Part shown: positions 1-64,000 of the stretch, in pieces
Position numbering within the stretch: position 1 is the stretch's first letter
Layout of the letters: each line of letters opens with the position of its first letter
NCBI GenBank assembly: GCA_963721455.1
Contig: CAVRJG010000039.1
Coordinates: forward strand, 128,001-192,000
DNA: 64,000 nt
Origin: an uncultured Methanosarcinaceae archaeon
GTDB taxonomy: Archaea > Halobacteriota > Methanosarcinia > Methanosarcinales > Methanosarcinaceae
Reading direction: 5' to 3'
The notes under the pieces: model-generated
The model's database searches: none
Told to the model about the DNA's origin: nothing
Seen by the model: only the letters and a program-made list of their open reading frames with translations
Made by a program: the position numbers and the translations under genes

Positions 1-152
1 ATATTGATCCGACCTTCATAAGGCTTGCTTTTGCAGTCCTTGCTCTGCAAGGAATCGGCATTGTCGTATATATTATCCTGGCAATAATCATGCCCTCGGA
101 AGAGAGCTTTGAGATGGTTCCCCGCACCCGGGGCAGCAATCTCCAGAGATGA
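1..152 (+). CDS. PspC-domain membrane protein, 3' end (partial)
   Basis: Frame from nt 3 reads IDPTFIRLAFAVLALQGIGIVVYIILAIIMP...LQR* (TGA 150-152), matching the PspC pattern IDPxxxRLxF...YIILAIIMP. Confidence 0.75.
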   Translation, partial: IDPTFIRLAFAVLALQGIGIVVYIILAIIMPSEESFEMVPRTRGSNLQR

Positions 153-576
153 GATTTAACCAGGCTGGAGAAAACGCCTGGACAAGCTGGCTGCAGCCGA
201 TTCCCCGGTGCATCCTTTATAGCCCGGACACAATCTTTCATAGCTGATATCTGTCTCCTGTTCAGGCAGAGGAAATGATAAAATCGTGGATTACGGACGA
301 AATTTTCATTTTTTTTCGGGGAATTATTTTTCGCAGTTTTCTATTTTTTCAGCGTTTAAATTTTAGTTTAGAGCTTCTACTGTTGTGGAATCAGAAACAG
401 CGTACCTTCTGGTAAAAGCCTGAAGTTATGCTAAAGAACCATTGCTGCAAGAAGGCCGAATAAAAATAAAAAGCATTGCTGAAAAACATGGAATTCTACA
501 GAAAAGGGACAAGCTTGCCAGAAAGAGAGTAAGAACAATTTGTTGAGGCTAATTAGAAGTAAGCAAAAGGATTAAG

Positions 577-651
577 CGGGCTCGAAGGGATTTGAACCCT
601 CGACGTCTGGGTTAGAAGCCCAGCGCTATATCCTGGCTAAGCCACGAGCCC
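577..651 (-). tRNA. tRNA-Arg(TCT)
   Basis: Reverse complement GGGCTCG...CGAGCCCG cloverleaf, anticodon arm CTGGG-CT TCT AA-CCCAG, T-loop GGTTCAAATCC. Confidence 0.95.
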
Positions 652-1004
652 AATTTGCTTTTCCTATTGCGGAATACGAAATGCGCGTTTTAAGATAAAA
701 ACTTTTTGTATGGATATGTTAATTGGAATTGTGAAAAATCTTAAAATATTTATATAGAAGCGGAATTGTAATATATATTCAGTATCTACCCGCTTATTCA
801 ACATTTTACTTAAAAATTTGCCAGTATGGAAACTTCCCCTGAGGCTTTGAATTTTTAAAACCCTGCGCAGAGCTTACATACTGTCAATGAATGAAAAAGT
901 AAATGGCCTATTGAAATTTGCATATTAAAAATTATATTTGATTGAAATTATCAAGAAAAAAGGTAAACTCTACAGGTAATAAGATTTCAGAGGATTGTTC
1001 GCAA

Positions 1005-1883
1005 ATGAGTGAGTTACTGATTTACTTGGATGGGAAATTTGTTCCCAAATCCGAAGCCAGGGTTTCGGTCTATGACCACGGTTTCCTCTATGGTGACGGT
1101 GTGTTTGAAGGTATAAGGGCCTACAACGGGCGTGTCTTTAAGTTAAAAGAGCATGTTGACAGGCTTTATGACTCGGCAAAAGCAATTGCAATGGATATCC
1201 CTTTTACAAAAGAAGAGATGAGTGAGATAATCCTTGAAACCCTCAGGAAAAACAATCTCAAAGACGCTTACATCCGCCCAATCGTTTCAAGAGGAGTTGG
1301 AGATCTCGGGCTTGACCCTCGGCACTGCGAAAAGCCCACCGTGGTTGTTATAGCTCAGGGCTGGGGAGCCATGTACGGCGACCTCTACGAAGTTGGGTTG
1401 AAAGGAGTCAGCGTTTGTATCCGGAGAAACGCGCCTGATGCCCTATCTCCGAATATCAAATCTCTGAACTATCTGAATAATATCCTGGCAAAGATTGAAG
1501 CAAACGAGAAAGGAGGAGACGAAGCCATTTTCCTGGACCAGAACGGTTTTGTTTGTGAGGGCTCCGGAGACAATATCTTCATAGTCAAGAACAATCAGGT
1601 CTTTACTCCCTTTACGATCAGCAATTTGAAAGGGATTACAAGAGCCACAGCCATCGAACTCCTGGATGAGATGGGATATAAGGTAATCGAAGCAAATCTC
1701 GGCCTATTTGACCTTTACACAGCAGATGAAATCTTTGTCACAGGTACCGCAGCCGAATCTGCCCCTCTGACCAAACTTGACGGAAGGCTCATAGGCACAG
1801 GCAAACCCGGGCCCCTGACAATGAAGATGGTTGAAGCCTTTGACAAAATAACCCAGAGCACGGGCACACCCATTTATAAATAA
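1005..1883 (+). CDS. ilvE: Branched-chain amino acid aminotransferase (PLP fold IV)
   Basis: [32 protein letters not shown] and [12 protein letters not shown] motifs; start moved to the ATG at 1005. Confidence 0.95.
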
Positions 1884-2240
1884 AAGGGCAGCCCTGAAGA
1901 ATGAAAGGAAAAAGCACGCAATAAAATCACGCGGGACTTTTCCCGCCCCGGTTCTTTTTTTGACCAGTGTTTTGGAGCAGCTCCTCTTTCAGCTTCCTTT
2001 TGAGCTTTTCCTTTAGCTTCTATTTGAGTTTCTACTAGCAGATTTCCTTCCTGCGGTCCGAGCAAAGCTGTTCCCATCAGGTTTGTTTCTCTTTGACAGC
2101 TTTTCTCGAATAGAGCCTGCTTTATGCTAACTGCCTACAGTATCTCCCCTCAAAGGAAAAAGTAAGTATAACACAGGCCGGGAAATGCTATTAAACTAAA
2201 AAATCCATCTGAAGGCCGGTAGAATTAGGGTTAGATTTCT

Positions 2241-4169
2241 ATGAAGCGCAAAGAGTTTCGGAAACTTGTCTCTGTGGAGAAAGCACAGGAAATAATAAAC
2301 AGCCTGCGGGTTATTCCTGGAAAGGAAGGCTCAGCCCTTGAAAACGCACACGGAAAAATCCTTGCAGAGGATATTGTTACCGAAATTAATGTTCCTCCTT
2401 TTCCAAGAGCTGTAATGGATGGTTATGCCGTCAGGGCAGAAGATACGTATACCTGCAGCGAAACCGAGCCTGTAAGGTTAAGGATGCTGGGGAATATCCC
2501 CGCAGGCTCGGATGCAAAATTCACGGTTTCTGCAGGGGAAGCCGTGGAAATAGCTACTGGAGCACCCATCCCCGAAGGCGCCGATTCTGTGGTCATGGTC
2601 GAATACAGCTCTGAAGAAGACGGAACCGTGTCGATTTACAGACCTGTAGCTATGGGAGAAAACATCATGAAAGCTGGTTCGGACATCCTGAAAGGAGAAC
2701 GTGTACTCAGGGCAGGACGGAAACTCGGAACCAGGGAAATCGGGGTGCTTGCTTCTGTCGGAAAAAACGAGGTCCCTATCCTTAAATTGCAGGTCGGGAT
2801 AATCTCAACAGGAGACGAACTTATGCGTCCCGGAGAAAAACTTGTTTCCGGGAAGGTATACGATGCCAATTCCTATACATTATACGCCGGGGTACAGGAG
2901 TGCGGAGCCTTCCCCCTGCTTTACGGGATTATAAAGGACAATGAGACGATCATGAAAAAGGCACTTGAAACTGCGGTTTCGGAATGTGCCCTGGTCCTGA
3001 CTTCTGGCAGCACATCATCCGGAGCCGGGGATGTGGTGTACAGGCTGATAGATGAAATAGGAGAAACCCTTGTCCACGGTATTAATATAAAACCCGGAAA
3101 ACCTGTGGTTATTGGCGTAATAAAAGGCGTCCCCATTATAGGGCTGCCTGGAAACCCCACATCCGCATTAATGATTTTTAACGAATTCGTAGCTCCCCTT
3201 CTCAGGAAAGCCCTTGGAGTCGAAACAGGGCTCAAAAAGGTAGAAAACGGAATTATGGGCACTGGTTTCCGTTCCGAAGGAAGACAGCAGCTCCTTCCGG
3301 TAGGCCTGATTCGGGGACGGGTGTATCCCGCAGATAGAGGTTCGGGTGCCATAACCTCCCTTTCAGGAGCAGATGGCTTTATCGAGATTCCGTCCAGTAC
3401 CGAATTTATTGAGGCAGGGACCCCTGTTGAAGTGACCCTTTTCGGAGAAGTTGAAAAACCCGACCTGCTGATAGCAGGCGGCTTCTGTCCAGGCCTTGAC
3501 CTGCTTGAAGACCTTAGCGGACTTCGCTTCAGGACACTTTATACTGGGTCAAGCGGGGGCTTCAGTGCAATTGCCGCAAACACAGCCGATATTGCAGGTG
3601 TGAATATGCCTTCAATATATCCCGGAGAGCAGGCTGGCATTCTGTACAATACCCCGACAATCGAGAATATGAGGCTTTCAGATGTTGTACTTGTCAAAGG
3701 ATACAGGCGGGAAGTAGGGCTTCTTGTCAGGCAGGACAGCCCGATTTCAGGGCTTTCGGATCTTCCAGGCAAACGCCTGATTAACCGGAACCTCGGTTCG
3801 GGCACAAGAGCTCTTTTTGATCTGAAAATTGCAGAACTCGCAGGTAAAAAGGGAATTAGCAAAAAGGATTTCACGGATTTTATACCCGGATATGCATCTG
3901 GAGCAAAATCGGAGGTTGCGATCTGTGAAACAGTTGCCTCAGGAAAGGCCGATGCAGGAGTAGGAATAAGAAATTGTGCCGAAAAGAGCGGCCTTAAATT
4001 CATAAAATTTGCAGAGGAAGAGTATGATTTCCTTATAAGGAGAGAAGTGCTGGAAACTCCCGAAGTCCGCCAGTTCCTCAAAATTCTTAATTCCGACGAA
4101 TTCGCTTCAAAGCTCCAGGCAGGGCTTCAGGTGTATGAGAGGACAGGAGAGATGATTTCCTTTGAATAA
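2241..4169 (+). CDS. moeA: Molybdopterin biosynthesis MoeA fused to a C-terminal PBP (molybdate-binding-like) domain
   Basis: PPFPRAVMDGYA, IATGAPIP, STGDEL, KPGKP and GLPGNP motifs; C-terminal INRNLGSGTR...EEEYD. Confidence 0.9.
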   Translation: MKRKEFRKLVSVEKAQEIINSLRVIPGKEGSALENAHGKILAEDIVTEINVPPFPRAVMDGYAVRAEDTYTCSETEPVRLRMLGNIPAGSDAKFTVSAGEAVEIATGAPIPEGADSVVMVEYSSEEDGTVSIYRPVAMGENIMKAGSDILKGERVLRAGRKLGTREIGVLASVGKNEVPILKLQVGIISTGDELMRPGEKLVSGKVYDANSYTLYAGVQECGAFPLLYGIIKDNETIMKKALETAVSECALVLTSGSTSSGAGDVVYRLIDEIGETLVHGINIKPGKPVVIGVIKGVPIIGLPGNPTSALMIFNEFVAPLLRKALGVETGLKKVENGIMGTGFRSEGRQQLLPVGLIRGRVYPADRGSGAITSLSGADGFIEIPSSTEFIEAGTPVEVTLFGEVEKPDLLIAGGFCPGLDLLEDLSGLRFRTLYTGSSGGFSAIAANTADIAGVNMPSIYPGEQAGILYNTPTIENMRLSDVVLVKGYRREVGLLVRQDSPISGLSDLPGKRLINRNLGSGTRALFDLKIAELAGKKGISKKDFTDFIPGYASGAKSEVAICETVASGKADAGVGIRNCAEKSGLKFIKFAEEEYDFLIRREVLETPEVRQFLKILNSDEFASKLQAGLQVYERTGEMISFE

Positions 4170-4464
4170 GGCTTTCTTTATGAATATTTATTAGAACCGT
4201 ACCTTTCAATAAGCCTTAAATATTATTACTGTCAATATTATACTTATTAAGAGATACAAATGAACCCGAATATCCTTACCATTCAGAACCAGTAAATAAA
4301 ACCATTCCATAGGTATATATATTTCATTCAACTATTCAGGATAAAATATCCAGATAACGGATCTGTTTTAGATCAAAAAGGTTTGTAGAGACCGTATGGA
4401 TGCGGTTTATTTTTTCAAGTAATATGAAAATCATTTATTCAGTCCCGAAATCGGCAGGTTCCAG

Positions 4465-5559
4465 ATGAGCAGTATACAGGAGCAAATCCAGGAAGTAGAA
4501 GACGAAATCCGAAAGACCCAGTACAACAAGGCAACTTCCCACCACATAGGCAGGCTGAAAGCCAAGATAGCCCGTATGAGGGATGAAGTAGAAAAGAAAT
4601 CCTCGGCAAAAAGCGGAGGGGAAGGGTACTCGGTAAGAAAATCCGGAGATGGAACCGTAACCCTCGTGGGTTTTCCATCAGTAGGGAAATCTACACTTCT
4701 GAACAAGCTCACGGATGCCAAGTCAGAAGTAGGGGCATATGATTTCACGACTCTTACAGTTATCCCTGGAGTGCTCGACCACAAAGGAGCGACAATCCAG
4801 TTCCTTGACGTGCCAGGGCTTGTGAAAGGTGCATCTTCAGGGCGTGGGCGCGGAAAAGAAGTCATATCGGTTGTCCGGAACTCGGACATGGTTGTATTTT
4901 TGCTTGATGTCTTCCAGCCCAAACATTACGAAGTACTTATGGACGAACTTTACCAGGCAGGGATCCGAGTGGATGAAGGGGCTCCTGATGTGGTAATCAA
5001 GAAAAAAGACAGGGGTGGAATAGAGATCAACTCAACCATTGACCTTGACCTGGACGATGAAACTATCAAGGCTGTGCTGGATGAGTACAAGATCCATAAT
5101 GCCAGCGTACTTATAAGGGAAAATATAACAGTTGACCAGCTTATTGACGTTGTCCTGAACAACCGCAGTTATGTCAGGTCACTTATAGCCATTAATAAGG
5201 TTGACCTTGCCTATCCGCAGCTGATCGAAGAATGCAGGAAAATATACCCGGACTCACTCTTCATTTCAGCCCACAAAGGTATCAACATTGAAACCCTCAA
5301 AGACTCTATTTACGACCGGCTGGGTTTCATTCGGGTTTACTTAAAGCCGCAGGGCCAGGCCGCAGATATGGAAGAGCCCCTGATAGTTATGAGCGGAACC
5401 AGTATAGGCCAGATCTGTGACCGTCTGCACCGGGATTTCCGCAGAAAATTCCGCTATGCCCATGTATGGGGTACATCCGCAAAACATCCCGGGCAGCGAG
5501 TTGGTCTTGAACACAGAATGCAGGATGAAGATATTCTTACAGTTATCATTCAGAAGTAA
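4465..5559 (+). CDS. DRG-family (OBG superfamily) GTP-binding protein with TGS domain
   Basis: GFPSVGKS, YDFTT, DVPG, GRGRG and NKVD motifs; C-terminal WGTSAKHPGQRVG. Confidence 0.92.
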   Translation: MSSIQEQIQEVEDEIRKTQYNKATSHHIGRLKAKIARMRDEVEKKSSAKSGGEGYSVRKSGDGTVTLVGFPSVGKSTLLNKLTDAKSEVGAYDFTTLTVIPGVLDHKGATIQFLDVPGLVKGASSGRGRGKEVISVVRNSDMVVFLLDVFQPKHYEVLMDELYQAGIRVDEGAPDVVIKKKDRGGIEINSTIDLDLDDETIKAVLDEYKIHNASVLIRENITVDQLIDVVLNNRSYVRSLIAINKVDLAYPQLIEECRKIYPDSLFISAHKGINIETLKDSIYDRLGFIRVYLKPQGQAADMEEPLIVMSGTSIGQICDRLHRDFRRKFRYAHVWGTSAKHPGQRVGLEHRMQDEDILTVIIQK

Positions 5560-5622
5560 AAGAAAATCCGGGAAACGAAAAAGAAAAATCCGAACCTTTC
5601 GCATCCCGCACTTTTTTCGGAT

Positions 5623-7728
5623 TTATGCGCTCTCAAAGGCATTTATTGTCTCAGAGGCATTTGAGAAAACACTTCTCTCACTGTCATTTTCGGAATCAAT
5701 GGAGCTACTGGCTTCGACTTCCTCCTCAAACTCAGCAGCACATTCAGCCGGGCTTTTCCTGGGAGTGGTTTCAGGTATTTTCCTGGAAATCTCGATTTTT
5801 CCGGCAGCTTCGAGACCGTACCTTTCTTTTGCAGCTTCAATGATGGCTGCAAGCATTTCGGAGTAAGAAATATCAGCGTAAGCTGCCATCTTTGCCAGGT
5901 GCCCGTCCCAGCACCAGCCTGGGTTAGGGTTTACTTCAAGGAGCCTGGGTTTTCCTTCAGCGTCAAGCCTCCAGTCAAAACGAGCATAATCCCGGCAGCC
6001 CAGCCTGCTGAAAAGAGCAAGACAACATTTCACAATTTCCGTTTGGGTCTTTTCCGGGAGATCTGCAGGCACAGATTTGATCTTCCAGTAAGGAGAATCC
6101 GGAAGCCATTTGGCCTCATAGCCACAGATCTTTGGAAGTTCGTCAGGAACTGCCGAGTAATCTTCCTCCGTGATAGGCAGTACGGTATATGCAGGCGGGT
6201 TTCCGATAATGCCAACACTGATATCTTTTCCAGGAAGGAATTCTTCCAGCAGAAAAGGCTTATCTGACCCTATTTTTTCCCGGGTTTCAGCCAGAATTTC
6301 GAGAAGCTCCTCCAGGCTGTGGACGATACTTTTCTGTGTGATTCCAAAACTCGAGTCCCCTGAGTTAGGCTTTATAAGTAAGGGAAAAGAAAGCTTTGTA
6401 AGGTCAGAGTCCCCGATCACAAGCGTTCCCTTTGCGACAGGAATTCGCATCTCTCTGGCAACTCCCCTTACAATGGACTTGTCATAACAGAAAGCAAGGC
6501 ATTGAGGGCCTGCTCCTGTATAAGGGATATTGAGCTGTTCAAGCAAGGCCGGAACATGAAGTTCTTTTGTGGGATCATTGTAAAAGCCCTCATCACAGAG
6601 GTTAAGTACAAGATCGATTTTTCCTGCCTTCTTCTTCAGATCATCAATCAGCGTTTCATGCCTGTCAAAGAAAGTAAATCTCATGAAAGGAATCTCTGAA
6701 AGTGCCTTTTTCATTTTCTCAAGCGTGTCGAAATCATCGTCGTCGAACACACAGGCAGGCTTGACCTGGTCTTCTTTTCTCGGATCTCCCAGCACGACTG
6801 CAATGTTCATGGGTTTTTTATTTTCAGCTGCCTGAAGAGAAGAAGACCAGGGTTTTTCAACAGAGGCAGAGAGCAGGATTCTCTGTTCCATCATGCCTGC
6901 GTCCTGAGTGCCTGCGGATACAGGACTGAAGGTTGTATGAAAAGTGGGACTGCTAAAGCCTGACGCAGTAAGCAGCTCAAAAAGGCTTTCCTTATTGTAT
7001 AACCTCTCAGCATAAAACTGATCTGCAATTATCCCCCTGTCAATGCGGCTTATCACTTCCCTGCAAATTAGCCTGTCTCCATCTGCTGAAAGAGCCCTTT
7101 CCCTGCAGACAAAGTACTTTCTGTCCAGCCACTCCCATGACCTGGGCTGGAAACTCTTTTTCATATGATCTCCGTCTACGGCATCAATGAAAACTCTACC
7201 CTCGGGCTTCAGAACTCTGAAAATTTCTTCAAGAACTTTTCGATCCTGGAGAGTTGAATCAAAGTACCCAAAACTGTTGCCCATGATAGTAACTACATCA
7301 AAAGTATCAGAAGGATAGGGAAGCTTTCTTGCGTCCCCCTCTCTGAACCTGACCTGCAGGTTTTCCTTCTGTGCTCTGGTCCTGGCTTTCCTGATAAGGT
7401 ACTGGGACCTATCATACCCCTCTACGTTTGAAAACCCTCTTCTTGCCAGCTCAAGTACGTGTCTTCCCTGTCCGCAACAGAGATCAAGGATTTTGTCTTC
7501 AGGAGCCACCCCCAAAATGGAAACAATGAGATCGACCTCTTTCCTGGTTACCTCCAAATCATCCAGAAGATCGGCATCGGTCTTAAGATAAAGTGAGTTA
7601 AAAAGAGTCTGCCACCAGTCGGACCGGACATGAGTTTCAAGGTCTTCAACAGGCCCGAAGGTTTTCTTCTGTACAGCACCCTTAGCGCGTTTGCGCTTGT
7701 TATTTGTATCTGTATTATTCTGGGTCAT
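5623..7728 (-). CDS. Class I SAM methyltransferase fused to a D-Ala-D-Ala-ligase-family ATP-grasp domain
   Basis: N-half ILDLCCGQGRH, GDARKLPY; C-half PYTGAG, DKS, KPNSGDSSFGI, EEFLPG, YARFDWR, LEVNPNPG; likely start ATG 7728. Confidence 0.85.
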   Translation of the reverse strand: MTQNNTDTNNKRKRAKGAVQKKTFGPVEDLETHVRSDWWQTLFNSLYLKTDADLLDDLEVTRKEVDLIVSILGVAPEDKILDLCCGQGRHVLELARRGFSNVEGYDRSQYLIRKARTRAQKENLQVRFREGDARKLPYPSDTFDVVTIMGNSFGYFDSTLQDRKVLEEIFRVLKPEGRVFIDAVDGDHMKKSFQPRSWEWLDRKYFVCRERALSADGDRLICREVISRIDRGIIADQFYAERLYNKESLFELLTASGFSSPTFHTTFSPVSAGTQDAGMMEQRILLSASVEKPWSSSLQAAENKKPMNIAVVLGDPRKEDQVKPACVFDDDDFDTLEKMKKALSEIPFMRFTFFDRHETLIDDLKKKAGKIDLVLNLCDEGFYNDPTKELHVPALLEQLNIPYTGAGPQCLAFCYDKSIVRGVAREMRIPVAKGTLVIGDSDLTKLSFPLLIKPNSGDSSFGITQKSIVHSLEELLEILAETREKIGSDKPFLLEEFLPGKDISVGIIGNPPAYTVLPITEEDYSAVPDELPKICGYEAKWLPDSPYWKIKSVPADLPEKTQTEIVKCCLALFSRLGCRDYARFDWRLDAEGKPRLLEVNPNPGWCWDGHLAKMAAYADISYSEMLAAIIEAAKERYGLEAAGKIEISRKIPETTPRKSPAECAAEFEEEVEASSSIDSENDSERSVFSNASETINAFESA

Positions 7729-7917
7729 GATCTTATATCTTCCAGAAAAAAGTGTATGTGCTTTGAGTATATCAAGTTTATCAGAGGGTTGGGAGCCTTT
7801 TATATACCCTTGAAGAAAGAGAGTAAACTTATTTAGGGATAATAGAGCTTTAAATTGAGTTTTAAGCAGCAATAAGCCGCCCAAGCCAGTTCAAAGAGAA
7901 TATATTACTTTTAAGAG

Positions 7918-9189
7918 TTAAAGAAAAATAAAATAGATAATAGCATCTAAAAACGTTATTAAAGCTCCAATTCGGAAGAATTCAGCAAAAGAAAGGGTTT
8001 CCCCCTCTTTTTCTGCGTTCTGGATAATTATAACGTTGCTTGCAGCCCCCAGGATTAACAGGTTACCCGCAATTGTACTTCCCGCAGCAAGCGCCATCAG
8101 CTGCCCCTGAGAAACTCCACTGCCCATAGCAGGCAGGTAGAGCGCAACAAATGGGACATTAGAAATAAGCTGACTGAGTCCAACGCTGAGGCCCAGGATC
8201 ATTGGCACCGAGCCTAACTGCGGAGACATCCTGCCAAGCAGTTCCTGGCATGTCCCGGAAATCCACACGCTTTCCATCAGCACAAACATCGAAACGAAAA
8301 AAACCAGAGTTGCCCAGTCAATATTTCTCAGAATCTCAATGCGTTTTCTACTGAGCAAGACAGGCGATGCGGAGAAAAGAGCAAGCCAGCTCAGACTGAA
8401 GTCCCAGGCAGGCAAAAATTCCACAAGAAAGACCTTACAGGCTATAAGAATTAGCATAAGGGAGAGAGCCATTTTTGCAACCCTGGCCAGTTCAGGATCG
8501 GTAATGATTTCTTCAGAATGGATCAGGGCTGATTTTCCGAATTCCTGCCAGAAAAAGAGTCTCAGAACGGCATAAGCAATTATGAGGCATATAAAAGTTG
8601 GCAGAGCGAGTGAACGCAAAAAAGTTACAAAAGGAGCATCCAGGTTTCCATCGACTGCTATGAGAAGGTTCTGAGGGTTTCCTATAGGGCTCATAACGCT
8701 TCCGGTAGTTACGCCGAAAGCCAGCGCAAAGAGCATGAGCTTGGGGGAGATATCGTACTTTCTGGAAAAACTCAGGACTAATGGAGTGCCCATAATTGCC
8801 AGGGTATCGTTCATAAGGATTGCAGAAAGAATTCCCGTAGAAAAGAGTACGAGCAAAACAAGTTGATCCGTATTCTTCGCCCTGGAAACTATCCGGCTTC
8901 CGAGCCAGGCAAGATACCCGCTCCTGTTAAGCGCCTCTCCCACGCAAAAAGCCCCGAAAAGGAAAATGAGTACGTCAGTGTTAATTGCCCCCAGAGCTTC
9001 TTCAGGCGAAATCTCGCCGAGCAATAGTACCGATATAGCTCCTAATGTCATGACCTGCCAGATCTGCAGTCTCAAAGACCCGACCTGCCTGAGAGCGGTC
9101 AGTACAAAGACGCCCAGAAGGATAAGTACTGAAAGGTCAGGTAAAGGTACGAGAAAAGACATTATAGACTCTGTTGCCATAGAACTCAT
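7918..9189 (-). CDS. ArsB/NhaD/CitM-type anion transporter
   Basis: Many TM helices; NDT, SPIGNPQN, SNVP and GNLLILGAASN motifs. Confidence 0.85.
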   Translation of the reverse strand: MSSMATESIMSFLVPLPDLSVLILLGVFVLTALRQVGSLRLQIWQVMTLGAISVLLLGEISPEEALGAINTDVLIFLFGAFCVGEALNRSGYLAWLGSRIVSRAKNTDQLVLLVLFSTGILSAILMNDTLAIMGTPLVLSFSRKYDISPKLMLFALAFGVTTGSVMSPIGNPQNLLIAVDGNLDAPFVTFLRSLALPTFICLIIAYAVLRLFFWQEFGKSALIHSEEIITDPELARVAKMALSLMLILIACKVFLVEFLPAWDFSLSWLALFSASPVLLSRKRIEILRNIDWATLVFFVSMFVLMESVWISGTCQELLGRMSPQLGSVPMILGLSVGLSQLISNVPFVALYLPAMGSGVSQGQLMALAAGSTIAGNLLILGAASNVIIIQNAEKEGETLSFAEFFRIGALITFLDAIIYFIFL

Positions 9190-9333
9190 AAACCTTATAA
9201 GATAAATTTAGAATGTGATACCTGCGCAAGTATAAAATTCCTGCGCTTCAGGAGATATTTTCCAGAGAAAAGAAGCTCTGGAGAATATGGAAAGTGCGAA
9301 ACCCTTAAAATGGACTGAATGATATTTTAAAGT

Positions 9334-9525
9334 GTGACAATATGGTTTCCTTTTTCTGCAACTATCCTTCAGGAAGGGAATTTCTATGTTTCAATCTGCC
9401 CTGAAGCTGATGTAATTTGCAAGGGAAAGACTGTTGAAGAAGCCATTGAAAACCTGAAAAGAGAGGTCGAAAAATTCCTGGGAGAAGAGCTGCCCCAGGG
9501 GTTTTCGAAAATTGTGTATTATTAG
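9334..9525 (+). CDS. Small HicB-like (RNase H fold) protein
   Basis: YVSICPEADVICKGKTVEEAIENLKREVEKFL resembles the HicB N-terminal consensus. Confidence 0.6.
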   Translation: MTIWFPFSATILQEGNFYVSICPEADVICKGKTVEEAIENLKREVEKFLGEELPQGFSKIVYY

Positions 9526-9572
9526 ATGCCGCCAATGCAGTGGTCTGGGAAACAAAAAATTGATTAAAAGCC

Positions 9573-10700
9573 TCAAAACCGTTTTTTTATTGCATCCCAG
9601 AGCATTTCCATTTTTTCAAATGGTGTATTCAGAGGGATTTCACATCCTGTAGTCAGGATAAAACCTTTTTTGGAAGCTGCGTTGAGGCAGCTTTTGACCT
9701 CGTGCTCAATCTCAACCATGGAACCGACAAGAGGCGCATCCGGAATTATGTTTCCCATAAGGCAGATGCCGGCATCGGAAAATTCTTTAAATTCGTTAAA
9801 ACAGTGTCGAGAGCTGCACCCGATATTTTTATGGTTGTGAAGCTTCTTGCATTCGACTCCGTATTTATTTTCGAGAGCCCGGACATTGCCAAAGGCGAAA
9901 TTCAGCGCATTGGGCTTGAGTTTTAATTCCAGGTCATAGAAGGCCTGGGCTGCACAGTTGTGGGAAATTACATATCCCCCTCGGGCTTTTATGTGCTCAT
10001 ATAACTCCTTTGTATAGGGCAGCATGAATTCCTCTGCCATCTGCCGGCTGAAAAGGTCGCCTGTATTTTCGCCGTTTTCAACGAAAATGCCGTCAACTCC
10101 TGCCTCAAGCAAGACATCGGCAAAATAGGTGCAGCTTTCAGTAAGTTTTTCCAGCAGGGAGTGAAAATTATCTCTGTCCTTCAGCATGTCAATGCAGAGC
10201 CTGCTCCCTCCCATAACCTGGGATGCAAGCATTAGAGGAGACATAGCCGCCCCGAGGATGAAGGTTTCATCCCCTATTTCCTTTTTAAGGATTTCAACCG
10301 AGCCTGCAACACTTTTTACCCTCTCAGAACGCTCGATATCTCCGGGATTTATCTGCTCGTGCTCAGCCGCAGATTTCAAGGCATATTTTGCAACTGCAGG
10401 ATATGCATTTTCCTTGATACTCACCTTTGTTCCCAGGGCTTCAGCTTCGACAAGCAGGCAGCCCCAGGGAGACATCACATTGTCGTGGTGGTACATCTCC
10501 CTGGCAAGAATCTGAGCTTTTGCAATACCTTCTGCAGAACAATAGACATCTTTGAGACTTGCGCCCATCCTTTCCAGAACTGCATGGCCGGCTCCGAACC
10601 AAAGATAACCGTAGGGGACCCGGTCAACATCCTTTTGCTCAAGCGCGTTAATGAAACGTTCCCTTGAGGTCATTTCCGCTTCCATATTAGATATCTCCAT
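9573..10700 (-). CDS. Uroporphyrinogen decarboxylase / MtaA-CmuA-family methyltransferase
   Basis: MTSRERF, VEAEALG, HNC (H-x-C Zn motif), LMGNI, GCEIPLNTP. Confidence 0.85.
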   Translation of the reverse strand: MEISNMEAEMTSRERFINALEQKDVDRVPYGYLWFGAGHAVLERMGASLKDVYCSAEGIAKAQILAREMYHHDNVMSPWGCLLVEAEALGTKVSIKENAYPAVAKYALKSAAEHEQINPGDIERSERVKSVAGSVEILKKEIGDETFILGAAMSPLMLASQVMGGSRLCIDMLKDRDNFHSLLEKLTESCTYFADVLLEAGVDGIFVENGENTGDLFSRQMAEEFMLPYTKELYEHIKARGGYVISHNCAAQAFYDLELKLKPNALNFAFGNVRALENKYGVECKKLHNHKNIGCSSRHCFNEFKEFSDAGICLMGNIIPDAPLVGSMVEIEHEVKSCLNAASKKGFILTTGCEIPLNTPFEKMEMLWDAIKKRF

Positions 10701-11139
10701 TTTTAAGCTTCCAGAGATTAATATAAAAGTAGTTGTATAAATACTGGCCAGAATAAAGGCTGAAAAAATTTCATTTTATTCTAAAAACTGCTCAAGCTAA
10801 AGTAAAATAATGTAAATAAAAAAGATGTAAGGGAAGAAAATTCTTCAACTACCCACTGTAACTCTGGAGAGGAATACTACGATCCTGCATTATCTGAATT
10901 CACCAGGCATCAGATAGCGGCTTTTGCACAAAGGCCGATACATGATAATAGGCTTGTACGGCTAAATAATGCAGGCGTGCTTGCATCAGACGAGTGAAAG
11001 TACCTCGTTAGGAATGTAGACTTTGCCTGTTATCGGAGCGTAGACAACTATGCCTTTGAGCTCATGAGTTGAGCCATCCTTGATAAAGCGTGCTAGAAGG
11101 ATTAAAAAAGTAAAATACAGTAGACGCACATCAAAAGAA

Positions 11140-11303
11140 GAGTAAGAAAAGTCCGGAAGCTCTATGTTCCTTTTACCGTAGCCCCCGATACAGTCGCTCT
11201 GAAAATACACTCCCCCAAGCGTATTAATTCAGAAAAGGACAAAGGGCTTCCGAGCAATTCTTCACTTACTATTCATACCTTACTCACTCGCTCTGTCCAC
11301 TCC
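11140..11303 (-). ncRNA. Putative structured sRNA, copy 1 (Y-shaped, two G-rich loops)
   Basis: Stem CGGAAGC..CCTTTT/AAAAGG..GCTTCCG encloses hairpins AATACGCT-TGGGGG-AGTGTATT and ACTGTA-TCGGGGGC-TACGGT; T-rich 3' end; ends approximate. Confidence 0.7.
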
Positions 11304-11329
11304 AAATTACAATATAGAATTATCCCTGT

Positions 11330-11350
11330 AATTATTTTAAATTAATTATA
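11330..11350 (-). promoter_or_regulatory. Shared TATA-like block of the three putative sRNAs (also 11986-12006 and 12497-12517)
   Basis: Identical 21-mer AATTATTTTAAATTAATTATA, 20-27 nt upstream of a shared GGAG start in all three copies. Confidence 0.65.
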
Positions 11351-11429
11351 TCAAAAATTAGTTTCGAACGAAAAATGCTTTCGCATAAAAAGTTTTAAAA
11401 CCGAAATATAATTTCATACTAAATCAATT

Positions 11430-11469
11430 TTTAGCGTTACGCTGGACTTATTTAGCGTTACGCTGGACT
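11430..11469. repeat. 19-bp direct repeat x2 with a palindromic core
   Basis: TTTAGCGTTACGCTGGACT at 11430-11448 and 11451-11469. Confidence 0.85.
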
Positions 11470-11699
11470 CAACGGAGCTTAAAAAAGAGCTACGGTAAAG
11501 AGGTTGATAGGGGATTAGTTTCAGCTTGCGATATGGTTGAAACTTTCAATAGGAATATATAAGGACGATTTCAGTTCTTCGAAGCCTTAACGAGACTTAG
11601 AAAAGAACTAAACAACATGACTCAAAAATAAAATTTGAAACCATAAAGCGAAAACATAACAAAAAAATAGCCTATTAGAAATCACAGCAAAAGAGTTTA

Positions 11700-11761
11700 G
11701 CAGGAAATAAAAAGAATAAGAAGAAGATATGCAGGAAATAAAAAGAATAAGAAGAAGATAT
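11700..11761. repeat. 31-bp tandem duplication
   Basis: GCAGGAAATAAAAAGAATAAGAAGAAGATAT x2. Confidence 0.85.
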
Positions 11762-11789
11762 AAAGGTTAGAAGAAATGAAGGTTACTAA

Positions 11790-11966
11790 AAGATGGTAAA
11801 GACAGTATGAATATACCCAGAGGCACTGTATCCTTTGACTTTATCCCCCAATAAAGCCTCTCCGAAATTATGCTCCCCCAAGCATATTGGTCCGAAGAAG
11901 GATCAGCGACCCCCAGAAAATTCTCTTATTTATTGTGGTAAATACCCCATCTAACTTCCCAACTCC
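11790..11966 (-). ncRNA. Putative structured sRNA, copy 2
   Basis: Stem GGGGGTCGCTGATCCTT/AAGGATACAGTGCCTCT; hairpins TATGCT-TGGGGG-AGCATA and GGCTTTAT-TGGGGG-ATAAAGTC. Confidence 0.7.
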
Positions 11967-12299
11967 AGAATATACTAATAACATAAATTATTTTAAATTA
12001 ATTATACAAAATATTCTATTTAAGCAAAAAATAATTCGGCGTAAAAAATTTCAATGCCACCATAGAGTCAAATTCAGAGCCTGCGTTTTAGCTGAGAAAA
12101 AAAGATTTTATACCAGGCCCGGAGTAAAACAGAAGTTTCGTCGCAGATAAAAAGAATTCTGTGGCAGATAACAAATATGAGATAAATAGCAGAACCACGC
12201 AAATAAATCATGGAATAAGAACAGAAAAACAGTATCTTTTTTCAAAAAATCCGAAGATAATAAATAAGAATAAAAAGGAAATCATTTAAAAACATGTGA

Positions 12300-12477
12300 A
12301 AACTCAGTAAGAAGAAGCCCGAGAGCAGTTTAGTCCCTTTGCCGTATCCCCCAACACAGCCGCTCCAACGATATGTTCCCATCCAAATATCGTAAAGCAA
12401 GGATCAGGTAGCTCCCGGGCAATTCTGTCACAACCCGCTACTTTGCTATTCAATCATACCCTGTCTCTTCCAGCTCC
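12300..12477 (-). ncRNA. Putative structured sRNA, copy 3
   Basis: Stem GCCCGGGAGC/GCTCTCGGGC; hairpins ACGATAT..GGATGGG..ATATCGT and GCTGTGT-TGGGGG-ATACGGC. Confidence 0.7.
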
Positions 12478-12695
12478 AGAATATAGTAAGAGAATAAATT
12501 ATTTTAAATTAATTATACAAAAAATTGCCTACAAACAAAAAATAGTTCCATGCAAAATATTTCAAAGCCAGAAAAGAACTGTAGGTAGAAATACATGCAG
12601 AAGTCAAATCTGACCGGGAAATTAAGACAAAAAGTCCCGGGCTGGCACAAAAATTAAGTACATGAATTAATCTATAAGTAAAAGCCTTAATATGC

Positions 12696-12768
12696 AGTCC
12701 TGTAGGGTAGTGGTCAATCCTTCGGGCCTTTGGAGCCCGGGACAGCGGTTCGAATCCGCTCAGGACTA
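12696..12768 (+). tRNA. tRNA-Gln(TTG)
   Basis: AGTCCTG...CAGGACTA acceptor stem, anticodon arm CGGGC-CT TTG GA-GCCCG, GGTTCGAATCC. Confidence 0.95.
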
Positions 12769-13389
12769 TAAAAATATTTTTAATAATTCTAAGTAATTGA
12801 TGTTTTTATTACTGTTTTTCAAACTCTTTTATTTACGCCTATTCACAAAGTGTTAGCTGAAGCAAAAAAATGTTTTTGACGTAAAATTAATCCAACTTAA
12901 TACCAATAATGCGCAAGATAGAGTTTGAGCCTTTTGATAGTTGGCCTATGATAGAATTACCAATTTTTTTGATTACTTCCTGGACTGGTTTATGGGAATC
13001 TCATGGCTTCATAGATTGCTTCCCTTTTGCTCCAGGTTCATGGTTTTTAACTCATTTTAAGCTCTTTCAAACTCTGGTTTCGTCGTTGAGTCATTGATTT
13101 ATTATTAGATCTGTAAATGCTATTACTTTTTGGGAAGGGGTTGAAATCACTTTCGAAATGAAGTTTTTACAGTTTTTTCTCCAGGACCAGATGCAGTAAC
13201 CCCTGCGGTAGCGGTAGAAAATTCAAACGTTGTCACGACCATCAAAAAGGAGGACTGGAAGGGAGAAATCGGAAGTAGAGTATAAACAGGGACAGGACTC
13301 TGCCACGACATATAGATCGGTTTTAGGAAATAAATGAGAAAGTGGGAAAATTGGAAGGTAAGATAAAGACACCTACCTCTCAACAATCA

Positions 13390-13617
13390 TCAGCGACCCC
13401 GATCGTCACTGTCACAATTGCCCCGATCTTTCCAGTTACAACCGCCACCATCTTTACTATGTCCATCTCCACCAGATCCATCTCCACCAGATCCATCTCC
13501 ACCAGGTCCATCTCCACCATCAACGACTCTTGCTGATGCAGTTGTCAGAGATACTACAAAAAAGACAACCAGTAAAATGACCAGCGTCTTTTTTATTATA
13601 GATGTTTGTTCCCCCAT
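13390..13617 (-). CDS. Secreted Gly/Asp-rich peptide, cassette A
   Basis: Signal peptide KKTLVILLVVFFVVSLTTASA, GGDG(P/S) repeats, tail GGGCNWKDRGNCD; RBS-like GGGGTG upstream. Confidence 0.7.
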   Translation of the reverse strand: MGEQTSIIKKTLVILLVVFFVVSLTTASARVVDGGDGPGGDGSGGDGSGGDGHSKDGGGCNWKDRGNCDSDDRGR

Positions 13618-14101
13618 TTGTCTACACCCCTAACTTTTGTTAAAATTGATACAATTCAAAACTATTGTTTAATAACACTTTTCGCAGGCAGAAGCCTTTA
13701 GTAAATATTATTTAACCAATTATATTATTTAATCGATTATATTATTTCACCAATTAGTCATCCAGATTTATTTCTTGAAGAGTATATTGGTCATTCTTTC
13801 TTGATTTTATGTCTGATATATTATGTGCCTATGAAAGCGATTTCAAATTGTACCATTACGAGATTATCATTGATGGAATATAATATTAATTGGATTATGA
13901 ATACGAAACCAATAAATATTAGTCTGAAATAATCGTGTCAAATTGCCGTAGATATACTTCAGTAATGATATTTACCACAATTAATTCTCATTTTTCATAT
14001 AACTTTACAAAAATATCACTCAATTGCCAAGAATTGCAATAGACTCAAAGTTCATATCGACTTAGATAATATAAAGTTCAGTAAATCGGGAAATATATAT
14101 T

Positions 14102-14231
14102 GAGCCTATCCCAAAAGCCACTTTATTCTTAATCATTGGGAATTTTCAGAATTTTTTTCATGATCTTGAGCTTGATTGATTATTCGAAATACAAGGCCCA
14201 AGAAGCAAATTTCAAGTTTTGGGATGAACTC
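14102..14231. mobile_element. 130-bp MITE-like element, family 1
   Basis: TIRs GAGCCTATCCCAAAA / TTTTGGGATGAACTC; inverted homologue at 62586-62715. Confidence 0.7.
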
Positions 14232-14583
14232 TATACCTGTAAATTCTATTACTTTTAGGGAAGGGGTTGAGACCACTTTCGAAAAAGAGATTTCACAGTT
14301 TTTTTCTCCAGGACCGGACGCAATAACCCCTGCCCCTGAGGTAGCGGTCGAAAATTCAAACGCTGTCACAGCCATCGTAAAGGAGGACCGGAAGAGAGAA
14401 ATCAGAAGTAAAGACCACACCGGGTTCAGCTACGGCCTATAGATCGATTTTATGAAAGAAATAAGTAGGAAAAAGTAGGAAATTAGTAGGAAAGCGAGAA
14501 AGTAGGATGAAGAAATCTGTGTTATGAAAGGAATAAAGTAGGAAAGTGAGAAAGTAGGATGAAGACATCCTACCTCTCAACAA

Positions 14584-14987
14584 TTACCACCAGTCACATC
14601 TGTCCCAGCAGCCCCAATCGTTCAAGCCACAGCCACAGCCGCCATAGCCGCCCCAGTTGCCCAGGCCCCAGCCGCCATAGCCGCCCCAGTAGCCGCCCCA
14701 GCCGCCATAGCCACCACGGTGTCCTCCACCGTATCCACCACGGTGTCCTTTAAATCCTCCACCGTATCCACCGCGGTGTCTCCTCCACCGTATCCACCTT
14801 GGTGTGATCCACCGCCACCGTATCCACCGTGTGATCCACCGCCACCGTGTCCCATCTGATGTCCACCGCCACCGCCACGGCCACCGCCACGGCCACCGCC
14901 AGGAGCGGCGCTTACTGCCGCAGCTGTCACAGATACTACAAAACAGACAACTAGTAAAATAGCCAGTGTCTTTCTAAGTTTCCCCAT
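14584..14987 (-). pseudogene. Secreted Gly/Tyr/Trp/Cys-rich peptide, cassette B, frameshifted near 14780
   Basis: Signal MGKLRKTLAILLVVCFVVSVTAAAVSA; after a 1-nt shift the frame continues HRGGYGGG..GGYWGG..CGCGLNDWGCWDRCDWW* (TAA 14584-14586). Confidence 0.7.
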
Positions 14988-15595
14988 TTGTCTACACTCC
15001 TAACTTTTGTTCAAATTGATACAATTCAAAGTGTTTTATAATCACTTTTCACAGGCAGATACATTGAGTAAAGATTATTTCACCAATTAGTCATTCAGAT
15101 TTATTTTTTGAAGAATTCCTTGAAGAAAATGTTATTGATACCTTCTATCTTCACTTATGTCCGATGTATATGCCTATGAAAGCGATTTCAAATTGTATCA
15201 ATATAAGATAATAATTCAAAGAATATAATATATACCGAATTATAGATAAGGAAATAATATATACTGAATTATACATCAGAACCAATAAATATGATTGTGA
15301 CCCATTAGCTGGCTGAGATTTTATTTTTTGAGTGTAGGTTATTCACCTGCACCTGTTTTCTAAGCTTATTTGCTTACGAGAAATTGAAACATATAATGTG
15401 AAAGAATGAGACTCGGAAAGCAAGTAGGGGAATATACTAGGGAAAAAATAGCAACTTATTATTAATGGACCGCCAATAAATATTAAAATCTGAATAATCA
15501 TGTAATCTGTTTTATGAAAGGAATAAAGTAGGAAAGCGAGAAATTAGGATGAAGAAATCTGTTTTATGAAAGGAATAAAATAGGGAAGTGAGAAA

Positions 15596-15615
15596 GTAGG
15601 ATGAAGACATCCTAC
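15596..15615 (-). terminator. 3' hairpin plus T-rich tract after cassette C (homologues 13357-13377, 14554-14573, 17439-17458)
   Basis: GTAGGATG-TCTT-CATCCTAC about 10 nt after the stop codon, followed by pyrimidine tracts. Confidence 0.6.
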
Positions 15616-15625
15616 CTCTCAACAA

Positions 15626-15916
15626 TCAACACCAGTTACAGCCCAAGTTACAGCCACAACTGCGGTCCCAGCAACCACTGCCACAGCCGCCCCAGCCGCC
15701 CCAGCCCCAGTTGCCGCCCCAGCCGCCCCAGTTGCCGCCCCAGCCGCCCCAGTTGCCGCCCCAGCCGCCACCGTGTCCGCCGTGCCGCCGCCAGCCGCCG
15801 CCGCCCCAGCCGCCACCGCCTCCATGTCCGCCGCGTGCGTCTACTGCCGTAACTGTCAATGACATTACAAACAAAACAACTAGCAAAATAGCCAGTGTCT
15901 TTTTCAGTCTACCCAT
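15626..15916 (-). CDS. Secreted Gly/Trp/Cys-rich peptide, cassette C (intact)
   Basis: MGRLKKTLAILLVVLFVMSLTVTAVDA-RGGHGGGGGWGG..GGNWGGW repeats..CGSGCWDRSCGCNLGCNWC*; RBS GGAGTG. Confidence 0.8.
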   Translation of the reverse strand: MGRLKKTLAILLVVLFVMSLTVTAVDARGGHGGGGGWGGGGWRRHGGHGGGWGGNWGGWGGNWGGWGGNWGWGGWGGCGSGCWDRSCGCNLGCNWC

Positions 15917-16470
15917 ATATCTACACTCCCTATTTTTGTTCAAATTGATACAATTCAAAACTATTGTTTTATAATCACTTTTCGCAGTTCACAGGCAGAT
16001 GCATTGAGTAGATATAATTTCACCAATTAGTCATCCATATTTACTTATTGAAGAATTTCTTGAAGGGAACATTATTTCAAGAGAATGCTATTGGTACATT
16101 CTATCTCCACTCTATGTCCGATGTATATGCCTGTGAAAGCGATTTCAAATTGTACCACTATAGAATCATCATTTATGGAATATAATATAAACAGAATTAT
16201 AAATAAGAAACCAATAAATATCAAAGTCTGAAATAATCCTGTCATTTTCCCGCAGATAGAGCTCAGTAATGAGATTTATCACAATCAATTCTCACTTTTT
16301 ACATAACTCCACAAAAATACCACTTGCGTACCCAAAATTGCAAAGCTCAAAGTTCATATCGACTTAAATAGTATAAAACTGGGTAAATCGGAAAATATTT
16401 ATTAATAATGTGTAGGTTTTACGAAGCCTTGACTCTTTTTCATTAAGCAGGTGATTTATCTCAATTCCAT

Positions 16471-16598
16471 AGGACTTACGCAGTTGGACTGAAAAACCAG
16501 TAGCTTGAGACTTCAAGTGATTCAAATCATAATATAAATCAAAATATATATGACAGATCTGCTCGTGTACTATGTTACCCCTCAGGTGCGTAAGCCCT
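16471..16598. mobile_element. MITE-like element, family 2
   Basis: TIRs AGGACTTACGCA / TGCGTAAGCCCT; second copy 18324-18436; related ends at 61530-61636. Confidence 0.65.
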
Positions 16599-17261
16599 AC
16601 GAATCAAAAACCTATTTCCTGAAGGCAGGATACAAAAGATCGTTTCTGACGAAGATAAAGCAATCATTGGAGCTGTAAAGAGTGTCTTCCCTGAAGTGGC
16701 TTATTCCTTTTGTGTATTTCACCAATTAAAAAACGTTAGCAAGAGGTATAGTGATGAATTCAACTCTATCACAAATATTCCAGATAATGATGAGCTTGTG
16801 TACAATGAGATGTCAATTAATACGCTCTGATACGGTCATCAGTGCTGTTGTATGTTTTCAAAAGATACGAGAATTGGATTCTAATCTGGAACTTTCAAAA
16901 GCGTCTCATAAAGCGATTTCTTATGCAAAAGAGATTTTCACGAAAAATGTAAGCTTTTTGAAAAAAGGGTTTACACCTGAGACAGATAAAATACAATGGA
17001 ACAGATATTTTCTTTGATAAGTGATGTTGTAGACAAAGCAAGATCATTCAAAACTGATAGTGGTCTAACTAATTTTTGTTACAATTTGTTTACTTATTTA
17101 ACAAACGGTGTTTCCACACTGGAAAATGGAGATGATTCTCACCCTTAATGAGGGTAAGATTCCAATATGGATAAAGGTAAAAGGAAAAAAGTAAACCTTC
17201 AATCTAAACTGAAATTCCTATAGCGGTAGCTAATGGAAATTTCCACAAAAAATAGGGTGCC
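16599..17261 (+). pseudogene. 3' half of a degraded DDE transposase (IS256/Mutator-like CxxH motif)
   Basis: IVSDEDKAIIGAVKSVFPEVAYSFCVFHQLKN, then frameshifts near 16810, 16990 and 17098 and an in-frame stop. Confidence 0.75.
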
Positions 17262-17468
17262 TAGTAAAAAATTGTATAAGTTCTTGCATGATTGAATCAA
17301 CTTTTCCAAAATGAGTAGATTGGTTCACTCCAAATTATGATGAAATTTCATGATTTTTTCGAAATTGAAGAAGAACCAGAAAAATAAAAAAGACTCGTAG
17401 ATATGTATTATGAAATAAATAAATGGAAAAGTAAGAAAGTAGGATGAAGACACCCTACCTCTCAAAAA

Positions 17469-17745
17469 TCACCACCATGTGCCACAACAGCCACAACGGT
17501 GGTCCCAGCAATCACAGCCGCAGCTGCGCCAGCCGCCCCAGTTGCCGCCCCAGCCCCAGTTGCCGCCCCAGTGGCCGCCCCAGCCGCCACCGTGACCCCA
17601 GCCGCCGCCGCCGTGTTCCACCGCCGCCGCCGCCGTGTTTCCAGCCGCCGCCACCATGTGGGCGGGCGTCTACTGCCGCAACTGTCAATGACATTACAAA
17701 CATGACAGCTAGTAAAATAGCCAGTGTCTTTTTCAGTTTAACCAT
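17469..17745 (-). pseudogene. Secreted Gly/Trp/His/Cys-rich peptide, cassette D, frameshifted near 17618
   Basis: MVKLKKTLAILLAVMFVMSLTVAAVDA-RPHGGGGWKHGGGG, shift, HGGGGWGHGGGWGGHWGGNW..CGCDCWDHRCGCCGTWW*. Confidence 0.7.
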
Positions 17746-18323
17746 ATATATCTACACTCCCAACTTTTGTTCAAATTGATACAATTCAAAGCTATTGTTT
17801 GATAATCACTTTTCGCAGGCAGATGCATTGAGTAACAGGCAGATACATTGAGTAAATATTATTTCACCAATTAGTCATCAATTAGTCGTCCAGATTTATT
17901 TCTTGAAGAGAATGTTATTGGTACATTCTGTTTTCACTTTATGCCCGATGCATTATGTGCCTATGAAAGCGATTTCAAACTGTATCACTTTGGTATCACT
18001 TTGATACACTTTGATATCATCATTCATCGAATATAATATCAACAGAATTATAAATAAGAAACTAATAAATATTGAGGTCTGAAATAATCTTGTCATTTTC
18101 CCGCAGATATAGCTCAGTAATGAGATTTATCACAATCAATTCTCACTTTTTACATAACTCCACAAAAATACCACTTGCTTACCCAAAATTGCAATGAGCT
18201 CAAAGTTCATATCGACTTGAATAGTATAAAACTGGATAAATCGGAAAATATATATTAGTAATGTGTTGTATTTAAGAAGCCCTGACTCTTTTTCATTAAG
18301 CAGGTTATTTATCTCAATTCCAT

Positions 18324-18436
18324 AGGACTACACAGTTGGACTGAAAAACCAGTAGTTCGAGACTTCAAGTGATCCAAATCATAATATATGACAGATCTGC
18401 TCGTGTTCTGTGTTGCTCCTCAGGTGCGTAAGCCCT
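18324..18436. mobile_element. MITE-like element, family 2, second copy
   Basis: Near-identical to 16471-16598 with a short internal deletion. Confidence 0.65.
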
Positions 18437-18607
18437 GCCAGGGACCTAAATCGTCAACATCCCAATTACAGCCTGAACTAATCGTTCAATCACCAATCAA
18501 TAGCAGTCACAGCCGTTCCAGCCGTGCCCGAGGAAGAAACCGCTCAGGACTATAATCTAATTTTTACATAATCCAGTTGAAATTGCCTATTGGTTTAAAA
18601 AAGGAAT

Positions 18608-19399
18608 TTATTTTTTTACTTCGACCAGATCTTTTCGCATTTTTCTTTTCAGTATCTGTTCAGAGATCCAGCCAATAGCATTGTAAACAGGATTTACCGG
18701 TACATCCACATAATATTTTGCTCCGGGACTGAGCCAGCCCTTTTCTTTCCAGTATGCGTAATCAGCAGGGGAGCTCTCGCCAAGTTCGCCAAAACTTGCC
18801 TTCTGGCCATGAAAAATTAATACATCCCGAAGCCCTGGCGGGAGGCGTTCTTTCTGGAGGGCATTGTAAAATACAAATGCAGCTTTCTCAAGTTTCCGGT
18901 CATTCTCCTGCTCTTTCTTCCTGGAAATTTGCATTGGAGGAGTTACGATGCCAACGCGGGAAGATACTTCAAAACCCCATACACCAGCCACTAATTTGAG
19001 GTAATCGAAAACTTTCTCAAGACCCAGCGCGCCTGTGGTAGAGAGGAGAAGGGCTTTTTTATCGAAAAAACGGGGACGGTGAAAGATATAAGAGAACCGG
19101 TCAATGAACGTTTTCATAAGTGCAGAAACATTCATACCATAAACAGGTGTAGCAAAGATCACCCCATCGGCAGCATGCATTTTCTGCTCGATAACAGGGG
19201 CATCGTCTTTACATGGACAATGATCCTCCCCTTTTACAAAACAGACAAAGCAGCCACGACACTGCAATAAATTCGCATCTTTGAGCATCAGGTATTCGAA
19301 TTCAACATTACCCTTAGACTGCATGAACTCTTCTATTTTCTTCGCCGCTCGATAAGTATTACCTTTTCGAGGACTTCCCATGATAACCAGGATTCTCAT
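18608..19399 (-). CDS. Flavodoxin-like NADPH-dependent FMN reductase / iron-sulfur flavoprotein family protein
   Basis: MRILVIMGSPRKGNT, CRGCFVC..C, ATPVY, MKTFIDR; start ATG 19399. Confidence 0.85.
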   Translation of the reverse strand: MRILVIMGSPRKGNTYRAAKKIEEFMQSKGNVEFEYLMLKDANLLQCRGCFVCFVKGEDHCPCKDDAPVIEQKMHAADGVIFATPVYGMNVSALMKTFIDRFSYIFHRPRFFDKKALLLSTTGALGLEKVFDYLKLVAGVWGFEVSSRVGIVTPPMQISRKKEQENDRKLEKAAFVFYNALQKERLPPGLRDVLIFHGQKASFGELGESSPADYAYWKEKGWLSPGAKYYVDVPVNPVYNAIGWISEQILKRKMRKDLVEVKK

Positions 19400-19862
19400 G
19401 ACCTTGAACACATTCTTTCCATTTTTTCCAAAATAGTAAGAGATATAATAGGAATTCTTGAATTCCTGCGAAAATAGGCCCAAGCTATCGTCATTGATCT
19501 AGCTGCGAACCATTGCACGAGAAATAATAATGTTAACTGGTCTTTTCCCATATATCAAAATTATCCGTAACTACTCAGAACACGCACGAAGATAAGAAAA
19601 AACCTGTCGGGCTCGAGGGAATAACCCGGATTCACAGCAGGAATGAAAACCAGTGGAGAGCCGTCTTCAGGGGACTTGAAATCTGAAAATTCGAGGAAAT
19701 TTTAATTATATAAATTAAGAGTAATTATATATTCATTAAAAAAGGTATTAAAATAAGGTAAAAATAAGGCAGGGCAAAGGGTTCATTTCTTAATTTTTTT
19801 CTTGTTGAAATGTTCCCTCATTTTAGTTTAAGAATTTTCAGGATATTTCCGGGGGCGAGAGG

Positions 19863-21443
19863 ATTTCTTCTTTTATATCTGAAGATGCAGGACCTGAGGA
19901 ACTTGAGTCAATAGCAATGGCAGTACATTCCCTTGTGGGGCTTCCGACCACCATTCGCAGCCTTAAGAGAAAGGGGCTTCGCCTGGAAAATGGGAAAATC
20001 CTTGACAGGGACTATACCGGACCTGTACTCGAAGAGGTGCTCAGGACCGGCAAGACTGTACGTGGAGTTCCAAAGGAAGGCACGTACCTGGGAAGGAACG
20101 TGGCTGTTTCTCCAATCTTCTCGGAGGACGGGAAGGTTATTGCGGCACTCGGAATTGTGGATTTGCTATCTGTCCTTAAGATGCAGGAAATAATCAGGAC
20201 CGTGATAAACAACAGTCCGGCAGTGGTTTTTCTGTGGAGAAATGAAGAAAAATGGCCGTCAGAATTTGTTTCTGAAAACGTGGTCCAGTTGGGGTACACA
20301 GTGGAGGACTTTATTTCTGGGAGGGTTCTGTATGGGGAAATCATCTATCCTGATGACCTGAAGAGAATTGAGGATTCAATCGAACAGCGCATCCGGAAAG
20401 GCGGAGTTGACTTCGATATAGAATACAGAATCTTTACAAAAGCCGGCGACCTGCGCTGGGTTAACGAAAGGGCCTTTATTCAGCGGAGTCCGGAAGGGGA
20501 AGTGACCCACTTACAGGGACTTGTGCTGGACATAACCGGGCAGAAGGAGAACGAAGAGATCCTCAGAAAGTCTTTTGAAACGCAGAAGTTGCTGAGAACC
20601 ATAATAAACAACAGCCAGGCAGTGGCTTTTTTATGGGAAAACAAAGAAAACCTGCCTGCTGAGTACGTTTCAGAAAACGTAACTCAGTTCGGGTATACGG
20701 TAGAAGATTTCACTTCAGGGAAAGTCCCTTACGAGAACATCATTCATAGGGATGATATCGGCTCAGTTGTTGAAACCCTGAAACGTAACATCGCAGAGAA
20801 ACAGGACTCTTTTGACGTAGAATACAGAATTTTCACAGGGGACGGAAAAATGCTCTGGGTGGACGAGAAAACCTTTATCCAGAGGGATATTCAAGGCAAA
20901 GCAACCCATATTCAGGGCATTGTCGTTGATATTACCGAAAGAAAAGAAGCCCAGAAAATGCTTGAAATCCAGCGGGAACTCGGAATGGACCTGAGCACTA
21001 CCTGGAATCTCCAGACAATATTCAACCGGATCCTTGATGCCTGCCTGCAGATAAACGGACTCGATGCCGGAGGTATATATCTCAAGGACGAACTCCTGGA
21101 CCAGATTAATCTGGTTTCATATCGAGGACTTTCTCCCGCGTTTAAAGAAAAGGTTTCCAGATATAAAGCAGATTCCCGGGAGGCAAGACAAATCTGGATC
21201 GAAAAACCCATATACTCACTGGATTTCTACTCCGAAAAAATGGCTGACGCAATAAGGAAAGAAGGAATCAGGGCTGTTGCTATAATCCCTCTGAAATACA
21301 GGGGAGAGATTGTAGGCAGCCTGAACTTTGCCTCCCATACTCTGGATAAGATTCCCTGGAATATCCGCAACTTCCTTGAAAGCATCGCCCTCCAGGCGGC
21401 AAACCATATTGCCCCAATTTGCATCCAGGCGGACCTGTCTTGA
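19863..21443 (+). CDS. DUF2111-like N-domain + 2 PAS/PAC + GAF-like sensor protein
   Basis: AMAVHSLVGLPTTIRS..Y.GPVLEEVL N-domain, two PAS repeats (YRIFT..G..W), GAF-like tail; first ATG 19917, similarity extends to ATT 19863. Confidence 0.8.
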   Translation: MSSFISEDAGPEELESIAMAVHSLVGLPTTIRSLKRKGLRLENGKILDRDYTGPVLEEVLRTGKTVRGVPKEGTYLGRNVAVSPIFSEDGKVIAALGIVDLLSVLKMQEIIRTVINNSPAVVFLWRNEEKWPSEFVSENVVQLGYTVEDFISGRVLYGEIIYPDDLKRIEDSIEQRIRKGGVDFDIEYRIFTKAGDLRWVNERAFIQRSPEGEVTHLQGLVLDITGQKENEEILRKSFETQKLLRTIINNSQAVAFLWENKENLPAEYVSENVTQFGYTVEDFTSGKVPYENIIHRDDIGSVVETLKRNIAEKQDSFDVEYRIFTGDGKMLWVDEKTFIQRDIQGKATHIQGIVVDITERKEAQKMLEIQRELGMDLSTTWNLQTIFNRILDACLQINGLDAGGIYLKDELLDQINLVSYRGLSPAFKEKVSRYKADSREARQIWIEKPIYSLDFYSEKMADAIRKEGIRAVAIIPLKYRGEIVGSLNFASHTLDKIPWNIRNFLESIALQAANHIAPICIQADLS

Positions 21444-21579
21444 ACTGTTTTCGAACTGAAAGCAGCCTCACAAAACCAGACCTGGGACGTGAGGCTTCAA
21501 GTAAACGAACCCCTGGATTTTCCTTCAGTTTACAGCTATCTTCAGAAAAACAGCACTAGCTCCGAGCCAGATATCACTG

Positions 21580-21885
21580 AAGTTTTTACTCCGGGCTCAA
21601 ATGCAGAGGAGATTTTTTTAGAAACGAGAGTAAACTGGAATAAATAAAGTACTTCATACCCACCGCAGAGGTTGAAACTTTCGACAATGGCAATGAATAC
21701 AAGCTTGAACTCAGAGCTTCAGGAGACGTAAAACTGGAAATAATTATGCCTGGAGGGAGCAGCGGCGAAAAGATACCTGAAGAGGAATATCGGGCAGTCT
21801 TTAGAGAAATGTTTGAGAATATGGGGCTTCCCCGGGAAGCTGTAGATAGATTTGAATTCTCGTATAGCACTTCCCTAGCTTGGTA
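21580..21885 (+). pseudogene. C-terminal fragment of a hypothetical protein with an internal stop
   Basis: Coding-like frame ..NESKLE*IKYFIPTAEVETFDNG..FREMFENMGLPREAVDRFEFSYSTSLAW* with no start. Confidence 0.4.
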
Positions 21886-22435
21886 AAAAGGCATACTCAA
21901 AGGTTTTAGTTATCTTTTCGTGAAGTTATCTTTCACAAATCGCTGGGAAACCAGAAGCAATAAAACTGGATTCACAACAGGAACGAAAAGCTGAGAAAAG
22001 CAGCAAAAGATGAGGAAAACAGTAAAAGATGAGAAAACAGTAGCTATGGGCTTGAGCATTGAGTAAAAAAGTGGGTCAGGTGGTTCACAAGGTTTGGCCT
22101 GTGCCAATGAAGTATATTACGGGATCAGTTTTCAAGCTGTCCTGAATTTGCTTCATTTTACAGATTACTCCCTCATGAACCAATTGATATTATGTAAGTT
22201 ATAATATAAAATACAAACGATAGAACTGCGGTTTATTTAATCAGTCCCCATAAAAAACAATAGAATGCCTTTGTCTACCTACAGTGAGAGCTTTTATTAC
22301 TCTGATATTCAATAAGTCATCCCATCGGAAGCAGCTTTATTAATCGGCTCCGGGGTGCAGGCCAGGTACTTCAAAATCTTTTTAATCAAATTAAAAGTCT
22401 TACATGCCAATCAAAAATGTCATCTTTTATTTTCT

Positions 22436-23689
22436 CTACCTGGATCCTGCTTTAATACTCTTCAGGATTTCCGTTAATCCGGGTCTTTTCCCGTACATCA
22501 GCAGGTAAGCCCTGAAAAGCCGGCTGGAAAGCAAGATCACTCCATGAACCGAAACAAACAGAATGAAGATGCTGGCAAGAACCTGGTATGCAGGCACTGC
22601 TGTTGCCCCCATCCTGGCAAGCATGGCTACGGGAGAAGTGAGAGGGAAGAGGGAAAGAAAAACTGAAAGCGAGCTGTCGGGGTTTGTCAGGATCAGTTGC
22701 ATGAATATAAGGGGAGATACGGCTGCAAACGTGAAAATTCCTGCAACCTGCTGGCTTTCCTGAAGGGAGCTGGTCACTGCCCCTATTCCTGCCATCATGC
22801 TGGCAAAGAAGAGGAAGCCAAGCAGGAAATAAATAAGAGCAAGGAAAAGGAGCATGGGCTCAATTTTAATGGGAAGGGCGTACCCGCTCCCGACAGTTAT
22901 TACCGCGAGCCAGAAAACAATCTGCAGAAGGCCGACTGCGCCAAGTCCCAGGATCTTGCCTGTAAGAAGTTCGGAAGGGGTTACGGAAGAAAGTAAAACC
23001 TCTATTATCCTGTTCTCTTTCTCTTCGGCAACACCGCGAAGGAGATAACCCGAAGCCGAGAAAATACTGAAGAAAAGAAGAAAAGCTGTGAGAATGGGAA
23101 GGCCAAGGTTGGCAAGGATTTCGGCAATGCCCTGCTCAGAGAGTTCTCCGCTCTCTCCTATATTATAAAGTTTTATATTAACCGGATCTTTGACCCTGTT
23201 GAGAACCGACTCATCCACTCTGTCTTTAAGGAGGGAAGTGATGACAATATCCGAGAGTTCGGCAGACAGTTCAATTCTTGGAACAGGTGACCCTTTTTCA
23301 AAGGTATAGAGTTCTATTGTTCCGGCTTCAAGAAAGTCTTCAGGAATTACGAGATAAGAAGAAATCTGTCCCGCCTGTAAGGCCTGCCTTGCGTCAGAGG
23401 CCCCCCCGTACATTATAAAAGATATGATTGAAGTTTCTGCCGCAAAAGATCCTGCAGAAAGGCCTTCACTTCTGATAGACTCTGGAAATCCGAAGGAGCC
23501 AGTCATATCAACATAGCCTATATTCTGGTCTTCGGCAGGGATCATGCCTGCAAGTATTGTCGGAAAAATAGTAATCGCCGTAAGGAAAAGAGGGAAAATG
23601 AAGGTCATAAGAAGGAATTCTTTACGCTTTATGGTTTTCAGGAACTCGTGCCTGGCAATAATAAAGATTTTTCCGGAAAAACTACTCAT
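22436..23689 (-). CDS. ABC-2 type exporter permease (NatB-like)
   Basis: IARHEF, EEKENRIIEVLLSS, GKILG; overlaps the ATPase stop. Confidence 0.88.
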   Translation of the reverse strand: MSSFSGKIFIIARHEFLKTIKRKEFLLMTFIFPLFLTAITIFPTILAGMIPAEDQNIGYVDMTGSFGFPESIRSEGLSAGSFAAETSIISFIMYGGASDARQALQAGQISSYLVIPEDFLEAGTIELYTFEKGSPVPRIELSAELSDIVITSLLKDRVDESVLNRVKDPVNIKLYNIGESGELSEQGIAEILANLGLPILTAFLLFFSIFSASGYLLRGVAEEKENRIIEVLLSSVTPSELLTGKILGLGAVGLLQIVFWLAVITVGSGYALPIKIEPMLLFLALIYFLLGFLFFASMMAGIGAVTSSLQESQQVAGIFTFAAVSPLIFMQLILTNPDSSLSVFLSLFPLTSPVAMLARMGATAVPAYQVLASIFILFVSVHGVILLSSRLFRAYLLMYGKRPGLTEILKSIKAGSR

Positions 23690-24593
23690 TTGCGGCACTC
23701 TCCACAGTTTCAATAAAAATTTCGTTCAGAGAGGGAAGTGCCTGCTCAAAACGCAGAATATTTGCCCTCCGGACAAGCTCCTCAAGAAGAATCTGTGTGC
23801 TTACGCCTTCCTCAGGAAAGATTTCAACGGATTTTTCATATTCTGTTATTTTTCTTATGCCGGAAATCTCCCGAATTGCATTCAAACCCTCTTTTTCTAC
23901 GAATTCCACAATAAGAGAGTTTTTCCCATGCTCTCTCCGGATCTCATCCACAGTGCCGTAAAGTACTCTCCTGCCTTTATTCAGCATAAGAATCCTGTCG
24001 CAGAGTGTCTGGGCCTGTTCCATCATGTGCGTGGAGAGGACTACTGTCTTTCCTGAGTTTCTGAGTTCCAGAATTCTGGCCTTAACTGTTTTTGTACTTA
24101 GAGGGTCAAGGCCAGAAAAGGGTTCGTCAAGAATCACAAGTTCAGGGTCATGGATAATAGCAGAAAGGAACTGAATCTGCTGCTGCATTCCTTTGGAGAG
24201 TTCTTCCACTTTTTTACTTCTATGTTCATATAACTCCACAGATTTAAGAAGGGATTCGGCGTTTAATTGAGCCTGTTTTTCAGGCATTCCTTTAAGCTGT
24301 GCCAGATAGACCAGCATATCCAGAAGCTTTATTTTCCTGTATAATCCCCTTTCCTCAGGGAGATATCCTATCCGGTCTTTTGCAGGCGAGCTAAGAAGAG
24401 CTCCAAAAACGCGTATTTCCCCGACATCCGGCCTGATAATATCAAGAAGAAGCCTGATAAGCGTGGTCTTTCCTGCCCCGTTTGGCCCGAGGAGCCCGAA
24501 GATCTCACCCTGCCTCACTGAAAACGAAATATCTCCGATAATATCCTTTTCTGCGAAAGACTTCGATACGCTTTCAAATTCCACAGTATGCAT
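23682..24593 (-). CDS. ABC exporter ATP-binding subunit (NatA-like)
   Basis: GPNGAGKTT, LSKGM, ILDEPFSGLD. Confidence 0.92.
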   Translation of the reverse strand: MHTVEFESVSKSFAEKDIIGDISFSVRQGEIFGLLGPNGAGKTTLIRLLLDIIRPDVGEIRVFGALLSSPAKDRIGYLPEERGLYRKIKLLDMLVYLAQLKGMPEKQAQLNAESLLKSVELYEHRSKKVEELSKGMQQQIQFLSAIIHDPELVILDEPFSGLDPLSTKTVKARILELRNSGKTVVLSTHMMEQAQTLCDRILMLNKGRRVLYGTVDEIRREHGKNSLIVEFVEKEGLNAIREISGIRKITEYEKSVEIFPEEGVSTQILLEELVRRANILRFEQALPSLNEIFIETVESAANE

Positions 24594-24745
24594 CCAGATT
24601 AAATACATTCCAATATAGAATAAGTTTATTCGATATTTGATTGAAGCAAAAATTCATTTAATATTTTATTGAAAATGAGAAACTATTCAGCATTAAATGA
24701 GTTAATGAAAACTCATAGGGGAAATAAGGAAATTCAGGGGATAAT

Positions 24746-25417
24746 ATGCTACCAAAATTGATTATTCACAACAGTATAAGTCTAGACGGCTCGACTACAG
24801 GCTTCGAAGCAAATCTTGAAATTCACTACAAAATCCTTAGCAGCTATCTGCCCGATGCCATGATAGTCGGTTCGAACACCGCAAAAACCGGAACCCAGTT
24901 CTTCTGCGAAAAAATCCCGCCTGAAGAGGAATCGGATTTCCGGAAGCCTGAAATCCAATCCGATGACCCCAGGGCATACTGGCTGATTGCTGACTCAAGG
25001 GGAATTCTTGAAGGGTTGATGCATGTATTCAGGCGTTCCGAATACAGCAAGGATGTAATTGTCCTGGTCTCGGAAAAGACCCCGGAACCTTACATCAATT
25101 ACCTCAAAGAAAGAAATTATGAATTCATCCGGACCGGAGCAGACCGTGTAAACATCAGGCATGCACTGGAAATTGCAAACGAAAAGTACGGTTTCGAACT
25201 TGTAGTTTCGGACAGCGGGGGAGTGCTGAATAGCATTTTACTCGAACAGGGGCTTATTGAAGAGATCAGCCTGATCCTTACCCCTGAGATTGCAGGGAAA
25301 AATGGGACAAATCTTTTCAGAAACTTAGAAAAAAGCGGGATTCGGCTTGAACTTTTAAGAGACGAAATTGTGGAAAAGAAATATGTGCATCTGGTATACC
25401 GGGTTTTGAAAAAGTAA
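24746..25417 (+). CDS. RibD C-terminal / dihydrofolate-reductase-like protein
   Basis: SISLDG, VGSNT, DSGGVLN, EEISLILTP. Confidence 0.8.
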   Translation: MLPKLIIHNSISLDGSTTGFEANLEIHYKILSSYLPDAMIVGSNTAKTGTQFFCEKIPPEEESDFRKPEIQSDDPRAYWLIADSRGILEGLMHVFRRSEYSKDVIVLVSEKTPEPYINYLKERNYEFIRTGADRVNIRHALEIANEKYGFELVVSDSGGVLNSILLEQGLIEEISLILTPEIAGKNGTNLFRNLEKSGIRLELLRDEIVEKKYVHLVYRVLKK

Positions 25418-26386
25418 AAAGAGAGCCAGAAATTAGAAATAAAGCTGTGTGACAGCATTCCGGGCGGAGCTTCTTGTTGCCTGAGTAGTTGTAGTAATCT
25501 ATGCGCTCAAGTGTCGAAAGTTGTTCTTCTTTTTAGACTGGCATATTGAAAGTAGCTGAGTTTTACTGCTGAACAGGCCCAGGGATTTACCAGAGATTTA
25601 TGGTAACTATTCAGCCCGGGAAAAACAACCTCAATAGCAATATTTCATAAGATCCGATAGGCAAATTTCGCTGAATTAGTTTCCGTTAATTATTGGCTAT
25701 TGGCTGCGTTTTTTATTTTTTCATTGGTCAGTAATCACACTTATCTGTGATGTCAAAATCAATATCAATCAACTGATTTTTGGTAGGCCGAATAGTTACG
25801 ATTTATGATTTATTTGGTTAAAGGTTAATTTTAGAATGGAGTCCTGAACTGGAACTAAATTATATCGAAAGCTAAGGTTATGTTTATATAAGATCATTAT
25901 AGTCCAATAGAATATATATTTACAGTAACGCAGTTAAAATACAAATTTTTCCTCTTGAAAAAGGAAAAACTTATTTATTTAATTTCTGAAACCCGTGACT
26001 GTTTTCTATTTTTAGATGATAGGCATAATGAATAATTATTATAAATTTGTACAAAAAAGTTTATAATGTAAACATATATAATGTTAGAAAGTATTAGGCA
26101 AAAAGTTTCCGGGAAAAAAGAATCCTCGAAATAGAAGTTTACGGTGGAATGTAAATACGAACTACAGAATTATTCCAATTATTACTTATAGAAAGGACAG
26201 TTTCAAAAATCTCGCTTTAAGCGGGATAGGAGCCGGAGAGCCTGTGATCTCTGCTCCGACTGAAACACAATTTTCAGATTTTGATTTAACCGCCAGACCC
26301 CGGCTTAAGGAGTGAATGTTTTTGCTCGAAGCCTTCGTTTACAGCGCAAACCTTTTGAAAAAAGGTTTGATCGAAAATAGGAGTGA

Positions 26387-28330
26387 ATGAATTTGCTCGA
26401 AGCCTTCGTTTACGGCGCTGTTATAGCCCTTATATCCGGAACTGCCCTGCCTTTCCTGTATCGCAATAAAAACGCAAGAAAGGCTTCCTTCGGCCTCTCT
26501 TTGATTTCTTCAATCCTGCTCCTGGTATTTGCAGGCACACTCCTCTACACAGGAAACGAGCCTGCTTTTCCAGCCTTCCGATTTCTTCCCGGACTGGACT
26601 TCACCCTGGCCGCAGACCGTCTCTCGGCAGTCTTTATTCTGCTGATCGGGGCAGTTGTGCCAGGCGTTTCAATATATTCCATTGAATATGTGGAACATGC
26701 TAAAAGTGAAGCCAGAAAAGACCTGCAGACAGCCCTTACAAATCTCTTTGTCCTTGCCATGCTGATGGTCGTACTTGCAGGAAATATGGTAGGCTTCCTG
26801 GTTTTCTGGGAAATAATGTCTCTGTCTTCCCTATTGCTCGTGCTCCATGATTATTCCTCGGAAGAGAACAAAAAAGCAGGTTTCTTTTATTTTGTAATGA
26901 CAAGTCTGAGTACAGCCTTTCTTTTCCTGGGTTTTATAAGTCTGTTCAGGCTGACCGGCTCTGCCGAATTCGGACAACTTGACTACCCGGCAAACGTCCT
27001 GACTTTGCCTTTCCTCTGCCTTTTTATAGGTTTCGGAATCAAAGCGGGAATTGTCCCCTTCCACAAATGGCTGCCCTACGCTCATCCTGCAGCCCCTTCA
27101 AGCATTTCGGCTCTGATGTCAGGAGTCATGCTGAAGGTTGCAATCTACGGCTTCCTGCGTTTTTTACTCTCTGTTTCCACCCCCGAACTCTGGTGGGGGA
27201 TGCTCGTTCTTATAGGAGGCAGTCTCTCGGCCGTGTTAGGGGTAATTTACGCACTCAAGGAAAGCGATATAAAAAGGCTGCTTGCCTACAGTAGCATTGA
27301 AAATATCGGTATCATTTTAATAGGGATTGGCCTGTATTTAATATTCAAAGTCGAGGGACTGGAAGCCCTTTCTATGTTGAGCCTTGTAGGGGCCTGTTTC
27401 CACGCTTTTAACCACGCCCTTTTCAAAAGCCTGCTCTTTCTCTGTTCAGGCTCGGTGGTCCATGCTACTGGCACACGGAACATCGAAGCCTTCGGAGGCC
27501 TTGTAAAACGTATGCCTCATACCGCCGCTCTCTTCCTGATAGGCTCGGTTTCGATTGCAGCCCTGCCTCCGACAAACGGCTTTGTAAGTGAGCTGATTCT
27601 TTTTCAGGCTTATTTCTATTCTTCAGCTCTTCCCGACCCTCTTCTAAAGGTGCTACTTATTATTACCCTCTCGGTCTTTGCCCTCACCAGTGCGCTTGCA
27701 GCAGCCCTCTTTGTAAAGCTTTTTGGAATTACCTTCCTTGCCCTTCCGCGGACGAAGTGCGCAAAGGAAGCCACCGAAGTCTCAAAACTCATGCTACTCG
27801 GAGCAGCTGTACCTGCGGCTCTCTGCATCCTTTCAGGGCTGTTTTCATCCAGGATTCTGGCCCTGTTCGGCTTTGACCTTGGGATTCCGGACATGTTGCC
27901 TCTCGGGCTGATTCTCGTTGGAACCTGCGGGCTGGTGTGGCTTGCAGTTAGTAATTCCGGCACTTCAAAAAGCCCAAGGATAAGTAAAGAAACCTGGGGT
28001 TGCGGAATCCTGGCCCAGCACCCCACAATGGAATACACCTCGGCAGGCTTTTCGGAGCCTCTTGTGGTCATCTTCAAAAAGATCTACAGGACTGAGATCT
28101 CCAGTACCAGGGTATATGCGGATACAAAGGAAAGCATCTTTAAGAGCGGGACTGCCAGGATCCACCTAATTAAGTTCTTTGAAGAGCATCTTTATCTCCC
28201 TGCGGCCTGTGCAGTCAGCTGGGTCTCTTCCCAGGTCTCCAAAATGCAGAATGGGAAGCTGGACACCTATGTACTCTATGTTTTCATTGCGGTACTCACA
28301 CTGATGACATTTACGAGGTATTTCGCATGA
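26387..28330 (+). CDS. hyfB: Ehr / hydrogenase-4 antiporter-like membrane subunit (HyfB-like)
   Basis: KAGIVPFHKWLPYAHPAAP, AYSSIEN, NHALFK, LPPTNGFVSE. Confidence 0.85.
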   Translation: MNLLEAFVYGAVIALISGTALPFLYRNKNARKASFGLSLISSILLLVFAGTLLYTGNEPAFPAFRFLPGLDFTLAADRLSAVFILLIGAVVPGVSIYSIEYVEHAKSEARKDLQTALTNLFVLAMLMVVLAGNMVGFLVFWEIMSLSSLLLVLHDYSSEENKKAGFFYFVMTSLSTAFLFLGFISLFRLTGSAEFGQLDYPANVLTLPFLCLFIGFGIKAGIVPFHKWLPYAHPAAPSSISALMSGVMLKVAIYGFLRFLLSVSTPELWWGMLVLIGGSLSAVLGVIYALKESDIKRLLAYSSIENIGIILIGIGLYLIFKVEGLEALSMLSLVGACFHAFNHALFKSLLFLCSGSVVHATGTRNIEAFGGLVKRMPHTAALFLIGSVSIAALPPTNGFVSELILFQAYFYSSALPDPLLKVLLIITLSVFALTSALAAALFVKLFGITFLALPRTKCAKEATEVSKLMLLGAAVPAALCILSGLFSSRILALFGFDLGIPDMLPLGLILVGTCGLVWLAVSNSGTSKSPRISKETWGCGILAQHPTMEYTSAGFSEPLVVIFKKIYRTEISSTRVYADTKESIFKSGTARIHLIKFFEEHLYLPAACAVSWVSSQVSKMQNGKLDTYVLYVFIAVLTLMTFTRYFA

Positions 28331-29268
28331 ATGCTTCATTTCTCTTATTTGCCCTTCTAAATACGGGCTTCGTCCTGCTGATCTCACCGTTCTTTATGAG
28401 CCTGATCAAAAAGGTCAAGGCATATTCACAGGGAAGAAAAGGCCCACGGTTCCTGCAGAGCTATTTTGATTTGCGCAAGCTCATGCAAAAGGAGGTTGTG
28501 TACTCCCCTAATTCCTCCTGGATTATGAGAATCACTCCCTACCTCAACCTGGCAGTCATTCTCCTGGCCACACTCTTTGTCCCGATCGTCTTTATCCCGG
28601 AAGCATCCGGAGGAGTCGGAAACGTAATAGTTTTCCTTTACCTGCTTGCAATAGAGCGTTTTTTTACGGCACTGTGCGGACTTGATGCGGGAAGCACTTT
28701 CGGGGGCATGGGCAGTTCCCGCTTAATGAGCCTCTCGGCTGTGATTGAACCTACAATGATCATAGCCTTTGCTGCGCTTGCATATGTATTAAAAACCGTA
28801 AATTTTCACGAAATGTTTGCAATAACTGCCGGGTCCACAATCCCGGAAAGCCCGACTCTGACCCTTATTTCCATTTCCCTCTTTATTATCATCATAGTGG
28901 AAACCGGAAGGATCCCTGTGGATAACCCGGCAACACATCTTGAGCTTACTATGATCAACGAAGCCATGATCCTGGAACAGTCCGGGAAAAACCTGGCTTT
29001 AATAGAGCTTACCCATGCGATTAAACAGACAATCCTGATGGCAGTCCTGATAAACATTCTGGCTCCCTGGGGACTTGCAACCGAGTTTACCTTCACGGGG
29101 CTTGTGGTCTCATGCCTCTACTTCCTTGTAAAAGCCAGTCTGCTTGCAGGATTAATAGGACTGTTTGAGTCCTCCATTGCAAAAATGCGGCTTTTCAGGC
29201 TGCCCGGATTCTATATGATGGCCTTTTTCTTTTCCGCACTTACCATCCTTATGGAGGTGTTTACATGA
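28327..29268 (+). CDS. hyfC: Ehr / hydrogenase-4 NuoH-like membrane subunit
   Basis: QGRKGP, GSTFGGMGSSR, ETGRIPVDNPATHLELTMI. Confidence 0.85.
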   Translation: MNASFLLFALLNTGFVLLISPFFMSLIKKVKAYSQGRKGPRFLQSYFDLRKLMQKEVVYSPNSSWIMRITPYLNLAVILLATLFVPIVFIPEASGGVGNVIVFLYLLAIERFFTALCGLDAGSTFGGMGSSRLMSLSAVIEPTMIIAFAALAYVLKTVNFHEMFAITAGSTIPESPTLTLISISLFIIIIVETGRIPVDNPATHLELTMINEAMILEQSGKNLALIELTHAIKQTILMAVLINILAPWGLATEFTFTGLVVSCLYFLVKASLLAGLIGLFESSIAKMRLFRLPGFYMMAFFFSALTILMEVFT

Positions 29269-29963
29269 TATCCTCCTTCCTGACAGACCCAGCATTCCTC
29301 GAAGACATAGTACGGATCCTCTTTGTCTTTGTGCTGATCACTGCAGCCTTTACTCTCTCCACGAGGAATATTGCTTCACTGCTGACCGTATATACTGTTC
29401 AGTCCCTGCTGCTGGTCTTGATCGCCGTGTCTCTTTACCTGATCCAGGGCAGCCAAACGCTGCTTGCGATAGCAGCCCTGACGCTTGTGAGCAAGGTGCT
29501 GATAATTCCCCTCTTTATAAACTTGATCGGGGAAAAAATCAAAATCAGCCGGGATATGAAGTTTGACTATCTGGAACCGACAGCTTCCCTCCTTGTAAGC
29601 ATGGGCCTGATCCTGCTTTCCTATATCTTCCTCTCCGGCTTTTTCAATGAGTTTGTCCTGGGAAAGTTGTTTTTCATGGGGGCGGTTATAGGCTTATCCC
29701 TGACTCTAATGGGAATGCTTGTGATATTTAGCCGGACAAAAGTGATTACAAAAGTTATAGGGTACCTGACCATGGAAAACGGGGTGTTGCTCTTCGGAAT
29801 CTTTGTTGCGGATCTCCCCTTCATTATAGAAATCCTGATTGTGATAGACCTTATGATTCTCGTACTCTTAACAACCATCCTGGCTATAGGTATCGATTCC
29901 ACGATTGAGGAATACCACCAGCGTTTCAAGAGACTCAATATCTGGTCAGGGAGGAAATATTAA
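29265..29963 (+). CDS. hyfE: Ehr / hydrogenase-4 membrane subunit (HyfE-like)
   Basis: Hydrophobic; GYLTMENG motif; operon position. Confidence 0.8.
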   Translation: MISSFLTDPAFLEDIVRILFVFVLITAAFTLSTRNIASLLTVYTVQSLLLVLIAVSLYLIQGSQTLLAIAALTLVSKVLIIPLFINLIGEKIKISRDMKFDYLEPTASLLVSMGLILLSYIFLSGFFNEFVLGKLFFMGAVIGLSLTLMGMLVIFSRTKVITKVIGYLTMENGVLLFGIFVADLPFIIEILIVIDLMILVLLTTILAIGIDSTIEEYHQRFKRLNIWSGRKY

Positions 29964-31441
29964 TGCTCATATTCGGTTATCTGGCAGTGGGAGCTATAGC
30001 CCTTGCCCTTATTCTGATTTCAAAGTCTCACAAGGCAATGAATGCTTTTTCCGTGATACATACACTTGTGTTTCTCGCAATCGGCCTTTATGTACTGCTA
30101 ACTACCGCAGTCCCGACTTTTGAGACCGGAAGCAGGTACTTTTATGTGGACCATCTCAGCATCTACGAAGTTCTGATTGCAGCTTTGCTGTTCTTCCTGG
30201 CTTCTGTCTATGCAAACGGTTATGTAGAAAGCCTGATGCAGGCCCAGGAAATGCACAGGAATAACCTGAAAATATTTTATATGGCTTTTAGCCTCCTACT
30301 TACTACAACGACCCTGGCTTTCTTTTCCGATAACCTTGCTCTATTCTGGATCTTTGCCGAGCTGACGACGGTCTTTTCAGCCGCACTTGTAGCAATCCTG
30401 TCTGCCAAAGAAAATATTGACGCTGCCCTTAAATACATCTTTATAGCTTCCGGAGCCATGCTTTTTTCATTTATAGGGCTGATCTTTCTGTATACACTCT
30501 CTGGAGAAGTTCTGGGCAGCGGGACCCTGAACTGGACCATGTTGATGGAAAATGCAGCCCTTCTGTCCCCCAAAATGCTGACTGCAAGTTTTGTATTTTT
30601 GTTTATCGGCTTTGCAGCAAAATCCGGGATTTTCCCCTTCCATACCTGGCTTCCGGATGCCCACTCAAAAGCCCCTTCAGCAGTAAGCGCCATCTTATCA
30701 GGAGTCCTGTTAAACGTAGGCATGTATGGAATTCTCCGGATGTACGCAGTTGTCCGGCAAACGCAAGCTGAACATCTGGTATCCCAGTTCCTGATGTGCT
30801 TTGGACTGCTTACGGTAGCAGTTGCGGTCCTGAATATGCTTTTGCAGAGAAACCAGAAGATGCTGATTGCCTTTTCAAGTATGGAACATATGGGCATTCT
30901 CCTCATCGGGATAGGGGTTGGAACACCTCTTTCTCTCTTCTGGACGCTTTTTTATGTCCTGGCTCACTCGCTGACCAAAGCCTCGCTCTTCTTTTCGGCA
31001 GGCATCCTGCACCGGCAATACGAAAGTAACATGATCCAGGACATGAGAGACGTCCTTTCGCTCCAGCCCATTGCAGGCTGGGGATTTATCATTGGGAGCT
31101 TTGCAATCATCGGCATGCCTCCTTTCCCGATCTTTTCGGCCAAACTCTTCATCCTGTTAGAAGCTTTCAGATTTTCGAAACCGCTTGTCTTTGCAATTCT
31201 ACTCCTGCTGGTCATCGCATCAGCGGCATTTGCAAGGTTTTTAATCGAGGCCTTTAGCCGGAGTTCGAAAGACGCTGGAACTGGGGAGCCGGAAACTCCA
31301 CTTGTTCCGTATATAGTCAGGAATGGGATGAAATTTCCGATCCTTGCAATAATTTTCATTACCCTGTCACTCGGAGTTTTCTTTCCGGAATCTCTGGAAA
31401 ACCTGTTGAACGAAGTCGTGTATGAGCTTGGATACATTTGA
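29963..31441 (+). CDS. hyfF: Ehr / hydrogenase-4 antiporter-like subunit (HyfF-like)
   Basis: HTWLPDAHSKAPS, AFSSMEH, HSLTKA, GMPPF. Confidence 0.85.
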   Translation: MLIFGYLAVGAIALALILISKSHKAMNAFSVIHTLVFLAIGLYVLLTTAVPTFETGSRYFYVDHLSIYEVLIAALLFFLASVYANGYVESLMQAQEMHRNNLKIFYMAFSLLLTTTTLAFFSDNLALFWIFAELTTVFSAALVAILSAKENIDAALKYIFIASGAMLFSFIGLIFLYTLSGEVLGSGTLNWTMLMENAALLSPKMLTASFVFLFIGFAAKSGIFPFHTWLPDAHSKAPSAVSAILSGVLLNVGMYGILRMYAVVRQTQAEHLVSQFLMCFGLLTVAVAVLNMLLQRNQKMLIAFSSMEHMGILLIGIGVGTPLSLFWTLFYVLAHSLTKASLFFSAGILHRQYESNMIQDMRDVLSLQPIAGWGFIIGSFAIIGMPPFPIFSAKLFILLEAFRFSKPLVFAILLLLVIASAAFARFLIEAFSRSSKDAGTGEPETPLVPYIVRNGMKFPILAIIFITLSLGVFFPESLENLLNEVVYELGYI

Positions 31442-31459
31442 GTAGGAGGCAAAGAGAAG

Positions 31460-33124
31460 ATGAATTCAAATCAAAACACACCGGGTCCCCTGGTCATGGC
31501 AGATCCGAAATTAATAGATGATTGCCAGCTTCCAATGAATCCTGCAATTCCGGCGACCCAGTACATTACGAATTTATTAAATGATGTTTCAGGCAAACAG
31601 CCACTAATCAGGAAGGGAAAGAGTAATGAATTATACATTCCTCTCGGAGAAGAAGAGTTTTTGAAGACCGTACCTGTTCTTTCCCAAAAGGGCTTTATCT
31701 TGATAAGCCTGTTTTGCGTCCAGGGTTTTGAGGGAAGCCCTGGGTTTACTCTCTTTTATGTTTTCAGGAGGAGTGGTTTTACTGACGTATTTGCATTTAT
31801 GCGGCATGTAAGAGCCGGAACGACCTCCATTGCCACGATTTTTCCTTCTGCCTGCTGGTATGAACGAGAAATCCGGGACGGATTTGGGGTAGAATTCAAG
31901 GATGCCTTTGACAAGAGGAGGCTCTTTTTGCATGAAGCATACCCTGAAGGCTTTCACCCTCTCCTGAAATCTGTTAAAAATGGAAAAATCCAGGCGGTCG
32001 AAAACCCCAGGGAAGCGTATCCTTTCAAGCAGGTGGATGGCGAAGGCGTGTACCAGATTCCGGTAGGGCCAGTCCATGCTGGAATCATTGAGCCAGGCCA
32101 TTTCAGGTTCAGCGTAATTGGAGAGCACATTTTCAACCTCGAAATTCGGCTCTTTTACAAACACCGGGGAATCGAAAAACTTGCCGAGGGAAAAACGCCC
32201 TCTGCCTGTGTCCCGATTGCCGAAGCCATAAGCGGGGACGAAACGGTTGCCAATGCTGTTGCCTTCTGCATGGCCGTAGAAAAGATCGCGGGAATCGAAG
32301 TTAAAGCCAGAGCCAACCACTTGAGGGCTATTCTTCTGGAAATGGAGCGCATCTACTCGCATATGGGCGACCTCTCAGGCATGATTACTGATATAGGATT
32401 CCCACGGATGACCACACCTTTCCTCATCCTGCGTGAAAATATTTTCAGGCAAAACGAGCTTCTCACAGGCTCCCGGTTTATGAGAAACACTGTAGATATC
32501 GGAGGCGTGAAAACGGATATTTCAGGAGAGACCCTTTCAAAGCTCTCCCACTATTTGGAAACGTTTGCACCGAAGTTTGAATCCGCTGTTGCATCTGTCA
32601 GAGCTTCTTCGTCCCTTATTGACAGGTTTTCAACAACCGGGGTCCTAAAAAAGAGACTCATTGCTCCGCTTAACCTTACGGGCCCCATTGCCCGAGCGTC
32701 TGGGGCTTCTTATGATGTCCGGCTTGACCATCCCTACGGGATCTATGGATACAAGTCTCCGGAAAGAAAGATAAGGGCTACAGGAGATGTCCTTTCCCGC
32801 TTTAAAGTTAAGGCCGCAGAAGTTCAGGATTCAGTCTCCCTTATACGAAAACTCATAGCCTCAGCTTCGGACTACCCGGCAACTTCCGGAGTAGCAGTTT
32901 CAAAGATTCCTGACGGGTATGCTCTTTCGATGGTGGAAGCCCCAAGGGGCCAGAACCTTCACTGGGTTTATGTGAAAGGCGGGCTAATCGACCGCTACAA
33001 AATACGGACCGCATCTTTCTGCAACTGGCGAGCAATCGAACACGCAGTCCTCGGCAACATTGTCCCTGACTTTCCACTGATAAACAAGAGCCTGAACCTC
33101 TCATATGCAGGTACCGATCTCTGA
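31460..33124 (+). CDS. Ehr large subunit (NuoCD/HycE-like, lacks the NiFe cysteines)
   Basis: VGPVHAGIIEPGHFRF, YKHRGIEK, EAPRG; CxxC motifs replaced by AISGDETV and NLSYAGTDL. Confidence 0.88.
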   Translation: MNSNQNTPGPLVMADPKLIDDCQLPMNPAIPATQYITNLLNDVSGKQPLIRKGKSNELYIPLGEEEFLKTVPVLSQKGFILISLFCVQGFEGSPGFTLFYVFRRSGFTDVFAFMRHVRAGTTSIATIFPSACWYEREIRDGFGVEFKDAFDKRRLFLHEAYPEGFHPLLKSVKNGKIQAVENPREAYPFKQVDGEGVYQIPVGPVHAGIIEPGHFRFSVIGEHIFNLEIRLFYKHRGIEKLAEGKTPSACVPIAEAISGDETVANAVAFCMAVEKIAGIEVKARANHLRAILLEMERIYSHMGDLSGMITDIGFPRMTTPFLILRENIFRQNELLTGSRFMRNTVDIGGVKTDISGETLSKLSHYLETFAPKFESAVASVRASSSLIDRFSTTGVLKKRLIAPLNLTGPIARASGASYDVRLDHPYGIYGYKSPERKIRATGDVLSRFKVKAAEVQDSVSLIRKLIASASDYPATSGVAVSKIPDGYALSMVEAPRGQNLHWVYVKGGLIDRYKIRTASFCNWRAIEHAVLGNIVPDFPLINKSLNLSYAGTDL

Positions 33125-33134
33125 GGTGAAACGA

Positions 33135-33647
33135 ATGGTAAACCCACTTACGTATGTCTTCCGCCGAAAAGTGACGGAAAAATTCGACTTTTCAGACGCT
33201 GAACTCGAAGCTCTAGGCTCCGAACTGAAAGCAGAAGTTAACCAGGTTTTCGGGAACAGCCTTGCAATCCGCGAACTGGATTCAGGCAGCGATAACTCGA
33301 CAGAGATTGAGATTTCAAACCTCGGAACTCCACACTATGATGTTGAAAGGTTCGGGATCTCTTTTGTGGCTTCCCCAAGACATGCTGATGTCCTGCTGGT
33401 GACAGGCGCAGTCACCTTAAACATGGCTGAAGCCGTTATGAAAACCTATGAAGCCATGCCCTCCCCGAAGTTCGTGGTAGCAGTCGGAAATGACGCCTGC
33501 GACGGCGGGATCTATAAAGGTTCCTATGCCGTACTTGGCGGAGTTGACAAAATCCTGCCAGTGGATATAAAAATCCCTGGAAACCCCCCTTCCCCGAAAG
33601 AAATCCTGCGTGGAATTTTTGCCCTGGTAAAAAAAGCTTCGAAATAA
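33135..33647 (+). CDS. Ehr small subunit (NuoB/HycG-like)
   Basis: YDVERFG, SPRHADVLLVTG, PKFVVAVG, IPGNPP. Confidence 0.85.
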   Translation: MVNPLTYVFRRKVTEKFDFSDAELEALGSELKAEVNQVFGNSLAIRELDSGSDNSTEIEISNLGTPHYDVERFGISFVASPRHADVLLVTGAVTLNMAEAVMKTYEAMPSPKFVVAVGNDACDGGIYKGSYAVLGGVDKILPVDIKIPGNPPSPKEILRGIFALVKKASK

Positions 33648-33769
33648 CAGTGAAAACAGTTTATTTTTTTTAAACTTTTTTTGTACCCATAGTAATTTTA
33701 TCAATTGTTCAATTTACACGATCGCTTTTTGATTAATTTTCCATATCATCGCTACATTCTTGATTTGTT

Positions 33770-33810
33770 ATAGGGAAGTGACGCTTAGTTTCATAGGGAA
33801 GTGACGCTTA
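33770..33810. repeat. 18-bp direct repeat abutting a TATA-like box
   Basis: ATAGGGAAGTGACGCTTA at 33770-33787 and 33793-33810. Confidence 0.8.
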
Positions 33811-33913
33811 TATACAATGAAATAAAGATTTTATGGGTTTTACGCTCAAATAAGGAAATGAAAACTGACATCATTTAAAATGTTAAATTATTTCAGAAAC
33901 CGGCAGATTGAAT

Positions 33914-34792
33914 ATGCAAGCCGAGAGAGATATTACCCCCAGAGAACCAAAACTTTCAGTTAAAGAAGCCGAAGCTCTGGGCTATTACGATTTTATGAGT
34001 TATCTGGGAGTACCCTATTATCATGTAGGCGGCCTTACCTCTACCAAAAAACTTGCTGAGTTATGCAGGATTGACTCTACGAAAAAAGTCCTGATGGTTG
34101 GATGTGGGACCGGTTTTTCTGCCTGTTACCTTGCCAGAAAAATCGGCTGTGAGGTTGTAGGAATTGATATTGCGGAACTTTCGATTGAGGAAGCAAAAGA
34201 AAGGGCAAAAAGACAGGGAGTTTCAGATAAAGCGAAATTCAGAGTAGGGGATGCTTACGCCCTGCCCTTTGAAGCAGGGACTTTCGATGCCGTGATAACA
34301 GAGTTTGTGTCCCAGTTTTTAGACAGGAAAAGAGCCTTCAAAGAATTCGCAAGGGTCCTGAAGCCGGGGGCTTATGTGGGGATAAACGAAATGTATAGAG
34401 AAAAAGAGATTCCTGCTAAAGCCGCCGAAGAAATCGCTCAAGCCGAACAAAAAATTGGAGAAATAACAGGGCTTCCGTTTTCCCTGTCGTCACCTGAAGA
34501 ATGGAAAGAAGAACTTGAAAGAGCAGGCCTGAAAGATGTTAATGTAAGAATGTACAAACATATCCAGTACCTTCAAGAAACAAAATACATGGCAGAAGCG
34601 ATGGGAGGAACCTGGAGCTTTATAAAGTTCCTTATCGATCCGCTCTTGAAAATGGTGAAGTACTCCCTCTTAAGCAGAAAGATTCGATACCGGTTCAAAA
34701 GGCTGGGAGAAAGTAAAAAAATCCTCATCCGAAAAAAATCAACCGCAAAATATGTGGGTTATGTACTGGCTACAGGAAGAAAAGATTTGTAA
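33914..34792 (+). CDS. Class I SAM-dependent methyltransferase
   Basis: VLMVGCGTG, GDAYALPF..FD, RVLKPG. Confidence 0.88.
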   Translation: MQAERDITPREPKLSVKEAEALGYYDFMSYLGVPYYHVGGLTSTKKLAELCRIDSTKKVLMVGCGTGFSACYLARKIGCEVVGIDIAELSIEEAKERAKRQGVSDKAKFRVGDAYALPFEAGTFDAVITEFVSQFLDRKRAFKEFARVLKPGAYVGINEMYREKEIPAKAAEEIAQAEQKIGEITGLPFSLSSPEEWKEELERAGLKDVNVRMYKHIQYLQETKYMAEAMGGTWSFIKFLIDPLLKMVKYSLLSRKIRYRFKRLGESKKILIRKKSTAKYVGYVLATGRKDL

Positions 34793-35132
34793 AAGGACAG
34801 AAAATTGCCTGACCAGGCAAAAAAAGAATGCCAAAGCTGTTTAATAGAAAAATAATTGATAAAAGAAATGTTTGATAAAAATCCTCTAAAAAGAGAAAAA
34901 ATCGAAAAAAGTATTTTAACTTAAGGAAAATAAATGTTTTTTGGAAAAAAATATAAAGGATCAACTGAAAAGTAGCGCAGTAGTATTGCAAGAAGTTCCT
35001 TCAGGGTTTTTCTGGTGAGGAAGTTTATGGTGAGGAAGAAAGAACTTTTGCCAATACAGGTTGCTTTCTGAAAAGAAATAAAGGAGAAATGTCTCTTCTA
35101 TATTTAGAAGCTTCTCGGGGAGATGGAACAAA

Positions 35133-35918
35133 ATGAAAATATCGCTTATTGATCTGGCATTTCTTTCAGAAAAGAGAAAGGATGTATTACTCCTGCTAGA
35201 AGAAGGGCCTAAAACTGGGGACGAAATAAAAACGGCCCTCAACGTCAACTCAACCTCTATTATGCCCCAGATCAAAAAACTAAAAGAGGGGCGCCTGATA
35301 GTACAGGATGATAGAAATACATACAGGCTCTCTGAAATGGGAGAGATAGTAGTCGAAAAGATGGAGCCTCTGCTGGATACCGTGAGGGTTTTCGAGGAAA
35401 ATTACGATTACTGGACAAGCCATGACTTTACTGCAATCCCCGAGAATCTCCTTAACAGAATTGATGAACTGGGGAACTATTTCATGCTTGAGGCCGACCT
35501 TAACCGGCTTTTTGAACTACCAGAGGATTTTAAGAATAACCTCCTGGAATCAAAGCACGTAAAAATGTTCCTTTCATATTTCAACCCTCTTCACGTTGAG
35601 ATTTACTCTGAACTTGCGAAAAAAGGATCTGAAATGTGTCTTATCCTGACAGAACCGGTATTTGACAGGATGAAAAAGGACTACTACGAGGACCTGAAGT
35701 CTCTTATGGAATCAAAAAACATTGAGATTTACATCTGTGACAAAAACGTAACCCTCAAAGATGTGGTAACAGAGCGGTTCTGCTCGCTTGTGCTTTTCGA
35801 CAAAAAGGGAAAGTTCGACCATCAACGCCTTATGAGTTTTGACGAGAGCGCACTTAAATGGTGCGAAGAACTCTTTTTGTATTATAAAGAGATGTCAACA
35901 CATCTGGAGGAATTATAA
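35133..35918 (+). CDS. Msr-type winged-HTH transcriptional regulator
   Basis: FLSEKRKDVLLLL N-terminus and SFDESALKW C-terminus; paralogous to 58761 and 59884. Confidence 0.85.
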   Translation: MKISLIDLAFLSEKRKDVLLLLEEGPKTGDEIKTALNVNSTSIMPQIKKLKEGRLIVQDDRNTYRLSEMGEIVVEKMEPLLDTVRVFEENYDYWTSHDFTAIPENLLNRIDELGNYFMLEADLNRLFELPEDFKNNLLESKHVKMFLSYFNPLHVEIYSELAKKGSEMCLILTEPVFDRMKKDYYEDLKSLMESKNIEIYICDKNVTLKDVVTERFCSLVLFDKKGKFDHQRLMSFDESALKWCEELFLYYKEMSTHLEEL

Positions 35919-35951
35919 TCGTTTTTCTGAAGTTAAGATTAATAGTTAAGA

Positions 35952-36320
35952 TTAATATTCTCCGAGATATTTATCGATCAGAGTCCTGAATCTGTGGATA
36001 TCGATGGGTTTGGAAACGTAGTCTACACAGCCCATTTCTATGAAATGCTCTTCGCTGCCTTTCATAGCATGAGCGGTAACCGCTATCACAGGGATATCTG
36101 CAGTCGCAGGATTCCTCTTAATTCGCTCGAGAACCTCAAGGCCGTCCATCTTCGGAAGCTGCATATCCAGTAGAATGATATCGAATTTTTTCTCCGCAAG
36201 GCGTTCAAGCGCCTTTATCCCATCCTCGGCCTCAGTTACGTTATGCCCGTAGAATTCCAGAAGGTCCAGAATCAGTTCCATGTTCAGAGGATTATCTTCA
36301 ACAATCAGAATTTTTTTCAT
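35952..36320 (-). CDS. Single-domain response regulator
   Basis: ILIVED, LLDMQLPKMDG, VTAH, SKP. Confidence 0.92.
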   Translation of the reverse strand: MKKILIVEDNPLNMELILDLLEFYGHNVTEAEDGIKALERLAEKKFDIILLDMQLPKMDGLEVLERIKRNPATADIPVIAVTAHAMKGSEEHFIEMGCVDYVSKPIDIHRFRTLIDKYLGEY

Positions 36321-39300
36321 CATTACGCCTCTTCAGCATAGCTAATTGTTTTATCCTATTAATTAACTCTTTTCTTCCGAAAGTGCCCTTTTTCATGATG
36401 AAAATAAAATTCCCTTTCAGGTCACTGTTCAGTTCTTCGAGATTCTTCTCAGTGAGTTCTCCAGAGGTGCACACGATAAGAGGAATGTCTTTTGTGCGTA
36501 CATTTGCCCTCATGCTGGATATAATATCAAACCCGTTGATTTCCGGCATTATGAGATCAAGAATCAGGATATCGGGCTGCTGTTCTGAAAATAGCTTTTG
36601 CAGCCCTTCTCTCCCACTGTAAGCTTTGATCACCTCAAAGCCATCGGACTCGATCATTGAGTTCAACAGTTCTACAGTATTCTCATCATCATCTACGATA
36701 AGAACTCTTGGATTTTCGAACCGGAACTTGCTGGTGATTTCTTTGAGGGAAGACACCAGCTCAGCTCTTCTTATTGGCTTTGTAAAGGAATATGTTGCGC
36801 CGAGGGCAATTCCAAGCTCGTTATTATTGGTCATGGAAATAATAAGTACCGGGATAGAGGCAGTGTGAGGGTCATTTTTGAGCTGCCTCAAGACCAGCCA
36901 GCCGTTGGTGTCCGGTAGGAAGACATCAAGGGTGATAATTTGGGGTTTGAGTGTCTTTGCAACCTTTAAAACGTCTTTTCCAGTATAAAGGGATGCCACA
37001 CTGTACCCGGCTTCTCTGAGGACAATCGAAATAAGTTCATTTGAATTCTTGTCGTCATCAACTACCAGAACGAGCTCCTGTTTCGTACCTTCCTTCTCAG
37101 AGGGATAAACTTTAGGAAATTCTATTTCTTCCTGTAAATCTTCGATATTTCCCTTTACCGAAAGTGCTGCTGCTTTGTTTATTTCGAACTCTATGGTTAT
37201 ATCTTTGAGTTCTACTTCGTCAGCTCTCCTGAGTTCGAACGGTTTTCTGAGGGGAACTGCAAATGTAAAGGTACTGCCTTTACCAGGATCGCTTTCAACC
37301 CAGATATCTCCCTGATGCATATTTACAAGTTTCTTTACAAGAGCCAGCCCGAGTCCTGTCCCACAATACTGTCGGGTTGCTGAAGCATCAATCTGAGTAA
37401 AAGGCTGGAAAAGTTTCCTCTGATCTTCAGCAGAAATGCCTATGCCAGAATCTATAACTGAAATAAGCGCCCGACTTCCACTTTTTTTGCAATAAACAGA
37501 GACTTTTCCGCCGTTGGGGGTGAATTTGATTGCATTGCTTGTAAGGTTATAAAGGATCTGGATCAGGCGACCTCTGTCGGCTTCAAGCGTTGTAAAGTCG
37601 GATTCTACGTTAAAAGTTGCTTCAAGGGATTTTGACTGGGCAAGAGGAGAAAGAACTGCTCTAACCTCTTCAAAAACAGAATTAATAGAAAACTCACTGT
37701 AGTGAAGTTCCATTTTCCCGGCTTCTACTTTTGAGAGATCAAGGATATCATTTATAAGTTCCAGCAAATGCCCTCCACTGGTAGAGATATTGCTTACATA
37801 TCTCAATTGCTTTTCATTGAGTTCCCCAAAAACCCTCTCAAGGAGAATATCCGAAAATCCTATAATAGAATTCAGAGGTGTTCGTAACTCATGGCTCATA
37901 TTTGCAAGAAATTCACTCTTGGTCCGGTTGGCTGCCTCAGCTTCCAGTTTTGCCTGAAGCAGCTTTTCTTCCGAACGTTTATGTGCGGTAATGTCGAGAC
38001 CTGTTTTCAGGACACCGGTAATCCTGCCGTCTTTATCCTTTATAAGACTTGCATGAACCATCCAGACCTTTCCGTCCGGTGTAACTACTTCCCCGAACTC
38101 TTCGTTTCCGGATTCCAGTACTTTCAGTGCAGGAGATTTGCCTGAATTATTTTTATATAAAATATAGACGTCTTCATAATGGCGCCCGATAACATCCTCA
38201 AGTTTCATGCCCATATGATTAAGAGCCGCTTCGTTTACCCAGATTATTTTCAATTCGGGATCCATAAAAACTACGAGTTCACTGAGAGAATCGAGGATTA
38301 CTTTTTTTTCCTGTTCCTGGATTTTAAAATTATCAGAGGTAGTTCTCAGCCGGTTAAGCATCTGGTTTATCCCCTCTGACAGCCTTGAGAGTTCATCATC
38401 CCCGTCCATAGAAAATTGTTCGGAAAAATTCTCATCCTTTCCGACCTTTTCTACAAAGCTATCAATTGCAACTATTCGGGACACTACTTCCCTATCAAGA
38501 AGGAACTTACAACCTGCCCCAATCGTGAGGCCTGCAAACAAAAGGAAAAACACAATGTAGCGGAGGGATTTCTGGCCCTCGGCATAGATATCGCTGTATG
38601 CGTCAGTCCGGACTACAATAGTTGGGCTTCCGGAAATATCTTTAAGAACAGAATAGCCTGTAACTCTTTCTCCGGCTGTTGTATACATAAAATTCGGATT
38701 TTTACTTTCAAAAAAAGCCTGCTGGAAATCAGGGGGCACACTGTTGAAACTGTAGAGCGCAATTGTGTACCCTGTACTTTCCTGGACGGATTCGATGAAA
38801 CCCTCATCCAGGCTTTTTCCAAGAATGATTGTACCTGAGATTTCTTTATTCTCGGGTGTAGCAAGCACAGGCTGGCTGGAGATAACTGCAGGACCGTTTT
38901 CCAGTAGGATTAAGCCTTTTAATGGAGTTTCAGCCTCTTTAAAGAGGAAACTGCCGTCATTTATTCTCTGGCGGATTTCGGGAAGGTTAGAAGCGTTAAT
39001 AGAGCTATTAAAACCCGAAACTTCGGAATACACGACATACCCTGAATTATTTACCAGAAAAATAAAATCACATTCACTGATGGAAAAAATGTCAGTAAAT
39101 ACAATTTCACTGAAATTATGAGAGCCCTGACCGAGCACTAAATCCCTGATATCCTCCCTTGAAGAAAGAGCAGCGTTGGTCTTATCCAGATCCAGAATTT
39201 GAAAATTAATTATGTTTTCAACCTTTTCTACGTTGTCAGTTGCCTCTTCTTCCTGCAAATCGGAAAAACTGGAATAGAGAATGCTCTGGGATGCAAAAAT

Positions 39301-39366
39301 AACAACTGAAGTAAGAAGAGCAAAAATAACATAGATAATAACGAGGATCTTTCTACTGACATTCAT
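36298..39366 (-). CDS. Membrane hybrid histidine kinase (CHASE4-HAMP-PAS-HisKA-HATPase-REC-REC)
   Basis: FLANMSHELRTPLN, NAIKFT, DSGIG, GTGLGL; two receiver domains; two TM segments. Confidence 0.9.
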   Translation of the reverse strand: MNVSRKILVIIYVIFALLTSVVIFASQSILYSSFSDLQEEEATDNVEKVENIINFQILDLDKTNAALSSREDIRDLVLGQGSHNFSEIVFTDIFSISECDFIFLVNNSGYVVYSEVSGFNSSINASNLPEIRQRINDGSFLFKEAETPLKGLILLENGPAVISSQPVLATPENKEISGTIILGKSLDEGFIESVQESTGYTIALYSFNSVPPDFQQAFFESKNPNFMYTTAGERVTGYSVLKDISGSPTIVVRTDAYSDIYAEGQKSLRYIVFFLLFAGLTIGAGCKFLLDREVVSRIVAIDSFVEKVGKDENFSEQFSMDGDDELSRLSEGINQMLNRLRTTSDNFKIQEQEKKVILDSLSELVVFMDPELKIIWVNEAALNHMGMKLEDVIGRHYEDVYILYKNNSGKSPALKVLESGNEEFGEVVTPDGKVWMVHASLIKDKDGRITGVLKTGLDITAHKRSEEKLLQAKLEAEAANRTKSEFLANMSHELRTPLNSIIGFSDILLERVFGELNEKQLRYVSNISTSGGHLLELINDILDLSKVEAGKMELHYSEFSINSVFEEVRAVLSPLAQSKSLEATFNVESDFTTLEADRGRLIQILYNLTSNAIKFTPNGGKVSVYCKKSGSRALISVIDSGIGISAEDQRKLFQPFTQIDASATRQYCGTGLGLALVKKLVNMHQGDIWVESDPGKGSTFTFAVPLRKPFELRRADEVELKDITIEFEINKAAALSVKGNIEDLQEEIEFPKVYPSEKEGTKQELVLVVDDDKNSNELISIVLREAGYSVASLYTGKDVLKVAKTLKPQIITLDVFLPDTNGWLVLRQLKNDPHTASIPVLIISMTNNNELGIALGATYSFTKPIRRAELVSSLKEITSKFRFENPRVLIVDDDENTVELLNSMIESDGFEVIKAYSGREGLQKLFSEQQPDILILDLIMPEINGFDIISSMRANVRTKDIPLIVCTSGELTEKNLEELNSDLKGNFIFIMKKGTFGRKELINRIKQLAMLKRRNDEKNSDC

Positions 39367-39785
39367 ACTTTAAACTCGGAGCCTAGGGTTTTGGGTTGAA
39401 GTATGCAGGGAAGTTTATAACATATTAGTGACAGATAAACTTAAATTAGAATCTATATAAAAGTTTTCTATAAGCTATCATGATAAAAAAAATTTCTCTT
39501 AATTCAAAGAGCATGAAGAGAATAGTTCCTTTTTTTCATAGAAAAAGATTTTAAAGTCGCTTATGTGAGAAAAAAATGTTTAAATGAGGAGTAAAAATCA
39601 AAAATGAATTTAATCTTGCGGAAGTAAAAAACAAAGTTAGTGGCTTGGAACTTCCAGAAGTAGAAGGATATGTGAACTACTGTTTAAACCGTCGATTAAA
39701 TGTCCGTTATCCAGTGTTTAATCCTTATTTAATTCATCGCACCCATTTTATAAGTTATTCAGCTCATCCATAGCCGCTGTTCGAG

Positions 39786-42636
39786 TTACCATTTAAAGAA
39801 TCTGGCTGCCCAGCTTACATTTCTTCTCAGTAGAAATTTCCTTAACTCGTCGATTCCAAGCAAAAAAATTGCAAACGGAACGGCAAACAGCAGATATCTC
39901 AGGTCAAGGGGAGCAGTGTTGAAAATCAGATTTGCAAACGGATTCCAGATAAAAATGGCAAGAATCAGGAGTTCACTTGCAATCCCTACCAGAACCAGAT
40001 GGTTGCTGAATAAGCCCATTGAGAAGACCGACTGGCACCGGGTCCGGGAAGCAAAAACATTAGCTATCTGGCATATAATCACCGCTGAAAAAAAAGCAGT
40101 TATTGACTGCATATAAAGGGGATTGTTGTTTGCAAGCTGCTCGCCAAAACTCCAGCCTCCTTCAAGGAGTACGGCAAAATAACAGACGAAGCCTGCAACA
40201 GCTTCTACAGGCCCTTTTACTCCATAAGCCGTAAAAAGCACCTGAGGAGTTAACAACTTTTCATCCCTGCGTCTGGGAGGCCTTTTCATAATATCTCCTT
40301 CGCCTTTTTCCACCCCAAGAGCAATGGCAGGTATCATATCCGTACCCAGATCAATTGCCAGGATAAGCTGCACAGGCATGGGAAGGGGCAGGGCAAAGAT
40401 GACGAAGGCTATAAAAGGCAAAATTTCAGGGATATTGCTGGCAAGGATGTACACAATGAACTTTTTTATATTATCAAAAACGGTCCTTCCCTCTTCTACA
40501 GCACTCACAATCGTGGCAAAATTGTCGTCCAGGAGCACCATATCAGCAGCTTCGCGAGCTACATCCGTGCCGCTGCCCATCGCAACTCCCATATCCGCGT
40601 TCTTGATTGCAGGAGCGTCATTGACCCCGTCTCCTGTCATGGTCACGATCTCCCCTTCAGCCTGGAAAAGCTGTACGATTTTCAGTTTTTGTACAGGAGA
40701 TGTACGGGCAAAGACGATACTTGGATTTTTCAATCTTGAAGCAAGATCTGTGCGTGAGAGTAATTTCAGCTCGTCTCCGGTAATAATTTCAAGGCTTCCG
40801 GAGTTAGCAAGTCCCACGTTCTTCGCAATTGACTCTGCGGTAACCGGGTGATCACCTGTGATCATGACAACCTTAATCCCGGCTGCATGGCATTTAGCAA
40901 TAGCTTCTCTGGCTTCAGGGCGCGGAGGGTCCACAATCCCGATAAATCCAAGGAAAACAAAATCCCCGGTATATTCTTTCTGCTCTTCTGCTTGCCTGTA
41001 CGCAAGTGCAATTATCCGTTCTCCTTTTTCTGCTAATTTCAGATGCCGGTCAAGAAGCTCTTTTTGTTCAGTCTCGTCCAGTTTCCTGACTTTTCCGGAA
41101 TCCATAACTGCCCCGCACATCTCCACAACCACTTCGGGAGCACCTTTAAGATACACTTCAAGTTTACCTTCAGGAGTGCGGCAGACAACTTCCATTCTTC
41201 TGGTCAGGGAATCAAAAGGGAACTCTTCCAGCCTCGGATACTCCCCCTTGAGCTTTATTATATCTTCCAGGCTGTTCGCAAAAACGAGAAGTGCTCCTTC
41301 GGTCGGATCGCCGGTATATCCGGGAGGCAATTCACGGAGCTTTGCATTGTTACAGAGCCCTGCGACCCTTATGAAAATCGAGGGAATTTTTTTCGGGTTC
41401 CACCCTGGATTTTGTGTAACAGAACACCTGTCGGTTCCTGAATTCGCAACGTTTCCGGCAATAACTTTGTTTGCACTTTCTTCGGTCTCCTGTCCTGCAG
41501 CCCTTTTTTCTGAGCCTGAAGGCGTTTCTGATTCGAGATTTTCAAAACCGACAATGAGAGAATTCACTGACATTCTGTTCTGGGTAAGAGTTCCGGTCTT
41601 GTCCGTACAGATAACCGTCGTCGAGCCCAGGGTTTCTACTGATTCAAGCTGTTTTATAAGGGCATTCCGCGAAGCCATTCTTCTGGAGGCAAGGCTCAGG
41701 GAAAGGGTAACTGTGGGTAAAAGCCCCTCGGGCACATTGGCAACAATAATTCCTATGGCAAAGATAAGGCTTGCAAGAAATACATCCTGAAGGAGAAACG
41801 CAAGAATGAAAAAAGTAACTCCCAGAAAAATTGCAATTGCAGATATTACCTTTATGAAATGGTTGAGTTCTTTCCGGATAGGGGTGTCCACGTTCGAAAT
41901 CTGTTCGGTGAGTGTTGCAAGGTTTCCAATCTGGGTATTCTGCCCTGTTCCGAAGACAACGGCCTTTCCATTCCCGCTCTGTACCAGCGTCCCTGAAAAA
42001 ACCACGTTCCTGCACTCAAGTAGATTCGCATGAGTGCATTCAAGAGAGCGCAGCTGAGGCTCTGCTTCTCCGGTGATTGCCGAGTGATCCACTTTCAGAG
42101 AATTGGTTTCAATTAAGACGCCCGTCCGCGGGAACCTTATCTCCTTCTTCAAGAAGGATGAGATCTCCTGCAACAAGTTCCGAAGCCAGAACGTCCCTGA
42201 CTTTCCCTTCCCTCAAAACCTTTGCACGGGGCGGAAGAAGTTGCCGAAAACTTTCCATTGTTTTTGCAGCCTGGTACTCCTGGATGAATGTGAAAGTCCC
42301 GTTAAGGACTACGACCGCGCCAATTGCAATCCCTATATAAACATTCCCTTTGCCCGGATCAAGGTATTCTCCAAGGAAAGATAGAATCGCTCCTACAGTC
42401 AGCAGGATAGAGAAAAAATTCCGAAACTGCCGGATATACTTCTTTAATATACTCTCCTTTCCGATCTCTTCGAGAACATTGGGTCCGCATTCCTGAAGCC
42501 TCCTTGCAGCTTCTTGCTCGCCAATTCCGCTCTCGTCAACTCCTAATCTTTGAAGAAACTCGGAAAGAGGAACACTATGTTCATCCCCTTGCGGAGAACA
42601 TATCTTGCTTTTGCTACCAGTCAGTTTCGTCCCCAT
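39786..42636 (-). pseudogene. P-type (type II) cation-transporting ATPase, frameshifted near 42113
   Basis: VPADGRL / IETNSLKVD..TGE split by one extra base; DKTGTLT, KGAPE and GDGVND intact. Confidence 0.85.
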
Positions 42637-43128
42637 CGAATCCCCTATGATTCAATGTAACACAAGAATAAGAAACTTAACTTAAGCTTTGAATGTAGTC
42701 TCAAAATCAGAGAGAAGAGAGCGAATTAAATTTGATGTGCATCATCAGGAGAGGGCAAAGAGAGAGAACAATCAGGTCAAAATTTATGACCGCGTTTATT
42801 AAAAATGCGGCAAAAAAAAATTCCCGACAAATAGCTTTTATAAGTTGTTAACTATAAAAAATCCGCATTCTAATGCAATCTTAAGGAGCTTGAGAATTGT
42901 TTTTACTACCACTGCTCTCATCCCTGCTTAGCGAGGTGAAAACAGAGATGCGGAAGGTATTGTCGAGTTCCTATACACGACCTATAATTTTTTAACCATG
43001 TTTCGAAACTCTGGATATTCTAGTCCGGGGTGTGAAACATTTTGGATTGAAAAGGTCTATATAATATTGTCAAGTAGACAATAAAATCGTAATAAAAATA
43101 AATATAGATCGATAATATTAAAAAAGGT

Positions 43129-44154
43129 ATGACTATGAGCGAATTTACATTCAAAACAAGACTTTTAGCTGCCCTTGAAGGCAAGCCCGTTGACAAAATA
43201 CCTGTTTGTTCCGTGACCCAGACTGGAATTGTAGAACTCATGGACGAAGTAGGAGCCCCCTGGCCCGAAGCCCACACAAACCCGGAACTCATGGCAAAGC
43301 TGGCAATCGCCAACCATGAACTCAGCGGACTCGAAGCTGTAAGGATCCCCTACTGCCTTACTGTTCTTGTTGAAGCAATGGGCTGTGAGATCAACATGGG
43401 TACCAAGAACAGGCAGCCATCTGTCACTGCTCACCCTTACCCCAAAGACCTCGAAGGCGCAGCCATCCCCGCAGACCTCCTGCAGAGAGGCAGAATTCCA
43501 GCCGTACTCGAAGCTATTAAGATCATCAGGGAAAAAGTAGGCCCTGACGTGCCAATTATCGGTGGTATGGAAGGCCCGATTACAGTTGCTTCCGACCTGA
43601 TAAGTGTAAAATCCTTCATGAAATGGTCCATTAAAAAAACTGACCTCTTTGAACAGGCTCTGGATCTCGCCACAGAAGCTGCAATCATTTACGCAAACGC
43701 AATGGTTGAAGCCGGTGCAGATATCATCTCCGTTGCAGACCCTGTCGCTTCCCCTGACCTCATGAGCCCTGACTCCTTCAAGCAGTTCCTCCAGGCAAGG
43801 CTGCAGAAGTTCTCCTCCAGCGTGGACTCCGTAACTATCCTCCATATCTGTGGAAACGTGAACTCTATCCTCAGCTACATGGCAGACTGCGGTTTTGAAG
43901 GTCTCAGTGTCGAAGAAAAGATCGGCAGCCCGAAGAAGGCAAAGGAAGTCATCGGAGACAGAGCAAGATTCGTAGGAAACGTCTCCAGTCCGTTTACCCT
44001 GCTGCCTGGCCCTATTGACAAGATAAAAGCTGAAGCAAAGCTGGCCCTTGAAGAAGGCGTCGATGTGCTTGCACCTGGCTGTGGGATTGCACCCATGACC
44101 CCCCTCGAAAACATCAAAGCCATGGTCGCAGCAAGAGACGAGTTCTACGCCTGA
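43129..44154 (+). CDS. mtaA: Methylcobamide:CoM methyltransferase
   Basis: PVCSVTQTGIV, PYCLTV, LHICG, APGCG; lies in the mta cluster. Confidence 0.93.
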   Translation: MTMSEFTFKTRLLAALEGKPVDKIPVCSVTQTGIVELMDEVGAPWPEAHTNPELMAKLAIANHELSGLEAVRIPYCLTVLVEAMGCEINMGTKNRQPSVTAHPYPKDLEGAAIPADLLQRGRIPAVLEAIKIIREKVGPDVPIIGGMEGPITVASDLISVKSFMKWSIKKTDLFEQALDLATEAAIIYANAMVEAGADIISVADPVASPDLMSPDSFKQFLQARLQKFSSSVDSVTILHICGNVNSILSYMADCGFEGLSVEEKIGSPKKAKEVIGDRARFVGNVSSPFTLLPGPIDKIKAEAKLALEEGVDVLAPGCGIAPMTPLENIKAMVAARDEFYA

Positions 44155-44193
44155 GAAGGCACGAAATTTTCTTTATTTTTTTACGGGCACATT

Positions 44194-44222
44194 CCGGAAC
44201 TCTAAATCTTTAGAGCTTCCGG
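44194..44222 (+). terminator. Hairpin and T-tracts after mtaA
   Basis: CCGGAA CTCTAAA TC TTTAGAG C TTCCGG flanked by poly-T. Confidence 0.5.
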
Positions 44223-44449
44223 AGATCCTCCCGTTTCGCATTTTTTTAATTTTACCAGGAGGAGCGAGCACTCCAGAGCGAGGCCCTGACAGGCTGTAAG
44301 CTGAGGAGGATCAGTCCTGACAAATGATTCAGTACAAATAGCTAAGATAGCTTATTCAGCATAATACTTATTGAAATTTATTAAATTAAAGAAATATCTG
44401 AAACGTACTGGTTGAATAAATCTTAAACTTTTTTGGAGGAGGTTAAGAT

Positions 44450-46069
44450 ATGAGAATAGGAGTCGCAATTGACCTGGGAACCAGCGGTTTTAGGGCCCAG
44501 AAAATTGACCTGGAAACCGGTGATATTAAGAAAACCGTCATAACACTGCGAAACCCCCTGCCTGGAGCAAACGTAATGGACCACCTTGACTTTGCAATCC
44601 ATTACGGGCTTGACAAGGCCCACGGGCTCTCGGCAACAGCGGTAAAAAATATCCTCACTGAACTGGGAGTAAACCCCGCTGAAATGGAAAAATTTTCAAT
44701 CTGCGGGAACCCTATCCAGCTTTCTATTTTTCAGGGAATCCCAATCGAAGACCTGGCATATGCCGGAGAGCGTAAAAAACAAAAATATCACATTGAGGAG
44801 CAGAACAGGGATGCCCGTATAATATCTATGGCCGGGATTGAGGGGTTCGAAGAAGCCAGCAACTGTAAACTGTTTGTGCCTCCTTCAATCAAGCACGAAG
44901 TCGGAGCCGATGCGCTTGCCCTTATTGTAAAAGCAGGGATGATCGAAAGTAATGAAATTGCGATTGCAACGGACTACGGCACAAATGCCGAAATGGCTCT
45001 CAAAGCAAACGGCATTATATATACCGGCTCGGCTGCCGCCGGCCCTGCTCTCGAAGGGCAGGAAATCGAATACGGGTCAATTGCTTCTCCTCACACAATC
45101 TGTGACGTGGAATTTGAGGGAGAAAACCTGCGCTGCTACGTACTCGACAGGGACATGAAGACCACCATGGGAGACCTTGTAAATCCTAAAACCGGAGAAG
45201 TGGTGGAAAAGGGAGAACTCACCGCAAAAGGCATCACAGGCACTGGAGTTATCGCCCTCATAGAAGCAGGCATGAGAAATAAACTGATTGTGCTGCCAAA
45301 GATTCAGACTTCGGAAGGCATTATCCACCTCCAGGACGGGATAAAGTTTACGAATAAAGACCTTATCGCAGCCGGAAGAGCTATAGGAGCGATCAGAGCC
45401 GGACATATTACTCTCTGTGCAGCCGCAGGCATAGAGATGGAAGACCTCAGGGTCGCTCACATGTCAGGAGCCGCAGGCACTTATATGGATGCTGCAAAAG
45501 CTCACCAGGTAGGGATGATTCCATATAGCGCAAGTTACGTCTCCCAGATAGGAAATACTTCCCTGATCGTTGCCCGGGAAATCCTGCTGTCCGAAGACAG
45601 GCTCTGGGAACTGCAGGCAATTGCAAAGGAAATACTGGGTACCCATGTAATGTTTGCAACCTCCGAGGCTTTTAAGGAAGCCTATTTGCTGGAACTTGCT
45701 TACTGGAATGAGGGAATGGCTTTCAAGATGCTCCAGAAGTTCCTGAAAAAGAAAAAACTCCCCATGATCGGCGAGCCTTCCCCTATTCTGAAAATTGACC
45801 GCCGGGTTGAAAGGGATATTCCTGAACTCGGAGAAGAAGGGCTTGAAGTGCTTGAGAGGGTCGGGACTTACCTTACAATGGTTATTGAAGACTGTGAAGG
45901 CTGCCATAAATGTGTAAAGGTTTGCCCGAACGGAGCCCTGAGAGTGGAAGAAAACGGGACCGTGAAAATAAGGACCGATCTATGTGACGGAGCAAACTGC
46001 CAGCGCTGCCTGCACGCCTGCCCTGATGACAGGTTTAAATGGGAAAACCTGAAAGTGGCAGGGAAATAA
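44450..46069 (+). CDS. ramM: Corrinoid protein reductive activase (RamA/RamM, ASKHA domain plus C-terminal ferredoxin)
   Basis: DLGTSG, NPLPGANVMDHL, DYGTNAE, GPALEG; two C-terminal Fe-S Cys motifs; directly after mtaA. Confidence 0.85.
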   Translation: MRIGVAIDLGTSGFRAQKIDLETGDIKKTVITLRNPLPGANVMDHLDFAIHYGLDKAHGLSATAVKNILTELGVNPAEMEKFSICGNPIQLSIFQGIPIEDLAYAGERKKQKYHIEEQNRDARIISMAGIEGFEEASNCKLFVPPSIKHEVGADALALIVKAGMIESNEIAIATDYGTNAEMALKANGIIYTGSAAAGPALEGQEIEYGSIASPHTICDVEFEGENLRCYVLDRDMKTTMGDLVNPKTGEVVEKGELTAKGITGTGVIALIEAGMRNKLIVLPKIQTSEGIIHLQDGIKFTNKDLIAAGRAIGAIRAGHITLCAAAGIEMEDLRVAHMSGAAGTYMDAAKAHQVGMIPYSASYVSQIGNTSLIVAREILLSEDRLWELQAIAKEILGTHVMFATSEAFKEAYLLELAYWNEGMAFKMLQKFLKKKKLPMIGEPSPILKIDRRVERDIPELGEEGLEVLERVGTYLTMVIEDCEGCHKCVKVCPNGALRVEENGTVKIRTDLCDGANCQRCLHACPDDRFKWENLKVAGK

Positions 46070-46153
46070 AAAGGTAAGGAAAGCTTATTGAAACTGAAAA
46101 ACGAATAAAAGGAAAGAGCAATAAGCAAAATGGCATGAGATGGAGGAGAAAAC

Positions 46154-47311
46154 GTGCAGGTCATTGTGGTGGGGGGCTTCCTGGGAAGTGGGAAGACCAC
46201 CACTATCATTAACATGGGCAAATACCTGGCAGAAAAAGGGAAAAAAGTTGCCATTATAGTGAACGAGATCGGGGAAGTAGGGATCGACGGAGACGTGATC
46301 AAGAGGTTCGGATTCGACACCAAAGAAATCACAAGCGGATGCATCTGCTGCTCCCTGAAAGTCGGGTTAAGAACGACAGTAACCCTTCTTGCAAAAGAAT
46401 ACAACCCCGATATCCTCATGATCGAACCCACAGGAATTGCCTTTCCCCACTTGATAAGGAACGAAGTCGAGCTCATGAACCTTGGAGAGCAGGTAAAAAT
46501 AGCTCCCCTTGTGACCCTGATTGACGGCAGCCGTTTCAAGCACCTGATGAAAGAGGTAAAAGAATTTGCTATGCGGCAGATCATAGATGCGGAAATCCTG
46601 GGGATAAACAAGGTAGACCTGATCGAACCTATCCGGCTTCCCATTCTTGAAGCATCTGTTCAGCAACTTAATCCGAAAGCTAGAGTAGTCCTTCTTTCAG
46701 GGAAGGACACGGGAGAAAGATTCGAAAAGTTCATGCGAATGGTGCTCCCGGAAATGGAAGAAACTTCTGAAAAAGCCCCGGAAGTTGCAATCGTAGAAAA
46801 ACCTGAACTCTCTGCTCCGCGGGAAACCGAAAGTTCAATCGAAGCCTCGGGAGTGGGCAGTTATTCTGCAGAATTTGCGGTTGAAAACGAAAACCTGAGC
46901 ACTGATGCTGCCAGGGAATTAACAACCGAATTAATTAACACAATAAAAGCGAAGGTGCTGAAGCTAAACCCTGAATTCGTAGGGCATATCAAGCTTTTCC
47001 TGGACAATGGGTCAGAAACCGTGAAACAGAGCGTTACTATATATTATGAAGAACCCCAGGAAGATATAATCAAATCGGAGGAAGGAGCTGTCCCGAAACT
47101 CAAGATCCTTTCAGCCGTCTCAAACGTTGAGAAGGGAGCAGTTAAAGATGCCGTAAACCGTTCGGTACAGGAAGTCTTTGAGAGAAAGAAAATAGAAGTA
47201 AATAAAACCGAACCGGGTCATGACCACGAACATGGGCATCACGAACATAACGGGCATAAGGATCAAGTGCACGTACAAAGGGTTTCGAATATTAAAGGCA
47301 GGAAAGATTAA
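46154..47311 (+). CDS. CobW/G3E-family P-loop GTPase with a His-rich tail
   Basis: GGFLGSGKTT, NEIG, GCICC, IEPTG, NKVD, HDHEHGHHEH. Confidence 0.88.
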   Translation: MQVIVVGGFLGSGKTTTIINMGKYLAEKGKKVAIIVNEIGEVGIDGDVIKRFGFDTKEITSGCICCSLKVGLRTTVTLLAKEYNPDILMIEPTGIAFPHLIRNEVELMNLGEQVKIAPLVTLIDGSRFKHLMKEVKEFAMRQIIDAEILGINKVDLIEPIRLPILEASVQQLNPKARVVLLSGKDTGERFEKFMRMVLPEMEETSEKAPEVAIVEKPELSAPRETESSIEASGVGSYSAEFAVENENLSTDAARELTTELINTIKAKVLKLNPEFVGHIKLFLDNGSETVKQSVTIYYEEPQEDIIKSEEGAVPKLKILSAVSNVEKGAVKDAVNRSVQEVFERKKIEVNKTEPGHDHEHGHHEHNGHKDQVHVQRVSNIKGRKD

Positions 47312-47361
47312 GACTAAGAAATAGAGGTGAGTAAAATGGAATGTTTTCCTCACCAGCTTTT

Positions 47362-47511
47362 TTAATTGATCTTCGTGGAGCGGTCTATATAATACTGAGC
47401 CAGTTCATTGCCCCATTCCAGGGCAACTGGAGTAAAACTCGTGAACTTCCTGTGATCGAATTCCCCGTCTTTTTCGAAGAGTTTCAGTAGCATTAAAGTT
47501 TCCGCAACCAT
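47362..47511 (-). pseudogene. 3' remnant of an Msr-type regulator
   Basis: VAETLMLLKLFEKDGEFDHRKFTSFTPVALEWGNELAQYYIDRSTKIN* aligns to the C-termini of the three intact Msr paralogues. Confidence 0.75.
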
Positions 47512-47802
47512 TGCTGGAAACTTAATAATGAAAACATCAACCTTGTACTGATAGAAGACCGGAAATTTTGGTAATCAATCAAAGCCCACCATCAAAAATG
47601 TATTTTTGTTATCCACACCCGTAAACGGTTTTATTCCTCTATGACACCCTTCAATTTCACAGGCTTTTTTGAAACTGGGGCTGTAGCCTCTATTGTAGTT
47701 GCAATCGATTTGATACGACACTAGTTGCTGGGTTTACTTTTTTTCTTCGAGTTGATTCACCAAGATCATCAATCTTAGGCTTACTGCCACCGCTAGCTGC
47801 TT

Positions 47803-48123
47803 TTATGCTGCTTCGAAGCCTAAGGTGAAGCCTCGCGCGAAGCCCTGGTTATAGCATATCTCGCAGGAAAGTTGACCAAGTTCCTGAATAGCTTTGTTCT
47901 TTATTTGACTTGGTTCTGAGTCTGGTTGGGAGTTTGATTTTTGTCCAGATTCTCTGTATTCTTTGCCAGCTATGTAGCCTGCCGCCTTGCCTGCCTTGAG
48001 GCCTTTTGCGTAATCATCTTCGTTTGAAGCGGCTGCTGTCGCAGCTATCACTGACACTAAAAAACAAACTGCCAGCAAAATAGCCAGTTGCTTCCTTATC
48101 TTTGAAAATGTTTGCCCTCCCAT
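47803..48123 (-). CDS. Secreted hypothetical protein with the island-type signal peptide
   Basis: MGGQTFSKIRKQLAILLAVCFLVSVIAATAAA; YxxG repeats; RBS GGAGGTG. Confidence 0.7.
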   Translation of the reverse strand: MGGQTFSKIRKQLAILLAVCFLVSVIAATAAASNEDDYAKGLKAGKAAGYIAGKEYRESGQKSNSQPDSEPSQIKNKAIQELGQLSCEICYNQGFARGFTLGFEAA

Positions 48124-48319
48124 AAATCTACACCTCCCAATTTTGTCAGTTTAATGCGCTTTTATACAGTTGATTTTTTCATCAGCTTGACTGCGAATAT
48201 AATCGGTCTTGTATAAGGTACCCATAATTATTTTAGACTTCATCCCCTACTACAATTACTTATAGTATTCTTATTTTATATTTCATTTTAATAAGCATTT
48301 GCTATACAATGCAAAAATT

Positions 48320-49072
48320 TCAAATAAAAGCAACATTGAGAACATGGGCCTGCCCGGAATAGCCTTTGCCCCGATAGTGAATCTTGTGGATGCCGGATGC
48401 CTGAGCTCTGAAGCCGGAGAGCTGCAGAACTTTATGAAAAACCAGATCGGAGATGCTGAAATTCTCGGCATCAACAAGGTTGACCTCGTAGATTCTGAAA
48501 AGCTTCTGGAAATCTGCCTGCTCCTGCGCAGATTAAATTCCAGAGCAAGAATAATCCATTTTTCGGCCCGGCAGGGAGGAGAGGATCTTGGCAAACTGCT
48601 CGGGTTGATGGAAGAAACCAGCAGGGGTGAAATAATCCAGGACGAAAAAAACTCAATCAAAATGTCCGGAGTTTCGGCTTATTCATCCGAATTTGAAATC
48701 GCTTCACAGGAGATCTCCATCGAAACAGCGGTCTGTGTTTCCGAGCAGATTCTGGAAAGTATAAGAAATAAGGCAGAAGAGCTGAATTCCGAATTCACAG
48801 GCCACATCAAGCTTTCTTTCAGGCATCAGGGAAATCTTGTAAAGGGAAGTGTAACTTCTGCGCATAAAATCCCTGAAATGGAAGTCCTTAAAAAAGAAGG
48901 AAAATCTCAATCCAGAGTAAAGGTACTTTCTGCGGTAACGTCCGTGCCCAGGGATGAACTTATTAAAGCTGTGGATGAGGCAATAAGCAGACGTCTGGAA
49001 GAAAGGCAGCTGTCCTTCAAAAAAGTGGAAAGAAGCCGTCCAGGCTATAGCCAGGCAACAATCGTTTCTTAA
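48320..49072 (+). pseudogene. 5'-truncated paralogue of the CobW-like GTPase
   Basis: Aligns to the 46154 protein only from APIVNLVD onward; Walker A and GCICC are missing. Confidence 0.7.
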
Positions 49073-50170
49073 GCCGGGAAACTTTGGAAGGAAGAATATT
49101 TCCGGTTAAGGACAGTCATGACCGGACGTACAAAAACTTTATATACTATAAAAATGTCATCGACCCTTGCCCGAAAGAGAAGGCTCACATAAAGTGGTAG
49201 AGTGCTCTTTCAGCCGTCCGGAAAAACCTGGCTTCGGGTGGGCAGCAGAATTCCAGACAGTTATCAGGAAGCTTGCTTAGGAAGAAATTAAAAACAGAGG
49301 CATGATAACCTTCCAGGGAAACAGTTTGACTCTATTTAAAAAAAGATGGAAAAACGGCAAAAAATCGAATTTAAATGAACTCATAAATAATTAAAAGATC
49401 TGAGTTTTGGAAGCTCTCATCCTTTTCCCATGGATAAATAGAAATTCAGGAGGTCAGGGAAAAAGCTGAAGAGGATATCCACCTCACTTGTGCGCTTTCA
49501 AAAAAGTATCTCGATCACCTTATTTTGCCTGCATCAAATATCCAGAGAAAAACAAATTCACTTGATAATCTCCAGCGCTCAAAATAAAAACCTTCACACC
49601 TTCACTCTCTGCAATCAAAAATATCCCTGAAAAGAGGATAATTGCCCTATAAATTTTGACCCCATTGTTTAAATTAAGGGGAACAAAAAAACACTTCTTT
49701 TTTATAAAATCATTTGCAGAGAAAAAAGGGAAGAGAATTATAAAATTATAGCAATGCAAAAATTAGCATCGGTGAAGGTATATGCAATTAAATATAACTG
49801 TGATCTGCAAGTGCGTTCCCGAATACCAAAGGGAATATACCTATCATAAGAAACTGGAAATAAAGGTCATTTTGAGCCAGGAAACGAAGGATAAGGATTT
49901 TCTGACTCCAATAACTCAAAATCCCCCTTAAAAGAACTTGAAAAACGATAAAATTGACCGATATTCAGCCTGTTGGCTGACCAGTACACCACCAGAAGGT
50001 TATCCAGACCCCACAATGGAAGGAATTCGATCTGGAGGTTTTCGAATTCATTGACATTGTATTCAAGAAGTGTCAGTCAAAAAAAAAGCCTGAAAACTTC
50101 AGGGAGATGCAACTTGCAGGATCAACGATCTGAGCAATCCGAGATCCTTTTACTAAATGGAGGTTAAAAT

Positions 50171-50947
50171 ATGTTGGATTTGAAATTGGAAGACATCGAT
50201 GGCATATTAGTACGCTACAACGTCGCCCTCGAAAAGGAAATGACCCCTGACGAAGCTGCAGAAGAGCTTTACCCCAAGGACGAACTCATCTACCCGATTG
50301 CAAAAGCAATCTACGAGGGAGAAGAAGATGACGTGGTTGACGCACTCCAGGCCGCAATCGATGCAGGCAAGAAGCCAATCGACCTTATAGATGATGCCCT
50401 GATGGTAGGGATGGGAGTTGTAACCCAGCTCTATGATGAAGGTATCATTTTCCTGCCGAACGTTATGATGTCCGCTGATGCTATGCTGAATGGTATCGAA
50501 TACTGCAAGAGTAAGACAACAGATGTTCCTGAATCAAAGGGGAAAGTTGTCTGCCACGTTGCAGAAGGCGACGTCCATGACATCGGAAAGAATATTGTTG
50601 CTGCCCTCCTGAGAGCAGCAGGCTACGATGTAATTGACCTTGGAAGAGATGTTCCTGTAGACGAAGTTATCCAGGCAGTTACAAAAGAGAAGCCGATACT
50701 GCTTACAGGTACTGCTCTCATGACAACCACCATGTATGCATTCAAGGAAATTAACGACAAACTCCTTGAAAAGGGAATAAAAGTTCCATTCGCATGCGGT
50801 GGCGGCGCAGTTAACCAGGACTTCGTGTCACAGTATGACCTTGGAGTCTATGGTGAAGAAGCTGCAGACGCCCCCAAGATTGCTGATGCGATCGTTGCAG
50901 GTACTACTGATATCGCAGCATTAAGAGAGGAATTCCACAAGCATTAA
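50171..50947 (+). CDS. mtaC: Methanol corrinoid protein
   Basis: EGDVHDIGKNIV B12-binding motif, GTALMTTTM. Confidence 0.95.
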   Translation: MLDLKLEDIDGILVRYNVALEKEMTPDEAAEELYPKDELIYPIAKAIYEGEEDDVVDALQAAIDAGKKPIDLIDDALMVGMGVVTQLYDEGIIFLPNVMMSADAMLNGIEYCKSKTTDVPESKGKVVCHVAEGDVHDIGKNIVAALLRAAGYDVIDLGRDVPVDEVIQAVTKEKPILLTGTALMTTTMYAFKEINDKLLEKGIKVPFACGGGAVNQDFVSQYDLGVYGEEAADAPKIADAIVAGTTDIAALREEFHKH

Positions 50948-50961
50948 TGGGAGGGAGCAAA

Positions 50962-52347
50962 ATGGTAAATAAATACACTTCAATGGCTTACGCCAATGCA
51001 GACGACATGCTTTTCGGGAACGCAAAATTCCCGGTAAAGGCAGGCCTTGGCCTTGAGATCGGTGCAGGATACACAACCCCTGAACTGAACTACGCCCCGA
51101 GACCTCAGGCCGGCAAGTCCATGGAAAAACTTGTTAAGGAATACGAAAGGATCACCACCGACTCAATGGCAAGAATGGTCCAGATCGGTGCACCTTCCAT
51201 AGTGCTTGAAACCGAACACGTAGAACAGATGTCCAACAACCCCTCCTGGGGAGCAGCAGTTGCACATGCCCAGAAGACCATCATGGAAGAATACCATGAC
51301 GAATACGGCATAAAGTGTGCACTCCGCCACACAATCGGTGACATCCGTGAAGACCGTGACTACCTCCAGCTTAGAGGAGACAAGTACAACACCTTCATGG
51401 AAGCTTTCGAAGAATGCGCCAAAGCCGGTGCAGACCTGCTTTCAGTAGAGAGCATGGGTGGTAAGGAAGTATTCGACTACTCCATTCTGAGAAATGACAC
51501 TGCCGGTATGCTTTTCGGTATCGGTGTGCTCGGCAGCATGGACATGGAAATGATCTGGAAAGACATTGCAGCAATTGCAAAGAAGACAGGAACTGTTTGT
51601 GCAGGTGACACAGACTGTGCCCAGGCAAACACTGCAATGTTTATCGCAGGCGGTCTGCTTGACAAGAACCTTGCCCACACAACTGCAATCGTTGCAAGGG
51701 CAATCTCTGCAGCAAGGTCCCTCTGTGCATACGAAGCCGGCGCAGTTGGCCCTGGAAAAGACTGTGGATATGAAAACACCATTGTCAAATCAATCTCAGG
51801 TGTTCCAATTGCTCAGGAAGGTAAAACCTCAACCTGTGCCCACTCTGACCTGATGGGTAACCTGACCATGCAGTGCTGTGACCTCTGGTCCAACGAGTCC
51901 GTTGAATACCACGGTGAATTCGGTGGTACCACAGTTCAGTGCTGGTCCGAAACCCTTGCATACGACTGTTCCATGATGAACGTCGCCCTTCAGACCGGAA
52001 AAGGAAAGGACCTCAGAGACATTCTCATGCTCTCCGACAGGTTCAGAGATCCACAGGGATACGTGCTTGCCTACGACAACGCCTACAAGGTAGGAGAGGC
52101 AATCGCAAAGGACGGAAACAACAACTATCTCCGTGCAAAGAATGCCGCAATCGAATCCTGCAAGATTGTCGAAGAAGGTGTCAACTCCGGCAAGCTCAGA
52201 CTCACAAGGTTCGAAGCCAGTGCTCTTGCAAAGGTTAAAGCCGACCTTGTAGCCCTCACCGACGATGCTGACAAGTTCATGAGCGACAACCTGACCAAAT
52301 TCAAACAAGAAGTTGCAGTTTTCAGACCTGAAAACTACGGGCTCTAA
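50962..52347 (+). CDS. mtaB: Methanol:corrinoid methyltransferase
   Basis: NYAPRP, VESMGGKE, DTDCAQAN, GPGKDCGYE, CDLWSNES. Confidence 0.95.
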   Translation: MVNKYTSMAYANADDMLFGNAKFPVKAGLGLEIGAGYTTPELNYAPRPQAGKSMEKLVKEYERITTDSMARMVQIGAPSIVLETEHVEQMSNNPSWGAAVAHAQKTIMEEYHDEYGIKCALRHTIGDIREDRDYLQLRGDKYNTFMEAFEECAKAGADLLSVESMGGKEVFDYSILRNDTAGMLFGIGVLGSMDMEMIWKDIAAIAKKTGTVCAGDTDCAQANTAMFIAGGLLDKNLAHTTAIVARAISAARSLCAYEAGAVGPGKDCGYENTIVKSISGVPIAQEGKTSTCAHSDLMGNLTMQCCDLWSNESVEYHGEFGGTTVQCWSETLAYDCSMMNVALQTGKGKDLRDILMLSDRFRDPQGYVLAYDNAYKVGEAIAKDGNNNYLRAKNAAIESCKIVEEGVNSGKLRLTRFEASALAKVKADLVALTDDADKFMSDNLTKFKQEVAVFRPENYGL

Positions 52348-52403
52348 ACCCTAAACTTCTTTTTTTTATTTTTTTACATAACTGGCGTCAGGAGAAAAAG
52401 ATC

Positions 52404-52988
52404 ATGAGCGAAAACGTAGGAACTGCTACCGTAATAGTCGACAAGACTGCAAACGCTGCCCCTCTTGGCTTTACCGGCCTGGGCCTTGCTGCAGTCCTGT
52501 TGAGTCTGAGCTACATCGGCGTATATCCCGTTGAATCAATGATAGTCTCTATGGCAATATTCTTAGGAGGATTCGCACAGGTATTTGCAGGAATTATGTC
52601 CTGGAAAAAAGGAGACGTTTTTGCAGGGACTGCATTTTCAGCTTTCGGCCTTTTCTGGTTTTCACTGGCCGGATTGATCATCATGCCCGCGCTCGGCTGG
52701 GCTGAAGCCTCTTCCGGAATCGCGATGGCCGCATATCTCTTCACCTGGGGTGCGTACACCTTTGTGATGCTGATTGTTACTATGAAGATCGGAGTTCGTG
52801 CCCTTCAATTTGTATTTGTTACATTATTTATATTGTTTATGCTGCTAGCCGTTGTAAACGCAACCGGAAATGCAGGATTACTTGTAGTAGCTGGATACGT
52901 AGGACTTATTATGGGCCTCGGATCTCTGTATACAGCCTTAGCCATGGTAATGAATGAAATCCATGGGAAAACGATTGCTCCGCTCTGA
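52404..52988 (+). CDS. GPR1/FUN34/YaaH (SatP) family acetate-type transporter
   Basis: ANAAPLGFTG signature, AFGLFW, six TM helices. Confidence 0.88.
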   Translation: MSENVGTATVIVDKTANAAPLGFTGLGLAAVLLSLSYIGVYPVESMIVSMAIFLGGFAQVFAGIMSWKKGDVFAGTAFSAFGLFWFSLAGLIIMPALGWAEASSGIAMAAYLFTWGAYTFVMLIVTMKIGVRALQFVFVTLFILFMLLAVVNATGNAGLLVVAGYVGLIMGLGSLYTALAMVMNEIHGKTIAPL

Positions 52989-53350
52989 AGATAAAGTAAT
53001 GACAGCATTACCTCAGAAAACCCAGAAAACCTGAGGAAAAACCTGTACCAGCCTCGAAGATCTGTATGAAACCCGTAAAAATAGCAGGAAGAAGTAGAAA
53101 AGATAGCTCAAATTAAGTCTCAGCCCTTGAAAACACAGGTTTCAAATCTGTGTTTTCCGGCCCTCTCCGTCAATCTGTTGCTGTCTTGAGTGGCGAAAAT
53201 TCTATGTTATGACCGCGTTAGGGAAAATACAGGTAATCGAGGGCCGGTTCAATTTTTATAAAGAATATCGTTTTTGTTTATTATCGGCCCGGCACAAAAG
53301 GGTCCGCTTTACGAAGAAAAATTAGAGAATTCATCAACGGTGAACTTCGA

Positions 53351-54304
53351 ATGAAAGCGGACAAAAAATTGGATAAAACCCGGAACAGATCTTATACGAA
53401 GCTTGCTTTGAGTTTTCTGCTCACTGTTTTCAAACTGCTCGCGGGACTTTCAGGAAACAGTACATTGCTTCTCGCTGATGCAGTCCGTTCCTTCTCCGAA
53501 TTTATCAACGAGTCTATAAGGCTTCTGGATCTTTTTATCGCAAACAAGCCTGAAGATAAAAACCACAATTACGGACACGGAAAAATTGCAACCCTCTGTA
53601 AGGGAGCAGGGGCCTGTATGCTTCTTTTAGCAGGTTTTCATGCCTTCTCTCTGAGTTCTGGAGAGTTGCTCATGTTTATACAGGGTAAAGAGCCAGAAGC
53701 TCCTGAAATGATTGCACTCTTTGCAGCAGCCTCAGCCTTTGTATCAAGAGATATTATCTTTGCAGAGGGTGGCGAACCGCGAGTTAAGGAGTCTCCCTCA
53801 AAGACCCGCGCTCACATTAAAGATTTATTCCTTCCTGGCTTTGTTATCCTTGGCATAGGGTGCACATTCCTGCCCGGAAAAAGTTTTGATATCGCAGATT
53901 CTTTTGCCGCTGTTTTTTTAAGCCTTTATCTTCTCTGGAATTCGTGCAGGCTTCTCTACAGGACTGCAAACGAGCTTATAGAAGCTTCCCTTGAGGAGGA
54001 AAATAACCGGAGAATCAGGGAAATAATAAACCAAACCGAAAGTGTTACGGATTGCGGGGACCTTAAAACCCGCAGGATAGGAAAAAGAATAGCAATCAAT
54101 GTCTGTCTCAGTGTTAATAACTCCCTGAGTATCCGGGAAGCTGTAGAGATCACAAACCTTGTCGAAGAAAGACTGAAAGCAGCTTTTGGAGAAGATGCAT
54201 ACGTACTTATAAAAATCGAACCCAGCCAGGGAAAGAACCAAACTTTTAAAAACAGGAGCCGATCTTCTGAAGAAGAGAGAAGGAAAACAGGAACTTTAGT
54301 TTGA
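53351..54304 (+). CDS. Cation diffusion facilitator-like protein
   Basis: GNS..LLADA, HNYGHGK; C-terminal dimerisation domain LKTRRIG..IEP. Confidence 0.75.
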   Translation: MKADKKLDKTRNRSYTKLALSFLLTVFKLLAGLSGNSTLLLADAVRSFSEFINESIRLLDLFIANKPEDKNHNYGHGKIATLCKGAGACMLLLAGFHAFSLSSGELLMFIQGKEPEAPEMIALFAAASAFVSRDIIFAEGGEPRVKESPSKTRAHIKDLFLPGFVILGIGCTFLPGKSFDIADSFAAVFLSLYLLWNSCRLLYRTANELIEASLEEENNRRIREIINQTESVTDCGDLKTRRIGKRIAINVCLSVNNSLSIREAVEITNLVEERLKAAFGEDAYVLIKIEPSQGKNQTFKNRSRSSEEERRKTGTLV

Positions 54305-54521
54305 CAAGATAAATATATAGAAAAAAATAAAATAATAATATGAGAATAGTGGTGTGGAAAAACCAGACTTGAAAACGGAAAGTTAGAAAGATACCAGTGC
54401 CTGGATTCGATACATATCTGAATTTTATCAGTTGCTGAAGAATATTAATTATCAGAATTTGAAAATGATCTGGAAAGCCTGGGGAAGTTAGATCCAATTC
54501 GCAAAAGAGGTTAGTAAAAAA

Positions 54522-56531
54522 ATGCACTTCAGTCTTGGAATCGATGCGGGGGGTACTTATACTGATGCCGTGATCGTAAGGGATTCTGATGGAGAAGTAG
54601 TCGAATCCAGTAAAGCCCTGACCACCTATCCCGACCCCCTTCCTGGAATGAAAAGCGCTATTGACAGGCTGGACCCCGGGTATCTTAAAGACATTAAGCT
54701 GGTATCCGTATCTACAACCCTGTCTACAAATACTATTCTGGAAAGTACCGGCTTTCCTGTAGGGCTGATTATGGTAGGGGATTATGTAATTCCTGAGAAG
54801 CTTCCTACGTACTACTGGGTGAAGGTCTCAGGGGGGCATAACAGTGACGGTGAAGAACTGAAGACCCTTGACCTTGATTCCGTAAAGGAATTCGCCCTCA
54901 AGGTAAAAAATAAAGTGTCGGCTTTTGCGGTTTCTTCATATTTCAGCAACCGCAACCCTGAACATGAGCTTGCTGTCAAAAAAGCCGTAAAGGAACTGAC
55001 AGGGCACCCTGTAGTCTGCGGGCATGAACTCTCCCAGGATCTTGGAGCCTATGAAAGGGCTATAACCGCATTTCTTAATGCCCAGCTAATTCCTATTACC
55101 CATAAGTTTATCCAGTCAATAATCGAGGAGTTCGAGATCAGAGGGATCAATGCAAACCTGTTGATGCTGAAATGCGATGGGTCTGTGGTTGGAATCGAAG
55201 AAGCCCTGGAAAAACCCATAGAGACCATATTCTCAGGGCCTGCCGCAAGCCTTGTGGGTGCGTCTCACCTGAGCAGGCTCAATACCTGTGCTATGATTGA
55301 CGTGGGCGGCACGAGCACGGATGTAGCTATGATGGAGAACGGGTTCCCGCAACTCAGCAATTCGGGAGCAGTCGTTGGAGGCTGGCAGACGCGTGTAAAA
55401 GCCATCCGCATGGAGACCTCGGCAACCGGTGGGGATAGCCATGTCTGGGTAAAGGGCGACAGAATTTATGTAGGCCCCCGTCGGGTCATTCCCCTCTGCA
55501 GGGCTTCTGCCGTATACCCTGGTTTCAGGGAAAAATTGAAGCAGAACAGGGTCGCAAAAGGATATTTCTGCGAAAGTATTCAGGTAACAAAATTTTTTGT
55601 CAGGACCGGCTTCAGGCCTATCGAGTTAAAGGCAGGAGAGCGGGAAATCTACCGGCATATAGGAAAAGAGCCTGTTTCCTTCGGGGACCTGCTCGTGGCA
55701 CTGAAAAAACGTCCTTCTCCCTCGATGCTGGACTCATTAATCCAGAAAAGGCTGATTCAGGCAATAGGTTTTACACCTACGGACGCTCTTCATGTGCTTG
55801 GAGAATACACCGAATGGGACGTGGAAGCTGCAAAAATAGGGGCTTCCATGCTTGGAAGAATATTGAAACAGAGCCCTGCGGCTTTCAGTGAGGAAGCAAA
55901 ACATAAGGTTGCGCATAATATTGCCGAAGACCTGATTGCCTACCTCATAGAGGGAATGCCTAGAAAAGAGGTTGACAGGGTTCTTATGGGAAAAAACTTT
56001 ACCCGCTTCAGAGTGGAAATTCCGGTGGTTCTTCTCGGAGGGCCTGTAAAGGCATATGTTGAGGAACTGAGAAACCTGATTAATGCTGATTTTATAGTTC
56101 CCGAGCACGCTGATGTAGGCAATGCTGTCGGCGCCCTTGTAGGAAAAGGAATAAAAAGAGTAGAGATTCTCATAAAAACAAGGGTTATCCCTAAGTCCAG
56201 CGAGGATGAAGCTGAAAACCTGGATTACGAAACTCACGAGAGCTGTATTATAGAAGGTGCCTTGCAGCATGAAAAGAAAAACGAGTTTATTGTCTTTTCT
56301 CCTTCTGGCAGGAAGAAATTTGAAATATATAGCGAATCCCTTGAATACGCAGAAAAGCTCGGAAGGCAACTTGTTATGGATTACATGGTGAGCGCAGGGC
56401 TTGAAAAAGAAAATATAAAAATAGACGTAAGTAGAAAGCATCTGGCTCCAGTCGGCTGGACGGACGTACCCCTGGAAACAAAACTTGTTTTTGTAGGAGT
56501 GGGGATCCCGAGAACCGCGGTGACGGTCTGA
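54522..56531 (+). CDS. Hydantoinase/oxoprolinase A-family protein
   Basis: GIDAGGTYTD, STTLSTN, SGPAAS, DVGGTSTD, TPTDALH, NAVGA. Confidence 0.88.
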   Translation: MHFSLGIDAGGTYTDAVIVRDSDGEVVESSKALTTYPDPLPGMKSAIDRLDPGYLKDIKLVSVSTTLSTNTILESTGFPVGLIMVGDYVIPEKLPTYYWVKVSGGHNSDGEELKTLDLDSVKEFALKVKNKVSAFAVSSYFSNRNPEHELAVKKAVKELTGHPVVCGHELSQDLGAYERAITAFLNAQLIPITHKFIQSIIEEFEIRGINANLLMLKCDGSVVGIEEALEKPIETIFSGPAASLVGASHLSRLNTCAMIDVGGTSTDVAMMENGFPQLSNSGAVVGGWQTRVKAIRMETSATGGDSHVWVKGDRIYVGPRRVIPLCRASAVYPGFREKLKQNRVAKGYFCESIQVTKFFVRTGFRPIELKAGEREIYRHIGKEPVSFGDLLVALKKRPSPSMLDSLIQKRLIQAIGFTPTDALHVLGEYTEWDVEAAKIGASMLGRILKQSPAAFSEEAKHKVAHNIAEDLIAYLIEGMPRKEVDRVLMGKNFTRFRVEIPVVLLGGPVKAYVEELRNLINADFIVPEHADVGNAVGALVGKGIKRVEILIKTRVIPKSSEDEAENLDYETHESCIIEGALQHEKKNEFIVFSPSGRKKFEIYSESLEYAEKLGRQLVMDYMVSAGLEKENIKIDVSRKHLAPVGWTDVPLETKLVFVGVGIPRTAVTV

Positions 56532-56684
56532 AAAGATAGGTAGATCGGGATGTCAGTAGCCGCAGATTATAAACAGAGATATATATCTTGAGAAATCATT
56601 TCACAAATCCGGATAAAAAGGATGTGTACCGCTAAAAAAGGACATGAATTGCGTAATATAGAGTGAAAATGGGGCTGTTTTGAC

Positions 56685-58613
56685 ATGCAATATAGTCTGG
56701 GTATTGACGCAGGCGGAACTTACACCGATGCTGTAATCTTAAGAGATTCGGACAGCCGGATTCTTGATACCAGCAAGGCGATTACCACCTATCCAAACCT
56801 TATGACCGGAATTCGGAATGCAATTGATAAGTTGAATCCGGAATACCTCAGTAAAGTAAAACTTGTATCGGTTTCCACAACTCTTTCAACTAATACTATT
56901 CTCGAAAGGACCGGATATCCTGTTGGCCTGATCCTTGTCGGGGACTATACCGTCCCGAGGGAACTTCCGGCAGACTACTGTATTACTGTGAGAGGAGGGC
57001 ATGACAGTAATGGAGATGAGCTGCAACCTCTGGATCTCACTGCTGTAGAACAGTTTGCAGTGAGCCTGAAAAAGAAAGTCTCTGCGTTTGCCGTTTCTTC
57101 ATATTTCAGTACAAGAAATCCGGAACATGAGCTTAAAATTAAGAAGACCATCCTTAAATTGACAGGGCATCCTGTAGTTTGCGGACATGAACTTTCTCAG
57201 GAACTGGGAGCTTACGAAAGGGCAGCCACAGCCGTCTTAAACGCCCAGCTAATTCCCATAACCTATGAATTTATTCATTCAATCATGGCCGAAGTAAGGG
57301 AAAGAAACCTTGATGCGAAGATCCTCATGCTGAAATGTGACGGCTCGGTCATTGATATAAAAGGAGCAAAACTGCGTCCCATTGAAACCATATTCTCAGG
57401 CCCTGCAGCAAGTATTATGGGAGCTTCTCACCTTTCAGGACTGGATACCTGCGCTGTGATCGATGTTGGAGGGACAAGCACGGATGTCTCCATAATAAAA
57501 AAAGGAGTTCCGGAGCTTTGTGAGAAAGGGGCAGTTGTAGGAGGCTGGCAAACCCGGGTAAAGGCAATAAAAATGGAGAGTTCCGCAAACGGGGGAGATA
57601 GCCACGTATGGTTCAAGAAATACGTCAGGATAGGCCCGAGAAGGGTGATGCCCCTCTGCTTTGCTGCGGTAAAGTACCCGAATTTTAAGGAAAAGCTGGA
57701 GAAAAACCCCATACCTCTGAGAACCATGCTCAATGAGCATATTCAGCCCACGAAATTTTTTGTAAGTACTGGAGTAACACCCATTAATCCCACCGAAAGT
57801 GAGAAAAAATTACTGGAAGTTATACGGGATGAGCCTCTTTCCATCCACGATATCTTAAATAAAATGAAGCGATTCCCCTCGCCAGCAGTCCTGGAGTCTC
57901 TGATTCAGCAGCGCTTGATCCAGGCTATAGGTTTTACGCCGACTGATGCCCTGCATGTCCTCGGGGAATATACTGAATGGGATGTAGAAACTGCCCAGAT
58001 CGGAGCCAAAAAACTTTCACGTTTCACTAATATGGGAGTTCATGCCTTTTGCAAAAAAGTAAAGCAGCAGGTTGCAAGAAATATGGCTTACAGCCTGATG
58101 TCCTTTATCATGGAAGGGAGGGGAAAAGATGGGATAAAAAAAATGTTTGAGGAAGATATCCCTGTCCAGTACAAATTAAGTATCCCTATAGTCCTGCTCG
58201 GGGGGCCTGTAAAGGCTTATTATGAAGAAATGAAGGCTCTTATTGATGCTGAGATCATAGTTCCTGAACAGGCCAGGATAGGGAATGCAGTTGGAGCCCT
58301 CGTAGGAAAAGGGATTAAAAGAATTGAGATAATTATCAGGCCACAATCGATGGAAAATCCGGACCGGAACTTCCTGGTATTTACCCCTGCAGGAAGGAAA
58401 AAATTTGAGCAATACAGGACTGCAGTAGAATACTGTCATAAAACTGGCGAAGAACTTATCCTGGATTCAATGAAAGATTTTGGACTCCCGGAAGGCTCAA
58501 TAAAAATAGACACAAGCGTGGAATACCTTTCTCCTCCGGGCTGGAAACAGACGCCAATGGAGACAAAAATGACCTTTGTAGGGATCTGTACCCCTGGTAT
58601 TTTAATTAACTAA
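56685..58613 (+). CDS. Hydantoinase/oxoprolinase A-family protein (tandem paralogue)
   Basis: Same motifs as the 54522 gene. Confidence 0.88.
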   Translation: MQYSLGIDAGGTYTDAVILRDSDSRILDTSKAITTYPNLMTGIRNAIDKLNPEYLSKVKLVSVSTTLSTNTILERTGYPVGLILVGDYTVPRELPADYCITVRGGHDSNGDELQPLDLTAVEQFAVSLKKKVSAFAVSSYFSTRNPEHELKIKKTILKLTGHPVVCGHELSQELGAYERAATAVLNAQLIPITYEFIHSIMAEVRERNLDAKILMLKCDGSVIDIKGAKLRPIETIFSGPAASIMGASHLSGLDTCAVIDVGGTSTDVSIIKKGVPELCEKGAVVGGWQTRVKAIKMESSANGGDSHVWFKKYVRIGPRRVMPLCFAAVKYPNFKEKLEKNPIPLRTMLNEHIQPTKFFVSTGVTPINPTESEKKLLEVIRDEPLSIHDILNKMKRFPSPAVLESLIQQRLIQAIGFTPTDALHVLGEYTEWDVETAQIGAKKLSRFTNMGVHAFCKKVKQQVARNMAYSLMSFIMEGRGKDGIKKMFEEDIPVQYKLSIPIVLLGGPVKAYYEEMKALIDAEIIVPEQARIGNAVGALVGKGIKRIEIIIRPQSMENPDRNFLVFTPAGRKKFEQYRTAVEYCHKTGEELILDSMKDFGLPEGSIKIDTSVEYLSPPGWKQTPMETKMTFVGICTPGILIN

Positions 58614-58760
58614 AAAAGACAATAATCTACTGGATTAAAAGATTGATCTAAAAAGGCAGGAGAAATGCTTAAGTTGAACATGAACAGCAAAGGAACCAGC
58701 CTGCCGGAAAGAAGGGTCGGCGGCAAATGCAAGATACTGAATAACAGGAAGTAAGGAAAT

Positions 58761-59546
58761 ATGGATTCTTCACTTATTGATCTTGTTTTCCGCTCCGATA
58801 AGAGAAAAAACCTTCTTATATTGCTGGATAACGGCTCAAAAAATATTGATGAAATCAGAGACGAACTTGATGTTACAGCCACGTCGATTCTCCCCCAGAT
58901 AAAGAAACTGATAGATAATGACCTTATTGTCCAGGAAGACAGGATGTATAAACTCACAGTTCTTGGAGAGTTTATCATCAAGAAAATAAAGCCCCTGATA
59001 AGTGCCCTTGAAGTAGTGGAGAAAAATAACATTTACTGGACAGGTCACGACCTGAACTCGATTCCGCGCCATCTACTGGAACGTATATCCGAACTTGGGG
59101 ACTGCATCTTTGTCGAGCCCGACCTGAACCACATCTATGAGCCCGCTCAGGAGATTATTGACAGCATGGGCAATGCAAAAAGGGTTTCGACTTTTGCTTC
59201 TTATTTCAACCCTGCATATCTCCCCCTGTATGTCGAGCTTGGCAGAAAAGATGCCGAACTTTCCCTGAATTTTACCCAGTCTGTCTGGGACCACCTTTCA
59301 AACGAACACTCAAATATGATAACGGAATTAATGGACATGGATAATGTAAGCCTTTATGTTTCTAAAGAAGGGATAAAGATTAGTGAAGTTACCGTCACTG
59401 ATAGGATAATGCTTCTTGGGCTCTTTGATAAAAAAGGAAAATTCGACCAGCAATTCATCATGAGTTTTGAGCCCGGCGCCCTTCGATGGGGCCAGGAGTT
59501 ATTTGAGTATTTCAAGAGGCTTTCCAGACAGGTAAATAAGATATAA
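58761..59546 (+). CDS. Msr-type winged-HTH regulator (msrD-like by position)
   Basis: FRSDKRKNLLILL, SFEPGALRWG. Confidence 0.85.
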   Translation: MDSSLIDLVFRSDKRKNLLILLDNGSKNIDEIRDELDVTATSILPQIKKLIDNDLIVQEDRMYKLTVLGEFIIKKIKPLISALEVVEKNNIYWTGHDLNSIPRHLLERISELGDCIFVEPDLNHIYEPAQEIIDSMGNAKRVSTFASYFNPAYLPLYVELGRKDAELSLNFTQSVWDHLSNEHSNMITELMDMDNVSLYVSKEGIKISEVTVTDRIMLLGLFDKKGKFDQQFIMSFEPGALRWGQELFEYFKRLSRQVNKI

Positions 59547-59883
59547 TAAAATAATGAGAGATCCCCTAAACCCCAGCCACCTTCAAATGTAATTACAATC
59601 CCAATAAGCCGGCAAAGGAAAACTCTCAGAGAACTGCCAGATAAGATTCCTTATGGCGACATATAAGAAAATAATGAAAGATAATTATATATTTCATAGT
59701 AGTAATCTGCTGCATAAAAATGGTAATTCTCTTTACACCCCCGAGTGTACACCCCAAAGGCCCTTTCTCCCATAAAAAGATTATAATGGCAAGGGAAGAA
59801 GGTGCGAGAAGTGCAGAGTCTTCTGGTACAGAGATATATACAATGTTAGATATAATAGGATGAAACCTAAGAGAGGGAATCAG

Positions 59884-60675
59884 ATGGAGTCATCATTACT
59901 GGATGTTCTCTTTCTTTCAGAAAAAAGGAAAAATCTCCTTCTGCTGCTCCTGGACGGACCCAAGAACATTGAAGAGATCAAAAATACGCTTGATGTCCGC
60001 TCAAGCCCGATAATGACCCAGATAAAAATACTAATGAAGCAGGATCTTGTTGTTGAGAATAACAGGCTCTACAAACTCACCAGTATCGGAGAAATTCTGG
60101 TCCCGAAAATGAAGACAATCCTGGAAACGTTTAATGTTTTCGATAAAAACCACGATTATTGGATAAACCAGGATATGACGTCAATTCCTCCTGAATTTCT
60201 TGACAGCATTGGAAAGCTTGGAGACTATATCGAAGTAAATCCTGACCGAAACCACGTGTTTGAATATCCTAAAGAGGTTGTAAAACATCTTTCCGAATCG
60301 GAGAAGGTGATGATTTCATCCTCTTTTTTCCTGCCAATCTATCCGTCCCTTTGCATCGAACTTGCCGCAAAAGGTACGGATATAACCCTGGTTTTCACAG
60401 AATACGTTTACGATAGAATGCTCAATGATTACAAGCGAGAACTTGAACATTTCCTGAACATGAAATACACCAGACTTTACGTCTGTAATAATAATAATAT
60501 GAAAATAGCCTCAAGCATAGTTACGGAAAAGTTCACGGCACTTTCTCTCTTTTGTAACAGCGGCATTTACTACAACCATAACCTTGTAAGCTTTGATGAG
60601 AGTGCACTTAGATGGGGAAAAGAACTTTTTGACCATTATAAGGGCGTGGCAAGACCTATTACAAAGGTCGGATAA
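59884..60675 (+). CDS. Msr-type winged-HTH regulator (msrE-like by position)
   Basis: FLSEKRKNLLLLL, SFDESALRWG. Confidence 0.85.
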   Translation: MESSLLDVLFLSEKRKNLLLLLLDGPKNIEEIKNTLDVRSSPIMTQIKILMKQDLVVENNRLYKLTSIGEILVPKMKTILETFNVFDKNHDYWINQDMTSIPPEFLDSIGKLGDYIEVNPDRNHVFEYPKEVVKHLSESEKVMISSSFFLPIYPSLCIELAAKGTDITLVFTEYVYDRMLNDYKRELEHFLNMKYTRLYVCNNNNMKIASSIVTEKFTALSLFCNSGIYYNHNLVSFDESALRWGKELFDHYKGVARPITKVG

Positions 60676-61166
60676 TTTTTTCTCCAGATATTGGTATAGT
60701 TCTCACTCTGCAGAGAACTAAAAATCTGAACTTTTCTATTGAGCCCATCCCGAAGGACAAGATTTCGGCTCTTCAGGGCTTTCTTTGGGTCAGGTCTTGG
60801 AAACATCGGCATGGTTAACTTCTCCCCAGGGCCTCAAAGACCTCTCTTCTCCTCGAAAACTTCATCAACAGCCTGTCGAACTCCTTATCTGACAGATATG
60901 GCTCCTCTACCTTTACAGGCTGCCTCAAAACTCAATCCGTTTCTACAATTCAGAGAAAATATTCTACTATAGGGTTAATTAGTATCTGAATTTCAGAATA
61001 ATTGCCTATCTAAATTTAAATTCAATATTGCCCATTATCTAATTATAGAATCAAATGTAATTTTGAGACAGCCTGAGTAGTATAATAATTAAAATATTGT
61101 AATTATTCACACGCTCATTGAAGAGAAGCATATTGCCGTTGAAGAAAAGGAGCCTGAAAAGGAAAA

Positions 61167-61466
61167 ATGAAAACAAAAATGGATCAGTTTCCGGCAACGA
61201 ACCCGAATCCTGTGCTCAGTGTGGAAAAGGATGGGACGGTTCTTTATTCAAATGGAGCAGGGGAGCCCTTATTGCATGAGTGGGGCGTGGGAATCGGAGA
61301 AAAACTGCCTTCATGTATCGGAAATTTTGTGCAAAGGGTAATTTCCCGGAATGGCCCGGAAAAAGTGGAAGTCAAAGTTGGAAAAAGAGTATACCTGGTC
61401 GCGTTTCTTAAGAGAGCGCAGGGAACGGAATTCAGAATTACATTCGATGTTGCGGAAAGATCATAA
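61167..61466 (+). pseudogene. Internally deleted PAS sensor kinase remnant
   Basis: PAS N-terminus (NPNPVL..DGTVLYSN) joined to LKRAQGTEFRITF, resembling the last strand of a HATPase domain. Confidence 0.6.
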
Positions 61467-61529
61467 GCAAGGACGTTTTATCCGAAAATAATTTCACTTC
61501 GAAACTTGTTTTATTTTATCCCAGATCTG

Positions 61530-61636
61530 ACTTACGCAATTGAGGTACAAAACCCGGTACAACAGCTGTGGCTGAATTCATGTTTTGTACAGTAAAAAGT
61601 TTCTGCCCCCGATTTTCATTTTAATTGTGTACAGTC
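61530..61636. mobile_element. Degenerate MITE-like element with family-2 ends
   Basis: GACTTACGCAATT ... AATTGTGTACAGTC. Confidence 0.45.
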
Positions 61637-61902
61637 GTGACTATTCCCCTAAATTGAGAAGTCACACACTTATACGGCTTTCGCTGCAGGGATATAACAG
61701 CTGTTTGAAGGGGTTTATGATGTGCACTTTTAGATTCTAACTCAGTGTCCTTACAATTTCATATTTGTGGTTTAGGAAGCGTTTTTCACATAAATGAAAT
61801 GAATTAAGTTCCTTTTATTTCATAATATGAATGGTTTTGTCATATTTTGTCATTACATTATTGAGACCCACATTTACAATGTGAATATCTGTAGTTAGGT
61901 TG

Positions 61903-62361
61903 TTATATGCCTGTATTTATATTGTCTAGTTTAGTCGTTACATTACTAATACCCGTAGTTATGTTTTTATACGCTGTCGTTATATTGTCTATTTTTGTCG
62001 TTACATTATTGATGTCCGTAGTTACGTTTTTATATGCTGTCGTTATATTGTCTATTTTTGTCGTTACATTATTAATGTCCGTAGTTACGTTATTGTACGC
62101 TGTTGTTATATTATCTATTTTTGCCGTTATATTGCTATAAGTTGTCGTTGCATTGTCATATGCCGCCGTTACATTGTCATAGGCTGCTGTTATATTATGA
62201 TATGATGCTGTTGCATTGTTATACTCTGTCGTTACGTTATTGTACGCTGTTGTTCCATTATTATAGTCTTTTATTACAGTCGGTCCGTAATTTATGGCGA
62301 GGTATATTATCGCTAAAATTATTGCCAAATTTATTATATATCTGAGCTTCATTTTCATCAT
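61903..62361 (-). CDS. Membrane-anchored heptad-repeat protein rich in N-x-T sequons
   Basis: N-terminal TM helix followed by 17 heptads (Y/I)xN(V/I/A)Txx; 21/63-bp DNA repeats. Confidence 0.75.
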   Translation of the reverse strand: MMKMKLRYIINLAIILAIIYLAINYGPTVIKDYNNGTTAYNNVTTEYNNATASYHNITAAYDNVTAAYDNATTTYSNITAKIDNITTAYNNVTTDINNVTTKIDNITTAYKNVTTDINNVTTKIDNITTAYKNITTGISNVTTKLDNINTGI

Positions 62362-62585
62362 CCAGATCAATAAATGTGTATCTACACACAAATTATTATT
62401 AAATAATTTGAAGGGGCTCGGTGATATTTCGTCTCGAATATACGTTTACTATCGGATGCGCGCTTGCCTTCTCGGTTCCGGGCTCGTTGGTGCTGTGTAT
62501 CGTGTCCGTTTGCTGTTGCGGGTTATTTGTAATTTTTGAAGCATTTCTGATAGCAACGTTTCAGGATAAAAAACGTTTTATTCAA

Positions 62586-62715
62586 GAGCTCATACCAAAA
62601 CTCAAAATTTGCTTCTTGAATCTTGTATTTCGAATAATAGATCAAGTTTCGGATCATGAAAGCAAATCTGAAAACTCTTAACGATCAGGAATAAAATAGC
62701 TTTTGGGATGAGCTC
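62586..62715. mobile_element. 130-bp MITE-like element, family 1 (inverted copy)
   Basis: GAGCTCATACCAAAA / TTTTGGGATGAGCTC; interior is the reverse-complement homologue of 14102-14231. Confidence 0.7.
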
Positions 62716-62811
62716 ATTAAAAAACCTGTCAGATAATAAAACATTGAAGTTGAGCATTCTGCGTCTAGATAAAAAAGAAAAAACCCGGTTTACGGGTCAG
62801 CGGGGGAAATC

Positions 62812-63228
62812 TCAGTTCACCCTGACCGTAGCGTTCATTTCCGGGATATTTTTAACAATAAAACGGTAGGTTCCGGTTTCATTAAAAGTGTAAGTGAAAG
62901 GCACCCTGTATGAAAGTATTTCATCCGGAAACAGCCCGTCTTCACTAACAAGCACGTAATTGCCCTGCCTTTTGTCGCTCCACCAGGAAATAGTGTCCCC
63001 TCTTGAAATATTCAGTTCAGAAGGCTTAATCATTTCATAAATCGTAAGGTGGACAATATGATCTTCTCCGGATTCTGAAGAAGCATTTTCTTCCTGCTGC
63101 ACTGCCGCACCGGCTTTCGGTGTTGAAGTATTGGTGTCATCGGGTACAGGCCCCGCATCTTTCTCAGCACAGCCTGAGGCGAATAAGAACACAAACACTA
63201 CAAGTAAAATCAGAATTTTCCTTTTCAT
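62812..63228 (-). CDS. Lipoprotein with a cupredoxin-like C-terminal domain
   Basis: Lipobox LFASGC; P.ELNISRGDTI.W and FTYTFNETGTY.F..M motifs; Cu-ligand Cys/His not seen. Confidence 0.7.
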   Translation of the reverse strand: MKRKILILLVVFVFLFASGCAEKDAGPVPDDTNTSTPKAGAAVQQEENASSESGEDHIVHLTIYEMIKPSELNISRGDTISWWSDKRQGNYVLVSEDGLFPDEILSYRVPFTYTFNETGTYRFIVKNIPEMNATVRVN

Positions 63229-63492
63229 AAATACCACATCTTTTGATGCTTATAATATAAGTTCAGCCTACATTCATTATCTTTTTGATATGATTTTGAT
63301 AAGAGCAAAACGATAAAAAAGGCGTTCAGGGAAAAAAAGAAGCAAAGTAGAGGCAGGAATTGAAGAAAAAGAGTTGGAGCATGAAATCAGTGAGAGATAA
63401 AGAAATAGAAAATGAAACAGAGAGTAAAATCAGATAATGAAACGAGAGTAAAATGAAAATCAGATTGAGAAAAAAATCAAAATAAGGATTTA

Positions 63493-63564
63493 CGTCCCGA
63501 CTGAGACTTGAACTCAGGTCTAAGGCTCCGCAGGCCTCAAGGATATCCACTACCCTATCGGGAC
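63493..63564 (-). tRNA. tRNA-Arg(GCG)
   Basis: GTCCCGA...TCGGGACG acceptor stem, anticodon arm GAGGC-CT GCG GA-GCCTT. Confidence 0.93.
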
Positions 63565-63735
63565 GCAAGCGAGCACCATTGATAAGCACATTCAAGGATA
63601 TAAAGCTTATTCCTCGATAGCCGGTTCAACCCACAGTTTGCCCTTCTTGCCCTCGCGAGAGCTGAAGAAAAAATCCTGTTTCCCTAGCATCAATATCAAT
63701 AAAGATTAAATGCAACAAGTTCGTTCTTATAATTT

Positions 63736-64000
63736 ATGTCGATGACCATAGGACTTGCAGGAAAGCCCAATGCGGGGAAATCCACTTTTTTCAAAGCTGC
63801 TACCCTTGCAGATGTTGAAATTGCAAATTATCCTTTTACAACCATTAACGCCAATCACGGAGTTACCTATGTGCGGGCTGAGTGCCCCTGCAAAGATAAG
63901 GAAAAGACATGTGGAAAGTGTGTGGATGGAATCAGGCTCGTACCTATTGATATAATTGACGTTGCCGGACTTGTCCCTGATGCATATAAAGGAAGAGGAC
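63736..64000 (+). CDS. ychF: YchF/Ygr210-type OBG-family NTPase, 5' part
   Basis: [33 protein letters not shown] (not in the ORF track; runs off the window). Confidence 0.88.

Follow-up and report, generated by a model that had tools for sequence, protein, structure and literature searches.

CsrB, RsmY and RsmZ carry many short, G-containing motifs in their hairpin loops and titrate the protein CsrA, and sibling or multicopy bacterial small RNAs (sRNAs) are represented by LhrC1-5 of Listeria, Qrr and the csRNAs; LhrC, as well as RoxS/RsaE and sX13, uses C-rich motifs to pair with G-rich ribosome-binding sites. In archaea, where Methanosarcina is the main genetic model among methanogens, the mechanism is known for only a handful of sRNAs. 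The M. mazei sRNA162 is described (PMC3510493) as a 191-nt RNA composed of SL1-SL2, a single-stranded linker of 39 nt that pairs with a ribosome-binding site, and SL3; it adjoins an ArsR gene, is antisense to the 5' UTR of a neighbour and has one paralogue in M. mazei, its BLAST homologues being confined to M. acetivorans and M. barkeri. sRNA154 and sRNA41 of M. mazei are conserved in the genus, are described as carrying anti-ribosome-binding-site loops and are discussed as single sRNAs (PMC5867862); the sRNA154 promoter carries the NrpR operator GGTA-N6-TACC (PMC3177094). Finally, a ribosome-associated, tRNA-derived fragment has been described in Haloferax volcanii (PMC4152357).

Here, we describe a tandem array of three RNA genes in a 64-kb stretch of DNA (hereafter, the window) and the non-coding family to which they belong, which is read from the minus strand and has a fold under selection. 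An initial annotation of the window had proposed that the units form an sRNA family in which control and scaffold are shared and the 5' arms differ, a proposal that the covariation among homologues and the Rfam searches reported below both support.

Results

The three units, with the shared block, the GGAG and the T-rich end that the initial annotation had assigned to each, are all present on the minus strand of the window at 11140-12517. Each one combines a 21-nt A/T block, identical in all three, with a purine-rich 5' arm, a scaffold in the shape of a Y and a pyrimidine-rich tail that is followed by a U run, and the three RNAs are about 165-180 nt long. For unit C, the promoter region (12497..12590, minus strand) comprises the TATA-like 21-nt block at 12497-12517 and ~70 nt of conserved upstream sequence, and the RNA (12299..12477, minus strand; 5'-arm subtype III) has its predicted start at the GGAG at 12477; its scaffold spans 12310-12427, with the G5 loop of hairpin 2 at 12348-12352, the GGAUGGG loop of hairpin 1 at ~12378-12380 and the U run at 12299-12302. 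The promoter region of unit B (11986..12080, minus strand) likewise includes the block, at 11986-12006, and conserved upstream sequence, followed by an RNA of subtype II (11788..11966, minus strand) that is predicted to start at the GGAG at 11966 and has its scaffold at 11808-11925, G5 loops at 11845-11849 and 11875-11879, G runs in the arm at 11945-11948 and 11958-11960, and a U run at 11788-11791. Unit A, of subtype I, has its promoter region at 11330..11420 (minus strand; block at 11330-11350, plus conserved upstream sequence) and its RNA at 11133..11310 (minus strand), with the scaffold at 11144-11262, G5 loops at 11182-11186 and 11212-11216, and the first U run at 11133-11136. The GGAG that lies 3' of its block is at 11303, and transcription may start at ~11310 instead if the spacing from the block matches that of units B and C. 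Starts and ends are predicted in this manner for all units, and the U runs presumably mark their terminators. A repeat search recovered the same organization as two three-copy families, one of 108 nt over the promoter and 5' end (67-80% identity; spacing of 656 and 511) and one of 47 nt over both G-loop hairpins.

The 21-nt block (TATAATTAATTTAAAATAATT) is exact in all three units, always on the minus strand. Across the source genome, all 10 matches to the 21-mer with up to two mismatches are located upstream of family copies, and the reversed-pattern control gave zero matches. The part of the promoter upstream of the block is also conserved, both among the three units and when 72 distinct family promoters are stacked without gaps; these promoters are among the most conserved in the genome. 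Position and A/T content suggest that the region of the block is a promoter, and the best explanation is that every family gene has its own nearly invariant, long A/T-rich promoter and is independently transcribed. The shared promoter points, in turn, to some candidate regulator.

When folded individually, the units form a closing stem and two hairpins with energies of -52.5 (A), -51.4 (B) and -53.2 kcal/mol (C), corresponding to z-scores of -2.49, -2.77 and -1.99, respectively, against dinucleotide shuffles. The layout of the RNA is, from 5' to 3', a purine-rich arm, a conserved AAGAAU, a closing stem of 9-12 bp, a junction with two hairpins, the loops of which expose YGGGGG, a conserved CUUCUUCUUAC tail, and the U run. 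The hairpin-2 stem sequences quoted in the initial annotation are correct as written, and its observation that the stems remain paired while their sequences differ holds well beyond the array. Among 92 distinct copies, 95.3% of the cells are paired and double changes occur in 26 of the 29 pairs, values reached by 0 of 500 shuffles and to be compared with 31.5-50.4% pairing in slid controls. Further, a MAFFT/RNAalifold alignment that was not fitted to the model yielded 21 pairs, 19 of them with compensatory changes, and agrees with the model fold. Covariation support is strong and on par with that of curated RNA families. The AAGAA/UUCUU extension of the closing stem is nearly invariant on both sides and, hence, uninformative on pairing. 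RNAalifold also proposes a helix between the 5' arm and the 3' tail (P0), for subtype III only; we rejected this helix, cognate arms and tails giving -9.5 kcal/mol vs. -9.4 for non-cognate ones and -10.0 for shuffled arms (permutation p ~0.3).

The minus strand, which the initial annotation had taken as the working strand, scores far higher with the covariance model R1 (117, 118.3 and 89.1 bits for units A, B and C) than the plus strand (23.6 bits for unit A, 10.8 bits for unit C, and no match at E<=10 for unit B). Nor is there an ORF common to the units, as had also been noted: the longest ATG ORF has a median of 8 aa over 76 full-length members, and no peptide recurs among these members beyond near-identical copies. 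The units, but none of the spacers, are covered by short contigs from the RNA libraries of two studies; these contigs represent sediment communities rather than the source strain and carry no information on strand, ends or level, and parts of the window devoid of them are not necessarily silent. The contigs span 12300-12466 (a whole contig of 167 nt) and 12331-12471 for unit C, 11740-11948 and 11776-11943 for unit B, and only 11159-11212 for unit A.

Base conservation is highest in the loops, not in the arms, with the G5 of hairpin 2 being at least 90% conserved. Runs of four or more Gs average 2.8 per RNA vs. 0.74 in shuffles, and runs of three or more about 5 vs. 2.8, with zero runs of four or more Cs in the family RNAs; the purine-rich 5' arms (A 36%, G 33%) contribute one to three of the G runs. 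The hairpin-2 loop of subtype I is UCGGGGGC, which lacks GGA, and the subtype-II motif is UUGGGGGA. GGAGG, the better complement of the anti-Shine-Dalgarno (SD) sequence, is found in a loop in 0 of 89 copies, which argues for recognition of the G run as such rather than for mimicry of the SD consensus. The 3' end of the 16S rRNA is GGAUCACCUCCU, and 29 of the 37 GGGGG occurrences upstream of long ORFs fall inside the SD window; a duplex between a loop and the 16S end has about -8.4 kcal/mol vs. -17.3 for the full SD, i.e., it is half as stable. An alternative drawing places the G runs in GGGG tetraloops with a Y-G closing pair, an arrangement that would hinder pairing, and a G-quadruplex is not part of the minimum-energy fold even when permitted.

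A covariance model built from the copies of the source genome identified 12 family copies in that genome and between 1 and 20 matches in each congeneric genome (24/24 positive). In a family-wide sample, 19/19 Methanosarcina genomes and 6/6 genomes of a sister genus were positive, and the model matched none of 95 genomes that represent 14 other Methanosarcinaceae genera and none of 16 from other families of the order. The best explanation for this distribution is that the family is specific to Methanosarcina and one sister genus. The 5' arms differ between units, as the initial annotation had it, but they are not freely variable; rather, they form subtypes, each conserved across species. These subtypes are orthologous across species, and the order III-II-I recurs in another species; in more distant species, the alignable portion corresponds to the RNA and its promoter, not the spacers. 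We also considered a viral origin and rejected it: the hairpin pattern occurs in nine viral contigs, all of which the covariance model leaves unmatched.

The array is flanked by a divergent tRNA-Gln(UUG) gene at 12696..12768 (plus strand; ARAGORN and Rfam) and, downstream, by a gene for an MtaA/CmuA-like methyltransferase of the URO-D superfamily at 9573..10700 (minus strand; Pfam URO-D, 1.1e-67), which MtaA-type NCBIfam models match below their cut-offs. Of 14 loci examined, 10 have an identical tRNA-Gln next to the array and 5 an orthologue of the MtaA-like gene, most loci being too short to show the latter. The location of the array between these two genes is syntenic across species, including the sister genus. 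The MtaA-like gene serves as a syntenic landmark, and its linkage to the RNAs is positional. No recurrent protein gene was found beside the copies among 34 neighbouring ORFs of at least 95 aa (10 of them around the window array), a size at which a shorter regulator could escape. The genes encountered in these neighbourhoods include sensor kinases, GatE, aldehyde dehydrogenase, geranylgeranyl reductase and transposases.

The possibility, raised in the initial annotation, that the units belong to an existing Rfam family was not borne out. For the whole window, Rfam 15 gave nothing but three tRNAs at gathering thresholds; for 10900-12800, even at E<=10, the matches were the tRNA and two weak ones overlapping it; and sixteen further family-bearing loci again gave tRNAs only. 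The RNA family is previously uncatalogued, and no description of it was found in the literature, the sRNA coordinate tables of M. mazei lying outside the search; single members may already be numbered as M. mazei sRNAs. Two other comparisons were also negative. The junction strand CUGAUCC differs from the hammerhead ribozyme core (CUGAUGA...GAAA), with no Rfam hammerhead match at E<=10, and the TROVE domain of the Y RNA/Ro60 system (PF05731) has zero matches in the source genome, the Deinococcus control being positive.

Discussion

How does the family compare with the described systems? Similar to CsrB, RsmY and RsmZ, it exposes a repeated G-containing motif in loops and presumably needs high expression; it differs from them in the motif (YGGGGG vs. 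A(N)GGA) and in having only two structured loops per RNA. The analogy to CsrB/RsmZ drawn in the initial annotation does not carry over, given that CsrA (PF02599) has zero matches in the 98.5%-complete source genome, with E. coli, B. subtilis and T. maritima positive as controls, and that the subtype-I loop lacks GGA as noted above. As with sibling sRNAs, of which the family is an example in kind and not by homology, there are several homologous stand-alone genes (two or more) per genome, some in tandem, each with its own promoter and predicted terminator, and short conserved loop motifs in otherwise divergent sequences. The differences are that the present family is archaeal, has up to 20 model matches per genome, and is built on a Y-shaped junction as opposed to a row of hairpins. 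Compared to LhrC, RoxS/RsaE and sX13, the polarity is reversed, since the loop motif here is a G run.

Among archaeal RNAs, the family shares with sRNA162 and sRNA171 its occurrence in Methanosarcina, an intergenic and non-coding nature, a similar length, and paralogues with conserved promoters. The initial annotation had called for a comparison with the sRNA162 family; going by the published description, the architecture (a Y-shaped scaffold here), the copy number (4-20 copies here, 12 in the source genome) and the ArsR locus do not fit, an ArsR domain being absent from the 34 neighbouring ORFs scanned (at least 95 aa; shorter ones could be missed). With sRNA154 and sRNA41, the family has in common its conservation in the genus and a pair of loops, functional in those RNAs. 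Yet their anti-ribosome-binding-site loops would complement the G loops of the family, and these two sRNAs could therefore be partners rather than relatives; the NrpR operator GGTA-N6-TACC has zero matches in the 64-kb window. The H. volcanii fragment is also a small non-coding RNA and a candidate actor on the small ribosomal subunit, although it is of unrelated origin and fold, and any ribosome role of the present family is putative.

We tentatively favor, as the best explanation, the hypothesis that the array consists of three paralogous sRNA genes that act in trans, via their invariant G-tract loops, on pyrimidine-rich RNA. Action in trans and by dosage would be expected from the many co-promoted copies, with the invariant loops as the active part of the RNA. 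These loops would most likely pair with CCUCC-like RNA, either the 16S rRNA 3' end or the anti-ribosome-binding-site loops of other sRNAs, such that the RNA would be a multivalent mimic of a ribosome-binding site, and the 5' arms would confer specificity on each paralogue. Genome-wide, the k-mer that would pair with the loop shows no enrichment (107 vs. 81 expected, the copies themselves included). The genome also has 79 C5-loop hairpins, six of which are family copies read on the reverse strand; the other hairpins form no family. A more specific and rather unlikely version is what would be the first archaeal decoy RNA family, in which the G tracts (two invariant G5 loops plus one to three arm runs) from up to 20 co-promoted genes would soak up either the CCUCC terminus of the 16S rRNA in free 30S subunits or anti-ribosome-binding-site sRNAs, and thereby set global translation or sRNA activity; or else, K+-dependent G-quadruplexes, formed between loops or between molecules, might switch the RNA on and off.

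Alternatively, the partner might be a protein, with the G runs of loops and arms serving as repeated sites that titrate a Methanosarcina RNA-binding protein in the way CsrB/RsmZ titrate CsrA. The excess of runs of three or more Gs over shuffles, the high gene dosage under one common promoter, and the searches that found no RNA partner (complement k-mer, arm complementarity and C5-loop hairpins) are all consistent with such a sponge, and a G5 that is kept as a run and never swapped for GGAGG would suit recognition by a protein. We consider this alternative possible but doubtful, since CsrA, TROVE/Ro60 and zf-CCHC were not found in the source genome, RRM_1 is found in 0/121 Methanosarcinaceae genomes, and no protein gene recurs beside the copies. 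If, on the other hand, the arms were the recognition element, the RNAs would be modular base-pairing regulators, in which the subtype-specific 5' arm finds the target and the Y-shaped scaffold provides stability or a handle for a common cofactor, similar to guide RNAs. The conservation of arm subtypes across species and the layout of a specific 5' part, constant 3' scaffold and terminator fit this idea, which nonetheless appears unlikely: the arms of the 12 source-genome copies contain no stretch of more than 15 nt that is complementary to another part of the genome, their purine-rich composition resembles that of ribosome-binding regions and makes pairing with start regions unlikely, no nuclease or cofactor gene was found beside the copies, and the loops, not the arms, hold the most conserved bases.

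Two further alternatives do without a trans-acting RNA. A SINE- or MITE-like explanation, in which the copies are repeats of a perhaps mobile DNA element that carries along its internal promoter and lacks a cellular function, is very improbable. Such an element could account for the 4-20 copies per genome, for the transposase genes or fragments within ~3 kb of 5 of the 12 copies (C12, C45, C60, C67a and C72), and for two decayed copies, one without the promoter (contig C72) and the other without hairpin 1 (C12). It does not account for an RNA fold maintained by compensatory changes, for an array whose synteny extends throughout the genus and into its sister genus, or for subtypes that are orthologous between species; terminal repeats were not noted in the copies, and none of the nine viral pattern matches is a family member. 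That the units are cis-acting leaders or riboswitches of the gene downstream is barely credible, even though unit A and the MtaA-like gene are co-oriented and 444 nt apart. Of the 12 copies, 7 (C53, C45, C67a, C67b, C60 and, in the window array, the two upstream units) have a nearest listed downstream ORF of opposite orientation and 5 have one of the same orientation, the units are arranged in tandem and each ends in a U run, and RNA contigs end near the U run of unit C.

A family that occurs in all Methanosarcina and sister-genus genomes searched, in 4-20 copies, with highly conserved promoters and strong covariation support, is likely to have a general role. If ribosomes, sRNAs or a protein are titrated by the G loops, the family would, as far as the literature searched reaches, be the first sponge-type RNA described in archaea. 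The covariance model is ready for use in annotation, and the loci are defined for deletion or knock-down. Finally, among the 13 loci tested that are titled as non-Methanosarcina (out of at least 80 listed), one matched the model; this match is on a 3.7-Mb chromosome titled 'metagenome' that is probably Methanosarcina.

Organization of the array and distribution of the family

Our results show that the three tandem units of the array belong to a structured sRNA family of Methanosarcina that is real and well supported and, apparently, uncatalogued. The units (A, B and C) lie on the minus strand between window positions 11100 and 12600, and each opens with ~100 nt of conserved A/T-rich sequence ending in a 21-nt block, TATAATTAATTTAAAATAATT, that is identical in the three (12517-12497 in unit C, 12006-11986 in unit B and 11350-11330 in unit A). 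The block is followed on its 3' side by ~20-27 nt, GGAG, a purine-rich arm of 40-60 nt, AAGAAU, a structured core of ~118 nt, a pyrimidine-rich tail (CUUCUUCUUAC in B-like units and unit C) and a U run (12302-12299, 11791-11788 and 11136-11133 in units C, B and A, respectively). A repeat search found two families of three copies each, one of 108 nt over the promoter part and one of 47 nt over the two hairpins, and the three units, folded singly, all form a closing stem that bears two hairpins. The common block, GGAG start and two-hairpin fold described in the initial annotation are present at the array; since the fold z-scores are only moderate (-2.0 to -2.8), the case for the fold rests on comparison among copies, not on energy.

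Allowing up to 2 mismatches, we found 10 instances of the block in the 3.94-Mb draft genome (reversed control, 0), with an RNA copy downstream in all ten cases. A covariance model, R1, built from an alignment of 10 copy cores of this genome (29 RNAalifold pairs, 12 with compensatory changes), gave 12 matches in the same genome (E values 4.7e-27 to 1.3e-9). Its scores in the window were far higher on the minus strand (117, 118.3 and 89.1 bits for units A, B and C) than on the plus strand (23.6 for A, 10.8 for C, none for B), which upholds the minus-strand reading. R1 was positive in all 24 other genomes of the genus, with 1-20 matches each, and, among 120 further family genomes sampled evenly, in 19/19 of the genus and 6/6 of one other genus. 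No match was obtained in 16 genomes representing five further families of the order or in the sample's 95 genomes of 14 other genera; this means not found in the genomes searched, some of which are incomplete, and with stricter filters in the larger searches. The original observation is confirmed, and its interpretation at the family level is supported.

Selection on the RNA fold

The fold was assessed on 99 R1 copies (92 distinct) from 75 loci, i.e., 28 from the search of 24 congeneric genomes, 10 from the own genome, and the 37 of 80 pattern-match loci that were assigned to Methanosarcina or its order or family. Standard pairs filled 95.3% of 2587 cells, and both partners had changed in 26 of the 29 pairs; in 500 column shuffles, none of the five observed measures was reached even once, and sliding the partners by 1-3 columns reduced pairing to 31.5-50.4%. 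Because this alignment had been fitted to R1, we also made a free one, running MAFFT on 89 of the 91 distinct N-free copies (the two omitted are short and lack hairpin 1) with structure prediction by RNAalifold. This recovered a 12-bp closing stem with one bulge, the base of hairpin 1, and hairpin 2, with compensatory changes in 19/21 pairs. The predicted covariation among homologues is thus found in both alignments, and the RNA fold is under selection.

Base conservation is highest at unpaired positions, namely AAGAAU ahead of the stem, the junction sequence CUGAUCC, UUGGGGGA of loop 1 and UGUAUUGGGGGAUACAGU around loop 2; at least 90% of copies keep the run of five Gs in the last of these. 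Subtype I copies carry UCGGGGGC as loop 2, so that either loop form could be a GGGG tetraloop with a closing Y-G pair. Among 76 full-length copies, runs of at least four Gs average 2.8 per RNA vs. 0.74 in shuffles and runs of at least five 1.66 vs. 0.20, while runs of four or more Cs occur in no RNA.

Transcription, 5' arms and relation to known RNAs

In one search of public runs, small shares of the stretch were found in each of three sediment metatranscriptomes belonging to two studies. RNA contigs cover unit C (12300-12466, the full length of a 167-nt contig, and 12331-12471), unit B (11740-11948 and 11776-11943) and unit A (11159-11212), and none in these metatranscriptomes lies over the spacers 11305-11731 and 11976-12280. 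Taken together, the unit C contigs have a 5' limit no more than 6 nt from the start predicted for this unit and a 3' limit inside its U run; the two unit B contigs extend 12-48 nt past the U run of unit B. The contigs, which give neither strand nor true ends, fit discrete RNAs of the predicted size, and the RNA may come from relatives of this strain. As the initial annotation held, no ORF is shared: the longest ATG ORF has a median of 8 aa in 76 copies, among which no peptide recurs.

The 5' arms, described earlier as variable, do differ between units; they are not random, sorting into subtypes I (unit A, ..GAGUGAGUAA.GGGUAUGAAUAG..), II (unit B, GGAGUUGGGAAGU...GGGGUAUCAUC..) and III (unit C, GGAGCUGGAAGAGA.AGGGUAUGA..GAAUAGCGAAGU..GCGGRUUGUGA), each carried by several species, and the order III-II-I recurs in another assembly. 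Stacking 72 distinct promoters places conservation between approximately -70 and +30 relative to the block. Only RNA and promoter are alignable to the window in distant species, the spacers being alignable in the closest relatives only.

Comparison with Rfam 15 returned only tRNAs, both at the locus (E<=10) and at 16 further loci (gathering thresholds), and hence no existing family. The RNAs are of the sibling/multicopy sRNA kind, differing from known examples in being archaeal, in their G-run loops and junction fold, and in giving as many as 20 model matches in one genome. Tests for membership among Y RNAs and hammerheads failed. In the suggested comparison with sRNA162, made on published accounts, the family fits neither sRNA162/171 nor sRNA154 or sRNA41 as these are described. 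No published description of the family was found in the literature searched; members may be listed as numbered candidates in the M. mazei RNA-seq paper of 2009, in the paper on sRNA154 or in supplementary tables, with the family unrecognised.

Possible mode of action

Given the many co-promoted copies, the invariant single-stranded G tracts on a covarying scaffold and the lack of a cis partner, the RNA would act in trans and in a dosage-dependent manner, with the loops as the active part. A cis-acting leader has little in its favor. The other own-genome copies lie in long intergenic regions, are not consistently oriented towards the adjacent genes, and have no gene beside them that recurs from copy to copy. 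A mobile element is likewise improbable, the transposase genes or fragments near 5 of the 12 own-genome copies being in its favor.

It is possible, if somewhat short of an even chance, that the loops serve as a decoy by pairing with an RNA partner, for which a CCUCC-type sequence is plausible. The 16S rRNA end is GGAUCACCUCCU, and in this genome GGGGG acts like a variant of the Shine-Dalgarno motif; of the 37 times it is found upstream of 1538 long ORFs, 29 fall at -16 to -7. Upstream of the same ORFs, the pentamers GGGGG, AGGGG and GGGGA cluster at the Shine-Dalgarno position nearly as strongly as GGAGG, and G-run ribosome-binding sites thus seem to be in regular use. A review (PMC5867862) describes two characterised M. 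mazei sRNAs with anti-ribosome-binding-site loops. Against such pairing, GGAGG never occurs in the loops of the MAFFT-aligned copies, a duplex with the 16S end is predicted to be weak, and neither a complementary RNA family nor enrichment of a complementary motif was found in the genome. A protein bound by the loops is an equally open partner; a sponge of this kind appears rather unlikely. CsrA, RRM, Ro60 and CCHC proteins, the four candidate families considered, are not encoded; the proposed analogy to CsrB/RsmZ did not hold, since the Csr/Rsm membership tests failed as well. Pairing directed by the 5' arms seems more doubtful still.

Flanking sequences and variant copies

The array is flanked by a divergently transcribed tRNA-Gln(UUG) gene and, on the other side, an MtaA/CmuA-like methyltransferase gene. 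Among 14 loci, sister genus included, most of which do not extend far enough to include both flanks, the identical tRNA-Gln was found at 10 and the methyltransferase gene at 5. Nearly 6 kb beyond the tRNA-Gln (12800-18600) hold only short ORFs (121 aa at most), with no Pfam or NCBIfam match in the four scanned and no Rfam or R1 match.

A 19-nt exact direct repeat, TTTAGCGTTACGCTGGACT, occurs twice, 21 nt apart (11430-11469), ~100-140 nt upstream of the unit A start; each copy contains an 11-nt palindrome, AGCGTAACGCT, the 16-nt core is found nowhere else in the genome, and the repeat may be a regulator binding site. Downstream of unit B lies a 31-nt exact tandem duplication (11700-11761), also unique in the genome.

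Two own-genome copies are variants: the one at C72:3083-3197 (locus L191) has no promoter block that can be recognised and follows an ORF at a distance of 99 nt, and the one at C12:12234-12310 (locus L193) lacks hairpin 1 and keeps the promoter and second G5 loop. In another Methanosarcina genome (locus L049), the tail motif is expanded, with CTTCTTATT in at least five tandem repeats directly after the scaffold of the copy at 1501-1618. Finally, a sister-genus locus (L128, 2181-4467) has five tandem copies between an MtaA-like gene and tRNA-Gln, two of which are identical in the 5' arm and nearly so in scaffold and tail; their arms have repeated GGGGAAAU motifs instead of GGGGUAUC.

Follow-up and report, generated by a model that had tools for sequence, protein, structure and literature searches.

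Tandem genes for glycine-rich small proteins, very probably Sec-exported, in an uncultured Methanosarcinaceae archaeon

Four co-oriented small genes in repeated cassettes

The window analysed here, 64,000 nucleotides of DNA from an uncultured Methanosarcinaceae archaeon, carries on its minus strand four co-oriented small genes, A to D, arranged in repeated cassettes of ∼1 kb. As the original prediction stated, the minus-strand ORFs share the leader (K/R)KTL(A/V)ILLxVxFVxS(L/V)T followed by an A-x-A-like site, and the microrepeats of the cores are present in the DNA, with units of 15 nt in A and 21 nt in C. The mature parts comprise ∼48-103 aa and consist of microrepeats in which glycine is combined with His, Trp, Tyr or Asp. 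A short Cys/Trp tail follows the core in B, C and D, and its cysteines are kept between species. The predicted CWD-containing tails are present, but those of B and D do not lie in the frame of the leader: the earlier reading, which took all four genes as uninterrupted, had passed over these frame breaks unnoticed. In this assembly, intact genes are restricted to A (13390-13617, 75 aa) and C (ATG at 15916 to stop at 15626, 96 aa).

In the product of gene A (13390..13617, minus strand), the signal peptide is followed by acidic repeats of the GGDGS type and by a C-x8-C loop (CNWKDRGNC), and the CWD tail is absent. The product has a net charge of -4. The orthologue P0022 (80 aa) contains one additional repeat unit, in frame, and cassette A is missing from G045, a syntenic Methanosarcinaceae genome of another species.

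Gene C (15626..15916, minus strand) encodes a signal peptide (MGRLKKTLAILLVVLFVMSLTVTAVDA), three GGNWGGW units and the tail CGSGCWDRSCGCNLGCNWC. The mature part (69 aa) is 51% Gly and 17% Trp and has 6 Cys, and the product is mildly cationic (net charge +3). All 6 Cys are retained in a 104-aa orthologue (L027:11934-12248). The tails were aligned for intact sequences, namely window C, the B, C and D orthologues and P0001, leaving out window B and D; four Cys columns, the W-D following the second Cys and the C-terminal W are invariant among window C and its four relatives. In the AlphaFold2 model of the 96 residues, a helix is predicted at 3-29 with pLDDT 81-89, and residues 29-96 have pLDDT <50; the peptides encoded by the array are probably unfolded. 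We also noted a C-like product with a frameshift in another assembly (P0002) and a 1-nt deletion within C in one natural contig.

In gene B, the leader-frame ORF (14622..14987, minus strand) encodes the signal peptide, continues with the first GGR/GGH/GGY repeats and then runs into out-of-frame Ala/Val/Thr nonsense. The HRGGYGGG and GGW/GGY repeats and the tail CGCGLNDWGCWDRCDWW are found in a shifted frame of the same strand (14584..14784, stop 14586-14584). The break lies at ∼14779-14784, where there are two surplus bases (GA) compared with the internal repeat unit. An orthologue without the frame break is 132 aa long (L027:12949-13347), and the tail region shares 95% DNA identity with the orthologue of G045.

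The organization of gene D is similar. Its leader-frame ORF (17512..17745, minus strand, stop 17514-17512) comprises the signal peptide and PHGGGGWKHGGGGGG, followed by an out-of-frame Arg/Leu-rich stretch, and the HGGGGW/GGNW repeats and the tail RSCGCDCWDHRCGCCGTWW (...CGCDCWDHRCGCCGTWW), with 6 Cys within 13 residues, are read in the +1 frame (17469..17625, minus strand, stop 17471-17469). The break, near 17613-17625, corresponds to a net change of +1/-2 nt. An intact allele of D (P0001, 92 aa) was found in a metagenome. At the DNA level, D and G045 share 97-99% identity in the upstream region and are nearly identical in the tail and 3' flank, whereas identity falls to 62-66% in the leader plus core. 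The products of B and D are both about neutral. In G045, the orthologues of B, C and D are all intact. The intact orthologues and the intact allele of D show that leader, core and tail of B, C and D were once a single ORF.

Flanking regions and transcription

The region upstream of C (15917..16420, minus strand) contains an SD-like GGAGTGTAGA, an AATTGTATCAA block, a BRE/TATA-like CGAAAAGTGATTATAAAAC and an ATTTGAAATCGCTTTCA block. Equivalent regions conserved among the cassettes are located on the same strand upstream of A (13618-14110), B (14988-15330) and D (17746-18270). According to the archaeal consensus, we take the BRE/TATA-like CGAAAAGTGATTATAAAAC upstream of the genes to be a putative promoter. 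A small hydrophobic ORF is also present upstream of C (16072-16245); it is not conserved, since the equivalent region of G045 no longer has the ATG of this ORF.

A stem-loop starts 7 nt past the stop of C (15589..15621, minus strand), and folding revealed equivalent minus-strand structures after B (14547-14579), D (17432-17464) and, weaker, A (13350-13384). Folding energies are -18.6, -18.6 and -15.8 kcal/mol for C, B and D, values reached by none of 200 shuffled sequences, and -12.8 kcal/mol for A, for which 11 of the 200 shuffles fold as well. A pyrimidine-rich tract follows the stem-loop, which is likely to be a terminator or mRNA-end element. Between cassettes C and D, a repeated element of 635 bp is inserted (16598..17232); six more copies with 84-94% identity are found on contigs C63 (three copies), C51, C13 and C3. 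Finally, metatranscriptome contigs from two studies span gene A (13381-13608 and 13496-13646) and, for B and C, the 5' regions; these contigs are assembled from libraries that can include DNA, and they also span upstream non-coding DNA.

Distribution and diversification of the family

A profile search retrieved 108 database cluster representatives. The archaeal leader is present in 83 of them; the remaining 25 lack it and combine a signal peptide with GGH/GGY repeats and a Cys-rich end. Within the genus, 42 of 59 genomes are matched by the family, and a single genome can contain as many as 35 matches. By organism title, 10 of 15 loci belong to Methanosarcina or Methanosarcinaceae, the other five being one Methanobacteriota MAG, two from an untitled metagenome chromosome and two bacterial MAGs. 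The family is very probably specific to Methanosarcina/Methanosarcinaceae. Array proteins of the A to D family matched no family in Pfam or NCBIfam, and the literature searched contained no description of these peptides, in agreement with the proposal of an undescribed methanogen peptide family. Homologues keeping both the leader and the Cys/Trp tail were found.

The net charge of the 83 leader-bearing members is positive for 32, neutral for 13 and negative for 38, and many members, such as P0013, P0014 and P0026, are frankly His-rich. Among natural variants, four of five coding-region indels are multiples of 3 (6, 9, 9 and 3 nt). Sequence comparisons indicate that the cores change fast through in-frame gain or loss of repeats and exchange between copies, while flanks and tail cysteine positions are kept.

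These observations bear on whether the genes might be functionless, decaying repeat DNA or a frame artefact, with ORFs persisting only as GC-rich low-complexity repeats open in many frames. In favour of this, genes B and D are out of frame, the C-like P0002 is frameshifted, one natural contig carries the 1-nt deletion in C and frames on the antisense strand are open as well. However, the other species has intact orthologues in which the start context, the signal peptide, the positions of the cysteines and the stop are kept, the coding-region indels are mostly in frame, the family is retained in most genomes of the genus and the genes are covered by RNA-library contigs. We therefore consider that decay or artefact is highly improbable.

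The leader resembles a Sec-type signal peptide

On inspection, the leader consists of K/R-K, then TLAILLVVLFVMSLTV, then VDA, VSA or ASA. This corresponds to a basic n-region, a hydrophobic core of 15-17 residues and small residues at -3/-1, and agrees with the tripartite Sec pattern, in which a basic n-region precedes an h-region of ∼12-18 residues and small residues occupy -3/-1 of the c-region. A leader HMM run against the 55,341 stop-to-stop ORFs of the whole genome recovered A-D at E = 4e-17 to 5e-15, and 18 small ORFs of the genome start with this leader. In related archaea, the same leader is found on cupredoxin (Pfam Copper-bind, 1.1e-12) and cupin (8e-16) proteins. The sole PDB sequence match was the MKKNIAFLLASMFVFSIATNA signal in a Fab construct.

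Moreover, 17 of the 108 relatives match Pfam DUF7096 (PF23379) at E up to 0.01. Of 10 relatives examined, four matched at 15-20 bits, below the 27 bits required over the 208-position domain, and they aligned only with profile positions 1-30, the signal part; the window proteins do not match DUF7096. Since the leader is common to globular secreted proteins and to the signal part of DUF7096, it is very probably an export signal, a classic Sec signal peptide and not a RiPP leader. Once exported and cleaved after A-x-A, the peptides would remain unmodified and sit outside the membrane, under or in the S-layer, or be released.

The original prediction had compared the conserved leader and variable core with those of RiPP and toxin precursors, a comparison that is not supported in view of the apparent Sec signal and the lack of a recurring partner gene (modifying enzyme, exporter or immunity) across 57 related loci. 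For RiPP precursors, the N-terminus would be recognised by modifying enzymes whose genes lie elsewhere, and these would form heterocycles in the Gly/Cys core, on the pattern of microcin B17 or heterocycloanthracin. The conserved N-terminus, the variable core and the Gly/Cys-rich tails would suit this, yet the same N-terminus is found on globular secreted proteins, no bacteriocin or RiPP precursor model of NCBIfam or Pfam was matched by the window proteins or the 108 relatives, and cores rich in Cys, Ser or Thr are missing from most family members. As predicted, the island itself contains no modifying enzyme, immunity gene or exporter: no ORF of at least 120 aa other than the leader frame of gene B lies within 10700-18608, and the flanking genes (URO-D-like, CitMHS, FMN reductase and PAS/GAF) are unrelated to the array. 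With a Sec leader, no precursor-model match and no adjacent modifying, export or immunity genes in the island or the 57 loci, the RiPP reading is disfavoured, and we give it almost no weight. Taken together, the locus very probably consists of four genes in tandem, each transcribed on its own and encoding a ribosomally made, Sec-exported, intrinsically disordered small protein rich in glycine.

Possible functions of the exported peptides

Overall, we consider the locus best explained by a tandem array of exported, disordered Gly-rich peptides serving as metal sponges, an explanation held tentatively, at a little under even chances. The peptides would be flexible and extracellular, and the His-Gly(n)-Trp repeats would hold metal by His imidazole and backbone amides, in the way described for the coordination of Cu(II) by the prion octarepeat (PMC4101497). 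H-G(2-5)-W motifs occur one to three times in each of five B-, C- and D-type proteins and are absent from two A-type proteins. In the CxC/CC tail, metal would be held by thiolate clusters, in metallothionein fashion, which is consistent with a reduced habitat that makes disulfides unlikely. The peptides would serve to capture or buffer those trace metals (Ni, Co, Zn, Cu) which methanogens require or have to detoxify. By itself, the assignment of metal binding as the function of the peptides, which is drawn by analogy, is possible but on the doubtful side. No metal transporter or regulator was linked to the genes in the array flanks or the 57 related loci, and with B and D out of frame the array could be dispensable or decaying. 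Furthermore, a single function may not suit the whole family, because A and many other members have few or no His and Cys.

Alternatively, the Gly/aromatic repeats could self-associate outside the cell and form a structural or adhesive coat in the envelope, an aggregate matrix or a particle coat, for which the plant cell-wall glycine-rich proteins and the envelope proteins of sulfur globules (see below) would be parallels. The predicted disorder of the mature part and the near-zero net charge of B, C and D (+3 for C) are consistent with such a role, as are the 25 leader-less proteins retrieved by the same profile search. Pfam GRP (PF07172) is matched by 10 of the 108 profile matches at E up to 0.01, the best value being 7e-16, and Keratin type II head is matched weakly by a few, whereas the window proteins match neither model. 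Protein-atlas neighbours include a 'Sulfur globule protein family' at 0.83, a lead only, as this score is under the 0.9 line of the tool. Against a coat, a structural protein is expected to be conserved and abundant, while these are hypervariable, variable in copy number and frameshifted, and no C-terminal membrane helix, sorting motif or other anchoring signal is present. A coat function thus seems rather unlikely.

It could also be argued that the array encodes archaeocin-like unmodified antimicrobial peptides directed against competitors and diversified by conflict. Typical of conflict genes are the constant signal before a hypervariable mature part, the tandem copies, a copy number that differs even among close relatives and the mosaic exchange between copies, and C is mildly cationic and Trp-rich. 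Gly/His-rich and Trp-rich antimicrobial peptides exist in plants and animals, and type II crustins and the shepherin precursor are likewise laid out as a signal peptide followed by a Gly-rich and a Cys-rich region. However, the charge of the family is mixed, with A acidic and B and D about neutral, and the composition speaks for metal binding or a structural role rather than for a cationic antimicrobial. In addition, an immunity gene is absent, the hydrophobic ORF at 16072-16245 is not conserved and a reduced habitat speaks against peptides stabilised by disulfides. The available part of a 2026 survey of bacteriocins and archaeocins names only other families in Methanosarcina (10.64898/2026.07.27.741052). 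An antimicrobial role is accordingly improbable.

Returning to metal binding, its most extended form would be a large, fast-diversifying peptide family, numbering tens of copies in some genomes and having in common one module of signal peptide and 5' region, that acts as extracellular protein metallophores or metal buffers, and in which the set made by a cell is tuned or switched by repeat slippage, exchange between copies and frequent frameshifts. We regard this full version as somewhat unlikely. If true, it would represent trace-metal handling of a kind not described in archaea, serving Ni-, Co- and Zn-hungry methanogenesis.

Comparison with known systems

The precursors of microcin B17 and heterocycloanthracin are, like the array products, small peptides with Gly/Cys-rich C-terminal regions. 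However, their leader is not of the Sec type, and genes for a cyclodehydratase, a dehydrogenase and export or immunity lie next to them; nothing of this kind is found in the array.

Plant cell-wall glycine-rich proteins have a signal peptide, GGX repeats and a Cys-rich C-terminus. The array resembles them (PF07172) in the signal peptide, the GGX/GGH/GGY microrepeats and the short Cys-rich end, and the same profile search retrieves such proteins. In contrast, the array is archaeal, its cores are Trp-rich and its leader is lineage-specific; homology is not detectable, and no window protein matches PF07172 above the gathering score. We know of no sulfur-globule biology in methanogens. Sulfur globule proteins are described as Sec-exported structural proteins comparable to keratins and to the wall proteins of plants (PMC10386293). 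The SgpA, SgpB and SgpC proteins of purple sulfur bacteria are alike in being small, Sec-exported and of low complexity, this family being the sub-threshold language-model neighbour mentioned above.

The prion octarepeat (PHGGGWGQ, Cu(II)-binding), in which His is followed by Gly-Gly-(Gly)-Trp in tandem units, can be compared with the B-, C- and D-type proteins for their H-G(2-5)-W units in a probably disordered, exported Gly/Trp-rich segment, whereas the array repeats are irregular and without the Pro/Gln frame or a globular domain. The Rfam family Prion_pknot covers the octarepeat coding sequence, and the core DNA of D matches it at 17580-17613 with 33.2 bits, below the gathering score of 39. 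The likeness is one of convergent composition, not homology. Metallothioneins have dense CxC/CC clusters, to which the tail of D, with its 6 Cys in 13 residues, is similar, and the periplasmic metal sponges SilE and PcoE are small, exported, disordered, His-rich proteins. The array proteins match no family in Pfam or NCBIfam. The resemblance to the octarepeat and to metallothioneins is a compositional analogy. If metal binding is true, proteins of the B, C and D kind would join octarepeat-like His-Gly-Trp repeats to a metallothionein-like Cys/Trp knob.

Organization of the array and integrity of its genes

The island at 13390-17745 consists of four co-oriented genes, A to D, all on the minus strand and each lying in one of the repeated cassettes of ~1 kb. 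In this assembly (3.94 Mb, 73 contigs), of which the window is C39:128001-192000, A (13390-13617, 75 aa) and C (15626-15916, 96 aa) are the only intact genes of the four, and B and D are out of frame. The minus-strand frame that begins with the leader of B, the N-terminus conserved among the four genes (14987-14622), runs into nonsense, and the HRGGYGGG repeats of the core and the Cys/Trp tail CGCGLNDWGCWDRCDWW are encoded in a shifted frame on the same strand, with its stop at 14586-14584. The break, at ~14779-14784, consists of two extra bases compared with the internal repeat unit. Likewise, the leader frame of D ends at 17512 and its tail ...CGCDCWDHRCGCCGTWW is read in the +1 frame (minus strand, stop at 17471-17469), with a break near 17613-17625. 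We examined both breaks, which may be real or assembly errors, with contigs, not reads, from four runs, in which cover of the Gly repeats was swamped by unrelated sequence; uncovered parts were not counted as evidence. Broken forms are recurrent in the family: P0002, a C-like product of another assembly, is frameshifted, and one natural contig carries a 1-nt deletion in C. We discarded programmed frameshifting as an account of B and D, as both sites are devoid of a slippery heptamer and intact orthologues differ by plain indels.

Intact forms were found elsewhere. The genome G045, of the same genus, is syntenic, with 85-90% DNA identity across the region, and encodes orthologues of D (88 aa), C (104 aa) and B (132 aa) in which leader, core and tail share one frame; it has no cassette A. 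In addition, P0001 is an intact D allele (92 aa) and P0022 an orthologue of A (80 aa) with one extra in-frame repeat, both probably from one contig of 68,240 bases. Homologues keeping the leader and the Cys/Trp tail thus exist, namely P0001 and the G045 orthologues of B, C and D. The original prediction of an array of four co-oriented minus-strand genes stands for the layout and fails for the frames of B and D. Since G045, P0001 and P0022 preserve intact versions, the protein sequences it proposed are the ancestral ones, with two of the genes broken here. That the locus is simply an array in decay, a reading favoured by the recurrent broken forms and opposed by these intact versions, seems very improbable to us.

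Evolution of the coding regions

Pairwise alignment of D with G045 revealed 97-99% identity in the upstream DNA and near identity in the tail and 3' flank, whereas identity drops to 62-66% between a point shortly ahead of the ATG and the end of the core, a segment that in the window resembles gene C. This mosaic of conserved flanks and a divergent C-like leader and core points to exchange between gene copies at D. For B and C, the flanks (~90%), leaders (86-90%) and tails (90-95%) are similar to those of G045, and the cores reach 55-69% with many indels. Among the natural variants listed, the coding parts show four in-frame indels (6, 9, 9 and 3 nt) and a single one of 1 nt. In an alignment of five proteins, four Cys columns, the W-D that follows the second of these columns and a C-terminal W are invariant. 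Contigs of other samples join B-like with D-like parts, and these may be natural mosaics or assembly effects. The array illustrates a mode of change in which a hypervariable core evolves between a constant module for export and regulation and a conserved cysteine knob, formed by the tail.

Flanking elements and expression

About 300-500 nt upstream of the genes are kept among the four cassettes, with a mean column identity of 76%. This region contains an SD-like GGAGTGTAGA block 4-6 nt before the ATG, a AATTGTATCAA block and a BRE/TATA-like CGAAAAGTGATTATAAAAC, a putative promoter region by the archaeal consensus. A stem-loop of 13-14 bp (-15.8 to -18.6 kcal/mol) begins 7 nt past the stop of B, C and D, and none of 200 shuffles folds as well; the one located 3' of A is weaker. 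As each gene has its own conserved upstream region and 3' stem-loop, A to D look separately transcribed.

A long-range inverted repeat of 23 bp (ATACAATTTGAAATCGCTTTC ... GAAAAGTGATT ... TTTGAATTGTAT; for example at 15950-16205, minus strand) brackets ~220 nt upstream of each gene. It is kept in seven copies, and its left arm is also present on four other contigs. RNAalifold predicted the long-range helix for seven upstream regions with compensatory changes at 0 of 53 pairs, so that a structured RNA is unsupported, and an Rfam search over the cassettes gave no family above threshold. The repeat may act at the DNA level or belong to a long 5' UTR.

Two small hydrophobic minus-strand ORFs, 16072-16245 (57 aa) and 17953-18096 (47 aa), were evaluated as immunity genes and discarded. 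Upstream of A and B they are missing or shifted in frame; the one ahead of C has lost its ATG in G045, and the D copy contains an indel of 25 nt. Given this lack of conservation, neither is likely to be a gene.

Gene A is covered over nearly its whole length by contigs of two metatranscriptome studies (13381-13608 with three differences and 13496-13646 with none); cover extends to B, in its leader and 5' region, and to C, in its 5' region, DNA carry-over being possible.

Genomic context

Cassettes C and D are separated by a repeated element of 635 bp (16598-17232), with six more copies of 84-94% identity on contigs C63 (three copies), C51, C13 and C3. Its short broken ORFs and the absence of a Pfam match suggest that it is probably a non-autonomous mobile element. 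A second multi-copy element, found 3' of A and B (14100-14450 and 13106-13291), has >20 partial copies of 74-95% identity on many contigs of the genome. A plus-strand tRNA-Gln gene (anticodon TTG, 12696-12768) adjoins the array, and the surrounding stretch is syntenic in G045.

Within the island, no ORF of at least 120 aa was found other than the leader frame of B, in agreement with the earlier statement that the island holds no modifying enzyme, immunity gene or exporter. Eight intergenic ORF fragments gave no Pfam match. Neighbours of the array encode a URO-D-like methyltransferase, a CitMHS transporter, an FMN reductase and a PAS/GAF sensor; an ABC-2 permease and DrrA-like ATPase pair (22436-24608, minus strand) lies 4.7 kb away, with two unrelated genes between. 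Clustering of the flanking ORFs of 57 related loci revealed no recurrent partner gene: only further family members and a large repeat-rich protein recur, the latter in ten loci, most of which look like one locus copied across samples. That the products act as unmodified antimicrobial peptides is improbable in our judgement.

The leader as an export signal

The leader has a basic n-region, a hydrophobic core of 15-17 residues and small residues at -3/-1. AlphaFold2, run on a five-sequence alignment, modelled residues 3-29 as a confident helix and the remainder as disordered (mean pLDDT 51.5, mature part <50). The same signal peptide precedes a cupredoxin (L038:2983-3360) and a cupin (L059:3983-4528) in Methanosarcinaceae genomes. 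The first 27-30 positions only of Pfam DUF7096 match the leader, below threshold, and the sole match in a PDB sequence search is a bacterial export signal in a Fab construct. Taken together, these data indicate that the leader is the Sec export signal of the lineage, with predicted cleavage after VDA, VSA or ASA and predicted export, and not a RiPP recognition sequence. The analogy with RiPP precursors is not supported: modification of a core guided by this leader is hardly credible for a Sec-type signal shared with a cupredoxin and a cupin.

A leader profile retrieved 18 ORFs from this genome, nearly all small and of low complexity, at least 10 of which have a common SD/start context. The 18 include one further member in the window (47806-48150, minus strand); it has the same leader and SD context, and its mature part is rich in Lys, Gly, Tyr and Ala (KGLKAGKAAGY...), not Gly/Trp.

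Extent and composition of the family

A match to C is present in 42 of the 59 genomes of the genus, one genome reaching 35 matches. Of 15 loci that combine the family leader with a match to C, 10 are titled Methanosarcina or Methanosarcinaceae. We searched 1.84 billion cluster representatives with a profile of five tail-bearing proteins (E up to 1e-3) and obtained 108, among which 83 have the leader. Their mature part has a median of 56 aa; pooled, they contain 23% Gly, 8% His and 13.5% aromatic residues. At least two Cys occur in the last 30 residues of 23 of the 83, and 32 have a positive net charge, 38 a negative one and 13 none. All these figures are biased by a profile that favours Gly/His/Trp-rich matches. 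The other 25 representatives are of similar design, with a signal peptide, GGH/GGY repeats and a Cys-rich end, without the archaeal leader; by eye, in a library without taxa, some look bacterial and two resemble plant glycine-rich proteins.

Contig C21 harbours a second tandem array of the family, with four genes (41451-49776): one gene has seven GCGN(D/N)CNW repeats, and three paralogues have VDRD/VMDRD repeats, one of them ending in GCGGFGGCGGFGGGCGFGCFNRGCGFGC, and signal peptides with a lipobox-like ...SVSAC end. A member on contig C53 (213410-213781, plus strand) combines DR/DGDR repeats with a CRDWG-type Cys/Trp/Asp region recalling the CWD tails. On contig C26 (~2900-3030, minus strand), a 41-aa Gly/Ala/Cys/Trp ORF without signal peptide starts with MGFGFGRGFGG and ends with GGWGGWGC; its DNA resembles the GGW repeat part of gene C.

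Pfam and NCBIfam cover none of the archaeal proteins and gave no meaningful match for those of the window. A protein atlas provided leads only (best score 0.83). The few copies whose source names were checked are unnamed or called 'hypothetical protein', apart from one member labelled 'uncharacterized membrane protein'. Metagenome contigs contained 0 exact matches to a 42-nt stretch of the D tail. A description of the family is absent from the literature searched, including passages of the M. mazei small-protein papers (PMC11456600, PMC12704099), whose supplementary files might list members, and of a 2026 archaeocin survey (10.64898/2026.07.27.741052). We regard the locus as one array within a lineage-specific and undescribed family of predicted secreted low-complexity peptides.

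Possible function

From sequence and model, A to D very probably encode Gly-rich peptides that are exported and disordered and lack an anchor; their repeat cores change fast, their Cys/Trp knob is constrained, and no dedicated helper genes accompany them. We tentatively propose, at a likelihood clearly short of even, that they bind metals outside the membrane. The H-G(2-5)-W repeats of the B-, C- and D-type cores, of which each protein has one to three, would bind metal extracellularly, and so would the CxC/CC tails, in which disulfides would be unlikely in a reduced habitat. Against this, no metal-linked gene is found among the neighbours, gene A is acidic with one His only, and the family is heterogeneous. 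A structural or adhesive coat, with parallels in plant glycine-rich proteins and sulfur globule proteins, is a less likely function and on the whole doubtful.

Methanosarcina is a main model for methane formation, and its growth is strongly tied to trace metals and to contact with minerals and partner cells. Here, a genus-wide family of putatively exported low-complexity peptides is matched by neither Pfam nor NCBIfam. If these bind metals or form a coat, they would matter for aggregation, for the metal supply of digesters and wetlands and for the way in which archaea organise their surroundings beyond the membrane. Should they turn out to be common disordered secreted proteins that have no specific role, the finding provides a useful annotation and a caution against taking any conserved N-terminus for a RiPP leader.

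As for metal binding, the CxC and CC spacing of the B, C and D tails resembles that of metallothioneins. The core of D matches, below threshold, an Rfam model derived from the sequence that encodes the prion octarepeat. The H-G(2-5)-W units of the B-, C- and D-type proteins may likewise be compared with the prion octarepeat, which binds Cu(II) either via several imidazoles or via a single imidazole together with a carbonyl and two amide nitrogens (PMC4101497).
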